A DNA stretch of 64,000 bases from Haliotis rubra (taxonomy: Eukaryota): the NCBI RefSeq assembly GCF_003918875.1, contig NW_025766981.1:558001-622000 (forward strand), in the 5' to 3' direction. The notes below the pieces were generated by a model. It searched no databases, was not told the origin of the DNA, and worked only from the letters and a program-made list of their open reading frames with translations. Of the stretch, positions 1 through 64,000 are shown in pieces (positions within the stretch are counted from its first letter, which is position 1; the number at the start of each line of letters is the position of its first letter). The position numbers and the translations under genes were made by a program.

Positions 1-10
1 TTGATCAAAT

Positions 11-238
11 ACCTGTGAAGATCTGGGTTAGAATTGTTGTATTCAGCAACTCATATTTGAAAGACTTGACTCACTGACTTGGTCTGACATATCACCATGT
101 CCCAGTTGCGCAGATATATGTTCATGCTGTTGATCACTGGACTGTCTGGTCCAGGTTCGATTATTTACAGGCCGCCGCCATATGGCAGGCATATTGCTGT
201 GTGCGGACTTAAACAACAATCAAACAAACAAAAACAAA
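11..238 (+). mobile_element. SINE-like retroposon family B, diverged
   Basis: Matches the family B consensus acccgtgaagatccgggttagaatt...gatcactggattgtctggtccagactcgattatttacagaccgccgccatatagc. Confidence 0.8.
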
Positions 239-303
239 GCACTATTCCACCTTATTCATTGGAAATCAGTGAACACTTGTGAAATGTTCCTGTTTTCTTG
301 CAG

Positions 304-343
304 AGCTTTCAGAATTCTGAACAAAGGACAGTATTCTACTTGA
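304..343 (+). CDS. Possible terminal exon of an upstream gene, perhaps another SLC46 paralog (AFRILNKGQYST*)
   Basis: Strong acceptor tgttttcttgcag. The phase-2 reading gives a hydrophobic-then-basic peptide like the exon 4 starts of the paralogs. The rest of the gene would lie outside the window. Confidence 0.3.
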
Positions 344-1151
344 AACAACATAAACAGCCAACCACCACAGGCGTCGTCATTTGCTGCAGACGTGTCACGT
401 GATGCACTCCGTCATCCATCGAACTCGGGAAGGAAGTTCGTGCACGCGACGTTCGCACACTCGACAGTGCACAATATTTTGATAAGAATAGATCCAATGT
501 GTTTTCAGTGTTGAGCTAGGTTTCGCATAGGCTTAAACTATGGCGCTGTGGTGAATTTTGAACAAAAAGCTGATATATATGTATAGTCTGCAGGTAGCCA
601 TGTTCGGCAATAGAAACACAGTTTATCTCGTATTTATTTCACCATGACTATATTGATTGCAAACGTTTTGTAACAAAATGTCTTGGGTGGAGTCCCATGT
701 TTTGAGCGAACTACAAAAATGAATTAAAAACCCATATCTAGACATTTAACAAAGGTCGGTGTTGTATCAGCCCAGACACGGTTTTTAATGCATTCATACT
801 ATACTTGGGTCGAAAGCAACTTCGTAAGGTTACGTGAAGTGGCCACCCTTGAAAGAAACCGCACGTCAACATTATGACGTCATACAGTTCACTGAAATCA
901 GTCGGCTGCAGAAAAGCGCGATATTCCAAGTTCGTATATACACTCTCTTAGTGTTTCTCCATAGTGTTTTCTGTCCAACATGCATTGTCACACATATGTT
1001 GTATCAGCTGTATTTGTTTGTTTGTTTTTTTATAGTACTTGTACATTATATTTCTCTCAAGAGTGCCTATTGGCAATGGCCAAAAAAGGATTACGTTTGT
1101 ATAAATAAATTACTTCTGTGATCATTGCCTCAGATAAATCGATGGTATTTT

Positions 1152-1306
1152 GTAAATAATCGAATCTGGACCAGACAATCCAGTGATCAACGTCATGAGC
1201 ATCGATCTATGCAATTGAGATATGATGACGTGTCAACTAAATCAGTGAGCTTGATCACCTCATCTCGTTAGTTGCCTCTGACAACTTGCATTTGTTCTCC
1301 ACGGGT
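1152..1306 (-). mobile_element. Family B SINE, partial
   Basis: Reverse-complement match to consensus. Confidence 0.75.
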
Positions 1307-1568
1307 CTAAATCGATGGTTAAATGAACTATGTATCTATGATATCGAATATATATTCACGGTGTATTATTAGAGTGTTTATGTTATCATTTAATTGAGAC
1401 AACATGTCAATTTCGTGGACATGTATCACCAAACATTACATGGGTTTACATTTTTTCGATTGTGTAACTAAGGCCATCTGTTCTTATGTGTTTCTTATCA
1501 CAAACCCCAAACAGCAAGAGTAGACTGGTGAATTTTTTTTAAAGAATAGTTACTATAAATCTTTTTTT

Positions 1569-1860
1569 CTGTCATTGTGTAACTTATTTTATGAAATTTA
1601 CAATTGAAAACACTTAGTAATGGTCTTCAAATTTATTTATGATGGGAAAGAAATTAAAAGAATAATTATTATATATGTTTTTAAATGTTATTGTGTAACT
1701 TTTTATGATATTATATAATTAAGATGACTTAGTAACAGCCTTTTAAATATATTTATGATGGGGAAAAAATTAAAAGAATAATTATTATATATGTTTATAC
1801 ATGTCATTGTGTAACTTTTTATGAAATTTTAGAATTGAGATCACTTAGTAATAGTCTTTA
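1569..1860. repeat. AT-rich ~117-bp tandem repeat, ~2.5 copies
   Basis: tgtcattgtgtaactt..ttatga recurs at ~1569, 1686 and 1802. Confidence 0.85.
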
Positions 1861-1971
1861 GGAGGTAGATCGATTCGCTTTGCTTTGGAAACAATTTGTC
1901 AATAAACGTACAGGAAGAAAGGTCACTAGACCTATTTTAGTATGAGCGTGCAAAGAAAAGTCTAAATGACT

Positions 1972-2090
1972 GTGTTTGGTTTTACGCCGCTTTTAGCAAT
2001 ATTACAGCAATGTCACGACCGGGGACACTAGAAATGGGATTCACATATTGTACCCACATGGAGAACCACTAGGCTACCCTACCGTTCCCC
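1972..2090 (-). mobile_element. tRNA-derived SINE (family A), internally deleted
   Basis: Reverse complement of the family A consensus. Confidence 0.8.
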
Positions 2091-2186
2091 GGGAAAGTTT
2101 GAGGTTGAATGCTATCGCATCTTCTGTGCGCCTTCTCTTGAGAGACAAACTGCTGGCGTTGAAATTATCATTGTGTTAATTATTTA

Positions 2187-2350
2187 TGAGTGAGTGGCTA
2201 TGGCTTTACGCCGCTTTTAGCAATGTTCCAGCAATATCACGCAGGGTACACCAGAAATGGGCTTCACACATTGTACACACGTGGGGAATCGAACTTGGGC
2301 CTTCAGCGTGAGGAGCGAACGCCTGAACCACTGGGCTACCCTACCGCCCC
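2187..2350 (-). mobile_element. tRNA-derived SINE (family A)
   Basis: A box (tagcccagtgg) and B box (gttcgattccc) on the minus strand; shared tail. Confidence 0.85.
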
Positions 2351-3229
2351 AGCAATGAAAAGAGTATTTTCTATCACACGAGGGCATTATATTTCTTCAG
2401 CTGCGGGGAAAATGACGATAAGAGAACATTTTATTATTTCACTTCGAATGACAATTCAGGGAAGACAGGAAAGAGAAAACTGCGTACAGCCTCACACGTA
2501 GGGATATAAAATTCACTTCATATTCACAATTTACACACACACCATAAAACTATAAATACATTTATAGTCATGTGAATGCTTGAGTTATATAACTTTATAT
2601 ATAACATTTTATAACAGATATAATATTTGTTCTGACACAATTGCTGTTTCTGTGTTATATACAGTGACAGTGGGGTGACATATATACTTAGCTTACAACC
2701 TAGGCATTATGGCAGAGAAATGCTTAGTCACTGCACAGTGTAAACACAAAGCTCTCCGTGTTGTCACCCACCACTAAGCACACACAAACCAGTTAAACCC
2801 CTTTGGGCGTATTGGCACGACGTATAATCTGAATGTTAATTCAAAGGAAAGTATCGTCTATTGCTTGGACCTGGTTGGAAGTAGAAGCACCTCTCTACAT
2901 AAACACTGCTGCGTTATGCCTCTGTCCCCATTGAGGTCGCTTCAGTGAGGTCACACTGAGGTTAACGATGAATGTATAAACACGCGACACATGAACGGAT
3001 CAATACAACCAACGAGGCGTGTACAACGCTAGCAGCAGCTCCAACTGACAAAATCCAGGCGGTTAATCAAAATCAGACTCATATAGAACACAGCTTGGCC
3101 TGGGATCATTAACAGGACGCACAGGTGAACGGCGGCATGACAGGCATATATATAACCTAGGTATGACTTTATTTATAGTGACGACCACGTGTGTATGTTT
3201 TGTATAAGGAAGGTTTAAACGGTGTCAAC

Positions 3230-4604
3230 ATGGAGGACGCACCACTACTCCCGTCCAAAGAGGAAGGAAGCCGTAATGGAGAGAAATCCAACGTCAAGAA
3301 CCTCCTTTTCCTGAATGGTGTGATGTTCATATTGACGGTGTCAGGCAACCTGTTCATGCCTGTCATGAGTCAGTATTTGTACCATCGAGTATCGGAGGAT
3401 GTGTTCAACCATACATTGGTCAACACCTCAACAACACAGCCGTGTTACCGGAACAAGACAGACCCCGATTACATGCTCCAGGAAAAGGCCCAGCAAGTCA
3501 CCGCGGAGAAACAAATGCAGTTCACGATGTTGAGAAGCGCCCTGGCTATCCTCAGTAATATCATGCTGGGTGCTTATTCCGATTCCATTGGTAGAAAATT
3601 CCTGTTTGTGGCCCCTATGACCGGGCAGCTGATAAGATCCGCTTTCGTGTCTGTTATCATCAGATATAGGCTTGACTTGAACTTTCTCTTCTTGTCCGAA
3701 GGGATAGATGGTCTCCTAGGAAGCTATTACGGAATCTTGCTTGCGTCCTATACATTCACCGCCGACAACACCCCCGCAACGGGGTCCCGCACCATCGGCA
3801 TCGCCGTTGTCGACCTCACCGAATTCTTCGCCACCTCCCTGGTCTCAATAGCCAGTGGGTATTTCATCCAGGATGTGAATTTCTTCTACCCGGCTCTCAC
3901 TGCCACGCTGGTGTGTTTGGTGGCTCTTTTAATTGTCATACTGTTCCTCCCGACAAGCAGATATGCTAGCGAGAGAAGATGGATGGGTCCAGTGGAAGGA
4001 CTTAAAAGAGTGTTTGGATTTTATGTTCTCGATAACACCACCTTAAAGAAAGCGTGCTTCATCCTTATTTTGCTTACTTTTGTGTTTAACGTCATCAGTG
4101 CTTTAGGAGGCTCCAGCATCAACACATTGTTTCTCCTGAATGCGCCCTTTTGCTGGACTCCCGAAAAACTGGCATATTACGTGACAGCCTTCACAGTGTT
4201 ATGTCCCTTAATAGGTGTACCCTTAACCAGGTTGTTCCAGGTGTGCCTGATAGACGAGATCATTGCCGTCATAGCGACATCAGCAGCCGTCGCAAGTGAT
4301 GTCATACACTCGTTTGCGTCGACGGATGTCACCATGTATATAGGTAAGTGCCTCTTGTAATCATGGGGGCGGTGGGGTAGCCTAGTGGTTAAAGCGTTCG
4401 CTCGTCACCCGGGTTCGATTCCCTACATGGGTACAATGAGGTCCACTTCTGGTGTCCCCCGCCGTGATATTGCTGTAATATTGTTAAAAGCGGCGTAAAA
4501 CTAAAAAAGAAGAAAATCTCATAATGATTGTAATCATGGCTATATTTTTGTTACGACTTTGAAAATGTTTCATAAACTAAGCGTCTAATGTCATCGCATT
4601 GATC

Positions 4605-4641
<37 letters not shown>

Positions 4642-7600
4642 CAGTTGTAGGTGTGTCCTCAATCGGTAGCACTTTGTCCAGTATTACCCGAGCCATCATG
4701 TCCCGCATGGCACCACCCGACAGGCAAGGTAAGTTATACCACGTACCCGTTTGAAGGTTCGGGTTAGAATTGGTCTTTGGCAACCCATGCTTGTCGTAAG
4801 AGGCGACTAACGCTATGGCTATGGGGTGGTCAGGCTTGCTGATTTTTTCTTGACGCATGTCATCGTATCCCAAGAGCGTAACTGATGCTTACGATGTCGA
4901 TCACTGGATAGCCATTGTCAGACTCGATTATTCGCTGGAATACTGTAGAGTACGGCTTTAAACAACATAGAAAACGAAACAAAGTTTCGCAACGAGTTGG
5001 CTTGTGTTTTCTTTGCGTCCTTAGGTTCACAGCGAGATATGATCAACAAAGTAGGCACGAATATAAAGAAATATAAACGTTCAAATCTCAGTTTCGAGTT
5101 GAACACATCTTCAGGAAAGTAAATCAAATGTGTACCTTTGTTGCATGTTCCGATATCGCCTCTGTAGATGTACTACTGGTAGATGTTCCGATATCACCTG
5201 TCTAGATGTACTACTGGTACATGTTCCGATATCGCCTCTGTAGATGTACTACTGGTACATGTTCAAATATTGCCTGTGTAGATGAACTACTGGTACATAT
5301 TCCTATATCGCCTGTGTAGATGAATTACTGGTATATGTTCTGATATCGCCTCTGTAGATGTACTACTGGTACATGCTCCGATATCGCCTGTGTTGCTGTA
5401 CTACTGGTAGATGTTCCGATATCACCTGTCTAGATGTACTACTGGTACATGTTCCGATATCACCTGTGTAGATGTACCACTGGTACATGTTCCAATATCG
5501 CCTGTGTAGATGAATTACTGGTATATGTTCCGATATCGCCTCTATAGATGTACTACTGATACATGCTCCGATATCGCCTGTGTAGATGTACTACTGGTAC
5601 ATATTCCTATATCGCCTGTGTAGATGTACTACTGGTACATGTTCCGATATCAACTGTGTAGATGTACCACTGGTACATGTTCCAATATCGCCTGTGTAGC
5701 CCTACAACTGGTACATATTCCGATATCGCCTGTGTAGATATACTACTGGTACATGTTCCGATATCACCTGTGTAGATGTACAACTGGTACATGTTCCAAT
5801 ATCGCCTGTGTAGATGATCTACTGATACATGTTCCTATAGCGCCTGTGTAGATGTACAACTGGTACATGTTCCGATATCGCCTGTGTTGCTGTACTACTA
5901 GCACATGTTCCGATATCGCCTGTGTAGATATACTACTGATACATGCTCCGATATCGCCTCTGTAGATGTTCTACTAATACATGCTCCGATATCACCTGTG
6001 TAGATGTACTTCTTGTACATGTTCCGATATCGCCTGTGTAGATGTACTACAGATACATGCTCCGATATCGCCTGTGTTGCTGTACTACTGATACATGCTC
6101 CGATATCACCTGTGTAGATGTACTTCTTGTACATGTTCCGATATCGCCTCTGTAGATGTACTACTTGTACACGTTCCCATATCGCCTGTGTTGCTGTACT
6201 ACTGGTGAGTGAGTGAGTGAGTTAATATTTAACGTCACATCGGCAATATTTCAGCCATATCGTGACGAGAACATTCGATATTGAAATGAAATATATGTAT
6301 ATTATAATGTACTACTGGTACATGTTCCGATAACGCCTGTGTTGCTGTACTACTGGCACATGTTCCGATATCACCTGTGTAGCTGTACTACTGGCATATG
6401 TTCCGATATCACCTGTGTAGCTGTACTACTGGCACATGTTCCGATATCACCTGTGTAGCTGTACTACTGGCATATGTTCCGATATCACCTGTGTTGCTGT
6501 ACTACTGGCATATGTTCCGATATCGCCTGTGTTGCTGTACTACTGGTACATGTTCCGATATCACCTGTGTAGCTGTACTACTGGCACATGTTCCGATATC
6601 GCCTGTGTAGCTGTACTACTGGCATATGTTCCAATATCACCTGTGGTGCTGTACTACTGGCATATATTCCGATATCGCCTGTGTTGCTGTACTACTGGTA
6701 CATGTTCCAATATCACCTGTGTAGCTGTACTACTGGCACATGTTCCGATATCGCCTGTGTAGATGTACTACTGGCACATGTTCCGATATCGCCTGTGTAG
6801 ATGTACTACTGGTACATGTTCCGATATCGCCTGTGTTGCTGTACTACTGGTACATGTTCCGATATCACCTGTGTAGCTGTACTACTGGCACATGTTCCGA
6901 TATCACCTGTGTAGCTGTACTACTGGCATATGTTCCGATATCACCTGTGTTGCTGTACTACTGGCATATGTTCCGATATCGCCTGTGTTGCTGTACTACT
7001 GGTACATGTTCCGATATCACCTGTGTAGCTGTACTACTGGCACATGTTCCGATATCACCTGTGTAGCTGTACTACTGGCATATGTTCCAATATCACCTGT
7101 GGTGCTGTACTACTGGCATATGTTCCGATATCGCCTGTGTTGATATCGTTCCGATATCACCTGTGTTGCTGTACTACTGGCACATGTTCCGATATCACCT
7201 GTGTAGCTGTACTACTGGCACATGTTCCGATATCACCCGTGTAGCTGTACTACTGGGTACGATATCGCCTGGTACATGTTCCGATATCATAGCGCCTGTG
7301 TAGCTGTACTACCATGTTCCGATATCACCTGTGTAGCTGTACTACTGGATACATGTTCCGATATCGCCTGTGTAGCTGTACTACTGGCATATGTTCCGAT
7401 ATCACCTGTGTTGCTGTACTACTGGCATATGTTCCGATATCGCCTGTGTTGCTGTACTACTGGTACATGTTCCGATATCACCTGTGTAGCTGTACTACTG
7501 GCACATGTTCCGATATCACCTGTGTAGCTGTACTACTGGCATATGTTCCGATATCGCCTGTGTAGATGTACTACTGATACATGCTCCGATAGCGCCTGTG

Positions 7601-10600
7601 TTGCTGTACTACTGGTACATGTTCCGATATCACCTGTGTAGCTGTACTACTGGTATATGTTCCTATATCGCCTGTGTAGATGTACTACTGGTACATGCTC
7701 CGATATCATCTGTGTAGCTGTACTACTGGTATATGTTCCTATATCGCCTGTGTAGATGATCTACTGATACATGTTCCGATATCGCCTGTGTAGATGTACT
7801 ACTGGTACATGTTCCGATATCGCCTGTGTTGCTGTACTACTGGTACATGTTCCGATATCACCTGTGTAGATATACTACTGGTACATGCTCCGATATCGCC
7901 TGTGTAAATGTACTACTGGTACATGTTCCGATATCACTTGTGTAGATGATCTACTGATACATGTTCCTATAGCGCCTGTGTAGATGTACAACTGGTACAT
8001 GTTCCGATATCACCTGTGTAGATGATCTACTGATACATGTTCCTATATCGCCTGTGTAGATGTACTACTGGTACATGTTCCGATATCGCCTGTGTTGCTG
8101 TACTACTGGTACATGTTCCGATATCACCTGTGTAGATATACTACTGGTACATGCTCCGATATCGCCTGTGTAAATGTACTACTGGTACATGTTCCGATAT
8201 CGCCCGTGTAGATGTAGTACTGGTACATGTTCCGATATCGCCCGTGTAGATGTACCACTGGTACATGTTCCGATATCGCCCGTGTAGATGTAGTACTGGT
8301 ACATGTTCCGATATCGCCCGTGTAGATGAACTACTCGTACATGTTCCGATATCGCCCGTGTAGATGTACTACTGGCACATGTTCCGATATCGCCTGTGTA
8401 GATGTACTACTGATACATGCTCTGATATCGCCTCTGTAGATGAACTACTGGTACATGTTCCGATATCGCCTGTGTAGATGTACTATCGGTACATGTTCCG
8501 ATATAGCCTGTGTAGATGTACTACTGGTCGTGTTCCGATATCGCCTGTGTAGCTGTACTATCGGTACATGTTCGCATATCGCCTGTGTAGATGTACTCCT
8601 GGTACATGTTCCGATATTGCCTGTGTAGATGTACCACTGGTACATGTTCCCATATCGCCTGTGTAGCTGTACCACTGGTACATGTTCCGATATACAATTG
8701 TGTAGATGTACTACTGGTACATGTTCCAATATCGCCTGTGTAGCTGTACTACTGGTACATGTTCCGATATCGCCTGTGTAGCTGTACTACTTGGATATGT
8801 TCCGATATCGCCTGTGTAGATGTTCCGATACATAGTACATGTTCCCTGTTTGCAAGAGTGCAAGTTCGCCAGTATAAATATATAGAGGATACTAAAAGAC
8901 CCTTCCATGTAACACCAATTTCATTAAACGAGTAAATGATTTGGTATCTAACGAGCGAAAGCGAGTTTGGTGCTAAATATTTAACGAGTTTGATAGAAAT
9001 GGTATTTAAGCGAGTTTAGTATTATGGGTATTACTCTCCAACATAAATTGATAGAAACTGCCTACAGTGTGATGACTCTCATGTCAATTTTCCGCGAGTC
9101 AAGCAGGGTCTAATACCATTGCGACAGAGGCATTTGCATTGTTAGGTCATAACTGTAACCATTATGACGTCGTATGTCTAGCGAAATTACACTAGTGTAA
9201 TATTGCCGTAAAAATATTACACTGCAGTATCTTCCACGGGCAGCAATAAATTGCTATTACAGGGTGCCTGTATCGCTTTACTATTGTTAGATGGTTAATT
9301 TTCTCCAGGTGTGCTGTTACACTACTTTTGTTAAAGGTCCATTATTCGATGTACAGCTGCACTATCTTTCGAGGGTCACTGCTTTCCACTTCCTTTGTTG
9401 TATTGTGACAGCGTTATGATTGTACTATTGTTCCCTGTTCGCTGTTCCAGTGCAGCTTTTTTACAGAGTAACTTACCAATTGAAGAGCTGCTCCAATGTT
9501 AGAGGTTCAATATTACAGCTGCACTTTTGGTTTGTGTCCTAGGCCCTTTCGTCAGTGTACTATTGTTACATGTTTACTATTCTCCAGTATATCTTATAAG
9601 TTGTTCACTGTTCACGAGGAGGGCATTGGTTGATGTACCCTCGGTGTTTGTTAAATGTTCCCTGAGCCCGAAGGGCGAGGGGAACATAAACAAACATCGA
9701 GGGAATATCAACCCATGGGCCCTGAGAGGCCAGTGAACAATGTATTTATCTTACCGAACACATTAATGTTAATTTTGAATTGTTTGAAGCACGGGTACAA
9801 ATCTTTGTGTAGCCATCGATAGATTTTGCTGACAAGAAAAACAGATTTAGAGTTATCCCCCTTCCATCGATTTGCATTCGCAAAACATCGGTAATTTCCG
9901 TACATCATTCGTGATTCAATGTAATTCGAGATAAAGAACTACTAGCACGAAGTACCAAATGAGTTGCCATTGACAGCGGGGTACATTGAAATGTTACTCG
10001 CTTGTAAGAGCGCTCAGCCAATCAGAAAGCGACATTTATGTGTGAGGTAAGATAAGTACTATTGTTACAGATTCACCATTCTCCAGTATACCTGTACGGG
10101 TGTTACATGTTCACTATTCTCCAGTGTACCTGTACTATTGTTACAGGTTCACCATTCTCTATTGTTACAGGTTTACTATTCTCCAGGACGGCTGTACATT
10201 TGTTACATGCTGGCTATTCTCCATTATACCTAGCTTTTTTGTTACAGGTTCACTGTTCGCCAGTATCGCGGTAATGGAGACAATCTGCTCGCTGGTTGGA
10301 ACTCCTTTATTCAGCAACATCTACCAGAGCACTGTTGTCATGTGGAGAGGACTCGTCTTCATCGTCATGGCGGGAATGCACGTCGTTGCTGCCGTCATAC
10401 TCGTGTAAGTATCTCAGAACTGCAGACATGACTGACATTACACTATACATTCTCATAACTTTGTTTGTTTGTTGTTTAAATCCGCACTCAGCAATGAACC
10501 AGCCATGAGGCGTCTGTAAATAATTAGATCTGGACGACATAATCAAGTGATCAATATCATGAGCATCGATCTAAGCAATTGGGATACGATGACATATGTC

Positions 10601-11300
10601 AACCAAGTGAGCGAGCCTGACCACCCGATCCCGTGAATGGGATGGGTTGCTGAAGACCAATTCTAACCCGGATCCTCACGGGTCGCTGAGAACATTGATT
10701 GACGCCACTTAGCAATACAGCAGCCATCCGCTGAAAGACCCGTGAAGATCCGGGGTAGAATAAGTCTTCAGCAACCCATGCTTGCCACAAAAGGCGACTA
10801 TATGCTTGTCGTAAGAGGCGACTAACGGGATCGGGTGGTCAGGCTCGCTGACTTGGTTGACATATGTCATCGGTTCCCAATTGCGCAAATCGATGCTCCT
10901 GCTGTTGATCACTTGATTGTCTGGTCCAGACTCGATTATTTACAGACCGCCGCCATATAGCTGGAATATTGCTGAATGCGGCGTAAAACTAAACTCACTC
11001 ACTCACTCACTATCCACTGAGATGTCATGCATGGCTCTTGATTTATGAACACAAGCGTAAAACATCGTTTCAAATGAAGCGACACAATCAGCTATTTAAA
11101 ATGTTGCTAATAAATACTGTGAGTATATGGTTTCGGGATCAAGAATCAAACAAAGCTGATCTTAAATGATGATATATAGAAATACAACACATGACTGTTA
11201 TCATCTCTCCAGGATATTCATCTTCGTATCACGCCCAGTGAGGGAGGAACATAAGAGGATGAAGTCGTTGAATGTTCAGGAGGAGGACGCGAGGAGCTAG
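3230..11300 (+). CDS. SLC46-family MFS transporter, paralog 1 (~480 aa); exons 3230-4343, 4645-4728, 10248-10404, 11213-11300
   Basis: ATG in caacATGg context. MFS motif A (LGAYSDSIGRK), ADNTP..RT, PFCWTPE and RAIMSRMAPPDRQG|SLFASIAVMETIC are SLC46-like. All GT-AG junctions join in frame (1443 nt) to TAG at 11298-11300. Confidence 0.9.
4367..4527 (+). mobile_element. tRNA-derived SINE (family A) in gene 1 intron 1
   Basis: A/B boxes; TSD ttgtaatcatgg at 4355-4366 and 4528-4539. Confidence 0.88.
4611..4637. repeat. (TA)n microsatellite abutting the gene 1 exon 2 acceptor
   Basis: Directly visible. Confidence 0.95.
4745..4983 (+). mobile_element. Family B SINE in gene 1 intron 2
   Basis: Consensus match including gtcgtaagaggcgactaa. 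Confidence 0.8.
5131..8856. repeat. 38-bp satellite (~90-95 units), consensus TGTACTACTGGTACATGTTCCGATATCGCCTGTGTAGA/C, in gene 1 intron 2
   Basis: Directly visible head-to-tail units with no spacers; interrupted by a ~100-bp insertion at ~6207-6307. Confidence 0.97.
6207..6307 (-). mobile_element. 5'-truncated retroposon tail (family C) inserted in the satellite
   Basis: (GAGT)n tail plus ttaatatttaacgtcacatcggcaatatttcagccatatcgtga, flanked by duplicated tgtactactggt. Confidence 0.7.
8880..9250. mobile_element. Hairpin-bearing non-autonomous DNA element (Crypton-like, tentative)
   Basis: Imperfect palindrome centred on aacgagcgaaagcgagtt; second hairpin gtgtaatatt..aatattacac near the end. 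Confidence 0.45.
9250..10247. repeat. Degenerate ~38-bp repeats (tgtactattgttacaggttcactattctccagtatacc) at ~9250-9600 and 10056-10247, running into the exon 3 acceptor
   Basis: Recurrent actattgttaca(g/t)gtt(c/t)actattctccag motifs. Confidence 0.75.
9597..10055. mobile_element. Hairpin-bearing non-autonomous DNA element (Crypton-like, tentative)
   Basis: ~140-bp imperfect palindrome at 9601-9740 centred on gagcccgaagggcgag; inverted ttatcttacc / ggtaagataa; cagccaatcagaa near the end. Confidence 0.6.
10461..10684 (-). mobile_element. Family B SINE in gene 1 intron 3
   Basis: Reverse-complement consensus match. Confidence 0.85.
10738..11011 (+). mobile_element. Family B SINE in gene 1 intron 3 (subfamily with duplicated hairpin)
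   Basis: Full-length consensus match with (CACT)n tail. Confidence 0.9.
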
Positions 11301-11344
11301 TCCAACAGAACATCCAGGACTGTGTTTGGTTTGGTGTGCAATCA

Positions 11345-11586
11345 TTGGTTGGTTTGTTGTTTAACGCAACACTCAGCAATATTCCAGCTATATGGCGACA
11401 GTCTGTAAATAATCGAGTCTGTACCAGACATTCCAGTGATCAACAGCATGAGCATCGAGCTACTCAATTTGGATACGATGACATGTGTCAACCTAGTCAG
11501 CGAGTGTGACCACCTGATCCCGTTAGTAGCCTCTCATGACAAGCAGGGGTTGCTGAAGACCAATTCTAGCCGGCAACTTCATGGGT
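11345..11586 (-). mobile_element. Family B SINE downstream of the gene 1 stop
   Basis: Reverse-complement consensus match. Confidence 0.85.
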
Positions 11587-11964
11587 TGTTTCCAGGGCTG
11601 GGGAAGCAAGACAAGTCGGTTATTCTGACAAACTGTGGAACACGGGTGACTCGTCATTGGCACCACGATTCGCTGTTCAGAGTTGGATTAGTAGCGGTAA
11701 TCTGATCGTGGTTGGTGTAAACATTGGTGGGATCTGCCCATCACTTCACACATGGTTTCTGGACAATTCGTTTCAGCAACATCGAAGGAGAGATGTTAAA
11801 ATCCAGATATGCAATGAACACTTTTTTTCAATCAAATTGCGTGGTAACAGGGTTAAATAATATTGAAATCAGATATGACATGAGCTTTTTCGATGTTGGA
11901 TGCGTGATGATAAGTTGCGAAACAAACATCGTCAAGCTTACTTGCTAAGTGGGGCAAAATGGTG

Positions 11965-12437
11965 TGATTGATTGTTGATTGTTTGTTGTTTAACGCCACA
12001 CTCAGCAATATTCCAGCTGTACGGCCGCGTTCTGTTAATGATCAAGTCTGCGCCAGACAGTCCAGTGATCAACATTAATAGCATCGTTCTGTGAAGTTGA
12101 GATACTAGTTGTCATCCAAGTCAGTGAGCCTGACCACCAGTCACCACTATGTTAGTCTCGTACGAGAACCATTGTTGCTGAAGTCCAACCCGGAGAGAAG
12201 TGGATATGATTTTACGCTGCATTTATCACTATTCTTGGCACTTGATTACTGAGTGGGGACAACGTGCATTGGCTCAAAACATCGTACACGTATATGAAAA
12301 TGAAATCTATCTGCGCAATGGGGATACGATGACATGTGTCAACCGAGTCAGCGAACCTGACCACCCGATTCAGTTAGCCGCCTCTTACGACAAGCATGCG
12401 TTGCTGAAGACCGGTTCTAACCCGGATCTACACGGGT
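11965..12437 (-). mobile_element. Two family B SINE copies (11965-12192 and partial 12306-12437)
   Basis: Reverse-complement consensus matches. Confidence 0.8.
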
Positions 12438-13762
12438 TCAAAATGGATGTATTCAGCACTGTAGGTAACTGCAGTGCAGATGAATGAAGTATTATGTGTA
12501 GCAAACTATACCACCTTTATAACGAACTATTTGGGGGGTCCCGGCTACATGCTGCATATTTTTGTCGCATTACTACTACGGTTAAGACGAACTGAAATAG
12601 TGCTAACTTCTTGTTCGTTATAACCATAGTTAAATGTATATGTGTGGTTTCACGAATATATCACCCGGTAGGCAATATTTCAAGACTTCCGGGAAAGCGG
12701 GCTTCCACTGATACCATTCAAAGCGCTGTTAAAAAGAACCATTCACTCATTCACAGCGAGAAATTCGTAAAACAATCAATATCTCCTTTAATCAATGATG
12801 TCATTCATATAATTATTTCATGGATGTAAACTTAAGACACATGTGCATCTAAACACCAACTGAGTTGTAATTTGAGTGAGTGGGGTAAACTTTAATATCA
12901 CATTTGCCAGGATTCACAGTATTCAGGTGGTGTTAAGTTTCTTTCCTCTGTGATAAATATTGTTTTGTAGCTCAGTTTTATGAAGGGCTTACAATAGGTA
13001 AAGAGTTTTTTTCACCAGACCATCCTAAATATTTTCACGTACATGTCTATATTTAGAAATAAAGATGTTTTTACTGGAAGAGTTATTTTGAAACGAAAGG
13101 ATTGCAAGAGGGTGATGACAAAGATGTGACAATGACGTGACGTCGAATCTGGTTTGTTTCAAGGTCGAATGCAAATCGCCGACCTTCCTATCATCTACAT
13201 GAAGTGTTTCTCTCAATTATTTAATTTACATTTCATGAACGTTTACGATATTGCATTTAGCTTGTTGAAAACACCAAGCACTTTTCGGGATGACCACACA
13301 ACGCTTCATCATTCTGCATTACGGAAGTGTCAGAAGGGCTGTGTTGCAGGCACCAAACCCGGGTACTAATGACAGTCAAGAAGTTTGGAGATACCAAACC
13401 TAAGACACCAGGAATAATGGTGACTTGGATAAATTTGTATTTGGGATACAAGCAAGTTTTTTCGCAAGCAAAGTCCACATGTGTGCCATGTTTGATTTTG
13501 GGAATCACATTTCTGACAGAAAAAATCAATGATGTTATTATTTTCTTATAAATAAACGACAAGGTCAGGTTGTTGGTTTGGATACGTTTGAGGCTGTGTA
13601 CGGGTCTATTCGAAAGAATTTTATAATTATCGTTTTCTATGACGTCCTCTACAAATTCTGGATTGTAACATTGATGGACTTCTGGAGTCAAAACCAAAGA
13701 CACGACGAAGACGCTAATAAAAGGATCGAACCACGCCGTCATGTCATGTTAGATAATAGGAC

Positions 13763-13921
13763 TGGTGTGTTAGCCCAGTGGTTAAAGCGTTCGCTCGTCA
13801 CGCTGAAGACCCGGGTTCGACTACCCACATGGGTAGAATGTGTGAAGCCCATTTCTGATGTCCCCCACTGTGATATTGCTGGAATATTGCTAAAAGCGGC
13901 GTAAAACTAAACTCACTCACC
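13763..13921 (+). mobile_element. tRNA-derived SINE (family A)
   Basis: A/B boxes; tail gctggaatattgctaaaagcggcgtaaaactaaactcactc. Confidence 0.88.
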
Positions 13922-14699
13922 ATAAGATAACATTGTGTCTGTGTCAACGCTGGGAATACATCAACAAGGTGTTACACAATATCGTTACATTCATTACATA
14001 TTCCACGTTTCATATTTACAAAATCACATTGACACATTGGTTGGAAGTGACTGGTCCTGAAAAACAATCAGAAAGCCTTCTGTTTACATCTCACCCGACT
14101 TCATCCAGTACCCAGGAGGGCTGCTCTTCGTCTAAACATACTGAACAAAACTCGGTACAGAGGTCGTTCCTTGAGCCTTCCTTCTGTGCCGAGGTTACAA
14201 GTCACTTCACTTGGTTGACACGCATCTCTGCATCAGTACAGAAGCATCAAAGAAAACCACCACTGACACTGACATTGTCATTGATGTCTCCAACATCTTT
14301 GACTCTTTTCAGATAACTGGAATGCCTTGTTTGTATTTCCTTGTGACACGCTTCGCAAGAGAATTATCAGACAAATAAAGTGTACAATAACATTCTGTCA
14401 TGAAGATCCACACCCTCCCATTATGAATGATACAAATAACCGATTGATTGAAGAGTTCATATGGTGGCATGTACTCTGACATGCTTCTCCATATGAGCGT
14501 GTCAGACAGTGCTCTTAATTTCTTGTTTCGCCGACTCAACGATACCTAAAGAATATGAGAGGACGGGCACAGCATTAGTATTTGTGGCTTGGACTTAAAT
14601 GCGAACTGTTCTGAAATCCACAAATTTTCTTTTGTCTGCTTTTGTATTCTGCTCGAAATTTGTCCCTATGTGGGCACCCTGAGGTTTGTCTCTAATCTG

Positions 14700-15100
14700 T
14701 ACCATAGGCCTGTCTGTTAACGAGACGGCCAATAAAAACACCCCGAGGAATACAGACTGACCCTCCTTCTCCCATGAATGTTACGTACATCTGAAATGAG
14801 TTCTGAGGCCATCATCTGGCCTTGCTGGTCCATCTCAAGTTGAGTTGACCGCCAGTTCAATAAAAACTGAAGTAACAACAATCGTTCGGGGAGGTCAATG
14901 CATTCTTGTGATCCCAAAATCAATTCGTGAGGTACAGAATCGTAGGCTTTTCTGTAGTCTATCCAACACATTGAGATGTTACTGTGGCAAATGTTTACCT
15001 CTTCAAGGATCATTTTATGAACCAGTAAATCATCTTTGCAACGCCAGCATCCCTTTCCGGCTCATCTCTGCTCCATGTGAATAATTGGCGGTGCTGTATC
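14700..15100 (-). mobile_element. Decayed non-LTR retrotransposon RT fragment (R4/Dong-like)
   Basis: EQR..RKG....CKDDLLVHKMILEE...SMCWIDYRKAYDSVPHELIL, with frameshifts. Confidence 0.7.
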
Positions 15101-15189
15101 CGAGCATCCCCTTAAGAGTTTACATGACTGATTTAAGTGGCACTAACAAGACACAAATATCACCTACAAGACATTGATAACATCAGCCA

Positions 15190-15350
15190 GAGTGGTGGGA
15201 TAGCCCAGTGGTTAGAGCGTCCAATCGTCACACCGAAGACCCGTGTTCGATTCCCCACATGGGTACAATGTGTGAAGCCTATTTCTGGTCTTCCCCGCCG
15301 TGATATTGCTGGAATATTGCCATAAGCGGCGTAAACCCAACTCACTCGCT
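15190..15350 (+). mobile_element. tRNA-derived SINE (family A)
   Basis: A/B boxes and shared tail. Confidence 0.85.
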
Positions 15351-15559
15351 GACATCACGCAGTCATCTAGACCCAACAAATTCCAGACTTGCACTTAAAG
15401 TGAAAATTGAACTCTATATATTTACTCCTCAAAATCCCATATCTTAAATTACCGTTACCTTTATACTTCATATTATATCAGTAGGTTTTATAGAACTATA
15501 TACTGGTTTTATAGAACAGGGCACTTTCCACGACCTAGAGTAAGATCACTGGAAAACTA

Positions 15560-17091
15560 TTCTGAGTCAAAAAAGAAACTTCACATTCTTTCTTCAGGGC
15601 ACTATAAAAGAACAAGAGATGGTAAGATGGTTAAATTGTTATTATTTCATTGCTGAGATCTGTGTGATGTACTCGATACACTGACAGTGCCATAATCAGT
15701 TCCATTAGGCTACACCGCCGTTCCAAAACATGGGTATACAGAATGTCAAGTCACAAGAATAAAAATGCGAAATTTCTCAGTTCAATATCGTGTATGGCCG
15801 CCCCGCGCATTCACCACTGCCAAACACCGTCTCCTCATCGACTGCCTGATGCTTTTGAACACGTGGTTGGGGATTCTTCGCCATTGCTCTTGCAAGGCAG
15901 CGCCAAGTTCCTGCAAATTCTGAGGTTGGTTCCTAAGACCACGAAGCCTTCTCCCAAGTGCATCCCAAACGTGCTCTATTGGATTAATGTCAGGGGACCT
16001 CGATCGCCAGTCCCTGACGTTGATTCCAGCGTTTTGAAGGAAATTTCGTGTCAACATCGCGGTATGCGGCCGAGCATTATCATGCTGGAACTGTAGACCT
16101 GGGCCATGAGCCGCCATGAAAGGAACGAGTTCAGGGGTGAGCACCTGGTCGCGGTAAGCAGCAGCTGTGAGGTTTCCACGGATGACCAGAAGTCGGGAAC
16201 GGTTGTTCCCACAGAAAGCACCCCACACCATGCAACTTCCGCCCCCGAATCTGTCGACTTCCTGTACACAACATTGGGCATACCGTTCACTACGTCGTCT
16301 CCAGACTCTATGCCTGCCGTCCGCGAATCTGAGGGTAAACCTGGATTCATCGCTAAAGACGACTCGATTCCAGTCTCTCTGGGTCCATCGGAGGTGACGT
16401 TGGGCCCACAGCAGACGTTGACGTTGATGAAACGGCGTCAATATTGGCTCACGATATGGACGTCGAGAATGGAGATTGGCAGCCCGCAACCGATTTCGAA
16501 TGGTCTGTGAGGACAGTCGACCTCTAAACATCTCAGCCCTGGTTCGTGTAGCCGGCAGAAATCTGTCACGTAGGTGACGTAGGACGATTTGACGGTCTTC
16601 TGCTCGTGACGTTCACGTGGACGACCCGACCTTGGGCGATCAGAAGTGGTGCCAGTTTGTTGTAGACGACCTCGCAAGTCATACACAGTACGACGGCTGC
16701 ATCCCATTTCTCTTGCTACGTCAATAACTGATCTTCCCGCTTGCAACATGCCAAAGGCACGTTCATGTTGCACATTTGACAGTCGTGACATTTCAAGTAC
16801 CGTTAGAACTGTGGTTTAAATGTGTTTTTTTCAATTCTTGAGGCCAATGCAAACACGTGCATATGAAGAAAACTTCGATGCGAAGATCACGTGATCGACT
16901 GCACGTGCAAAACCTGATTTGGCACTAACGTCATTTGCACGACGAATGGATGGGTTTGAGTGGCTTTTGCTAACGTTTTTTTAGAGGCGACAGATAGGGA
17001 TCCCATTTCGGATACATAGATGTATCATCAGAGAAAAATTATTCATTATTTTTCAAATTACATTTTGTGAAGTTTCTTTTTTGACTCAGTA
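15560..17091 (-). mobile_element. Tc1-family (DD34E) DNA transposon, full length ~1.53 kb
   Basis: TIRs t(a/t)ctgagtcaaaaaagaaacttcaca and tgtgaagtttcttttttgactcagta, TA flanks, transposase on the minus strand. Confidence 0.93.
15782..16791 (-). pseudogene. Tc1 transposase with a single frameshift near 16613
   Basis: HTH N-terminus with the RSGRPR linker, VVFSDESRF, FQHDNARPH and SPDINPIEHVW (34 residues between the second D and E). The frame break follows GRPR. Confidence 0.92.
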
Positions 17092-18924
17092 TATATACAC
17101 GATGTATTAATATATCTTCACTCACACACAATACTTGAGGCAATGTGAAGGTTGCCTGTCGGATGTCACATGCTCATTGTTTGGTCTCGCTATCTCAGTG
17201 TGTTATCTCAAGCCACTGTAGCACACTGGTGAATGTTGTGTCATATTTTTTCAATAGGATTGCCCATGTGATGTTATATCATGTGATGGAATTTGTGAGG
17301 ATATCTACAGTAGTGGACTGAGCACTACATAACATACAACATGGAAACAGAACCGCTCCTGCCAAAAAGGGGAGGATTCTCCTGAATCTGGAGATCGGAA
17401 ATCTCATGTGAAGAATCTCCTCTTTGGAAATATGATATTATTCATGTTGGTTACAGGGGGAATGATGTACATGCAAGTGATGAGCCAGTATGTCTACAAA
17501 CGGGTGACAGAGGACTTGTTTCGTAATCAAACTCTGGCGGGAAAAGGCCCAATGAATCAAACATGTTACCTGAACACGTCAAACCCAGACTACATCCTTC
17601 AGGAGAAGGCACAGCAGATCGCCGCAGACAAACAAATGCAGTTCACCATTGTAAAAAGTAGTCTAGCCATCGTCATTAACATTATGCTTGGTGCCTACTC
17701 AGACTCTGTTGGTCGTAAGCTCCTCTTTGCAGCACCTCTGACTGGTCAGTTTTTGAAATTCGGAATTTCATCAGTCATTATGTACTGGAACTTGGATATC
17801 AATTTGTTTTTTGTAGCAGAAGGTATAGGCGGAATAACAGGAGGCTATTTCGCTTTTCTGATTGCATCGTATGCCTATGCTGCTGACAACACCCCAGCAA
17901 CAGGTGCGCGAACCATGGGCATAGCCTTCGTGGAGTTCTTTTGAGAACATAGGAGCTGCTGCCTCAGCCACAGCAACAGGCTACTTCATCCAAGACGTGA
18001 ACTTCTTCTACCCGACACTCACTGCCACGCTGATCGTTCTTCTGGATCTTATATTGGTGGTGACTCTACTGCCAGAGAGAAAGAGACCTAAAAGAGCAAA
18101 GAGCAAATGGATTACACCTCTAGAAGGATGTCGACGAGTCTTCGGATTTTATGTTTTGGAAGGTAGTATACGGAAGCGAATATGCTTCGTATTAGCTATC
18201 TTGATATTCGTTTTTACAGCCTTGCCAGCCGTTGGGTCATCTAATATTGACATCCTTTTTAAACTGAACCTTCCATTTTGCTGGACCCCAGAGAAAATAG
18301 GTTACTACAGTACAATCGGCTCTGTAGCACAACAGGTGATCGGTGTTCCGTTGACGCGACTGTTACAGTGTTGCTGTATCGATGAGGTGATCGGAGTGAT
18401 TGATTTACTGGCGATGGGAGCAGCAGAAGGCCTACAGTCAATTGCAAGCACAGACTGGATGATGTATGGGCGTAAGTACATTGTGAAATATGACCGACAA
18501 ATATATCATTCTGAGGACCTGTGATTTTGATTAAATGTAATCCGGTTCTACTTTTGGCACACTGATATTTAATTAATTATGGATGGCATTTTAAATGGAC
18601 GAGTTTGTAATCATATATGCTGAAAATTGATGAAAAGATGTTATTTCCCCGGAATAGCCCAAATCCATTATTATTGAAACTCTTCAGTACAAATTATGTT
18701 TCTCTTTTAAAGATTAATATACTACCTTGGCTCTGACACATAAAAACGCTCAATAGTTCGAATTATAGAGTTGTTTTTTATTCATAACACTAATGTTAGT
18801 ATCATGTTCTTCCAGTTGCCGGCATCAAGATCCCTGCTGCCACAATGTTCCCAATCGTCCGCTCCATCATGTCCCGGTTAGCTCCAGCTAACAAGCAAGG
18901 TCAGTACGTATATGGAGAATGTTC

Positions 18925-19322
18925 GGAATATAAAGAGAACCTCAGCCGAGTATCTTTTGATAGCAAATATATCACCACGAGTTGATAAAGTTACAAATAT
19001 CCGAGGCTTGCCGAGGATATTTTTACTTTTATCAACGAGTGTTGATATATTTGATATCAGGAGACACGAGGGTGAGATTCTCTTTATCATCAAATTCACT
19101 CTTCATTAGTTTTCAATGAAAAATGTACATCTCTGATCACAGTACTGCCATTAGACTTACAGTGCAGCGATGGCATAGCATTGTGACGTAATCAAGTTCA
19201 TGACGTCATAGCATTGTCAGGGCATTATTCTAAATCCAACTGTCAAAATGACATCTCCTGGGAGATATCGTTTCATCTCACACAAGCAATATCTCCTGTG
19301 GAACACAGTTTTGGATGAAAAA
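18925..19322. mobile_element. Hairpin-bearing non-autonomous DNA element (Crypton-like, tentative) in gene 2 intron 2
   Basis: ~155-bp imperfect palindrome (taaagagaacctcagcc ... ggtgagattctcttta) centred on ccgaggcttgccgagg. Confidence 0.55.
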
Positions 19323-19661
19323 TCACATATCCAAGGAGGGTCCTTCACTCCTAGTCTATGAAATCAGACTTTTGGCTCCGTCTGAACAGAAAGAAAACAT
19401 ACATTGTAGGTTCCTTGTAAGCATTCATTCTGTTGTTCATATTCCACACGTTTTGAGTAAATCCATGCGTATAGTTTGATAATTCCCCAAAGGGACTCGT
19501 GTCGGTAAAGGCCGACAGCATCTTTTTACAAAATCTTGTGTTCAGAGGTTTGTCAGACCCAATGTCCAGGTAGATTACGGACATTGTACCCTGACACCTG
19601 TTTATTCGATCAGTCACTGAATTGCCTAACGAGCGCCCAACAAGCCATCCTGGTATAGATA

Positions 19662-19899
19662 GTTGGTTGGTTGGTTGTTTAACGCTGCACTCAGCAGTAT
19701 TCCAGCTACATGACGGCAGTCTGTAAATAATCGTGTCTGGACCAGACAATCCAGTGATCAACATCATGAGCATCGATCTACGCAACTCGGAGACGATAGC
19801 GTGTGTCAACCACGTCAGCGAGTCTGACCACCCGATCCCGTTAGTCGCTTCTTACGTCAAGCATTGATTGCTGCTGAATTCTAAGCCGGATCTTCGTGG
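19662..19899 (-). mobile_element. Family B SINE in gene 2 intron 2
   Basis: Reverse-complement consensus match. Confidence 0.85.
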
Positions 19900-21891
19900 T
19901 GTAATATATAATTATGGAAGAAAGTACTACTGAAAGGTAGCCTCTTACAACAAGCATACGGGTACAGTACAGATGAAATATTGCTGACATCTGAATAAAG
20001 CTGTAATATTGTTGCAGGTTCTCTGTTCGCCAGTATAGCGGTGGTGGAGACGATGTGCTCGTTGGTGGGGACGTCTGTCTTCAGTGACATCTACCAGTAC
20101 ACCGTGGTGGTATGGAGAGGGATGGTTTTCGCCGTCATGGGAAGCATACACGTCACCGGTGCCATTGTTCTTGTGTGGGTATTTAAAGCGCTTCCTTTAC
20201 TATATACACAACCCCAAAACCGGTTTTAAACAGATTATTTCTGTCAACTGATTGAAAAGTGTTTTAACAATATTCCAATCCGTGGATGTTGAGTTGACCG
20301 CTGGACAACGCGGCAGGTAGTAGGAGGCGACCAAAGAAATTGAGTTCTCAGATAACCTGACTTTGTTGCTTGCTTGTAATAGTTTCTAGGTATTCATCAT
20401 TCCTCTTGTGGATTTTGACACTTACTTCTTTAAGTAATAAAACCCAAACTTTCATATCAAAGTGAATGAATCGTTGTGGCCATGATCATTTACAATAGTA
20501 AAAAGTTACATATTATTATCACCGTTCTGTCCCTTTTGCTAATCCAATAAAGGATGTAATTGTCACGCCGAGTCTTTGTTTCAGGATCTATATATTCGTG
20601 TCCAAACCGATCAGACAGAAGCGAGATGTTCTGAAGGTTCAGCGCGATGTTCAGCAGGATCACCCTGAGGTTCCACATGTTCAGCGCGTGGTTACGGTGC
20701 ATCAAGGGACGCAGACTGACGTAACCGTTGATCCAGACAAGGACGTGCATGCACAGTCGGCGGCAGGCCTGGAGGTGGCAGAGGTCACCCGTGCGGGCAT
20801 ACACGTGCATGTTCAGTCAGAGTTTGGCGAAGAGGATGGATTCTTTATTACAAAGGACTAGAAAACTTCATGACACCAACAAGACTCCTGACTGCGACAA
20901 GAGGGGAAATGTTCCCATTTTGACATTGCGCTTCAAGGACAGACTGTACAGACATACCCCACAGTGCTTTCATTACATGTTTGTTGTGGACAATGTACAG
21001 GAACAATTATCACTCATGTTTTAAAAAGTTACATTTGTAATGCAATGGATCATATGTTTGTTTTACAAAAAGGACCAATTATAAATGCACGAGACATTAC
21101 ATTATTAACGTAAACTACATGACAATAGGCCCTCTATATACTACAGTTATATTACACAACGTTGTCTACAGGGTTTTTTAAAATTCTCTAAGTAAGTATA
21201 TTTTTTAAATTGCAACTGTACAGATATTTAGACTATTTTTAAACATACTGATGATCGCTTTTACAGTAATGTGTGATTATGTAATTTCATATGGTCACGA
21301 AGAACAGAGAGGAAGGGAAACTTACAGCAACATAACACCTTCAAGCTGCTGGTTCAGTGGCTGTTCAAGTTCTCTCCAGAAACCATTAATAACGTCACAA
21401 TCAATCCAACCAATGAATATCCTTTTAACTTGAGGATTTACAACACACAAAAAAACACCACCATCGTTCATTTTCCACAAATACCTTTTTGTATTATATA
21501 TCACACATGATCTTATGCATAAATTTATACTGACATTATGTTAAGTGTCTCTTGTACAGTTTCTACCTTATATTACGCTAACAATTGTGTTATTGCCTCG
21601 TTTCTGCATGTACTTATTTTATTGTCACACTTAGTTCAAATCAACTGTGCAGCATTAATTTCCTTTGGTATAATAAAGCCTCGTCCTATTTTCTCATCTT
21701 TTAGATTAATTTCCAACATCCTTCCCCACAAGACTGTATGTCAACTGTACTTGTCGCATATATTGGGCACATTACCTGTTCTAATTTAGATATCTTAACA
21801 TTGTCTGCCCACATGTACTTTACTTTCATTTTATGTTAATGAAAGAGCCAGACATGCTTTTGTAACATCGATCTTAATGGAATTTATTTTG

Positions 21892-22235
21892 ATATTTACC
21901 AAGCTGTTTATAACGAATCTGATTGTTAAAAGTGATTATCAAACCACATAGGTTCCATAATTTCCTGATAAGCTTATTCATACCACATCTTTCACATCAG
22001 ATATTTCATGCTAACTGTTGAATTTTGTCCCAGTATTTAATACTTTGAAAATCCAAAATGGATTTAGGTTCATATTTACCAAGCTGTTTATGACAGCTCT
22101 GATTGTTTAATGTGATTATCAAACCACACATTAATTATTTCTCATAATTTTATTTATATCACATTTATCAAATCAAATATTTCATATTTACTCCTGAATT
22201 TTGCCCCAGTATTTAATACTTTGAAAATCCAAAAT
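21892..22235. repeat. ~180-bp tandem duplication in the gene 2-3 spacer
   Basis: atatttaccaagctgttta...tactttgaaaatccaaaatg occurs twice; single copy in the other spacers. Confidence 0.8.
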
Positions 22236-22786
22236 GCGTTATCGATATGACAATACATTATTTTATTTTTATATTAAACTAATGACAAGCAGCTTCATCA
22301 TGTGGCCTGACATTTCTTTAGATAAGTAAAGATTGTCTAAATCAGCTCGGATGCTTGATGCTGTTCCATCTAAGGTACTTCGATATCATCAGAATCTATG
22401 TACGAGCCTAGTATCAGTATTTTGAATATTTATCCCATTATAAGTTCTGAACATATTACGGAAAATGTAAGCCACAAAAAGGAAGAGATTTACATAGAGA
22501 GAGGACACCTTGCCTGCATCCTCTTTCATTATGAATGGATATGGATAAATACAGGATCCAAACACGCCTAAAGTAGAAATGGCCCAGAAAACTTACAGAT
22601 CGTAGAATTGAAAACAGCTAGACTAAAATAAGTTAGTTTGTGCTTATTACTAAAGAAGATCTAGACTCATAAAACAACCGCTTTGCACAACATCCGTTAC
22701 ATCCTTACAACCTAACCAGATATCCTTGTCACATGTACACAACATTCGATTACTTACATTTACTTATCAGTTACTCAGCAGTATTA

Positions 22787-23366
22787 CAATGCCGTCCGGT
22801 AATTCCGCGCACCTAACGACATCGATCGCAACACGGCAACTAACGTCTCTTATTTTTTGTGGTTTACATGACTAAACATGCTGGTATGCATCATATTTAC
22901 CTAGAAATACAAGATTTATTGACGACTATAAGATTCTAACGTTGCATTATGCCATATGGTTGACCTTACCGGCGTTCTGACGATATCACTTGCTGTCCGG
23001 TAATTCTGCGCAGCAACTGATGCGCATAACATCCAGTTGGAGATCCAAAGTATGGGAGCGTATTAGGGCCAGATTATTTTCAAAATCATTTCATCAATGT
23101 AAGGAAGAGAGTTTGATATTAAATCCATAATGAATAATTTAGAAAAAGGTCTAAAGATCTGAAGAAAACGAATTTTCATAAAACTGTCAATTTATGTGTC
23201 AATTACTGTTATTTACTTACCTTTAGTGATTAAAAGCCAGTCCCTTGTAGAAATGTCCTGATTTCAAGCGCAAATGTGGTAGCAGACGATGTTGACCTTC
23301 GATACGGAAGTACGCTAGTGCACCTGCGCAGAATTGCCGGACGCGTGGAATTACTGGACTCGCTTG
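22787..23366. mobile_element. MITE with TA TSD (Tc1/mariner-pogo type), 580 bp
   Basis: Imperfect TIRs caatgccgtccggtaattccgcgc and gcgtggaattactggactcgcttg, with subterminal copies. Absent at paralogous sites ~33118, ~34562 and ~43449. Confidence 0.8.
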
Positions 23367-23961
23367 TACAATTCCCTAACTACTGACAGAGTTGACATTA
23401 GTCATCGCTTCCGGAAACTAGAGTTATCCCCCTTAGACTATGTCGGTCACTGACACTGGGTTGCTGTATTTGTCCGACATACCAAGCTGTTTACTCATGA
23501 TTCCGAGAAACACTTTTGTACCTTTTGTCCGACAATAACTGGATTTAATTAACACATGCAACACAAACTCAGCCGTGCGGTCACTGTTCAGTATGGTGAT
23601 TACAACAGTGTGTATTAAAATTGTTGGAAATAGTAACTCACTGTTAGAAAATACGGAAATATTGTTCAAACTGCCGTGAAAACAAACTCACTCAAAAACT
23701 GGAAATTAAACATTATTGAAGCATGCGTCCACCATTTAATATCTTAACAGTTGCCCTGGTTGTGTTTCTTGGTTTGCTATCAGTCCTCGTGGGTTACAGC
23801 AATTTTGATAAAGCTGGAATATTGCTGAGTGCGGCGTTAAACAACAATCAATCTATCTACCTCCAACAATTTGGTCAAGGTTAACACCCGCATCACATTG
23901 TGGCGTTTTACAACAAGCTGACGCTGATTTTTTATCTCATACAAAAGTCCAAGAGACGTAA

Positions 23962-24239
23962 ACCCGTGAAGATCCGGGTTAGAATTGATCTTCAGTAACC
24001 TGCTTGTAGTAAGAGGCGACTAATGGGATCGGGTGGTCAGGCTCGCTGACTTGGTTGAAATATGTCATCGTATCCCAATTGTTTAGATCGATGCTCATGT
24101 TGTTGATCACAGAAATGTCTGGTCCAGACTCAATTATTTACAGACCGCCGCCATATAGCTGGAATATTGTTGAGTGCAGCGTAAAACTAAACTCGTTCAC
24201 TCACTCACTCACTCAATCACTCACTCACTCATTGACCTA
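23962..24239 (+). mobile_element. Family B SINE upstream of gene 3
   Basis: TSD aagagacgtaa at 23951-23961 and 24240-24250; empty sites in the paralogous spacers. Confidence 0.9.
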
Positions 24240-24653
24240 AAGAGACGTAAGCCTCACTCAGGTCAATACTTAGGAGGACAACAACACAATGACACACATA
24301 TCACCAACAAGATACTGATAACATTGCACAGCCATCTACATACTCCTCAAATTAACGCGAGATTTTGATCCCATTTGACCTGGATGCAGCGTATGGTCTA
24401 AATACTACATACGGAAGGGAATAGAATCAAACAGGAAATATGACATTAAACTCAACAAAGCTGTTTTCCTTCATCTGTTAATAGGGTCAGTAAACGTTGT
24501 ACACTCACTGTACCGGTATCATGTCGCATATAAAAAATATAGATAATGTTGTTCGGGTTAAATTATACAGGAATGTCCATGTGATGTCATATCATGTGAC
24601 GACATATGTGGAGATATCGCCAGTAGTGGAGTGAGCACTGCACAACACACAAC

Positions 24654-27600
24654 ATGGAAACAGAACCGCTCCTGCAAAAGGTGGAGGAGTCCGCGGAATC
24701 TGGAGTCAAGAAATCTCAAATCAAGAATCTCCTCTTAGGAAATATGATATTGTTCATATCAACACTTGCGGTGTCGATGTTTTCGCCAGCGATGAGCCAG
24801 TATCTCTACAAACGGGTGACAGAGGACGAGTTTCGCAATCAAACTCTTGCAGGGAAAGGCCCAATGAATCAAACATGTTACCTGAACACGTCAAACCCAG
24901 ACTACATCCTTCAGGAGAAGGCACAGCAGGTCACCGCAGACAAACAAATGCAGTTCACATTTTTGAGAACTAGTCTTGCCATCGTCAGTAACATCATGCT
25001 TGGTTCCTACTCAGACTCTGTTGGGCGTAAGCTCCTCTTTGTCGTACCACTCACTGGTCACTGTTTGAGATTTGGATTGACGGCAGTCATTATGTACTGG
25101 AACTTGGATATCAACTGGTTTTTTCTTCCAGAAGGTTTAGAAGGGATATCAGGGACCTATTACGCTATGCTCCTTGCATCGTTTGCCTATACTGCTGACA
25201 ACACCCCAGCAACAGGTGCTCGAACCATGGGCATAGCCTTCGTGGAGTTCTTTAAGAGCATAGGATCTGCTGCCTCAGAAACGGCAACAGGCTACTTCAT
25301 CCAAGACGTGAACTTCTTCTACCCGACACTCACTGCCACGCTGATCGTTCTCGTGGACATTCTCCTAGTGGTGACACTACTGCCAGAGAGAAATGGGATT
25401 AAAAAGGCAAAGAGCAAATGGATAACACCTCTAGAAGGATGTCGACGAGTGTTCGGATTTTATGTTTTAGAGGGCACTAAGCGAAAGAGATTGTGTTTCG
25501 TATTAGCTATCTTGATATTCGTTTTTACAGCCTTGCCAACCGTTGGGTCATCTAATATTGACACACTTTTCAAACTGAACCTTCCATTTTGCTGGACACC
25601 AGAGAAAATAGGTTACTACAGTACAATCAGCTCTGTAGCACAACAAGTGATCGGGGTTCCGTTGACGCGACTGTTACAGTGTTGCTGTATTGATGAGGTG
25701 ATCGGAGTGATTGGTTCAGTGGCCATAGGCTTAGCAGACAGTCTTCAGTCCATTGTAAGCAAAGACTGGATGATGTATGGGCGTAAGTACATCGTAAAAT
25801 ATTGTCATTTCATTTTTCCTTGGGACCGGTGATTTTGTCTGATAATAATCCGGTTTCACTTTCGGTACCAGAAAATGTTCATTTGTCTCCGCTCAGACCA
25901 GGTCATGTTCCATTATTGTTGAAAATAGTCTGTGCGGATCTTTCCAAAATAAAATAATAACTGAACATTGACACACCAAACCGCTAAAAATAAGTTTTAA
26001 TTTTTTTTTAATTCATTTCTTATCTTGCGTGTGATTTTACGACTTCGTTAGAATTTCAGTGTTCTTTCAGTTGCGGGCATCAAGACTCCTTCTGCCACGC
26101 TGTTTCCAGTAGTTCGCTCAACCATGTCAAAGATGGCACCGGCTAACAAGCAAGGTCAGAACGCATAGAAGGAAAAGTGCACGTATCATGTATTATGTCA
26201 AATGACGCTCCTTTTCTCAGTCTAGGAAATATCCGTTGCCTTTGTCAAGAATAAGTAAGAAGACATATATTGTACAGATAGGTGTACAGATAAGCCTGCA
26301 TACTTGGACAATGTACTAACAATATCCTGTAACAATTCAAATCAAGTAGAAGCTACTCCTTCACTCAGTCCAGGAAATAACAGTTACCCCCTGTCAAGAA
26401 TACGTAGCCTTTGCGTCTGTCAAGAATAAGTAAGACGACATATATTGTAGGCGCACAGTAATCCCGCATACTTGGAGAATGTAGTAACAATATCCTGTAA
26501 CAATTCAAATGAAGTAGCAGCTACTCCTTCACCCAGACTAGGAAATAACAGCTAGCTGTCAGGAATAGGGAGCCATTGCCTCTGTCAAAAATAGGTAAGA
26601 AGACATATATTGTAGGTGCACAGTAAGCCCGCATACTTGGAGAATGTAGTAACAATATCCTATAACAATTCAAATGAAGTAGCAGCTACTCCTTCACCCA
26701 GACTAGGAAATAACAGTTAGCTGTCAGGAATAGGGAGCCATTGCCTCTGTCAAAAATAGGTAAGAGGACATATACTGTAGGTGCTCAGTAAGCCCGCATA
26801 CTTTTAAGAATGTACTGAAAGTATCATGTCAAATGAAGCTCCTTCAATCAGTCCAGGAAATAACCATTGCCTCGGTCAAGAATAAGTAACCGCTTCCTCT
26901 GTAAGGAATTAGTAAGAAGACATTGAGGTTTACTGGAGAATGTACTGACAATATCCTGTAACAATGCAAATGAAGTAGCAGCTGCTCCTTCACTCAGTCC
27001 AGGAAATAACACTTACCTGTCCAAAATAAGTAACTATTGCCTCTGTCAAGAATAGGTCAGAAGACATGCATTATAGGTGCACAGTAAGCAAACATATATG
27101 GGGAATGTACTGAAAATAGCATGTAACATTGTCAAATGAAGCTCCTTCAATCAGTCCAAGAAATAACCATTGCCTCGGTCAAGAATATTACCGCTACCTC
27201 TGTCAGGAAGACATTTTATGTTTACTGTAAGCAAGCATACATGTTCTGTTGTTCATATTTGAAACGTATATGCTCATCGTATAATCAACCCGTGTAGACT
27301 CGGATGGGATGAGTTTCCTCCCACTTGTTTGCTTACATTGGATAACCTTTTCTCGGTATACTGGCACATTGTATGTTCATGTTCCCGGCAGCTTCAGTCG
27401 AGGCATGAGGAAGTTAATTATGTGCCTTAGCATTCCAACCTATTTTCAGGCCACTCTGAAGCACTAAGAGAACGTCGTTCTGATAAAAAGCGCAGTCCTT
27501 TATAAAGCTGTACCATTGTTGCAGGTTCCCTGTTTGCCAGTTTAGCTGTGGTGGAGACCATGTGCTCGTTGGTGGGGACTTCTGTCTTTAATGGCATCTA

Positions 27601-28750
27601 CCAGGCCACGGTGGTGGTTTGGAGAGGTATGGTGTTCATCGTCTTGGGAGGCACATATATCGTCGCTGCTATTCTTCTTGTGTGAGTATTTAATGCACGT
27701 CTTTCTCAAGTCATTTCCGTTTTAAAACAAAATATATTCCTCGTTCTGATGGTAAGGTGATGAAGTATTTTAAGCATATAACGGTATTTCAACATGTGGA
27801 AATTCGTGATTAGAAACTGGGCTGGTTGGAAAAGGCGTCCACATTGGATTATCAGTCTTTCCATTGTGCGTCAGCGATCTCCCAAAGTTGTGATTAGGTA
27901 CTCACAACATCAATCACTTGATTGTCTGACCCAGATTTTACACGCTGCCTTGGAATATAGTACAACATGTGCTAATTGTTTGCACATGGCAATAGTTTAT
28001 CTACTGCAGGTAGGTAATTCATCACATAGCCTTCAAGCTGTATGGCCCGTGAAGATCTGGGTTAGAATTGATCTTCGTAAGAGGCGACTAATGGGATCGG
28101 GTGGTCAGGCTCGCTGACTTGGTTGACACGTCATCGTATCCCATTTGCGTAGAACGATGCTCATGCTGTTGGTCACTGTATTGTCCGGTCCAGACTCAAT
28201 TATTTACAGACTGCTGTCATATAGCTTGAATATTGCTGAGTGCGGCGTAAAACTAAACCCACTCACTCCAGCTGTGTGTGTGTTCTTTACCTATCATTAT
28301 ATTTTCTGTGAAAATATCATCACCTATATGTTCCACGTGGGTAATCCTAAAAAGGATGTAATTGTCACGCCGAGTCTTTGTTTCAGGGTATATATATTCG
28401 TGTCCAAACCGATCAGGTTGAAGCGAGATGTTCTGAAGGTTCAGCGCGATGTTCAGCAGGCTCAGCCTGAGGTTCCACATGTTCAGCGCGATGTTCAGCA
28501 GGATCAGCCTGAGGTTCCACATGTTCAGCGCGATGTTCAGCAGGATCAGCCTGGGGTTCCACATGTTCAGCGCGTGGTTACAGTGCATCAAGGGACTCAG
28601 ACTGACATAACCGTTGATCCAGACAAGCACGTGCATGCGCTGTCGGCGACAGACCTAGAAGTGGCGGAGGTCACCCGGGCCAGCATACACGTGCATGCTC
28701 AGTCAGAGTTTGGCGAAGAGGATGGAGACAATGTGAAAACAGACGGGTAG
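24654..28750 (+). CDS. SLC46-family MFS transporter, paralog 3 (~577 aa); exons 24654-25782, 26071-26154, 27525-27681, 28387-28750
   Basis: Open exon 1 (LGSYSDSVGRK, PFCWTPE), canonical GT-AG junctions, 1734 nt in frame. Confidence 0.92.
26195..27240. repeat. ~140-170-bp minisatellite, ~7 copies, gene 3 intron 2
   Basis: aaatgaag..ctccttcactcagtccaggaaataac...gcatacttggagaatgtact recurs. Confidence 0.9.
28046..28269 (+). mobile_element. Family B SINE in gene 3 intron 3 (insertion shared with genes 4 and 5)
   Basis: Same flanks as the 40128 and 48616 copies. Confidence 0.88.
28439..28564 (+). repeat. Coding 42-bp x3 repeat (VQRDVQQDQPEVPH) in gene 3 exon 4
   Basis: Three near-identical in-frame units. 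Confidence 0.95.
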
Positions 28751-29481
28751 TTGACTTACACGACAGACTAGAAGATTCCATGACATCAACAAATCTCCTG
28801 ACTGCGACAAGAGTGGACATGTTCCCATTTTGCCATTGCGTTTCAAGGACAGGCTATATACCATTAAGTGCTTTCATTACATGTTTTGTTTTGAACAATG
28901 TACAGGAACAATTATCAATCGCGTTTTTAAAGTTACATTCGCAATGCAATGGATCATATGTGTGTGTTGCAAAAAAGGACCAATTATATATGCACGAGAC
29001 ATTAAATTATTAACTCAGCTACACGCCAACAGACCCTCTATGTATTACTGTTAGTATAGTACACAATGCTGCTTACAAGTTGTTATAATTTTCTTGTAAT
29101 TATATTTATTGAAATTGCAACAGATGTTTAAACTTATCATACTGATGATCGCTTTCACAGTAATGTGTGATTATGTCATTTCATATTGGTAGAAAGAACG
29201 GTAACCTCGGATCTCCCAAAACCCCTACATCCCATAACCCCTACAGCCTATAACAACAAAGTTCATGATCCAGTGCACTGCTAATCTCCTGGCTGTTACC
29301 TATTTCATACAATGGACCAGAGGAAACACTAAGCATTTAAGAAAATGATTTCAAGGAGCATTTACCAAACTAAGAGTTTGAGAGAATGGTTTTAATTGAT
29401 GATAATTTAAAAAATTTAACAAAAGTTCAATAATATTGAACTTGAGGTTTAATTAACTTCATTTAATATCATAATGTCATA

Positions 29482-29531
29482 TCACGATATGGCTGAGATA
29501 TTGCCGATCTGACGTTAAATATTAACTCACT
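29482..29531 (+). mobile_element. Short retroposon tail (family C) with TSD
   Basis: cacgatatggctgagatattgccgatctgacgttaaatattaactcac flanked by tcataatgtcata; absent at the paralogous site ~41832. Confidence 0.7.
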
Positions 29532-30776
29532 CATAATGTCATAACATATAAGAACAAATTTATATATATTTTTCTACATATTATCTGTCAACATCAAGCA
29601 AATTGGTTTTGCCATGTTCCAGCCTCACGATCTCCATTTTGTTTGACTTTTTACCTTGGTACGTCCAAACAACGCAAAATCCGCAATAAATGCATCACAT
29701 ACTTCAGGAAACAAAATATGCATGTTTGGGATAGTCCGCTAGAATCAAATTTGGATATTAAAGTGCATAAAAAAGCAATTTGAAACTACAGTCGCTAGTT
29801 AAAGTGATTCCCCTTCGTGTTTATTGAAAGAGCTTGTTTTGGAGACAGATTTCAGATGACGTAATCATAAGGACATAACTTATTCTCATGTTTTCACTTA
29901 TTCATACAAGAACACCCCCATTGTACATGATGCCAAGGGTTCAAACTAAATACTGAATGGTCAAACAAATGTCAGCTCTCAATATATTGTAAAGTGTCAG
30001 CATGAATATTTGGACACAGTTTTTGAAAGATTAAAATGGGGGTGTCCTTGAAAAACAGCCCCCGTCTTAATGTAAATCAAACAATTCAAACCTGTAAATG
30101 TTGATTATGACGGGTAGTCATCCAATACTATACTGAACATATTTTATATGATATTATCTGAAGGCATACCATTATCCAAGAGGTCCTAAATGACAGTTCG
30201 TTTTTCATTTTTTGCAATTTGTTAAAGAAATACTATACCCCAATGTGGTGTGATATGTGAAATTTTGGATATGGTTCTGCTAATAATTTCTTCAAGATTA
30301 AAATGGAAGCTATTCAAACATTGGACATCGCGAATATAGTTTAAAAAGCTGGCTGCTTTTTGAAAGCCCCCCGTATATAGCACCCGAAATCATCTCAAAA
30401 TATTTATCTCAGTTTACTATCTCTAACACTATTACAACTGATATTATTACGATGTGCCAAATATATTATTACTATGTACATCAGAAAGCTAAAAAAAACT
30501 AGTTCAACATTTGATTCATCTCAGTTATTTAAAATGAATGATCAAAACCTGAATAACAACAGCACAATCTTATTCCCTTCTCATCTGTATACTCTATGCA
30601 GCTTAATCTCACACTGTATACTCCACCCTGTAATCTCTCCTTTGGGTCAGTTCATTATGCCAGACAGGTGAATGCCGCGTGTTGATTTAACTAATTGTTG
30701 AAAGAACAGAGAGCAAGGGAAAATTACAGCAACATGAAACATGAAAGGTGCTGGTTCAGTGGTGGTTCAAGTTCTC

Positions 30777-31008
30777 TCCGGGTTAGAATTGGTCTTCAGT
30801 AACCCATGCTTGTCGTAAGAGGCGACTAAAGGGATCGGTTGGTCAGGCTTGCTGACTTGGTTGACGCATGTCATCGTATCCTTAATGCGTAGATTGATGT
30901 TCATTCTGTTGATCACTGGATTGTATGATCCAAGCTCGATTATTTACAGACCGCCACCATCTAGTGGTACTATTGCTGAGTGTGTCGTTAAACAACAAAC
31001 AAACATCC
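30777..31008 (+). mobile_element. Family B SINE, 5'-truncated
   Basis: Flanked by duplicated agttctctcc; empty site at ~21368. Confidence 0.85.
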
Positions 31009-32069
31009 AGTTCTCTCCAGAAACCATTAGCAACATCCCATTCAATTCAACCAATGAATATCCTTTCACTTGAGGATTTACAAAAAGAGCATACACCACC
31101 ATGTTTCATTTCGAAAAACTACCATTTTGTGTTATATATAATTCATAATCTTATGCATATGTGTCTCTTGTACATTTTCTACCCAATAATACATTGTCTT
31201 ATTGCCTCTATTCTTCATGTACACACTCTATTTTTCACATTTAAGTTCAAATCAACTATGCAATATGAATTTCCTTTGGTATAATATAGCATTTTCCTAC
31301 TTTATATCTCAAATTTGAAATTAACTAAATACACCCTTGCTCCCAAGACTGTGTGTTAACTGTCCTTGTCGCTTAGAACATACTTTGGGCACATTACTAG
31401 TTTTAATTAGGTTAGCTTAAATTGTCTACCTACATGTACTTTACTTTCATTTTATGTTAATGAAAGAGACAGACATGCTTTTGTAACCTCGATCTTAATG
31501 GAATTTATTTTGATATTTACCAAGCTGTTTATAATGAATCTGATTGTTAAAAGTGATTATCAAACCACATATGTTCCATAATTTCCTGATAAGTTTATTT
31601 ATACCACATCTTTCACATCAGATATTTCATGCTTACTGTTGAATTTTGTCCCAGTATTTAATACTTTGAAAATCCAAAATGCGTAATCGACATGACAATA
31701 CATTATTGTATTTTTATTAACTAGACAAACAGCTCCATCTTGTGGCCAGACATTTCTTTAGATAAGTAAAGGTTGTCTAAATCAGTTCGAATGCTTGATG
31801 CTGTTCCATCTAAAGTACTTCGGTATCATCAGAATCTATGTACGAGCCTGTTATCAGTATTTTGAATATTTATCCCATTATAAGTTCTAAACATATTACG
31901 GAAAATGTCAGCAACAAAAAGGAAGGGATATACAGAGAGAGGGACACCTTGCCTGCATCCTCTTTCATTATGAAAGGATATGGATAAATACCAGGATCCA
32001 AACACACGTGAATTTTAGTGACGTATAAAATGTAGATCAATTTTGAAAGTTAATATTTCTCACGTCGTA

Positions 32070-32343
32070 GTGAGTGAGTGAGTGAGTTTAGTTTTACGCT
32101 GCACTCAGCATTATTCCAGCTATATGGCGGCGGTCTGTAAATAATCGAGTCTGGACCAGACGATCCAGTGATCAACAGCATGAGCATCGATCTGCGCAAT
32201 TGGGAACCGATGACATGTGTCAACCAAGTCAGCGAGCCTGACCACCCGATCCCGTTAGTCGCCTTTTACGACAAGCATAGTCGCCTTTTATGACAAGAAT
32301 GGGTTGCTGAAGACCTATTCTATCCTGGATCTTCACGGGTTTC
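32070..32343 (-). mobile_element. Family B SINE (duplicated-hairpin subfamily)
   Basis: TSD tctcacgtcgta at 32058-32069 and 32344-32355. Confidence 0.9.
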
Positions 32344-32727
32344 TCTCACGTCGTAAGGTTTCGATGGATAACTATTCAGTGATCTCCAGAAACTACTAGG
32401 AGATTTCTGGACAGATCGCGTTTGTAGCACAGCTTGATGGGTTAACATGTAATATAGCGTAACGTGGCTATGTGCCTGTCATCGTGTTCAGGTGGTTTGG
32501 TTTTCGGCTCGTGGTATGCGCATCTGTTCTGCCCGGCCCAGATGATGCACACATCGGTGTGTTATTGTGGACTAGAATTGGCAAAACATGATTACGTTCC
32601 GTCTCACTCAAACTATATATCTTCATAATAGTCCATGTTATACATCTGGAACAGTTTCGGGCTTAAAATCCATGAAATGACAGTCTCATGTATAAACACA
32701 ATATCTCGTATCCTGTTAACACGCCTA

Positions 32728-32914
32728 GTGGCGGTGGGGTAGCCTAGTGGTTAAAGCGCTGGCCCGTCACGCCGAAGACCCGGGTTCGAATCCCCGCATT
32801 GGTACAACGTGTGAAGCCCATTTCTTGTGTCCCCAGCCGTGATGTTGCTGGAATATTGCTAAAAGCGGCGTAAAACCATACTCAGTCAGTAAGTCAGTCA
32901 GTCTCAGTCAGTCA
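32728..32914 (+). mobile_element. tRNA-derived SINE (family A)
   Basis: TSD gttaacacgccta at 32715-32727 and 32915-32927. Confidence 0.9.
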
Positions 32915-33902
32915 GTTAACACGCCTAATGTAGAAATAATACTTACAGATCGTAAAACACCTGGACTTAAATAAGTTATTGTTTATTACTTAAGATCTAG
33001 ACTCAAACAACCCCTTTGCACAACATCCGTTACATCCTTACAACCTTACCAGATATCCTTGTGACATGTACACAATATTCGATTACTTACCTTTACTTAC
33101 CAGTTACTCAGCAGCATTAAAATTCCCTTAGTACTGACAGAGTTTACATTCGTCATCTCTTGCGGAAACTAGAGTTATCCCCCTTCGACTATGTCGGTCA
33201 CTGACACTGGGTTGCTGTAAATATTTGTCCGATATCCCAAGCGTTTTCAATCACGATATCGAGGAACACTTTTGTCCGACTGGCAATAACAGGATTGAAT
33301 TAACACTACGACGCCAGGTGATGAAATGCAACACAAACGCATCCAAGCGGTCACTGTCCAGTGTGTTGATTACAGGACTGAGTATTGAAATTGTTAGAAA
33401 TAGCAATTCACTGTTAGGAAATACTGAAATACTGTTGGTGTTAAAACAAACTCACTCAAAATGGTGGCAATTACACGTTAACGAAGCATGCATTCATCAT
33501 TACATATCTTAAGTGTTGCCCTGGTACTGTGTTTCTTGGTTTCTTATCAGTCCTCGTGGGTTACAGCAATTTTGGATAAAGCTGGAATATTGCTGAGTGC
33601 CGCGTTAGACAACAATGAATCTATCTATCTACAACAGTTTGGTGAAGATTAACACCCGCATCACATTGTACCGTTTTACAACAAGCTGACGCTGTGTGAT
33701 TTACCTCATACAAAAGTCCAAATAGACGTAACCCTCACTCAGGTCAATATTTAGGAGAACAACTTTAGTGACGTCAGTGACACATATCACCTTCAAGATA
33801 GTGATAACGTCACACAGCCATCTAGATTCCGGACAAACGACCAAAGCACTTGACAGACTCCTCAAATTAACGTGAGATTTTGATCCCATTTGACCTGAAT
33901 AC

Positions 33903-34194
33903 GGCATAGTGTAAAGTATGGAATGGATTTTGGAATGGAGTTTGGATTGGAATGATGGAATGGAATTTGGAATGGGAATAAATGGAATATACTCATCTTG
34001 TACTAAACAAACCAAGTGTTGTGCCTACCTTCAGACATAAATTAAATTGACAGTTTGTAAACAGTTCGGGTGTCGCTTTCCCTCCTGCTCCCAATTTCTT
34101 GCACCCCTCCCCCCTCCGGATGTAAGATAAGGCTAGTGGCAGACAGAGGTGTGGCAATACCCTGTCTCACAGTCCCTTAATCATTATATTTTCC
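33903..34194. mobile_element. Duplicated left end of the MULE-like element
   Basis: Near-identical to 35620-35910, preceded by the same cctgaatac, and ends at a SINE. Confidence 0.85.
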
Positions 34195-34359
34195 GGGGCG
34201 GTGGGGTAGCCTAGTGGTTAAAGCGTTGGCTCGTCACGCCGAAGACCCGGGTTCGATTCCCCACATGGGCACAATGTGTTAAGCCCATTTCTGGTGTCCC
34301 CCGCCGTGATGTTGCTGGAATATTGCTAAAAGCGGCGTAAAATCATACTCAGTCAGTCA
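34195..34359 (+). mobile_element. Chimeric family A SINE (recombination product)
   Basis: Left flank matches the 35912 copy and right flank matches the 32728 copy; no TSD of its own. Confidence 0.88.
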
Positions 34360-35619
34360 GTTAACACGCCTAATGTAGAAATAATACTTACAGATCGTAA
34401 AACACCTGGACTTAAATAAGTTATTGTTTATTACTTAAGATCTAGACTCAAACAACCCCTTTGCACAACATCCGTTACATCCTTACAACCTTACCAGATA
34501 TCCTTGTGACATGTACACAATATTCGATTACTTACCTTTACTTACCAGTTACTCAGCAGCATTAAAATTTCCTGACTACTGAGTTTACATTCGTCATCTC
34601 TTGCGGAAACTAGAGTTATCCCCCTTCGACTATGTCGGTCACTGACACTGGGTTGCTGTAAATATTTGTCCGATATGCCAAGCGTTTTCAATCACGGTAT
34701 CGAGGAACACTTTTGTCCGACTGGCAATAACAGGATTACATTTACACTATGACGCCAGGTGATGAAATGCAACACAAACGCATCCAAGCGGTCACTGTCT
34801 AGTGTGTAGATTACAGGACTGAGTATTGAAATTGTTAGAAATAGCAATTCACTGTTAGGAAATACTGAAATACTGTTGGTGTTAAAACTAGAGTTATCGC
34901 CCTTCGACTATGTCGGTCACTGACACTGGGTTGCTGTAAATATTTGTCCGATATGCCAAGCGTTTTCAATCACGATATCGAGGAACACTTTTGTCCGACT
35001 GGCAATAACAGGATTACATTTACACTATGACGCCAGGTGATGAAATGCAACACAAACGCATCCAAGCGGTCACTGTCTAGTGTGTAGATTACAGGACTGA
35101 GTATTGAAATTGTTAGAAATAGCAATTCACTGTTAGGAAATACTGAAATACTGTTGGTGTTAAAACAAACTCACTCAAATGGTGGCAATTACTCGTTAAC
35201 GAAGCATGCATTCATCATTACATATCTTAAGAGTTGCCCTGGTTGTGTTTCTTGGTTTCTTATCAGTCCTCGTGGGTTACAGCAATTTTGGATAAAGCTG
35301 GAATATTGCTGAGTGCCGCGTAAGACAACAATGAATCTATCTATCTACAACAGTTTGGTGAAGATTATCACCCGCATCACATTGTACCGTTTTACAACAA
35401 GCTGACGCTGTGTGATTTACCTCATACAAAAGTCCAAATAGACGTAACCCTCACTCAGGTCAATATTTAGGAGAACAACTTTAGTGACGTCAGTGACACA
35501 TATCACCTTCAAGATAGTGATAACGTCACACAGCCATCTAGATTCCGGACAAACGACCAAAGCACTTGACAGACTCCTCAAATTAACGTGAGATTTTTGA
35601 TCCCATTTGACCTGAATAC

Positions 35620-36919
35620 GGCATAGTGTAAAGTATGGAATGGATTTTGGAATGGAGTTTGGATTGAATGATGGAATGGAATTTGGAATGGGAATAAATG
35701 GAATATACTCATCTTGTACTAAACAAACCAAGTGTTGTGCCTACCTTCAGACATAAATTAAATTGACAGTTTGTAAACAGTTCGGGTGTCGCTTTCCCTC
35801 CTGCTCCCAATTTCTTGCACCCCTCCCCCCTCCGGATGTAAGATAAGGCTAGTGGCAGACAGAGGTGTGGCAATACCCTGTCTCACAGTCCCTTAATCAT
35901 TATATTTTCCAGGGCGGTGGGGTAGCCTAGTGGTTAAAGCATTGGCTCGTCACGCCGAAGACCCGGGTTCGATTCCCCACATGTGTTAAGCCCATTTCTG
36001 GTGTCCCCCGCCGTGATATTGCTGGAATATTGCTAAAAGCGGCGTAAAACTAAACTCAGTCAGTCAGTTATATTTTCCATTTACCACTGCTAATACATTT
36101 AATGAGATGACTGGAATATTATCTACTAGCTGTGTAAGTCGATATAGTAGTACCTTGGTAAATATAGTCATCTTCTTCTGTCTATGGGACACAATAGTTG
36201 TGTGAACAACTTGTTCTTATTTTGTATATAATCAAGTAATTGTGATTTTAAGTGACAGTTACTGAGACTATGTAGCATTTGTGATAATATAGACATTATA
36301 GATTGCTTTTTATGATAATAAACAAGATTAATGTCAAAATTAGTTCTAACATACATGTTATTTTCCTTCACATGGTGTTCTGTTGTGCTTCATAAATATA
36401 TCATGAGACTATTGTGTTGAGTAATCCGTTTCCTCCTCGATATATGTCTAATCCTGCCACAACACAGGTGCCTGCCACCATACAGGCATGCAGTTAGCCT
36501 TGCTTCAAAGATGTACAGAATAATTATTCAGGGATATATATTAGTAATTCCATCCCCATAATAAGCAAGTCTAGATACGTAGACAGCACATGCCATCGCA
36601 CTTTCTTCGATACATCTTGTTCTTATTATCTACATAACCTACAAAATAGTATTTGAACTAAAAACTTACTCCCCCAGAATCATGTGCCTTTGAGTGTGTG
36701 GTGGATGGGTCATGGCTGGAGAGAGAAGCTGACACCCACGTCCTTTTGCTTAGTGCTATATATCAGTCATCAGCTGTTTATAAACTGTCTTAGCATATTA
36801 GAGCGGAGACTTGTTTATAGATAGCAAATTTGTGTCACTCCAAATTCCATTCCAAATTCCATTCCACTGTTCCATACCAAATTCCATTCCAAAATCCATT
36901 CCATACTTTACACTATGCC
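35620..36919. mobile_element. Non-autonomous TIR DNA transposon with 9-bp TSD (Mutator-like), carrying a SINE
   Basis: ~75-bp imperfect TIRs starting ggcatagtgtaaagtatggaatggattttggaatgga. TSD cctgaatac at 35611-35619 and 36920-36928. Empty paralogous sites at ~45196 and ~24379. Confidence 0.88.
35912..36067 (+). mobile_element. tRNA-derived SINE (family A) nested in the MULE-like element
   Basis: TSD ttatattttcca at 35900-35911 and 36068-36079. Confidence 0.9.
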
Positions 36920-37326
36920 CCTGAATACAGCCTATGGTCTAAATACTACATACGGAAGGGAATAGAATCAAACAGGAAATATGTCATTAAACTCAATAAA
37001 GCTGTTTTCCTCCATCTGATAATAGGGTCATTAAACGTTATTGACTCAGTGTATTATCATGTCGCATTTAAAAGATAAAGGCGTTGCCGATTCAAACGCG
37101 ATCATAATTAAACCGCGAGTGTTTTCCTACAGGAGGTCATAGGCTATTTTTATCACAAAGTTTCACTGTTTCGTCTCGCTTTGTAAATGGGTTATCAGCC
37201 ACGGCAGTACGAGGCAGAATCTTGTTCAGGTTAAATTATACAGGAATGCCCATGTGATGTCAGATCATGTGACGACATTTGTGGAGATATCGCCAGTAGT
37301 GGAGTGAACACTGCACAACATACAAC

Positions 37327-40300
37327 ATGGAAACAGAACCGCTCCTGCAAAAGGTGGAGGAGTCCCCGGAATCTGGAGTCAAGAAATCTCAAATCAAGAA
37401 TCTCCTCTTTGGAAACATGATATTGTTCATATTAACACTTGCGGTGTCGATGTTTTCGCCAGCGATGAGCCAGTATCTCTACAAACGGGTGACAGAGGAC
37501 GTCTTTCGCAATCAAACTCTGGCAGGGAAAGGTCCAATGAATCAAACATGTTACCTGAACACGTCAAACCCAGACTACATCCTTCAGGAGAAGGCACAGC
37601 AGATCGCCGCAGACAAACAAATGCAGTTCACACTTATGAAAAGTAGTCTAGCCATCGTCAGTAACATCATGCTTGGTTCCTACTCGGACTCTGTTGGTCG
37701 CAAGCTCCTCTATGTCATACCACTCACTGGTCACTGCTTGAGATTTGGATTTACAGCAGTCATTATCTACTGGAACTTGGATATCAACTGGTTTTTTCTT
37801 CCAGAAGGTTTAGATGGGATATCGGGGAGCTATTTCGCTTTGCTGCTTGCATCGTATGCTTATGCTGCTGACAATACCCCAGCAACAGGTGCACGAACCA
37901 TGGGCATAGCCTTTGTGGAGTTCTTTGAGAGCATAGGGTCTGCTGCCTCAGCAACAGCAACAGGCTACTTCATCCAAGACGTGAACTTCTTCTACCCGAC
38001 ACTCACTGCCACGCTGATCGTTCTCGTGGACATTCTCCTAGTGGTGACTCTGCTGCCAGAGAGAAATGGGATTAAAAAGGCAAAGAGCAAATGGATTACA
38101 CCTCTAGAAGGATGTCGACGAGTGTTCGGATTTTATGTTTTGGAGGGCACTAAGCGAAAGAGAGTGTGTTTCGTATTAGCTATCTTGATATTCGTTTTCA
38201 CGGCGTTACCAGGCGTAGGGGCGTCTAATATTGACACACTTTTCAAACTGAACCTTCCATTTTGCTGGACACCAGAGAAAATAGGTTACTACAGTACAAT
38301 CAGCTCTGTAGCAAAACAGGTGATCGGTGTTCCGTTGACGCGACTGTTACAGTGTTGCTGTATTGATGAGGTGATCGGAGTGATTGGTTCAGTGGCGATA
38401 GGCTTAGCAGACAGTCTTCAGTCCATTGTAAGCAAAGACTGGATGATGTATGGACGTAAGTACACTGCGTAATATGACTGATCATTTCATTTTTCCTTAG
38501 GACCTATGATTTTGTCTGAATATAATCTGGTTTCACTTTTGGTACACTTACGTATTATTGTTTTCAGGCATATAACCTGCAAATGTTCATCTGTCTCTGC
38601 TTTTACCAGGTCATGTTCCATTATTGTTGAAAATAGTCATTGTAGATCATAATTGTCATTCAAAAGTAAAATAAGAACTGAACATTGACACAACAAAGAG
38701 CTAAAAACAAGATTTTAAAAAGTCTTAATGTATTTTTAATGTGTTTTACGACTTCGTTAGTATATCAATGTTCTTTCAGTTGCGGGCATCAATGTTCCTG
38801 CTGCCACGCTGTTCCCAGTAGTTCGCTCCACATTGTCCAAGCTGGCTCCGGCTAACAAACAAGGTCAGAATGCATAGGAGAACTGCACGTATCATGTATT
38901 ATGCAAATGAAGCTCCTTCACTCAGTCCAGGAAATAACAGTTACCCACTGTCAAGAATACGTAGCCATTGCCTCTATCAAGAATAAGGAAGAAGACATAT
39001 ATTGTAGGAGCACAGTAAGCCCGCATACTTGGAGAATGTACTAACAGTATCCTGTAACAATTCAAATGAAGTAGCAGCTACTCCTTCACCCAGTCCAGGA
39101 AATAACAGCTAGCTGTCAAGAATAGGGAACCATTGCCTCTGTCAAAAATAGGTAAGAAGACATATATTTTAGGTGCACAGTAAGCCCGCATACTTGGAGA
39201 ATGTACTGAAAATATCATGTATCAGTTCCTTCAATCAGACCAGGAAATAACCATCCTCGGTCAAGAATAAGTAAGCCCCTACCTCTGTCAGGAATTATTA
39301 AGAAGACATTTTATGTTTACTGTGAGAAAGCATACCTGTTCTGTTATTCATATATGAAACGTATATGCTCATCGTATAATCAACCCGTGTAGACTCGGAT
39401 GGGATAAGTTTCCTACCACTTGTTTGCTTATTTTGGATCACCTTTTCTCAGGAAGTTAATCTTTGCCACTCTGGTGCACTCTGACTACAGTGTAAGGGAA
39501 CGTAGTTCTGTTTAAATTCGCAGTTCTTTACGTAGGTGTACTATTGTTGCAGGTTCCCTGTTTGCCAGTATAGCGGTGGTGGAGACCATGTGCTCTCTGG
39601 TGGGGACTCCTATCTTCAGCAACATCTATCAGGCCACAGTGGTGGTTTGGAGAGGTATGGTGTTCATCGTCTTGGGAAGCACACATATCGTCGCTGCTAT
39701 TATTCTTGTGTGAGTATTTAATGCACGTCTTTCTCATTACTCTAAATCCACAACCGTTTTGATTTAAAATATATTTCTTATTCGGATGGTCAGCTGATGA
39801 TTGATGTAGAAGATTTTAAGGAAATTACAGTATTTCAACCTGTGGAAATTCGTGTTAAGAATTCATCCCCATGAATCTGTGCTGGTTGAAAGAGGCGTCT
39901 GAAATGGATTTTCAGGCTTGTCAGGCTCGTTTACTTGCTTCATTTTGCGTCATCGATGCCCCAAGCTTGTGGTTAGGTACTCACAACATCAATCGCTTGA
40001 TTGTCTGATCAAGATTTACAGGCTGCCTTGGAATATAGTACAACATGTGCTAATTGTTTGCACATGGCAATAGTTTCTGGCTTCTATTGCTGGTAGGTAA
40101 TTCATCACATAGCTTTCAAGCTGTATGACCCGTGAAGATCATGATTAGAATTGATCTTCAGTAACCCATGCTTGTCGTAAGAGGCAACTAATGGGATCGG
40201 GTAGTCAGGCTCGCTGATTTGGTTGACACATATCAAGGTATCCCAATTGCATAGAACGATGCTCATGCTGTTGATCACTGGATTGTCTGGTCAAGACTCA

Positions 40301-40758
40301 ATTATTTACAGACAGCCGCCATATAGCGGGAATAATGCTGAGTGCGGCGTAAAACTAAACTCACTCACTCCAGCTGTGTGTGTTCTTTACCATATCATAT
40401 TTTCTGTGAAAATATTATCAACTATATGTTCCATTTGGGTAATCCTAAAAAGGATGTAATTGTCACGCCGAGTCTTTGTTTCAGGATCTATATATTCGTG
40501 TCCAAACCGATCAGACAGAAGCAAGATGTTCTGGAGGTTCAGCGCGATGTTCACAAGGATGAGGCTGTGGTTCCACATGCTCAGTGCGTGGTTACAAAAG
40601 GAACTCAGACTGACATAACCATTGATCCAGACAAGCACGTGCATGCACAGTCGGCGGCAGGCCTAGAGGTAACAGAGGTCACCCGAGCCAGCATACACGT
40701 GCATGTTCAGTCAGAGTTTGTCGAAGAGGATGGACGTTATGTGAAAACAGACGGGTAG
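37327..40758 (+). CDS. SLC46-family MFS transporter, paralog 4 (~547 aa); exons 37327-38455, 38780-38863, 39553-39709, 40485-40758
   Basis: Very similar to paralogs 3 and 5; canonical junctions; 1644 nt in frame. Confidence 0.92.
38900..39335. repeat. Same minisatellite, ~3 copies, gene 4 intron 2
   Basis: Same unit as 26195-27240. Confidence 0.85.
40128..40370 (+). mobile_element. Family B SINE in gene 4 intron 3
   Basis: Full-length consensus match. Confidence 0.88.
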
Positions 40759-41066
40759 TTGACTTACACGACGGCAAAACCCACGGCCTGCTCACGTCAA
40801 GATTGGAAATTTTCCTCTTGGACCATTGTCCTTCAAGGACAGACTATATGTATACCCCAAAGTGCTTTCAAAACATGTAAATATATAATGTATATATGGA
40901 GATGGGTTTTAAAGTCTCTCAGGGTCCGGCGAACATATTAATTATCACCCTACATGGGTATTCATTCCCAAGAAGGATAGTCCACAGTATTCAGTTCTTG
41001 TGGACGGGGCCAGAACACTGACGTAAGCGAAACGAAATCAAGCTAACCCCGGAGGAATTCTAATTA

Positions 41067-41131
41067 TACACGTGCATTTTCAGTCAGAGTTTGGCGAAGA
41101 GGATGGACACTATGTGAAAACAGACGGGTAG
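41067..41131 (+). other. Duplicated 3' end of exon 4 followed by gene-3-type 3' flank
   Basis: atacacgtgcattttcagtcagagtttggcgaagaggatggacactatgtgaaaacagacgggtag repeats ~40694-40758; the downstream sequence matches 28751 onward. Confidence 0.88.
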
Positions 41132-43124
41132 TTGACTTACACGACAGAATAGAAGATTCCATGACATCAACAAATCTCCTGACTGCGACAAGAGTGGACA
41201 TGTTCCCATTTTGCCATTGCGTTTCAAGACAGGCTATATACCATTAAGTGCTTTCATTACATGTTTTGTTTTGAACAATGTACAGGAACAATTATCAATC
41301 GCGTTTTTAAAGTTACACTCGCAATGCAATGGATCATATGTTTGTGTTTCAATAAAGGACCAATTATAAATGCACGAGACATTAAATTATTAACTCAGCT
41401 ACGCGCCAACAGACCCTCTATGTATTACTGTTAGTATATTACACAATGCTGCTTACAAGTTGTTATAATTTTCTTGTAATTATATTTATTGAAATTGCAA
41501 CAGATGTTTAGACTTATCATACTGATGATCGCTTTCACAGTAATGTGTGATTATGTCATTTCATATTGGCAGAAAGAACGGTAACCTCCCAAAACCCCTA
41601 CATCCCATAACCCCTACAGCTTATAACAACAAAGTTCATGGTCCAGTGCACTGCTAATCTCCTGGCTGTTACCTATTTCATACAATGGACCAGGGCAAAC
41701 ACTTAGCATTTAAGAACATGATTTCAAGGAGCATTAACCAAACTAAAACCGGTTTTAATTGATGATAATTTAAAAAATTTAACAAAAGTTCAATAATATG
41801 GAACTTGAGGTTTAATTAACTTCATTGAATATCATAATGTCATAACATATTAAAAAGAATTATGTATATTTTTCTACATATTATCTGTCAACATCAAGCA
41901 AATTGGTTTTGCCATGTTCCAGCCTCACGACCTCCATTTTGTTTGACTTTTTACCTTGGTACGTCCAAACAACGCAAAATCTGCAATAAATGCATAACAA
42001 ACTTCAGGAAACAAAATATGCATGTTTTGGATAGTCCGCTAGAATCAAATTTGGATATTAAAGTGCATAAAAAAGCAATTTGAAACTACCTGCATGTACA
42101 CACTCTATTTTTCACATTTAGTTCAAATCAACTATGCAATATGAATTTCCTTTGGTATAATATAGCATTTTCCTACTTTATATCTCAAATTTGAAATTAA
42201 CTAAATACACCCTTGCTCCCAAGACTGTGTGTTAACTGTCCTTGTCGCTTAGAACATACTTTGGGCACATTACTAGTTTTAATTAGGTTAGCTTAAATTG
42301 TCTACCTACATGTACTTTACTTTCATTTTATGTTAATGAAAGAGACAGACATGCTTTTGTAACATCGATCTTAATGGAATTTATTTTGATATTTACCAAG
42401 CTGTTTATAATGAATCTGATTGTTAAAAGTGATTATCAAACCACATATGTTCCATAATTTCCTGATCAGTTTATTTATACCACATCTTTCACATCAGATA
42501 TTTCATGCTTACTGTTGAATTTTGTCCCAGTATTTAATACTTTGAAAATCCAAAATGCGTAATCGACATGACAATACATTATTGTATTTTTTATTAACTA
42601 GACAAACAGCTCTATCTTGTGGCCAGACATTTCTTTAGATAAGTAAAGGTTGTCTAAATCAGTTCGAATGATTGATGCTGTTCCATCATATTACGGCAAA
42701 TTGTCAGCCACAAAAAGGAAGAGATATACAGAGAGAGGGACACCTTGCCTGCATCCTCTTTCATTATGAATGGATATGGATAAATACCAGGATCCAAACA
42801 CACGTGAATTTTAGTAACGTATCAAATATAGATCAACTCCCAGGAGATTTCTGGACAGATCGCGTTTGTAGCACAGCTTGATAGGTTAACATGTAACATA
42901 GCGTAACGTGGCTATGTGCCTGTCATCGTGTTCAGGTGGTTTGGTTTTCGGCTCGTGGTATGCGCATCTGTTCTGCCCGGCCCAGATGATGCACACATCG
43001 GTGTGTTATTGCGGACTAGAATTGGCAAAACATGTTATTACCTTCTGTCTCACTATAACTATATATCTTCATAATAGTCCATGTTATGCATCTGGAACAG
43101 TTTCGGGCTTAACATATATGAAAT

Positions 43125-43256
43125 GACCCGGGTTCGAATCCCCGCATGGTTACAACGTGTGAAGCCCATCTCTGGTGTCCCCCGCCGTGATGTTGCTGGA
43201 ATATTGCTAAAAGCGGCGTAAAACCATACTCAGTCAGTAAGTCAGTCAGTCAGTCA
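43125..43256 (+). mobile_element. 5'-deleted family A SINE, paralogous to the 32728 copy
   Basis: Same right flank (gttaacacgccta) and diagnostic bases. Confidence 0.85.
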
Positions 43257-44309
43257 GTTAACACGCCTAAAGTAGAAATAATACTTACAGATCGTAAAAC
43301 AGCTAGTTATTGTTTATTACTTAAGATCTAGACTCAAACAACCCCTTTGCACAACATCCGTTACATCCTTACAACCTAACCAGATATCCTTGTGACATGT
43401 ACACAATATTCGATTACTTACCTTTACTTACCAGCTACTCAGCAGCATTAAAACTCCTTACTACTGACAGAGTTTATATTCGTCATCTCTTGCGGAAACT
43501 AGAGTTATCCCCCTTCGACTATGTCGGTCACTGACACTGGGTTGCTGTAAATATTTGTCCGATATGCCAAGCGTTTTCAATCACGATATCGAGGAACACT
43601 TTTGTCCGACTGGCAATAACAGGATTACATTAACACTATGACGCCAGGTGATGAAATGCAACACAAACGCATCCAAGCGGTCACTGTCCAGTGTGTTGAT
43701 TACAACAGTGTGCATTAAATATGGTGGAAATAGCAATTCACTGTTTGGAAATACTGAAATATTGTTCAAATTGGCCATGGTGCCATGAACATTCGATCAC
43801 TTACCTGTACTTACCAGTTACTCAGCAGTATTACGACTGACAGAGTTTACATTAGTCATCGCTTCCGGAAACTAGAGTTATCCCCCTTAGACTATGTCCC
43901 TCACTGACATGGTGTATTTGTCCGACATGCCAAGCTGTTTACTCACGATTCCGAGAAACACTTTTCTTCGTTTTGTGTGACAAATTATCCGACAGATTAT
44001 AAGCCATGTGGTGATGAGGTTGAGTCATGGTTAATGCAAGATACACAAATTGTTAACAGTAAATGTCATGTATTTTCATTTTTATATTTCATTTTGTTGT
44101 TATGTTTGCATGTTGCGATCTGTCGGATCCGTAGGCCAGAGAATCAGAATGTTTAAGATATGGGACATATCTCGGGACCAGAAAACCGACGTAAACGAAA
44201 TCTAACCCTTGAGGAAAACTTAATGTAAACTGCCATTGCAACTGAACACCATTCTTCTTGGTACTACGTTCAGTCTCATTCCAAGATCTTTCCTTCTGTG
44301 ATTTGTTTT

Positions 44310-44490
44310 GTTTATTTGCATGTTATTTTACGCCCCGCCCAACAATTTTCCAGCTACATGACGGCAATCTGTGAATTATCGAGTCTGGACCAGACAGTTC
44401 GGTGATTGATATCATGAGTATCGATCAGGAGGATTATGATGACCTGCATCAACACGGTCAGTGAGTCTGATCGTGACCGCCCCATTCAAA
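44310..44490 (-). mobile_element. Family B SINE, degenerate
   Basis: gagtctggaccagacag..gtgattgatatcatgagtatcgatc. Confidence 0.7.
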
Positions 44491-45602
44491 TGACACGATA
44501 TCCAAGTGACATGCACACAACAAACGATCACGTACCTTTACTTAGTAATACTTACCATTTGGGACGATTTCGGGGAACGCTTTTGTTTGTTTTGTTCGAC
44601 AATAACAGGATTGAATTAACACTACGACGCCAGGTGATGAAATGCAACACAAACGCATGCAAGCGGTCACTGTCCAGTGTGTTGATTACAGGAGTGAGTA
44701 TTGAAATTGTTGGAAATAGCAATTCACTGTTAGGAAATACTGAAATACTGTTGGTGTTAAAACAAACTCACTCGAATGGTGGCAATTACACGTTAACGAA
44801 GCATGCATTCATCATTACATATCTTAAGAGTTGCCCTGGTTGTGTTTCTTGGTTTCTTATCAGTCCTCGTGGGTTACAGCAATTTTGGATAAAGCCGCGT
44901 GCCGCGTTAGACAACAATGAATCTATCTATCTACAACAGTTTGGTGAAGATTAACACCCGCATCACATTGTGCCGTTTTACAACAAGCTGACGCTGTGTG
45001 ATAAACCTCATACAAAAGTCCAAATAGACGCAACCCTCACTCAGGTCAATATTTAGGAGAACAACTTTAGTGACGTCAGTGACACATATCACCTTCAAGA
45101 TAGTGATAACGTCACACAGCCATCTAGATTCCGGACAAACGACCAAAGCACTTGACAGACTCCTCAAATTAACGTGAGATTTTGATCCCATTTGACCTGG
45201 ATACAGCCTATGGTCTAAATACTACATATGGAAGGGAATAGAATCAAACAGGAAATATGTCATTAAACTCAATAAAGCTGTTTTCCTCCATCTGATAATA
45301 GGGTCATTAAACGTTATTGACTCAGTGTATTATCATGTCGCATTTAAAAGATAAAGGCGTTGCCGATTCAAACGCGATCATAATTAAACCGCGAGTGTTT
45401 TCCTACAGGAGGTCATAGGCTATTTTTATCACAAAGTTTCACTGTTTCGTCTCGCTTTGTAAATGGGTTATCAGCCACGGCAGTACGAGGCAGAATCTTG
45501 TTCAGGTTAAATTATACAGGAATGCCCATGTGATGTCAGATCATGTGACGACATTTGTGGGGATATCGCCAGTAGTGGAGTGAACACTGCACAACATACA
45601 AC

Positions 45603-48600
45603 ATGGAAACAGAACCGCTCCTGCAAAAGGTGGAGGAGTCCCCGGAATCTGGAGTCAAGAAATCTCAAATCAAGAATCTCCTCTTTGGAAATATGATATT
45701 GTTCATATCAACACTTGCGGTGTCGATGTTTTCGCCAGTGATGAGCCAGTATCTCTACAAACGGGTGACAGAGGACGTGTTTCGCAATCAAACTCTGGCA
45801 GGGAAAGGTCCAATGAATCAAACATGTTACCTGAACACGTCAAACCCAGACTACATCCTTCAGGAGAAGGCACAGCAGATCGCCGCAGACAAACAAATGC
45901 AGTTCACACTTATGAAAAGTAGTCTAGCCATCGTCAGTAACATCATGCTTGGTTCCTACTCGGACTCTGTTGGTCGCAAGCTCATCTATGCCATACCACT
46001 CACTGGTCACTGTTTGAGATTTGGATTTACAGCAGTCATTATCTACTGGCACTTGGATATCAACTGGTTTTTTCTTCCAGAAGGTTTAGATGGAATATCG
46101 GGGAGCTATTTCGCTTTACTGCTTGCATCGTATGCCTATACTGCTGACAATACCCCAGCAACAGGTGCTCGAACCATGGGCATAGCCTTCGTGGAGTTCT
46201 TTCAGAACATAGGAAATGCTGCCTCAGCAACAGCAACAGGCTACTTCATCCAAGACGTGAACTTCTTCTACCCGACACTCACTGCCACGCTGATTGCTCT
46301 CGTGGACATTCTCCTAGTGGTGACACTATTGCCAGAGAGAAAGGGGATTATTAAGGCAAAGAGCAATTGGATTACACCTCTAGAAGGATGTCGACGAGTG
46401 TTCGGATTTTATGTTTTAGAGGGCACTAAGCGAAAGAGATTGTGTTTCGTATTAGCTATCTTGATATTCGTTTTCACGGCGTTACCAGGCGTAGGGGCGT
46501 CTAATATTGACACACTTTTCAAACTAAACCTTCCATTTTGCTGGACACCAGAGAAAATAGGTTACTACAGTACAATCAGCTCTGTAGCACAACAGGTGAT
46601 CGGGGTTCCGTTGACGCGACTGTTACAGTGTTGCTGTATTGATGAGGTGATCGGAGTGATTGGTTCAGTGGCGATAGGCTTAGCAGACAGTCTTCAGTCC
46701 ATTGTAAGCAAAGACTGGATGATGTATGGGCGTAAGTACATCGCAAAATATTGTCATTTCATGTTTCCCAGGGACCTGTGATTTTGTCTGAATATAATCC
46801 GGTTTTACTTTCAGTACAATTAATGAATTATTGTTTTCAGGCATATAACCTGCAAATGTTCATCTATCTCTGCTCATACCAGGTCATGTTCCATTATTGT
46901 TGAAAATAGTCATTGCAGATCATAATTGTCATTCAAAAGTGAAATAAGAATTTAACATTTGACACAACAAACTGCTAAAAACAAGTTTTAAAAAGTTTTA
47001 ATTTATTTTTCATGTTGCGTGTGATTTTACGATCTCGTTAGTATATCAATGTTCTTTCAGTTGCGGGCATCAAGACTCCTGCTGCCACGCTGTTCCCAGT
47101 AGTTCGCTCCACATTGTCCAAGTTGGCTCCGGCTAACAAACAAGGTCAGAATGCATAGAAGGAGAACTGCACGTATCATGTATTATGTCAAATGAAGCTC
47201 CTTCACTCAGTCCAGGAAAAACCGTTGCCTTTGTCAAGAAAAAGTAGCCATTGCCTCTGTCAACAATAGGTCAGAAGACATACATTGTAGGTGCACTGTA
47301 AGCCTGCATACTTGGAGAATGTACTGAAAATATCATGTATGGTGAATTATGTCAAATGAAGCTCCTTCACTCAGTCCAGGAAATAACCGTTACCCCTAGT
47401 CAAGAATAAGTAGCCATTGCCTCTGTCAAGAATAAGTCAGAAGACATATGTTGTAGGTGCACAGTAAGCCCCCATACTTGGAGAATGTACTGAAAATATC
47501 ATGTAGCATGTCAAATGAAGTAGCAGCTGCTCCTTCACTCAGTCCAGGAAATAACAGTTACCTGTCAAGAATAATTAGCTATTGCCTCTGTCAAGAATAG
47601 GTCAGGAGACATGCATTATAGGTGCACAGTAAGCAAACATATATGAAGAATGTACTGAAAATATCATGTATCATGTCAAATGAAGCTCCTTCAATCAGTC
47701 CAACAAATAACCATTGCCTCGGTCAAGAATAAGTAACCGCTACCTCTGTCAGGAATTATTAAGAAGACATTTTATGTTTACTGTAAGCAAGCATACATGT
47801 TCTGTTGTTCATATTTGAAACGTATATCCTCATCGTATAATCAACCCGTGTAGACTCGGATGGGATAAGTTTCCTACCACTTGTTTGCTTATATTGGATC
47901 ACCTTTTCTCAGGAAGTTAATGTTTTGCCTTAACATTCCAGCCTATTTTCAGGCCACTCTGGTGCACTCTGACTACAGTGTAAGGGAACGTAGTTCTGTT
48001 TAAATTCGCAGTTCTTTACGTAGGTGTACTATTGTTGCAGGTTCCCTGTTTGCCAGTATAGCGGTGGTGGAGACCATGTGCTCTCTGGTGGGGACTCCTA
48101 TCTTCAGCAACATCTACCAGGCAACGGTGGTGGTTTGGAGAGGTATGGTGTTCATCGTCTTGGGAGGCACACATATCGTCGCTGCTATTATTCTTGTGTG
48201 AGTATTTAATGCACGTCTTTCTCATTACTCTAAATCCACAACCGTTTTGATACAAAATATATTTCTTATTCGGATGGTCAGCTGATGATTGATGTAGAAG
48301 ATTTTAAGCAAATTACAGTATTTCAACCTGTGGAAATTCGTGTTAAGAATTCATCCCCAGGAATCTGTGCTGGTTGAAAGAGGCGTCTAAAATGGATTAT
48401 CAGGCTTGTCAGGCTCGTTTACTTGCTTCATTTTGCGTCATCGATGCCCCAAGGTTGTGGTTAGGTACTCACAACATCAATCACTTGATTGTCTGATCAA
48501 GATTTACAGGCTGCCTTGGAATATAGTACAACATGTGCTAATTGTTTGCACATGGCAATAGTTTCTGGCTTCTATTGCTGGTAGGTATTTCATCACATAG

Positions 48601-49246
48601 CTCTCAAGCTGTATGACCCGTGAAGATCCGGGTTAGAATTGATCTCCAGTAACCCATGCTTGTCGTAAGAGGCGACTAATGGGATCGGGTGGTCAGGCCC
48701 GCTGATTTGGTTGACACATATCAAGGTATCCCAATTGCATAGATCGATGCTCATGCTGTTGATCACTGGATTGTCTGGTCCAGACTCAATTATTTACAGG
48801 CAGCCGCCATATAGCTAGAATAATGCTGAGTGCGGCGTAAAACTAAACTCACTCACTCCAGCTGTGTGTGTTCTTTACCTTATCATACTTTCTGTGAAAA
48901 TATTATCAACTATATGTTCCATGTGGGTAATCCTAAAAAGGATGTAATTGTCACGCCGAGTCTTTGTTTCAGGATCTATATATTCGTGTCCAAACCGATC
49001 AGACAGAAGCGAGATGTTCTGGAGGTTCAGCGCGATGTTCACAAGGATGAGGCTGTGGTTCCACATGCTCAGTGCGTGGTTACAAAAGGGACTCAGACTG
49101 ACATAACCATTGATCCAGACAAGCACGTGCATGCACAGTCGGCGGCAGGCCTGGAGGTGACAGAGGTCACCCGAGCCAGCATACACGTGCATGTTCAGTC
49201 AGAGTTTGGCGAAGAGGATGGACGCTATGTGAAAACAGACGGGTAG
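45603..49246 (+). CDS. SLC46-family MFS transporter, paralog 5 (~547 aa); exons 45603-46731, 47061-47144, 48041-48197, 48973-49246
   Basis: Very similar to paralog 4; canonical junctions; 1644 nt in frame. Confidence 0.92.
47185..47795. repeat. Same minisatellite, ~4 copies, gene 5 intron 2
   Basis: Same unit as 26195-27240. Confidence 0.88.
48616..48858 (+). mobile_element. Family B SINE in gene 5 intron 3
   Basis: Full-length consensus match. Confidence 0.9.
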
Positions 49247-49639
49247 TTGACTTACACGATGGCAAAACCCACGGCCTGCCCACGTCAAGATTGGAAATTT
49301 TCCTCTTGGACCATTGTCCTTCAAGGACAGACTATATGTATACCCCAAAGTGCTTTCAAAACATGTAAATATAATGTATATATGGAGATGTGTTTAAAGT
49401 CCCTCAGGGTCTGGCGAATATATTAATTGCGACCGTACAAGGATAATCATTCCCAAGAAGGATAGTCCCCAGTATTCATTCCTTGTGGACGGGACCAGAA
49501 CACTGACGTAAACGAAACGAAATCTAACCCCTGAAGAAATCTAAATTGCCGTTGCAACTGAACTGATTTGAACTGAACATCATTCTTCTACGCATTACGT
49601 TCAGTCTCATTCGAAAATCTTTCCTTGTACGATTTTGTT

Positions 49640-50014
49640 TTGTTTGTTTACTTGCTGTTTTACGCCGCACTATCCACCCGGTTATCTGTAAATAATCTGG
49701 ACCCAGGCGCGTAGCAAGTCATTATTTTTCGTGTAAGCCCAATAGGCTGCAAAGCTGTATATTTAGATAGTACTGAGAGCTTGCCCAACCTTTTGGCAAC
49801 AATCATGTGTAAGCCCGGGCGTTTTGTTATAATGGTAGCTACGCCCCTGGGACCAGACAGATCAGTGATTGACATAATGAGCATCGATCTACGCAGTTGG
49901 AATACAATGACATACATCAGCCGAGTCAACGAGCCTGACCCCCCGATCCTGTAAGGCGCCTTTTACGACAAGCATGAATTGCTGAAGACAAATTCTGACC
50001 CTAAATTCCCGGGT
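49640..50014 (-). mobile_element. Family B SINE split by a MITE
   Basis: Reverse-complement match on both sides of 49704-49849. Confidence 0.8.
49704..49849. mobile_element. 146-bp MITE inserted in a family-B SINE
   Basis: TIRs caggcgcgtagc and gctacgcccctg; ggacc duplicated on both sides; splits the SINE motif tctggaccagac. Confidence 0.8.
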
Positions 50015-50285
50015 GTGTTTTTTTCGTCGACATACACATGTACAGTTTCAGGTAGTAATTAATTTACTTTACGCCTATGGTGGCTTTTGACCGAGAAATG
50101 AAACGTTTATGTATCAACACAATATATTGTGTAGTTTTCATAAAAGACGCCATCACTGACATTGTGGTGTGAGATCGTGACACTGCGACAGTTTGTCTGC
50201 AAGACGACCTGCACGATTTAACCTCGGACTGTCGTTTCCGCAATATGTGTTACTTCCTCACAGTCAATCGAGATCACCCAGTGAG

Positions 50286-50454
50286 GGGGCGGTGGGGTAG
50301 CCTAGTGGTTAAAGCGTTGGCTCGTCACGCCGAAGACCCAGGTTCGAATCCCCACGTGGGTAAAATGTGTGAAGCCCATTTCTGGTGTCCCCGCCGTGAT
50401 GTTGCTGGAATATTGCTAAAAGCGGCGTAAAACCAAACTAGTCCAGTCAGTCAG
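50286..50454 (+). mobile_element. tRNA-derived SINE (family A)
   Basis: TSD tcacccagtgag at 50274-50285 and 50455-50466. Confidence 0.9.
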
Positions 50455-51410
50455 TCACCCAGTGAGAGGTACAAAACATACCCTGACTTACCATTACATA
50501 GCAGTTTCTGAGCAGGCTCATAATACCCAACAGGAAAACTGTTCGTTATGGCTTCCGACAACTAGAGTCATCTCCCTTAGATTTAGTTCCTGTCGCTCAC
50601 ACAAGGACTCTGATTTTTTGTAGACATTTTCCTGTGTTTTATTTTTACTAGAGTTGCACAAGTCTCTAAGGTAAAAAATATTAGTTCAAATGACGATTTC
50701 TAAACAATAATAAATAAAGGACTGGGGTCCTTAGACTGTCCGCTTATCTAGACTTGCCTCTTCAAAGGATAGAATTAGCATACATCCATGTGCTTAGCAT
50801 TCAGTATAGCCTTGGAGCAAGGCTATATTTGTTCATGATCTATACATGATGTTATCATGTTGGTGTTCAGGTCAATATGGAAAAACTACCTCACAATTAG
50901 AAGCATATCCCTCCCTCTCTGTACAAAAAATTAAATCATTGATGATATTGTGTGAGTGGTGAGAGAAAATCATTATATTGATGATATTGCTCTATTTATT
51001 TCCCCAGCCCTAGCCGTTGTATACTGAATAATCTTATGACTTACACGTTGCTATAAGTCGTATGTACATAGCACCGCAACTAATTGTTTGAAATAAAGAT
51101 ACCACAACAACGTTTTCTTTATCGGTGTTACACACCCACCAGTAAATTACGAATTTATGAAAAGGAATACAGGCACAGCTACTCTATCTTCCTGCAGCTT
51201 GGATATGTACATACCCTTCCCTTTATAGCATTTGCGTAACAAATTATGTATAATGGGTGTAACCTTTACGCCACAGATTGTTTGCAGGCTAATGTCACAA
51301 ATGATATAATACTTTGTACGAGTTGGATGTAGTGGCTGTGGATGTACAAACCTTCACGTAACAAATGGTGTAATGGATAAATGTTTAACATCAACCATAG
51401 CATGATGGGC

Positions 51411-51602
51411 ATGTTTGTTTTTTGCTGTTAAACGCTACACTCAGCAGTCCCTAAGCTATATGGCGGCAATCTGTATATAATCCAGTCTCCACCAGACAAT
51501 CCAGTGGTCAACATCATGAGCATCGATCTACGCAACTGAGATACATGTCTTAACCAAGTCAGAGAACCTGACCACCCGACCCCACTTACGACAAGCATGG
51601 TA
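51411..51602 (-). mobile_element. Family B SINE, partial
   Basis: Reverse-complement consensus match. Confidence 0.8.
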
Positions 51603-51726
51603 AGCTCCGTGTTCAGCAAATATGCCTACAGCAAACTAACGGATACAACATACTGACCACTTGTATACTTTAGTAGAAATGTGTATGACAAAATACACGT
51701 ATAACGAACTAAATTAAGCGGTTAAT

Positions 51727-52199
51727 TTGACAGACAGACAGACAAGTTTATTCAGTAAAGGCCACAGGCCCATCATACAGTCATTTACATATGATATAGA
51801 AAGTTTAGTGCACATGCTGTGCAAGAGGAACATTTCTAATGCGCTGAAGTACATGATACAAAAAATACTGACATCTCTTATGATACAGTCATTATGTGTT
51901 TTCATAATGTTAATAAAATTGGCATTTGGATGAAAATCAGTCAAATATTTCTGAATATATCTTAACCTTAAATCAGAAAAACGTTAACACTTAAAGAGTA
52001 CATGGAATTCATCTTCGATAACATTTTTGTCATCCAATTTACAAAATAAACATAATCTCTCATTGTAATTAACTTTATTGTGTATCTTCCAATTGTTAAC
52101 AGCTAAATTAAAATTACCACATCTAAGTTTAGAGAGTGCAGATCTGAGATGTAAAGTAATATCAGAATTTAAATATATTTCCACATTTAAAACTGTCAA
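51727..52199 (-). mobile_element. LINE 3' end (RTEX-like C-terminal Cys/His domain plus 3' UTR)
   Basis: SALSKLRCGN..LAV...ERLCLFC.....IEDEFHVLFKC, then aataaac and a (TGTC)n tail on the minus strand. Confidence 0.7.
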
Positions 52200-52423
52200 T
52201 TTGAGTTCGTTGTAACCGTAGTTTACTTATATCGGACATAATGGAAACAGAAAATTCAAGATACTCATTGGATGTAACCTTTGTATCACTAATTTTGATT
52301 TATTATTTTAACAACAATAGTCGTATAATTGATATGTAGGTATACATTGTATAATGGACAAAACATTCACGCCTTTACCTAACGGATTTGAAAGAATGTA
52401 AAGGATATAATATACAGAACCGT

Positions 52424-52760
52424 AACGTCACAAATTGTAAAACGGCTCTAACTTTCACGTCACAAATTGGAAAACGGATCTAACTTTCACGTCACAAATT
52501 GTAAAACTGATCTAACTTTCTCGTCACATATCGTTGAAAGAGATCCAATCTTTATGCCACAAATTGTAAAACGGATCTAACTTTCACGTCACAGATTGTA
52601 AAACGGATCTAACTTTCACGCCACATATCGTAGAAAGAGATCCAATCTTTATGCCACATATTGTAAAACGGCTCTAACTTTCACGTCACAAATTGGAAAA
52701 CGGATCTAATTTCCATATCACAAAGTGGCTACAATGGACAGATAACCTTCATGTCACAAG
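52424..52760. repeat. 32-bp minisatellite (caaattgtaaaacggatctaactttcacgtca), ~9-10 copies
   Basis: Directly visible; degenerate relatives flank it. Confidence 0.9.
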
Positions 52761-52959
52761 TGGTATAATGAATATTATATTGACATCACCGGTTGGGTAT
52801 ACAATGTAAAACCTTCATGACATATAGCCACTATAAAGAAGAATTATATACGCTCAGACTATTCAGTCATGGTTCAGTCGAACCTATTTATCTATTCGCT
52901 GCCTGTCCGTCCTTCTATCCTTCCATCCTATGATCCATCCATCGATCCCCATCTACGAA

Positions 52960-53451
52960 TGCATGAATACATACATACATACATACTGACAGACATACTG
53001 ACAGACATACTGACAGACATACATACATACATACATACTGACAGACAGACAGACAGACAGACATACATACTGCCATACATACATACATACTGCATACATA
53101 CATGCATACATACATATACATACATACATACATAGACAGCCATACAGACAGACTGCCATACATACTGCCATACATACATGCCATACATACATGCATGCCA
53201 CATACATACATACATACTGCCATACATAATACATACATACATACTGCCATACATACTGCCATACATACTGCCATACAACTGCCATACATACATACATACA
53301 TACATACATACATACGCATACATACATACATACATACGCACATACGCACATACGCACATACACAACATACATAATACATACATACATACATACACATACA
53401 GACATACATACATACATACATACATACATACATACATACAAACATACATAC
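52960..53451. repeat. Compound (CATA)n/(CAGA)n microsatellite
   Basis: Directly visible. Confidence 0.97.
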
Positions 53452-54158
53452 GAGGGCGTTGGAAACAGCATTGTATGTCGACCCCATTTGCACAATTACA
53501 ATGGCTCTTTCTCTCTCTTCAGCTGTTAATCGTGACATATTTATCGTACTTGTGTATCATATCATGCATTCTAGGCTCTCTTTATACCCTATAGAATCAT
53601 TCCACATGTGAAATGGATGCAATTACTGCTTGAATATTGCTGCGTTTTGGCGATTGATATTGCTATGTGTAAACAGAAAATGGAAAAATTTTACTTTGCA
53701 AGCAAAAATGTTAACAAAGATAATTTTAAATGTTCCTAAACATTTTTTCACAATATCAAAGACACATTTTACTTGTTTTAAAAGACTGAAATCATAGGAA
53801 TGATTATTTTACAATTTTACACACTCTACAACAGTTGTTTCTTGATTTAATAGTTGAAAACTGATGACTTTAAATGCTTCATCTTTGTCTCAAACCAGAA
53901 TTGTATTTCAACCTTTCTTTTGGACATCTAAATCACTGTTTTTGGTTTATTTCAGCATGGACGAAAATAGGACAATTTAACTCTTCTGAAAAAGATGCAT
54001 TTCACCTAAATATGAATGCATTTGAGAATTTTGTTTCGTGATTTGCATAAAGCTGTGTTGTTAAGCTGTCTTGTAAACTAATACTTTCCAACATATCTTT
54101 GTTAGTATTTAAGTAATTCATAAATGTAGGAGGATAACGTTTCTTTGGGCGTTTAGTG
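53452..54158 (-). mobile_element. Truncated Tc1-like element (5' end only)
   Basis: MSRLTAEERERAI..QMG.TYNAVSNAL from 53538 (-) resembles the Tc1 N-terminus above. TIR-like end cgtttctttgggcgtttagtg|ta. Cut off by a (CATA)n microsatellite. Confidence 0.6.
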
Positions 54159-54455
54159 TACACATAAATTCAAAATTCGTAATGAATATATATACATGTA
54201 CATACATATCCAATAACACGACACTATATCGTCTAACAGATAGGATCAACAATCAGATCAGGGTCACTGATTCATTATCTGTAAATCAAAGTACACTCAC
54301 ACAGTATACCGCTCTATCCACCTTTTACATCAATACAGATTGACGTCGTCGACTACACTGTTTGTGTCAAATTGATGTACACGACGATGACGTGAGTGTT
54401 GAATGTACTTAGGCTGGGCCCTAGCGTACGCCCTTCCACCCAGAGAACCAGCAAC

Positions 54456-57400
54456 ATGAGAGGACACGACGAGAACTCCCGTAGTCGACGCAGGGAGACG
54501 TCCCCGTTGCTGCGAGGTAACGTTCTGAATGAGACAGGCCTTAATGTTCGGAATCTCGTCATAGGTAACGTCGTGGTATGTCTGTATTTCATAGCGACAA
54601 ATTTCCACAATCCCACCATGGACCAGTATCTGTACAGAAGGATGACGGAAGAGGTGTTTGGAAATGTAACCCATCACGAGTCCTTCAATCAGACCTGCTA
54701 TGTAAACAAGACAGATAAACATTATCTTCTTCAGGAGAAGGCTCAGCAGCTGGCATCCAGAAAACAGATGTATTTCACAATGGCCCGAGGTGTATTTGTA
54801 GTCTTGAATATCGTCCTGTTAGGAGCATACTCTGATTTTATTGGTCGGAAAGTGATGTTTATTGTTGCCATGATGGGTTGTATAACCAGGTACTGTACAC
54901 TGACAGCCATCATCTACTGGGAACTCGACTTCAATTATTACTTCATAGGGGAGATTGTATCCGGTATAACCGGATACGACTACTCCTTCCTGTTGGCCAG
55001 TTATGCTTACACCGCCGACAACACACCTCCCAAGAAGACCAGGACTATAGCAATAGCCGTTCTTGAAACAACTCTGAATCTTGCAAATGCTGCCTCCCAA
55101 ATAGCAAGTGGATTCTTTATTCAAAGAACCGGATTCCTCTACCCTTCGTTCACCTCGGTCATATTGATGTTCCTGGCCGCCATGTTTGTTCTTGTGTGTG
55201 TAAAAGAGACCTTGCCCCGAGTAGAAGTGCAACATAAAGACTGTATTGGTCCCTGCAAAAGCATCAAAAGAGTTGTTGGATTTTATCTGTTTGATGATAC
55301 CAAACAGACCCGGTTGCTGTTTATATTGGCATTGTTGACCTACCTGTTCTTCATCTTGCCTTCCAGCAGTGCATCGAACACAGGCACGCTGTATATGCTG
55401 AACAAACCATTCTGCTGGACTCCTGAAACTATTGGGTATTATTCAATGGCGGGCACTGCACTAAAGCAGGTGCTTGGTGTGCCACTTATTAAGGCACTCC
55501 AGTACTGTATCAGTGATGAGATTATAGGAATATCCAGCTCGTTCGTGATGGTTGCAGCATATACACTCCGTGGACTGGCTTACACAGACTGGATGATGTA
55601 TGGGGGTAAGTTGCAGAAGAAACAGCATTTATTACATCATCATCAATCGTTTAATACATTACGTAAATTTAGATCCAACTTGTATGGGTGAGTAGGTCAC
55701 TAGAGGAGTTTCACATAAGGGTCACCTGGTCATAATATGTGATCGTGTGTGTCATCTTACACCGATAGTGTGTGCTGCAGATTAATATGCAATCAAACAC
55801 TGCTGTGCATGATTCAGCTGTCATTCACCCTAGATCTCCGTGATATGGCTGATACATAGATGACCCCGACATAAAGCCAAGATTCACTCACTGCCCCTTA
55901 ATGCAGGCCTTTATAAAGTAAACAGAAACGATAAAACCCTTCCTACGTCTATAAGAAAGCAGTGTCGATTGTACAATTCTGACAATGGGTATGGGATTGT
56001 TTGACGCCAAATTCTGCAGCATTACAGCTGTACGACGTGGTCTGTAAACAATCGAGTCTGGACCAGACAATCCAGTGATCAACAGCATGAGCATCGATCT
56101 ACGTCATTGGGAAACGATAACGTGTCAACCAAGGCAGCGAGCCTGATCCCGTTTATTGCCTCTTAGGACAAGCATGGGTTGCTAAAGACCAAGTCTAACC
56201 CTGATTTGTTTGAGTGGTATTCTAGAAGTTGGTGGTATAGAGATGACAAAACGTTATGGATGATCACCTTCTATATTTTGACAATTTCGGAACATATAGA
56301 TAGATTTTCAAACCATATGCTTGAAAACGGTAAAAAGGTGATCATCCATAGAGTTTTGTCAAGTCTAACCCTGTTTTGCTCAGGTAATCCTAACAGTGCT
56401 GGAAGTGATTTCCTACACTTCCGGTGACTAAATGTTCAGGTTGTGATAAAGGATTGTCTAAATCAGTTGCAGGACTGGAGGCTTTCACGTTTGCGATTTC
56501 CCCGACGGTTCGAGCCATCATGTCCAGAATGTCACCACGAGACAGACAAGGTATTAATCGTTAGACAGTACTAAAGTACAATATTGTTAAGCGTGTCTTT
56601 CTTTGGATCCTATCAAAGACATGGTATTGTGAGTTATATACAAATGCCATCGGTAATGACTTCCCAGAAGCCAATGCTTGTCAGAAGAACCAGGTTTAGT
56701 GAAATTATATAGTTACTCTAGATAACCTTGATTTGGTATTAACAAATCTACTACAGAATTATTCAAATGTGTTCCTGATAAAGAAGGACATTGCTGTGTT
56801 CGGCTCAAATGTAACCCTTTCTGTCAAGTTCACACTTTTATCCAGTTGGTTATAACTTATGTCACATAGTTTCTTGATTATATATTCTGTTATGTTCTCT
56901 CTTGACTATATCTTCTGTCACATTATCTCTTGACTATATCTTCTGCCAGGTTCTCTCTTCACGAGTCTGATGCTAGTCCAAGCTCTGTGTACACTGCTGG
57001 GGACGCCAGTTTTCAGCTCCCTGTACCAGTCCACCGTTCAGGTGATGAGAGGAAGTGTCTATCTAGCCATGGCTGGTCTACAACTGCTCTCTGTCGCCGT
57101 GTTTATGTGAGTACATGGCAAAGGGCTGCCCGAAACCCGTTTCTACTGTTCTATATAAACAACTATAACACAAGCAATAATGGGCTAAACATTGAGACTA
57201 ATAATCTACGGAAAATGCAAGAGGAAACCTGTAATCCATTTCTACGTAGGTGACGAAACAATAATCTTTAGAAATCCCTGGTGAAGGTATGAGCATATGG
57301 CAACAATTTCAGGGTAGTTCTAGTCATCTCTTTCCTTAAGCCGTACCGTTCAGTACAAATACCTTGCTTTTAACATGGATTTCAGCACATGATCATAATG

Positions 57401-58037
57401 TACTCACAATCCTTTATCAGAGATTTCCCATGAAATTATTATGTTATTTAATATGGAAAGGGTATGGCAGATTATATTATGTAATATTGATGAATCTTGT
57501 TAAGTACAATTGCATATATGTTACAGGGAATGTGTGAAACTGACTCATTCAGGGATTACGTGAAATCCCTGGTTTCACACATTCCCTGTAACATATATAC
57601 GTACTTCTTGTTTTTTGTTAAATCAAAGCGATCTTGGAAATGAATCAGATTAAGCAAAGGGTTATATAAAGTTTCTGATTAACCTCTTCCAGGTATGCTT
57701 GGGTTGCAATCCGATCGCAATCTTTGTACCTAGAAAAATGAGGCATGCCATAGCCAGTGCATTTTGCCTGGTCAAGTGGAGTTGTGATGTCTTTATGCAT
57801 TCTGATTTCAGAGTGTTCGCCTGTCGGTCACGCGGTGCTGACCATGGTATCTATAACGAAGAGGAAGTGACGATACAGGAAAGCGGGTCTCTGCCATATT
57901 CGTCGCCGGGACTGTCGGCGTCGTTCGAGAGAAGTGGTTCCCACGTGCAGTCGCGGGGTGATCTGATATCACAGCCAATCAGAAGCAGCGATCGTTATCT
58001 GTCTTCCTACTCGTATTCTTCTGTGGAGTCCTATTAG
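54456..58037 (+). CDS. SLC46-family MFS transporter, divergent paralog 6 (~538 aa); exons 54456-55605, 56467-56550, 56950-57106, 57812-58037
   Basis: caacATG start; LGAYSDFIGRK, ADNTPPKKTRT, PFCWTPE, VRAIMSRMSPRDRQG. Exon 2 and 3 sizes (84/157) match the other copies; 1617 nt in frame. Confidence 0.88.
55995..56203 (-). mobile_element. Family B SINE in gene 6 intron 1
   Basis: Reverse-complement consensus match. Confidence 0.8.
56861..56946. repeat. ~28-bp x3 pyrimidine-rich repeat just upstream of the gene 6 exon 3 acceptor
   Basis: tctcttgactatatcttctg exact at 56898 and 56926, with a diverged copy at ~56870. Confidence 0.8.
57514..57598. repeat. 27-bp perfect inverted repeat (tiny MITE or hairpin) in gene 6 intron 3
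   Basis: atatatgttacagggaatgtgtgaaac and gtttcacacattccctgtaacatatat, with an inner cagggatt/aatccctg stem. Confidence 0.85.
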
Positions 58038-58812
58038 ACTTGATACAGGGAGGCGGTAACTCTGTGTTTCTCGTCCACTGAATGAAATTCTTGGATTCCC
58101 TAAATGGGCAATCTTTTTGTTCCGATGGGCGATAACTCTTCCTTTGACATGATGGAAGCGATGTCCAACTTTTCGCTTCCGGTCTGGTCCACGGCTCAAT
58201 GTGCGCAGCGACAGTTTGCGACATGTAAAGACAGAGTCAACCTCACGCGTTGTCTTGTTGCACCTTCATTGAAAACCGGTCGTTTACAACGAAAATCCTA
58301 ATCTAACTGACACATGTTTGTGATGATTGAGAGTTTAGAACAGTATCATTTGTTTAATCCCCCAAGTGCAATATTAATTGACATTAAGGACATAATAGGG
58401 AAAACTCTATGAAAAAGCGGTAAATTGTCATGGTATTTCCTACGTCAGAACACCAAGAATTGTAAGTCTCAGGTAAAATAGCATCGATGAAATAATGAGA
58501 ACTCATTCTTATGAGCCTTTGTGTAATTTCCAACAACGATTCCTCGACCATTGCAGCACTGAAATCTAACAAATAGTTCTCATACACTTACCTTAATGTA
58601 ATACAATCGCAGCGAGATAAGCCTACATCTGCAGGTAACGGGCATCCTTTAGCAGGCTTTTTATAGTCGTTTTATAATTATTATACATTAATGACTGATA
58701 GTTGAAGAAATAAGGTGTATAATTTAATGGTTATAAATGGTACGCTCTTATATACGGTTGCTCACACTTCTGATTTCATGTTGTTTGCATTTAAGATATT
58801 CTGAACGTACCC

Positions 58813-59057
58813 ACCCGTGAAGATCCGGGTTAGAATAAATCTTCAGTAACCCGTGCTTGTTGTAAGAGGCGACTAACGGGATTGGGTGATCAGGCTCAAT
58901 GACTTGGTTAACACATATCATTGTCCCCACTTCCGTCGATCGATGGTCATGCTGTTGATCACTGGATTGTCTGGTCTAGGCTCGATTATTTACAGACCGC
59001 CGCCATATAGCTGGAATATTGCTGAGTGCGGCGAAAATTAAACTCACCCACTCACTC
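58813..59057 (+). mobile_element. Family B SINE
   Basis: Full-length consensus match. Confidence 0.9.
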
Positions 59058-61496
59058 CAAACTTGCCCTCCATCTATTCATCGAAGCAGTCATTGGGTGG
59101 CAGTAATGTTACCAGTCTCCCCAGTTTAAAATAAAAGATTTACCCACAATATTTTATCATTCAGAAAACGTTATGAGTAATTGTATGCTTTGACATATTG
59201 ATGATGTTGAGATTTGTCTCAACAAGCAAGAAATGAAGGCCTACCTTTGCGGATGTGTATGATACAATAATAGCATTAAATGGCATTTGTGTCTTGTTTT
59301 GGTGACATGATGTTGACAATATATTATCCGTTATACACCATTTACTGTCCAGCTATAGCTTTCTATCCTGATTTCTATTCAGTAGTACTCAAAGACCACT
59401 CTATTATTATGCCTGTATTTTCAGAATTAATATGCTGTTGGAAATGTGTTAAAAATCAATATTGTTATTGTGACATCAATAAAAATTTAACCCCACAATC
59501 AGTCCATTTAGGTGTTTCATGTATTTATTTATATTTTTACATATAACTGACTATAAATGTGTCTAATGACTGCTGAATTGTCATGTAATGTAATATTAAA
59601 GGACAAAGGCCCCCCTCATACTAAAAGATCAAATGCAATACTTATTGTAACATTGCACGGTGTTGATATCTATTGATGTAGAGAGAAAATAGATTGACAT
59701 ATTTATTTGTTTGTGTGAGAATTTGAAGGAAAGCTAGGCCGAAACAAATTAAATATTAGCTTTGTCATGACTATTCTAATCATCTGATTTTGTGATGGCA
59801 AACTGCTTTCCTTGATGAACTCGGTAAAAAACAAACATTTTATCTAACGTATCAGTATATATTTATTTTACCATCTTAGAAAGTAATATGTGTGAATAGC
59901 CTCTCTGCATATACATTGCAAGATGTGTATGGGCCTTTTGCGTTGAGAATAAAAGACGAAACATGTACGCCTTAATGAAACCTTACCTGGTGCAGATGTG
60001 CACATGAAAATAATTCGAGATTGTGCCTCAATCCGAATGTCTGATTTAGAATCTATTGTAAATATTTAGTCAGAATATGAAGTGATAATTGCGCGAAACT
60101 CACAATACTTATCGTTCATGTGACCAGGTAATGGATATTAAAGATCAACCACTTTATAAATGCATTACAAATCAACAAACATATGAAGAAATGTTCAACA
60201 TTGCTGAGTGAAAGCAAAGATGTATATACACAGGATTGGAAGCTTCCATTGACAGTCTCGCTCTGATGTGGGACGCGCTCATTTGCCCCAATAGGGGTGG
60301 ATGCGCGCTATGCATCGTGGGTAATTCGCTAACGCTGGACACCAGAAGGATAGCATCATGTGTGGTATTCTGTCAGATTAATGCAGCATTTAGATATCAT
60401 TTCATGAATCAAAGGTAAGAATAATCATTACTAAGAACATATACGAAAGCCACCGGCATCTGTTTTCAGTGGATTAACAATTATCTTTGGCTAAGAATCC
60501 TTTTGAGACTGCTGGCCAGTCGTGACTTGTTGCGCTGACTTCGAAATCAATATGGTTGACACTCTCAGTTGGCAAAATTGTACATTATGGCCTATTTATG
60601 CGTCAATTTACGATGCAGAGGTTGCAGAAAGTCCTTTGTTACTTTGGTCAGATAATGGAACCATTTATCCTCTATGTACTTACGAAGTTGTATATGGTTA
60701 AATATATTTGTTATTTATAGATTTTCACTCGCGATTGTGATGACATTTTGTGTCAAATAGAAATATTCAGTGGCATCGTCCATATTGATTGTGAGTTTTT
60801 GTCACAATTTCCAAATCACCCCCTGAACCATATTTTCCAGACAAAATGAATTTTAAAATTTCAATTTATGTTTGTTGTATTGATGAAGAGCTTTCTTAGT
60901 TTCATGTCAATTTCGCCCTCAAAACTTGTAATTAAAAAAGTTCAATTTTATCTGATCACTTTTCACCTATGGCTATGTGTACATGATGTATGATACTATC
61001 ACTATCAGTAGTCTTGATATTTCTTGAATACATAGTACTGTTTTATACAAATATACAGAAAATTCAATAATACTATGAATAATGACCCACTTTTACACCG
61101 GACGTTACACAATCGTTAATATGCAAACTATTTGGGCAAATGAATACCACCATTCACTCTCCACACAAACAACTTTAATAATTAACTCCACCGCCTTTCC
61201 GCTGTCTCTCCCACCCCTGTCTCTCCATTAACATCCATATGTTAGCTACTTGGTAGATCACAATGACCACGTAACAAACAGTTCTGTCATGGCATCGTAA
61301 AGTCAGCTCCATCCATAGTTATATCTGTTCCAATATTTTTATAGCTTATGTTGTTTTCTCCCTGGAGTGTTTCAGTGAGTAATAATTAATTATTAAATAT
61401 ATCCATTACTATTCATTGACATGTATTCTTATTTACATAATATTTGTAAAAAATTTATTTGTATGTGATGTCATTGTAATTTATTGCACTTTTCAG

Positions 61497-63829
61497 AAAA
61501 GACTGCAATGAGAGTGCCGGATGGGAAACTGCATGGGAGAATTTCTATCTAAAAGACAGCAATCCCTCGCCTTCCACACCCCATTACAGGGAAGTGACAA
61601 GATTCTGACAACTGTTCTGCCAATGAGTTTTATGTTGTTCTCCACAAAGTATTCCAGTATAATGCTGAAGATGAACTGGATGTGATTGTTTTTAGACTGT
61701 TTACTGAGAGGACATCTGCACGCTGTGTTTCCCTTATGGATGAAGTTAAGCAATATCTATCAGCCTTTGGACACTTACTGTTTTCTGGTGCAAATAAACA
61801 TGGTTTGAGATTTGTTCAACCATATGATCATGAACCTAGCCAGGTTATGAGACTGACTTTGATCATCAATTAGTCGTTGAAACCAACTTTATTTAACCAT
61901 GGCAAGGATGTAAATTCTAATCATGATTTTTGGACTGGTCTTCCACATATATATCATTCTGTGAAAGACATCCAGAAGTTACAGTCCAAACTGGAGCGCT
62001 GGGGCATTTGCATGGGAAACCTTGAGGCTCAGTATGTATCCATGGTGCCGTCAGGTGTTGGAATTTACAAGAGTTCAAGTTATGTCTCTGCTGTTGCCTA
62101 CAGGGAAGATATCCATGCTATCAGAGGTGACATTCCATACGAGTCAACAATACGTTCAACTAATTGCTGTCCACTGGTTCAATCAAAGAGGAGGTGCAAA
62201 CACTGTGACCTGTACAGAAATACTCTGCGGAAAAAGGATTCACGTCAAAAGGCCCACACTAGCTGTGTCAACATTTTTCTCTGAAGAAATCACCCCACAG
62301 CACTATGAACTGAATTCATCTTGTTAAAAAAAATAATATGCTAAAAACTGAGAAGAGATCAATTCAAGCAGAACTTGACCGACTTATAAGACGTGTGCTT
62401 GATGTCATCAAAACAAAAGGACATGTGTTAAGCGGCAGTGAAAACAAAGAACTTCTAGAAATTGTGGAACAATACACAAGTGATGCCGAGAGAAGTTATC
62501 CAGACGAAAATTCTACTCAAAGGCTCTTCTGGGACCAACAGCTAAAATATGCTAAACTCAAAAACAAATCAACAATGAGGTGGCACCCTATGATGGTAAA
62601 GTGGTGTTTGCATTTACGTAGCAAAAGTCAGAAAGCTTACAATGTGGCCAGAGATTCTGGATTTATTGCTCTTCCAAGTACCCGTACCTTATTTGACTAT
62701 TCACATGTCTTGCCGAGTACATGTGGCTTTCATGAAAGATTTACTGAACATCTGATAGAACAGGCTGAAAAATGTGGAATGTACAAGGAAGAAGGGAAAT
62801 CCTCTGTTGGGATCACCCAAGATGAAATTAAAGTATCAGAAGGACTGGTTTATGACAACAAAAGCGGCGAGTTAGTGGGATATGTAGAGCTGGACAAAAC
62901 TGGGAATGACATCAGTAATATGGACAATCTGCTTAGTGGCAGTGATCCCAAACTTGCAAAATCCAATCTGGTTGTTATGGTGAGAGGCATCACTACATCT
63001 TTGCAGTATCCATTTTCTGTCTGGCTACTGATGGAATAATTTCAGCGACTTTATACCCTCCCATATGGGAAACTGTGAGAATACTAACAATTGAGTGTGG
63101 GTTAAAGCCATTGTTTATTACATGTGATGGGGCAACACCTAACAGGAAATTGTTCAAACTACATCGTAATGAAAAGTTGCAGAATACGTTTTGGACTTTA
63201 AACCCATATTCGCTTCCCACCAGGAAACTGTACTTCATATCTGATGTCCCACACTTACTAAAAACGACAGGAAACTGTTTTTCAAATTCAAATTCGTCAC
63301 ATGAATCGTTTTATTCGACTGTCTTAACACTAGACATTTAGAGGAGGCAAAACGCAAGAGGAACCCAGACCTAGAGTCATATAGGACACCAGATGACTCG
63401 AGATTTCATTATCTGACTGATGAATTTCTACAATATTTCAATGACTGGGAAATGGCAGTAATGAATAGGGCAGGACCATATACTCTACGGCAGAGAAAAA
63501 ATATGAAGCTGAGTCAACAGACATTGAATGGTCTCCATATCAGTGTGAACTCCATTGTAGAATGCACTAAGTTTCTTTTGCAAGAAGGAGCAAGTTTTGT
63601 TATGATTCACAGATTTAATCAGGATCCCCTTGAGGAACATTTCGCTCATTATAGACATAAAGATTGATCGAACGGCAACCCAACAGTTTTTGATGTCCGC
63701 AACACTCTTTCTCAACTCAGAGTAATTGGATCTGAAGCACTTGCTCCTATTCGGGAAAATATTACCAAAAGAAGACAACAGGGACCACTTGCTGTGGACA
63801 ATACCCCACTAGCAAAATGGCTGAGATAA
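61497..63829 (+). pseudogene. Decayed P-element-superfamily (THAP9-like) transposase
   Basis: MRWHPMMVKWCLHL..S.KAY...R.SGFIALPS.RTL, QDEIKV..GL.YD, TCDGATPNR, FISDVPHLLKT and RFNQDPLEEHF across several frames with stops and frameshifts. Confidence 0.85.
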
Positions 63830-64000
63830 TCAAGTGACATCCTATTTCATGATTATGACTGAAAACTTTGAAACGCTCAACTTCAAGGCGAGACAATCTG
63901 TTTTAAGTGGGACAGAGACATAATTCTACTATTCCCATACATATCTCCAGAGAATTCACCAATCTATGAAGGCTGTGACGATGATGGTATCTCCACACTG

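What the first reader, a model, noticed from the sequence alone, without database searches (positions are those of the whole stretch)
5131..10270. A 3.7-kb satellite apparently born from the host gene's own exon 3 splice acceptor, with the acceptor AG lost
Seen: the satellite unit TGTACTACTGGTACAT|GTTCCGATATCGCCTGTGTAGC aligns ungapped at 27/38 positions (hand count) with the intron 2/exon 3 junction of paralogs 4 and 5, TGTACTATTGTTGCAG|GTTCCCTGTTTGCCAGTATAGC. Edge units are closer still: the first reads tgtacctttgttgcatgttcc (5131), and the last contains gttccctgtttgc (8841-8853), identical to the first 13 nt of exon 3 in genes 3-5. In gene 3 the hexamer AGCTGT occurs exactly 38 bp apart (27506, 27544) around this junction, a plausible slippage seed. 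Degenerate intermediate units (9250-9600, 10056-10247) connect the array to the real acceptor. In the massively amplified unit the junction CAG is CAT. Inference: this records satellite birth from a splice site, where only a splice-dead variant was tolerated to expand ~90-fold.
Basis: partly seen in the sequence, partly recalled or inferred. Interest (0 to 1): 0.85.

Follow-up and report, generated by a model that had tools for sequence, protein, structure and literature searches.

The report
Splice-junction "mirage" minisatellite in abalone intron
An intron of an abalone transporter gene is filled with about 100 tandem copies of its own intron/exon junction; this kind of repeat is already known, and sister species show that copies keeping the splice signal can expand too.

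Summary
Window 5131-8862 is a 38-bp array of about 94-97 units, found nowhere else in the 1.38-Gb Haliotis rubra assembly. Its unit matches the intron 2/exon 3 junction (16 nt of intron plus 22 nt of exon) of the host SLC46A3-like gene. No clean unit keeps the acceptor AG.

Orthologous introns settle the origin:
- H. asinina has the same AG-less variant (12.5 copies) plus an AG-bearing array next to the exon.
- In H. cracherodii (about 20 units) and H. rufescens (about 60 units), intron 2 is almost entirely junction copies running into exon 3.

The array therefore arose once from the junction, before these lineages split, and then turned over separately in each.

H. rufescens carries at least 40 AG-bearing decoys, and its host gene is under purifying selection (dN/dS about 0.1).

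This is a "mirage" minisatellite, a kind known from amphioxus and mirrored at a donor site in human F7. The scan has already noted it many times on other DNA of this same genome. It is a new member of a known kind. No RNA was available to test splicing.

The parts
3230..4343 (+). Coding exon 1 of the host gene, SLC46A3-like MFS transporter (NCBI protein XP_046575185.1, Haliotis rubra)
   Evidence: 100% tblastn match to P0001 residues 1-371. Donor read from the sequence. The close paralog matches Pfam MFS_1.
4645..4728 (+). Exon 2 (28 codons). Its donor CAAG|GTAAG opens intron 2.
   Evidence: tblastn match to P0001. Splice sites read from the sequence. Donor motif located.
4729..10247 (+). Intron 2 (5519 bp). 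About 3.9 kb of it is 38-bp junction-derived units; the rest is inserted transposons and a SINE-bearing 5' flank.
   Evidence: 104 units covering 3946 bp. The 5' flank and array start align colinearly with H. asinina.
5131..8825 (+). Main 38-bp array, about 93 units of the AG-less variant. It has a central sub-domain and a weak 4-unit higher-order periodicity.
   Evidence: All 68 whole-genome pattern matches (3 mismatches or fewer) fall in this array. It forms one clade with the H. asinina distal array (SH-aLRT 96).
6205..6307 (-). 5'-truncated SINE fragment inserted into one unit, flanked by a 12-bp target-site duplication (6195-6206 and 6308-6319)
   Evidence: Sequence. It is 99-100% identical to more than 40 dispersed genomic copies.
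8826..8862 (+). 3' edge unit. Its exon-derived half keeps the ancestral junction sequence.
   Evidence: A 13/13 match to the exon-3 start of genes 3-5. It scores 28/38 to the junction but 21/38 to the array consensus. In the tree it groups with junction-like units.
8880..9250 (.). Inserted dispersed repeat (transposon), absent from H. asinina
   Evidence: More than 1500 candidate loci, with full-length copies at 85-90% identity. No counterpart in H. asinina.
9277..9593 (+). Old degenerate junction-derived units
   Evidence: Five units scoring 23-30/38 to the junction. Window 9270-9443 is orthologous to H. asinina L033 5551-5696.
9600..10050 (.). Second inserted dispersed repeat (MITE-like, with an inverted-repeat head), absent from H. 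asinina
   Evidence: More than 2400 candidate loci, with full-length copies at 87-93% identity. No counterpart in H. asinina.
10053..10231 (+). Five proximal junction copies abutting the real acceptor. Three keep CAG and so are decoy acceptors.
   Evidence: Use of any of the three decoys would give a premature stop.
10232..10269 (+). The authentic junction: the last 16 nt of intron 2 plus the first 22 nt of exon 3. It is the terminal unit of the array.
   Evidence: Sequence. Protein match.
10248..10404 (+). Exon 3 (157 nt), conserved and under purifying selection
   Evidence: dN 0.017-0.064 against dS 0.26-0.72 between species.
56851..56962 (+). Independent 28-bp junction repeat (3.9 copies) at the exon-3 acceptor of the sixth paralog. 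Not part of the 38-bp family.

Best explanation
This is a junction-spanning ("mirage"-type) intronic minisatellite.

Origin. A 38-bp segment made of the last 16 nt of intron 2 and the first 22 nt of exon 3 was duplicated in tandem. The host is an SLC46A3-like transporter gene. The duplication happened in an ancestor of living Haliotis lineages, after this gene split from its neighbouring paralogs. I infer slippage between short direct repeats (AGC or AGCTGT) that lie 38 bp apart. Only the 3'-most copy is continuous with the rest of exon 3, so it remained the working acceptor.

Turnover. The array has since changed independently in each lineage by unequal exchange or slippage, with homogenisation in the middle and older states kept at the edges. 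A distal variant became a sub-array in the common ancestor of H. rubra and H. asinina. It has AG changed to AT, a weakened pyrimidine tract and a rewritten 5-nt block. It grew to about 93 units in H. rubra. The exon-proximal part decayed and took two transposon insertions.

Effect. I judge the array a tolerated by-product of high minisatellite turnover in abalone introns. The loss of AG in the big array is a hitch-hiking founder mutation, not a precondition for expansion.

Shown: homology, single locus, shared ancestry across species, and purifying selection on the gene. Inferred: the slippage mechanism, neutrality, and correct splicing.
For: - Homology to the junction: the best non-array matches to the unit in the whole window are the four paralog junctions, in phase; z=5.6 against shuffles.
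- Single locus: 68 of 68 genome-wide pattern hits lie in this array, and no close match exists elsewhere.
- H. cracherodii ortholog: about 20 units fill the 752-bp intron 2 and run into exon 3.
- H. rufescens ortholog: about 60 units fill the 2256-bp intron.
- H. asinina ortholog: a distal AG-less array plus a proximal AG-bearing array.
- A Logan genomic contig from a fifth sample (DRR299178) breaks off inside the same array.
- Single origin: units in the species examined mostly keep ATA where the real exon of all four species has ATC, and paralogs 2, 4 and 5 keep ATA.
- Distal units of H. rubra and H. asinina form the only strongly supported clade (SH-aLRT 96). The edge unit 8826 groups with junction-like units.
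- The array's 5' flank is colinear between H. rubra and H. asinina.
- The gaps in the H. rubra array are transposon insertions.
- Gene function is retained: dN/dS 0.10-0.14 in the deeper comparisons, at dS up to 0.69.
- Direct repeats 38 bp apart in gene 3.
- The kind is described in the literature: PMC3087553 and PMC1557585.
Against: - No RNA data were available, so correct use of the last acceptor rests on NCBI gene models and on sequence conservation (one search was blank).
- The slippage seed is seen in a paralog, not in the ancestor itself.
- 38-column trees resolve few branches: 121 of 165 are open.
- Independent origins in the two clades are unlikely but not formally excluded.
- Neutrality of the array is assumed, not tested.
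- Array length in one assembly could be misassembled or polymorphic.
Confidence: 0.85

Rival explanations
1. One reading: junction copies that keep the acceptor AG are harmful decoys, so only a splice-dead (CAT) variant could expand to high copy number.
For: - 0 of 86 clean units in the big array have AG at the junction position.
- The same variant also lost the internal CCAG and weakened the pyrimidine tract.
- The largest array of all (about 93 units) is the AG-less one.
- Almost every AG-bearing decoy would give a premature stop or a frameshift if used.
Against: - H. rufescens carries at least 40 AG-bearing decoys in a 2.2-kb array. They are identical to the real site from at least -38 to +19. 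H. cracherodii carries 13-14.
- In those species the CAT variant is present but stayed the minority.
- H. asinina amplified about 8 homogeneous AG-bearing units next to the exon.
- The host gene is under purifying selection in all of these species.
- The H. rubra unit still carries a TGTGTAG site, so it is not shown to be splice-dead.
- Fixation of one founder mutation by array homogenisation explains the 0 of 86 without any selection.
Confidence: 0.1
2. The unit belongs to a dispersed satellite or transposon-internal repeat family, and its likeness to the junction is secondary.
For: Two other H. rubra arrays give 67-71% array-to-array hits: a 39-bp array on C2222 and a 40-bp array on C602. 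Their unit consensus z-scores are 4.4 and 5.4.
Against: - Those two arrays do not resemble each other or the junction.
- They lie near no SLC46 paralog.
- When each is searched genome-wide, it returns its own different set of 65-71% arrays, and none of these is ours. Such hits are therefore background noise among 40-bp minisatellites.
- The flanks of our array are orthologous unique sequence.
- The array is syntenic in five samples.
Confidence: 0.02
3. The direction is reversed: a pre-existing intronic minisatellite was exonised and supplied the acceptor and the first 22 nt of exon 3.
For: The array and the exon start are homologous, and homology alone gives no direction.
Against: The same exon boundary and the same encoded residues occur in 33 paralogs, of which 29 have no junction repeat upstream and only gene 1 has this 38-bp array. 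The array is confined to the gene-1 ortholog group. The exon part is under purifying selection.
Confidence: 0.02

Closest known systems
"Mirage" minisatellites of amphioxus: Adh3 (Canestro et al. 2002, cited as ref 68 in PMC3087553) and globin genes BflGb6 and BflGb9 (PMC3087553)
   Same: - Tandem repeats whose unit spans an exon-intron boundary; BflGb6 uses the 3' end of an intron plus the 5' part of the next exon.
- Many but not all units keep the AG.
- Copy number is unstable.
- Evolution is concerted inside the cluster, with the edge units left out.
- Regular splicing is reported as undisturbed.
   Different: - The host is a mollusc, not a cephalochordate.
- It is far larger: about 100 units and 3.9 kb here, about 60 in H. 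rufescens, against 3-6 units in BflGb6.
- It is traceable across deeply diverged congeners (dS about 0.65).
- A derived AG-less sub-family dominates in H. rubra.
- No RT-PCR or RNA evidence was available here.
Human F7 intron 7 37-bp VNTR (Borensztajn et al. 2006, PMC1557585)
   Same: A minisatellite of nearly the same period. One end unit spans the exon-intron boundary, so the authentic site is flanked by sequence-identical pseudo-sites that stay silent.
   Different: The F7 repeat duplicates the 5' splice site, with the authentic copy first. Here the 3' splice site is duplicated, with the authentic copy last. F7 has a handful of units and experimental proof of oriented scanning. No experiment exists for this locus.
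Other junction minisatellites already noted by this scan in the same H. rubra genome (for example s1-352085, s1-325291, s1-349449, s1-322297)
   Same: Same genome and same architecture: intron filled with copies of its own junction. One of them also has a 38-bp period.
   Different: Different genes and unrelated unit sequences; my genome-wide searches found no other locus with this unit. This one is among the largest. Its amplified variant has lost AG, and it comes with a five-sample comparative series.

Membership tests
Mirage-type (junction-spanning) intronic minisatellite | The repeat unit is made of the end of an intron plus the start of the adjacent exon | tested here: met
   The unit is 16 nt of intron plus 22 nt of exon. 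It scores 27/38 to the paralog junctions, in phase. Units in H. cracherodii and H. rufescens score 33-34/38.
Mirage-type (junction-spanning) intronic minisatellite | The array is continuous with the authentic junction, which forms its terminal unit | tested here: met
   This is directly so in H. cracherodii, H. rufescens and H. asinina. In H. rubra the proximal units abut the exon. The main array is separated from them only by degenerate units and two transposon insertions.
Mirage-type (junction-spanning) intronic minisatellite | Some but not all units keep the splice dinucleotide | tested here: met
   Units with AG, counting the real acceptor: 4 of 104 in H. rubra, 10 or more of 34 in H. asinina, 14-15 of 20 in H. 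cracherodii, 41 of 60 in H. rufescens.
Mirage-type (junction-spanning) intronic minisatellite | Copy number is unstable, evolution is concerted, and the edge units escape homogenisation | tested here: met
   The orthologous distal array has 12.5 copies in H. asinina against about 93 in H. rubra. Edge units 5131 and 8826 keep ancestral states. Polymorphism within a species could not be tested.
Mirage-type (junction-spanning) intronic minisatellite | Regular splicing is not disturbed | not testable with these tools
   No transcript fragments were found. The only evidence is indirect: intact gene models in four species and dN/dS of about 0.1, including exon 3.
Satellite DNA in the usual sense | Long arrays at many loci or in heterochromatin blocks | tested here: not met
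   One locus of 3.7 kb in 1.38 Gb.
Transposon-derived tandem repeat | The array lies inside a dispersed element, or its flanks are repeated with it | tested here: not met
   No second locus carries the unit. The flanks are orthologous unique sequence plus unrelated SINE and MITE insertions.

The most novel reading that the evidence does not exclude
Abalone 3' splice-site choice may be anchored by position (exon definition from the downstream exon body and donor) so firmly that dozens of sequence-identical decoy acceptors stay silent. In H. rufescens at least 40 decoys are identical to the real site from -38 to +19. That intron would then be a natural 3' counterpart of the human F7 system. A linked idea is that some process aimed at junctions, rather than plain slippage, seeds these arrays in Haliotis. 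In that case the AG-less H. rubra variant would show the end state of decoy inactivation.
Probability: 0.15. Interest if true: 0.6.

Novelty: new member of a known kind. Interest (0 to 1): 0.35.

Why it matters
This locus gives a well-resolved life history of a splice-junction minisatellite. It had one origin, persisted through deep species divergence under purifying selection on the host gene, and expanded in different variants in different lineages. It also corrects an appealing adaptive story, because AG-bearing decoys can reach at least 40 copies. The H. rufescens and H. cracherodii introns, built almost wholly of perfect decoy acceptors, are ready-made material for asking how the 3' splice site is chosen. 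The phenomenon itself is already described, and it is common in this genome.

Tried and rejected
- Dispersed-family origin. The two weak hits (L031 and L032) were followed up and judged background. Control searches with those arrays return equally weak, non-overlapping hits.
- Enrichment of junction repeats in the paralog cluster. 4 of 33 exon-3 junctions carry one, against 4.2% of random window positions under the same criterion. This gives p=0.049 with the ascertained case included and p=0.15 without it, so it is not established.
- Higher-order repeat structure. Only a weak 4-unit signal appears, in the central block.
- Hairpin potential of the derived unit, which has two short palindromes. 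Single-strand DNA fold z-scores are -1.3 to -1.9, against about 0 for junction-type units, so the difference is not significant.
- RNA evidence. A search for short proteins covering exons 2-4 found nothing, and the gene's protein cluster holds no transcript contig.
- Pfam on exon 1 of gene 1 alone gave no hit. The family assignment rests on the paralog's MFS_1 hit and on source names.
Protein comparisons used database proteins by id, and dN/dS was computed exon by exon.
Full report
**What is in the window.** The genome is Haliotis rubra (blacklip abalone). The large ORF at 3230-4343 is 100% identical to the NCBI protein "solute carrier family 46 member 3-like [Haliotis rubra]" (P0001, 480 aa). 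The window is contig C2091:558001-622000 of a 1.38-Gb assembly. It lies inside a tandem cluster of about 40 paralogs of this MFS transporter.

Mapping P0001 onto the window gives this gene structure:

| Feature | Coordinates |
|---|---|
| Exon 1 | 3230-4343 |
| Exon 2 | 4645-4728 |
| Exon 3 | 10248-10404 |
| Last exon | about 11213-11300 |

Intron 2 is 5519 bp long.

**Checking the observation.** TRF reports a 38-bp array at 5144-8823 with 97.7 copies and 85% matches. My segmentation gives 94 units from 5131 to 8862. The 27/38 hand count against genes 4 and 5 is exact.

The match is not chance. I scanned the whole window on both strands in all 38 rotations. All but one of the matches of 25/38 or better outside the array lie at the four paralog junctions, in the same phase, or in degenerate units of the same intron. 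The minus-strand maximum is 23. No shuffle of 300 reaches the observed cyclic alignment score (z=5.6).

The remaining details also hold:
- Unit position 16 is never G in 86 clean units.
- The first unit keeps the ancestral pyrimidine tract.
- The last unit keeps the ancestral exon start.
- AGCTGT lies 38 bp apart in gene 3.

**Is it a dispersed repeat?** No. All 68 genome-wide matches to the unit with three mismatches or fewer fall inside this array. A BLAST-type search found only two other loci, at 67-71% identity: a 39-bp array on C2222 and a 40-bp array on C602. These resemble neither each other nor the junction, and no paralog lies near them. As a control I searched the genome with each of them. 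Each returned its own, different handful of 65-71% arrays, and our array was not among them. Hits at that level are therefore background among the many 40-bp minisatellites of this genome.

An early search also showed that a 103-bp piece inside the array (about 6205-6307) is a 5'-truncated SINE. It is 99-100% identical to dozens of genomic copies and is flanked by a 12-bp target duplication.

**The rest of the intron.** Between the main array and exon 3 lie degenerate units (9277-9593) and five proximal units (10053-10231). Three of the proximal units keep CAG. The two gaps, at least 8880-9250 and 9600-10050, are dispersed transposons with thousands of candidate copies, and both are absent from H. 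asinina. Without them, the stretch from 5131 to the exon is one 38-bp array of mixed age.

**Related species.** This is the decisive evidence. I fetched the orthologous genes through their proteins.

| Species or sample (locus) | Intron 2 | Junction units | Units with AG (real acceptor included) |
|---|---|---|---|
| H. rubra (window) | 5519 bp | 104 | 4 |
| H. asinina (L033) | 2068 bp | 34 | 10 or more |
| H. cracherodii (L034) | 752 bp | about 20 | 14-15 |
| H. rufescens (L035) | 2256 bp | about 60 | 41 |
| Logan contig, run DRR299178 (L036) | incomplete | 3 before the contig ends | not counted |

- H. asinina has the same AG-less variant as a 12.5-copy array, on an orthologous 5' flank. It then has degenerate units and about 12 proximal units, mostly with CAG, running into exon 3.
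- In H. cracherodii, about 715 bp of the intron is junction copies. They begin 36 nt after the donor and end as the real acceptor.
- In H. rufescens, the decoys are identical to the real site from at least -38 to +19.
- The Logan contig is genomic and breaks off inside the same array.

**Single origin and direction.** The unit boundaries are the same in both clades. The units mostly keep ATA where the real exon of all four species has ATC, and paralogs 2, 4 and 5 keep ATA. One origin, before the ATA-to-ATC change in the real exon and before the lineages split, is the simplest account.

The direction is exon to repeat, not the reverse. Thirty-three paralogs share the exon boundary, and only gene 1 has this array.

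In a tree of 223 units, the one strongly supported split unites the 92 H. rubra distal units with the 15 H. asinina distal units (SH-aLRT 96). Edge unit 8826 sits with junction-like units and with the paralog junctions. With only 38 columns, little else is resolved.

The North Pacific species contain a few old central units with CAT and CCTGT that look like relatives of the H. rubra variant. The AG-less state is therefore probably old.

**The host gene works.** All four gene models are intact. Exon 1 has dN/dS 0.10-0.14 in the deeper comparisons, at dS 0.28 (H. rubra against H. asinina) and about 0.65 (against the North Pacific pair). Exon 3, downstream of the array, has dN 0.017-0.064 against dS 0.26-0.72. 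I computed these exon by exon, and I neither built nor searched a joined spliced model.

**The selective story.** Three facts speak against it:
- The AG-bearing unit reached at least 40 copies in H. rufescens. There it outgrew the CAT variant, which is present at 14 of 60 units.
- About 8 homogeneous AG-bearing units sit next to the exon in H. asinina.
- Three AG-bearing decoys sit next to the exon in H. rubra.

Use of nearly any decoy would give a premature stop or a frameshift, so decoys may carry a cost, but that cost has clearly not prevented expansion. The H. rubra unit also still contains a TGTGTAG site, so "splice-dead" is untested. One founder mutation carried along by array homogenisation explains the 0 of 86. 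A weak selective bias cannot be excluded.

[quoted passage not shown] They were found again in amphioxus globin genes. There many units keep AG, splicing appears normal, copy number differs between haplotypes, and edge units escape homogenisation (PMC3087553). Human F7 intron 7 holds a 37-bp VNTR whose first unit spans the donor site, so the real donor is followed by silent pseudo-sites (PMC1557585).

I reached this link through the literature search. The scan's own index then showed 22 earlier notes on mirage minisatellites elsewhere in this same genome. Some of them report enrichment at junctions.

In my small sample, 4 of 33 paralog junctions carry junction repeats of different periods (38, 28, 26 and 66 bp). 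Under the same criterion, 4.2% of random window positions do. That is at best marginal (p=0.049, or 0.15 without the ascertained case).

**Verdict.** The claim that only a dead variant could expand is not supported. This is a large, well-documented new member of a known kind. What remains open is how the last AG is chosen among many identical ones; no RNA data were available to address it.

Noticed in passing
window 56851-56962: The sixth paralog has its own 28-bp junction repeat (3.9 copies: 15 nt of intron plus 13 nt of exon) just before its exon-3 acceptor. The decoy copies have lost the AG. Its period and sequence differ from the 38-bp family, so it is an independent event.
   Followed up: partly
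L062 (G000:C2091:501180-502880, minus strand) and L060 (G000:C2091:508884-510584, minus strand): Two more paralogs carry junction-spanning repeats at the same exon-3 acceptor. One has a 26-bp period with 2.5 copies, all keeping AG. The other has a 66-bp period with 3.9 copies.
   Followed up: partly
L035 6670-6899 (H. rufescens): The decoy acceptors 114 and 228 nt upstream of the real one would add an in-frame, stop-free insert. The local units read TATACC instead of TATAGC, which removes the stop. All other decoys give a stop or a frameshift.
   Followed up: no
window 6195-6319: A very young 5'-truncated SINE copy with a 12-bp target-site duplication sits inside one array unit. That unit has not been amplified since the insertion.
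   Followed up: partly
G000:C2091, about 400-775 kb (window included): There is a tandem cluster of roughly 40 SLC46A3-like MFS transporter genes on one contig. Gene 2 of the window (about 17360-18482) matches in two pieces with an internal TGA and may be broken.
   Followed up: no
window 26236-26803, 38913-39228, 47182-47770: A 165-bp tandem repeat (2-3.6 copies) lies in intron 2 of paralogs 3, 4 and 5. It is unrelated to the 38-bp unit.
   Followed up: no
L034 5470-6589 and L035 7149-7701: The next intron (intron 3) of the H. cracherodii and H. rufescens orthologs carries a separate 51-bp array of 22 and 11 copies.
   Followed up: no
window 5131-8825 (unit consensus): The derived unit gained two short palindromes, TGTAC...GTACA and CGATATCG, that the junction lacks. 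Single-strand folding is only slightly better than shuffles.
   Followed up: partly
window 28414-28579: A 21/42-bp tandem repeat lies in the region of gene 3 that aligns with the C-terminal tail exon of its paralogs. It may lengthen the coding tail.
   Followed up: no
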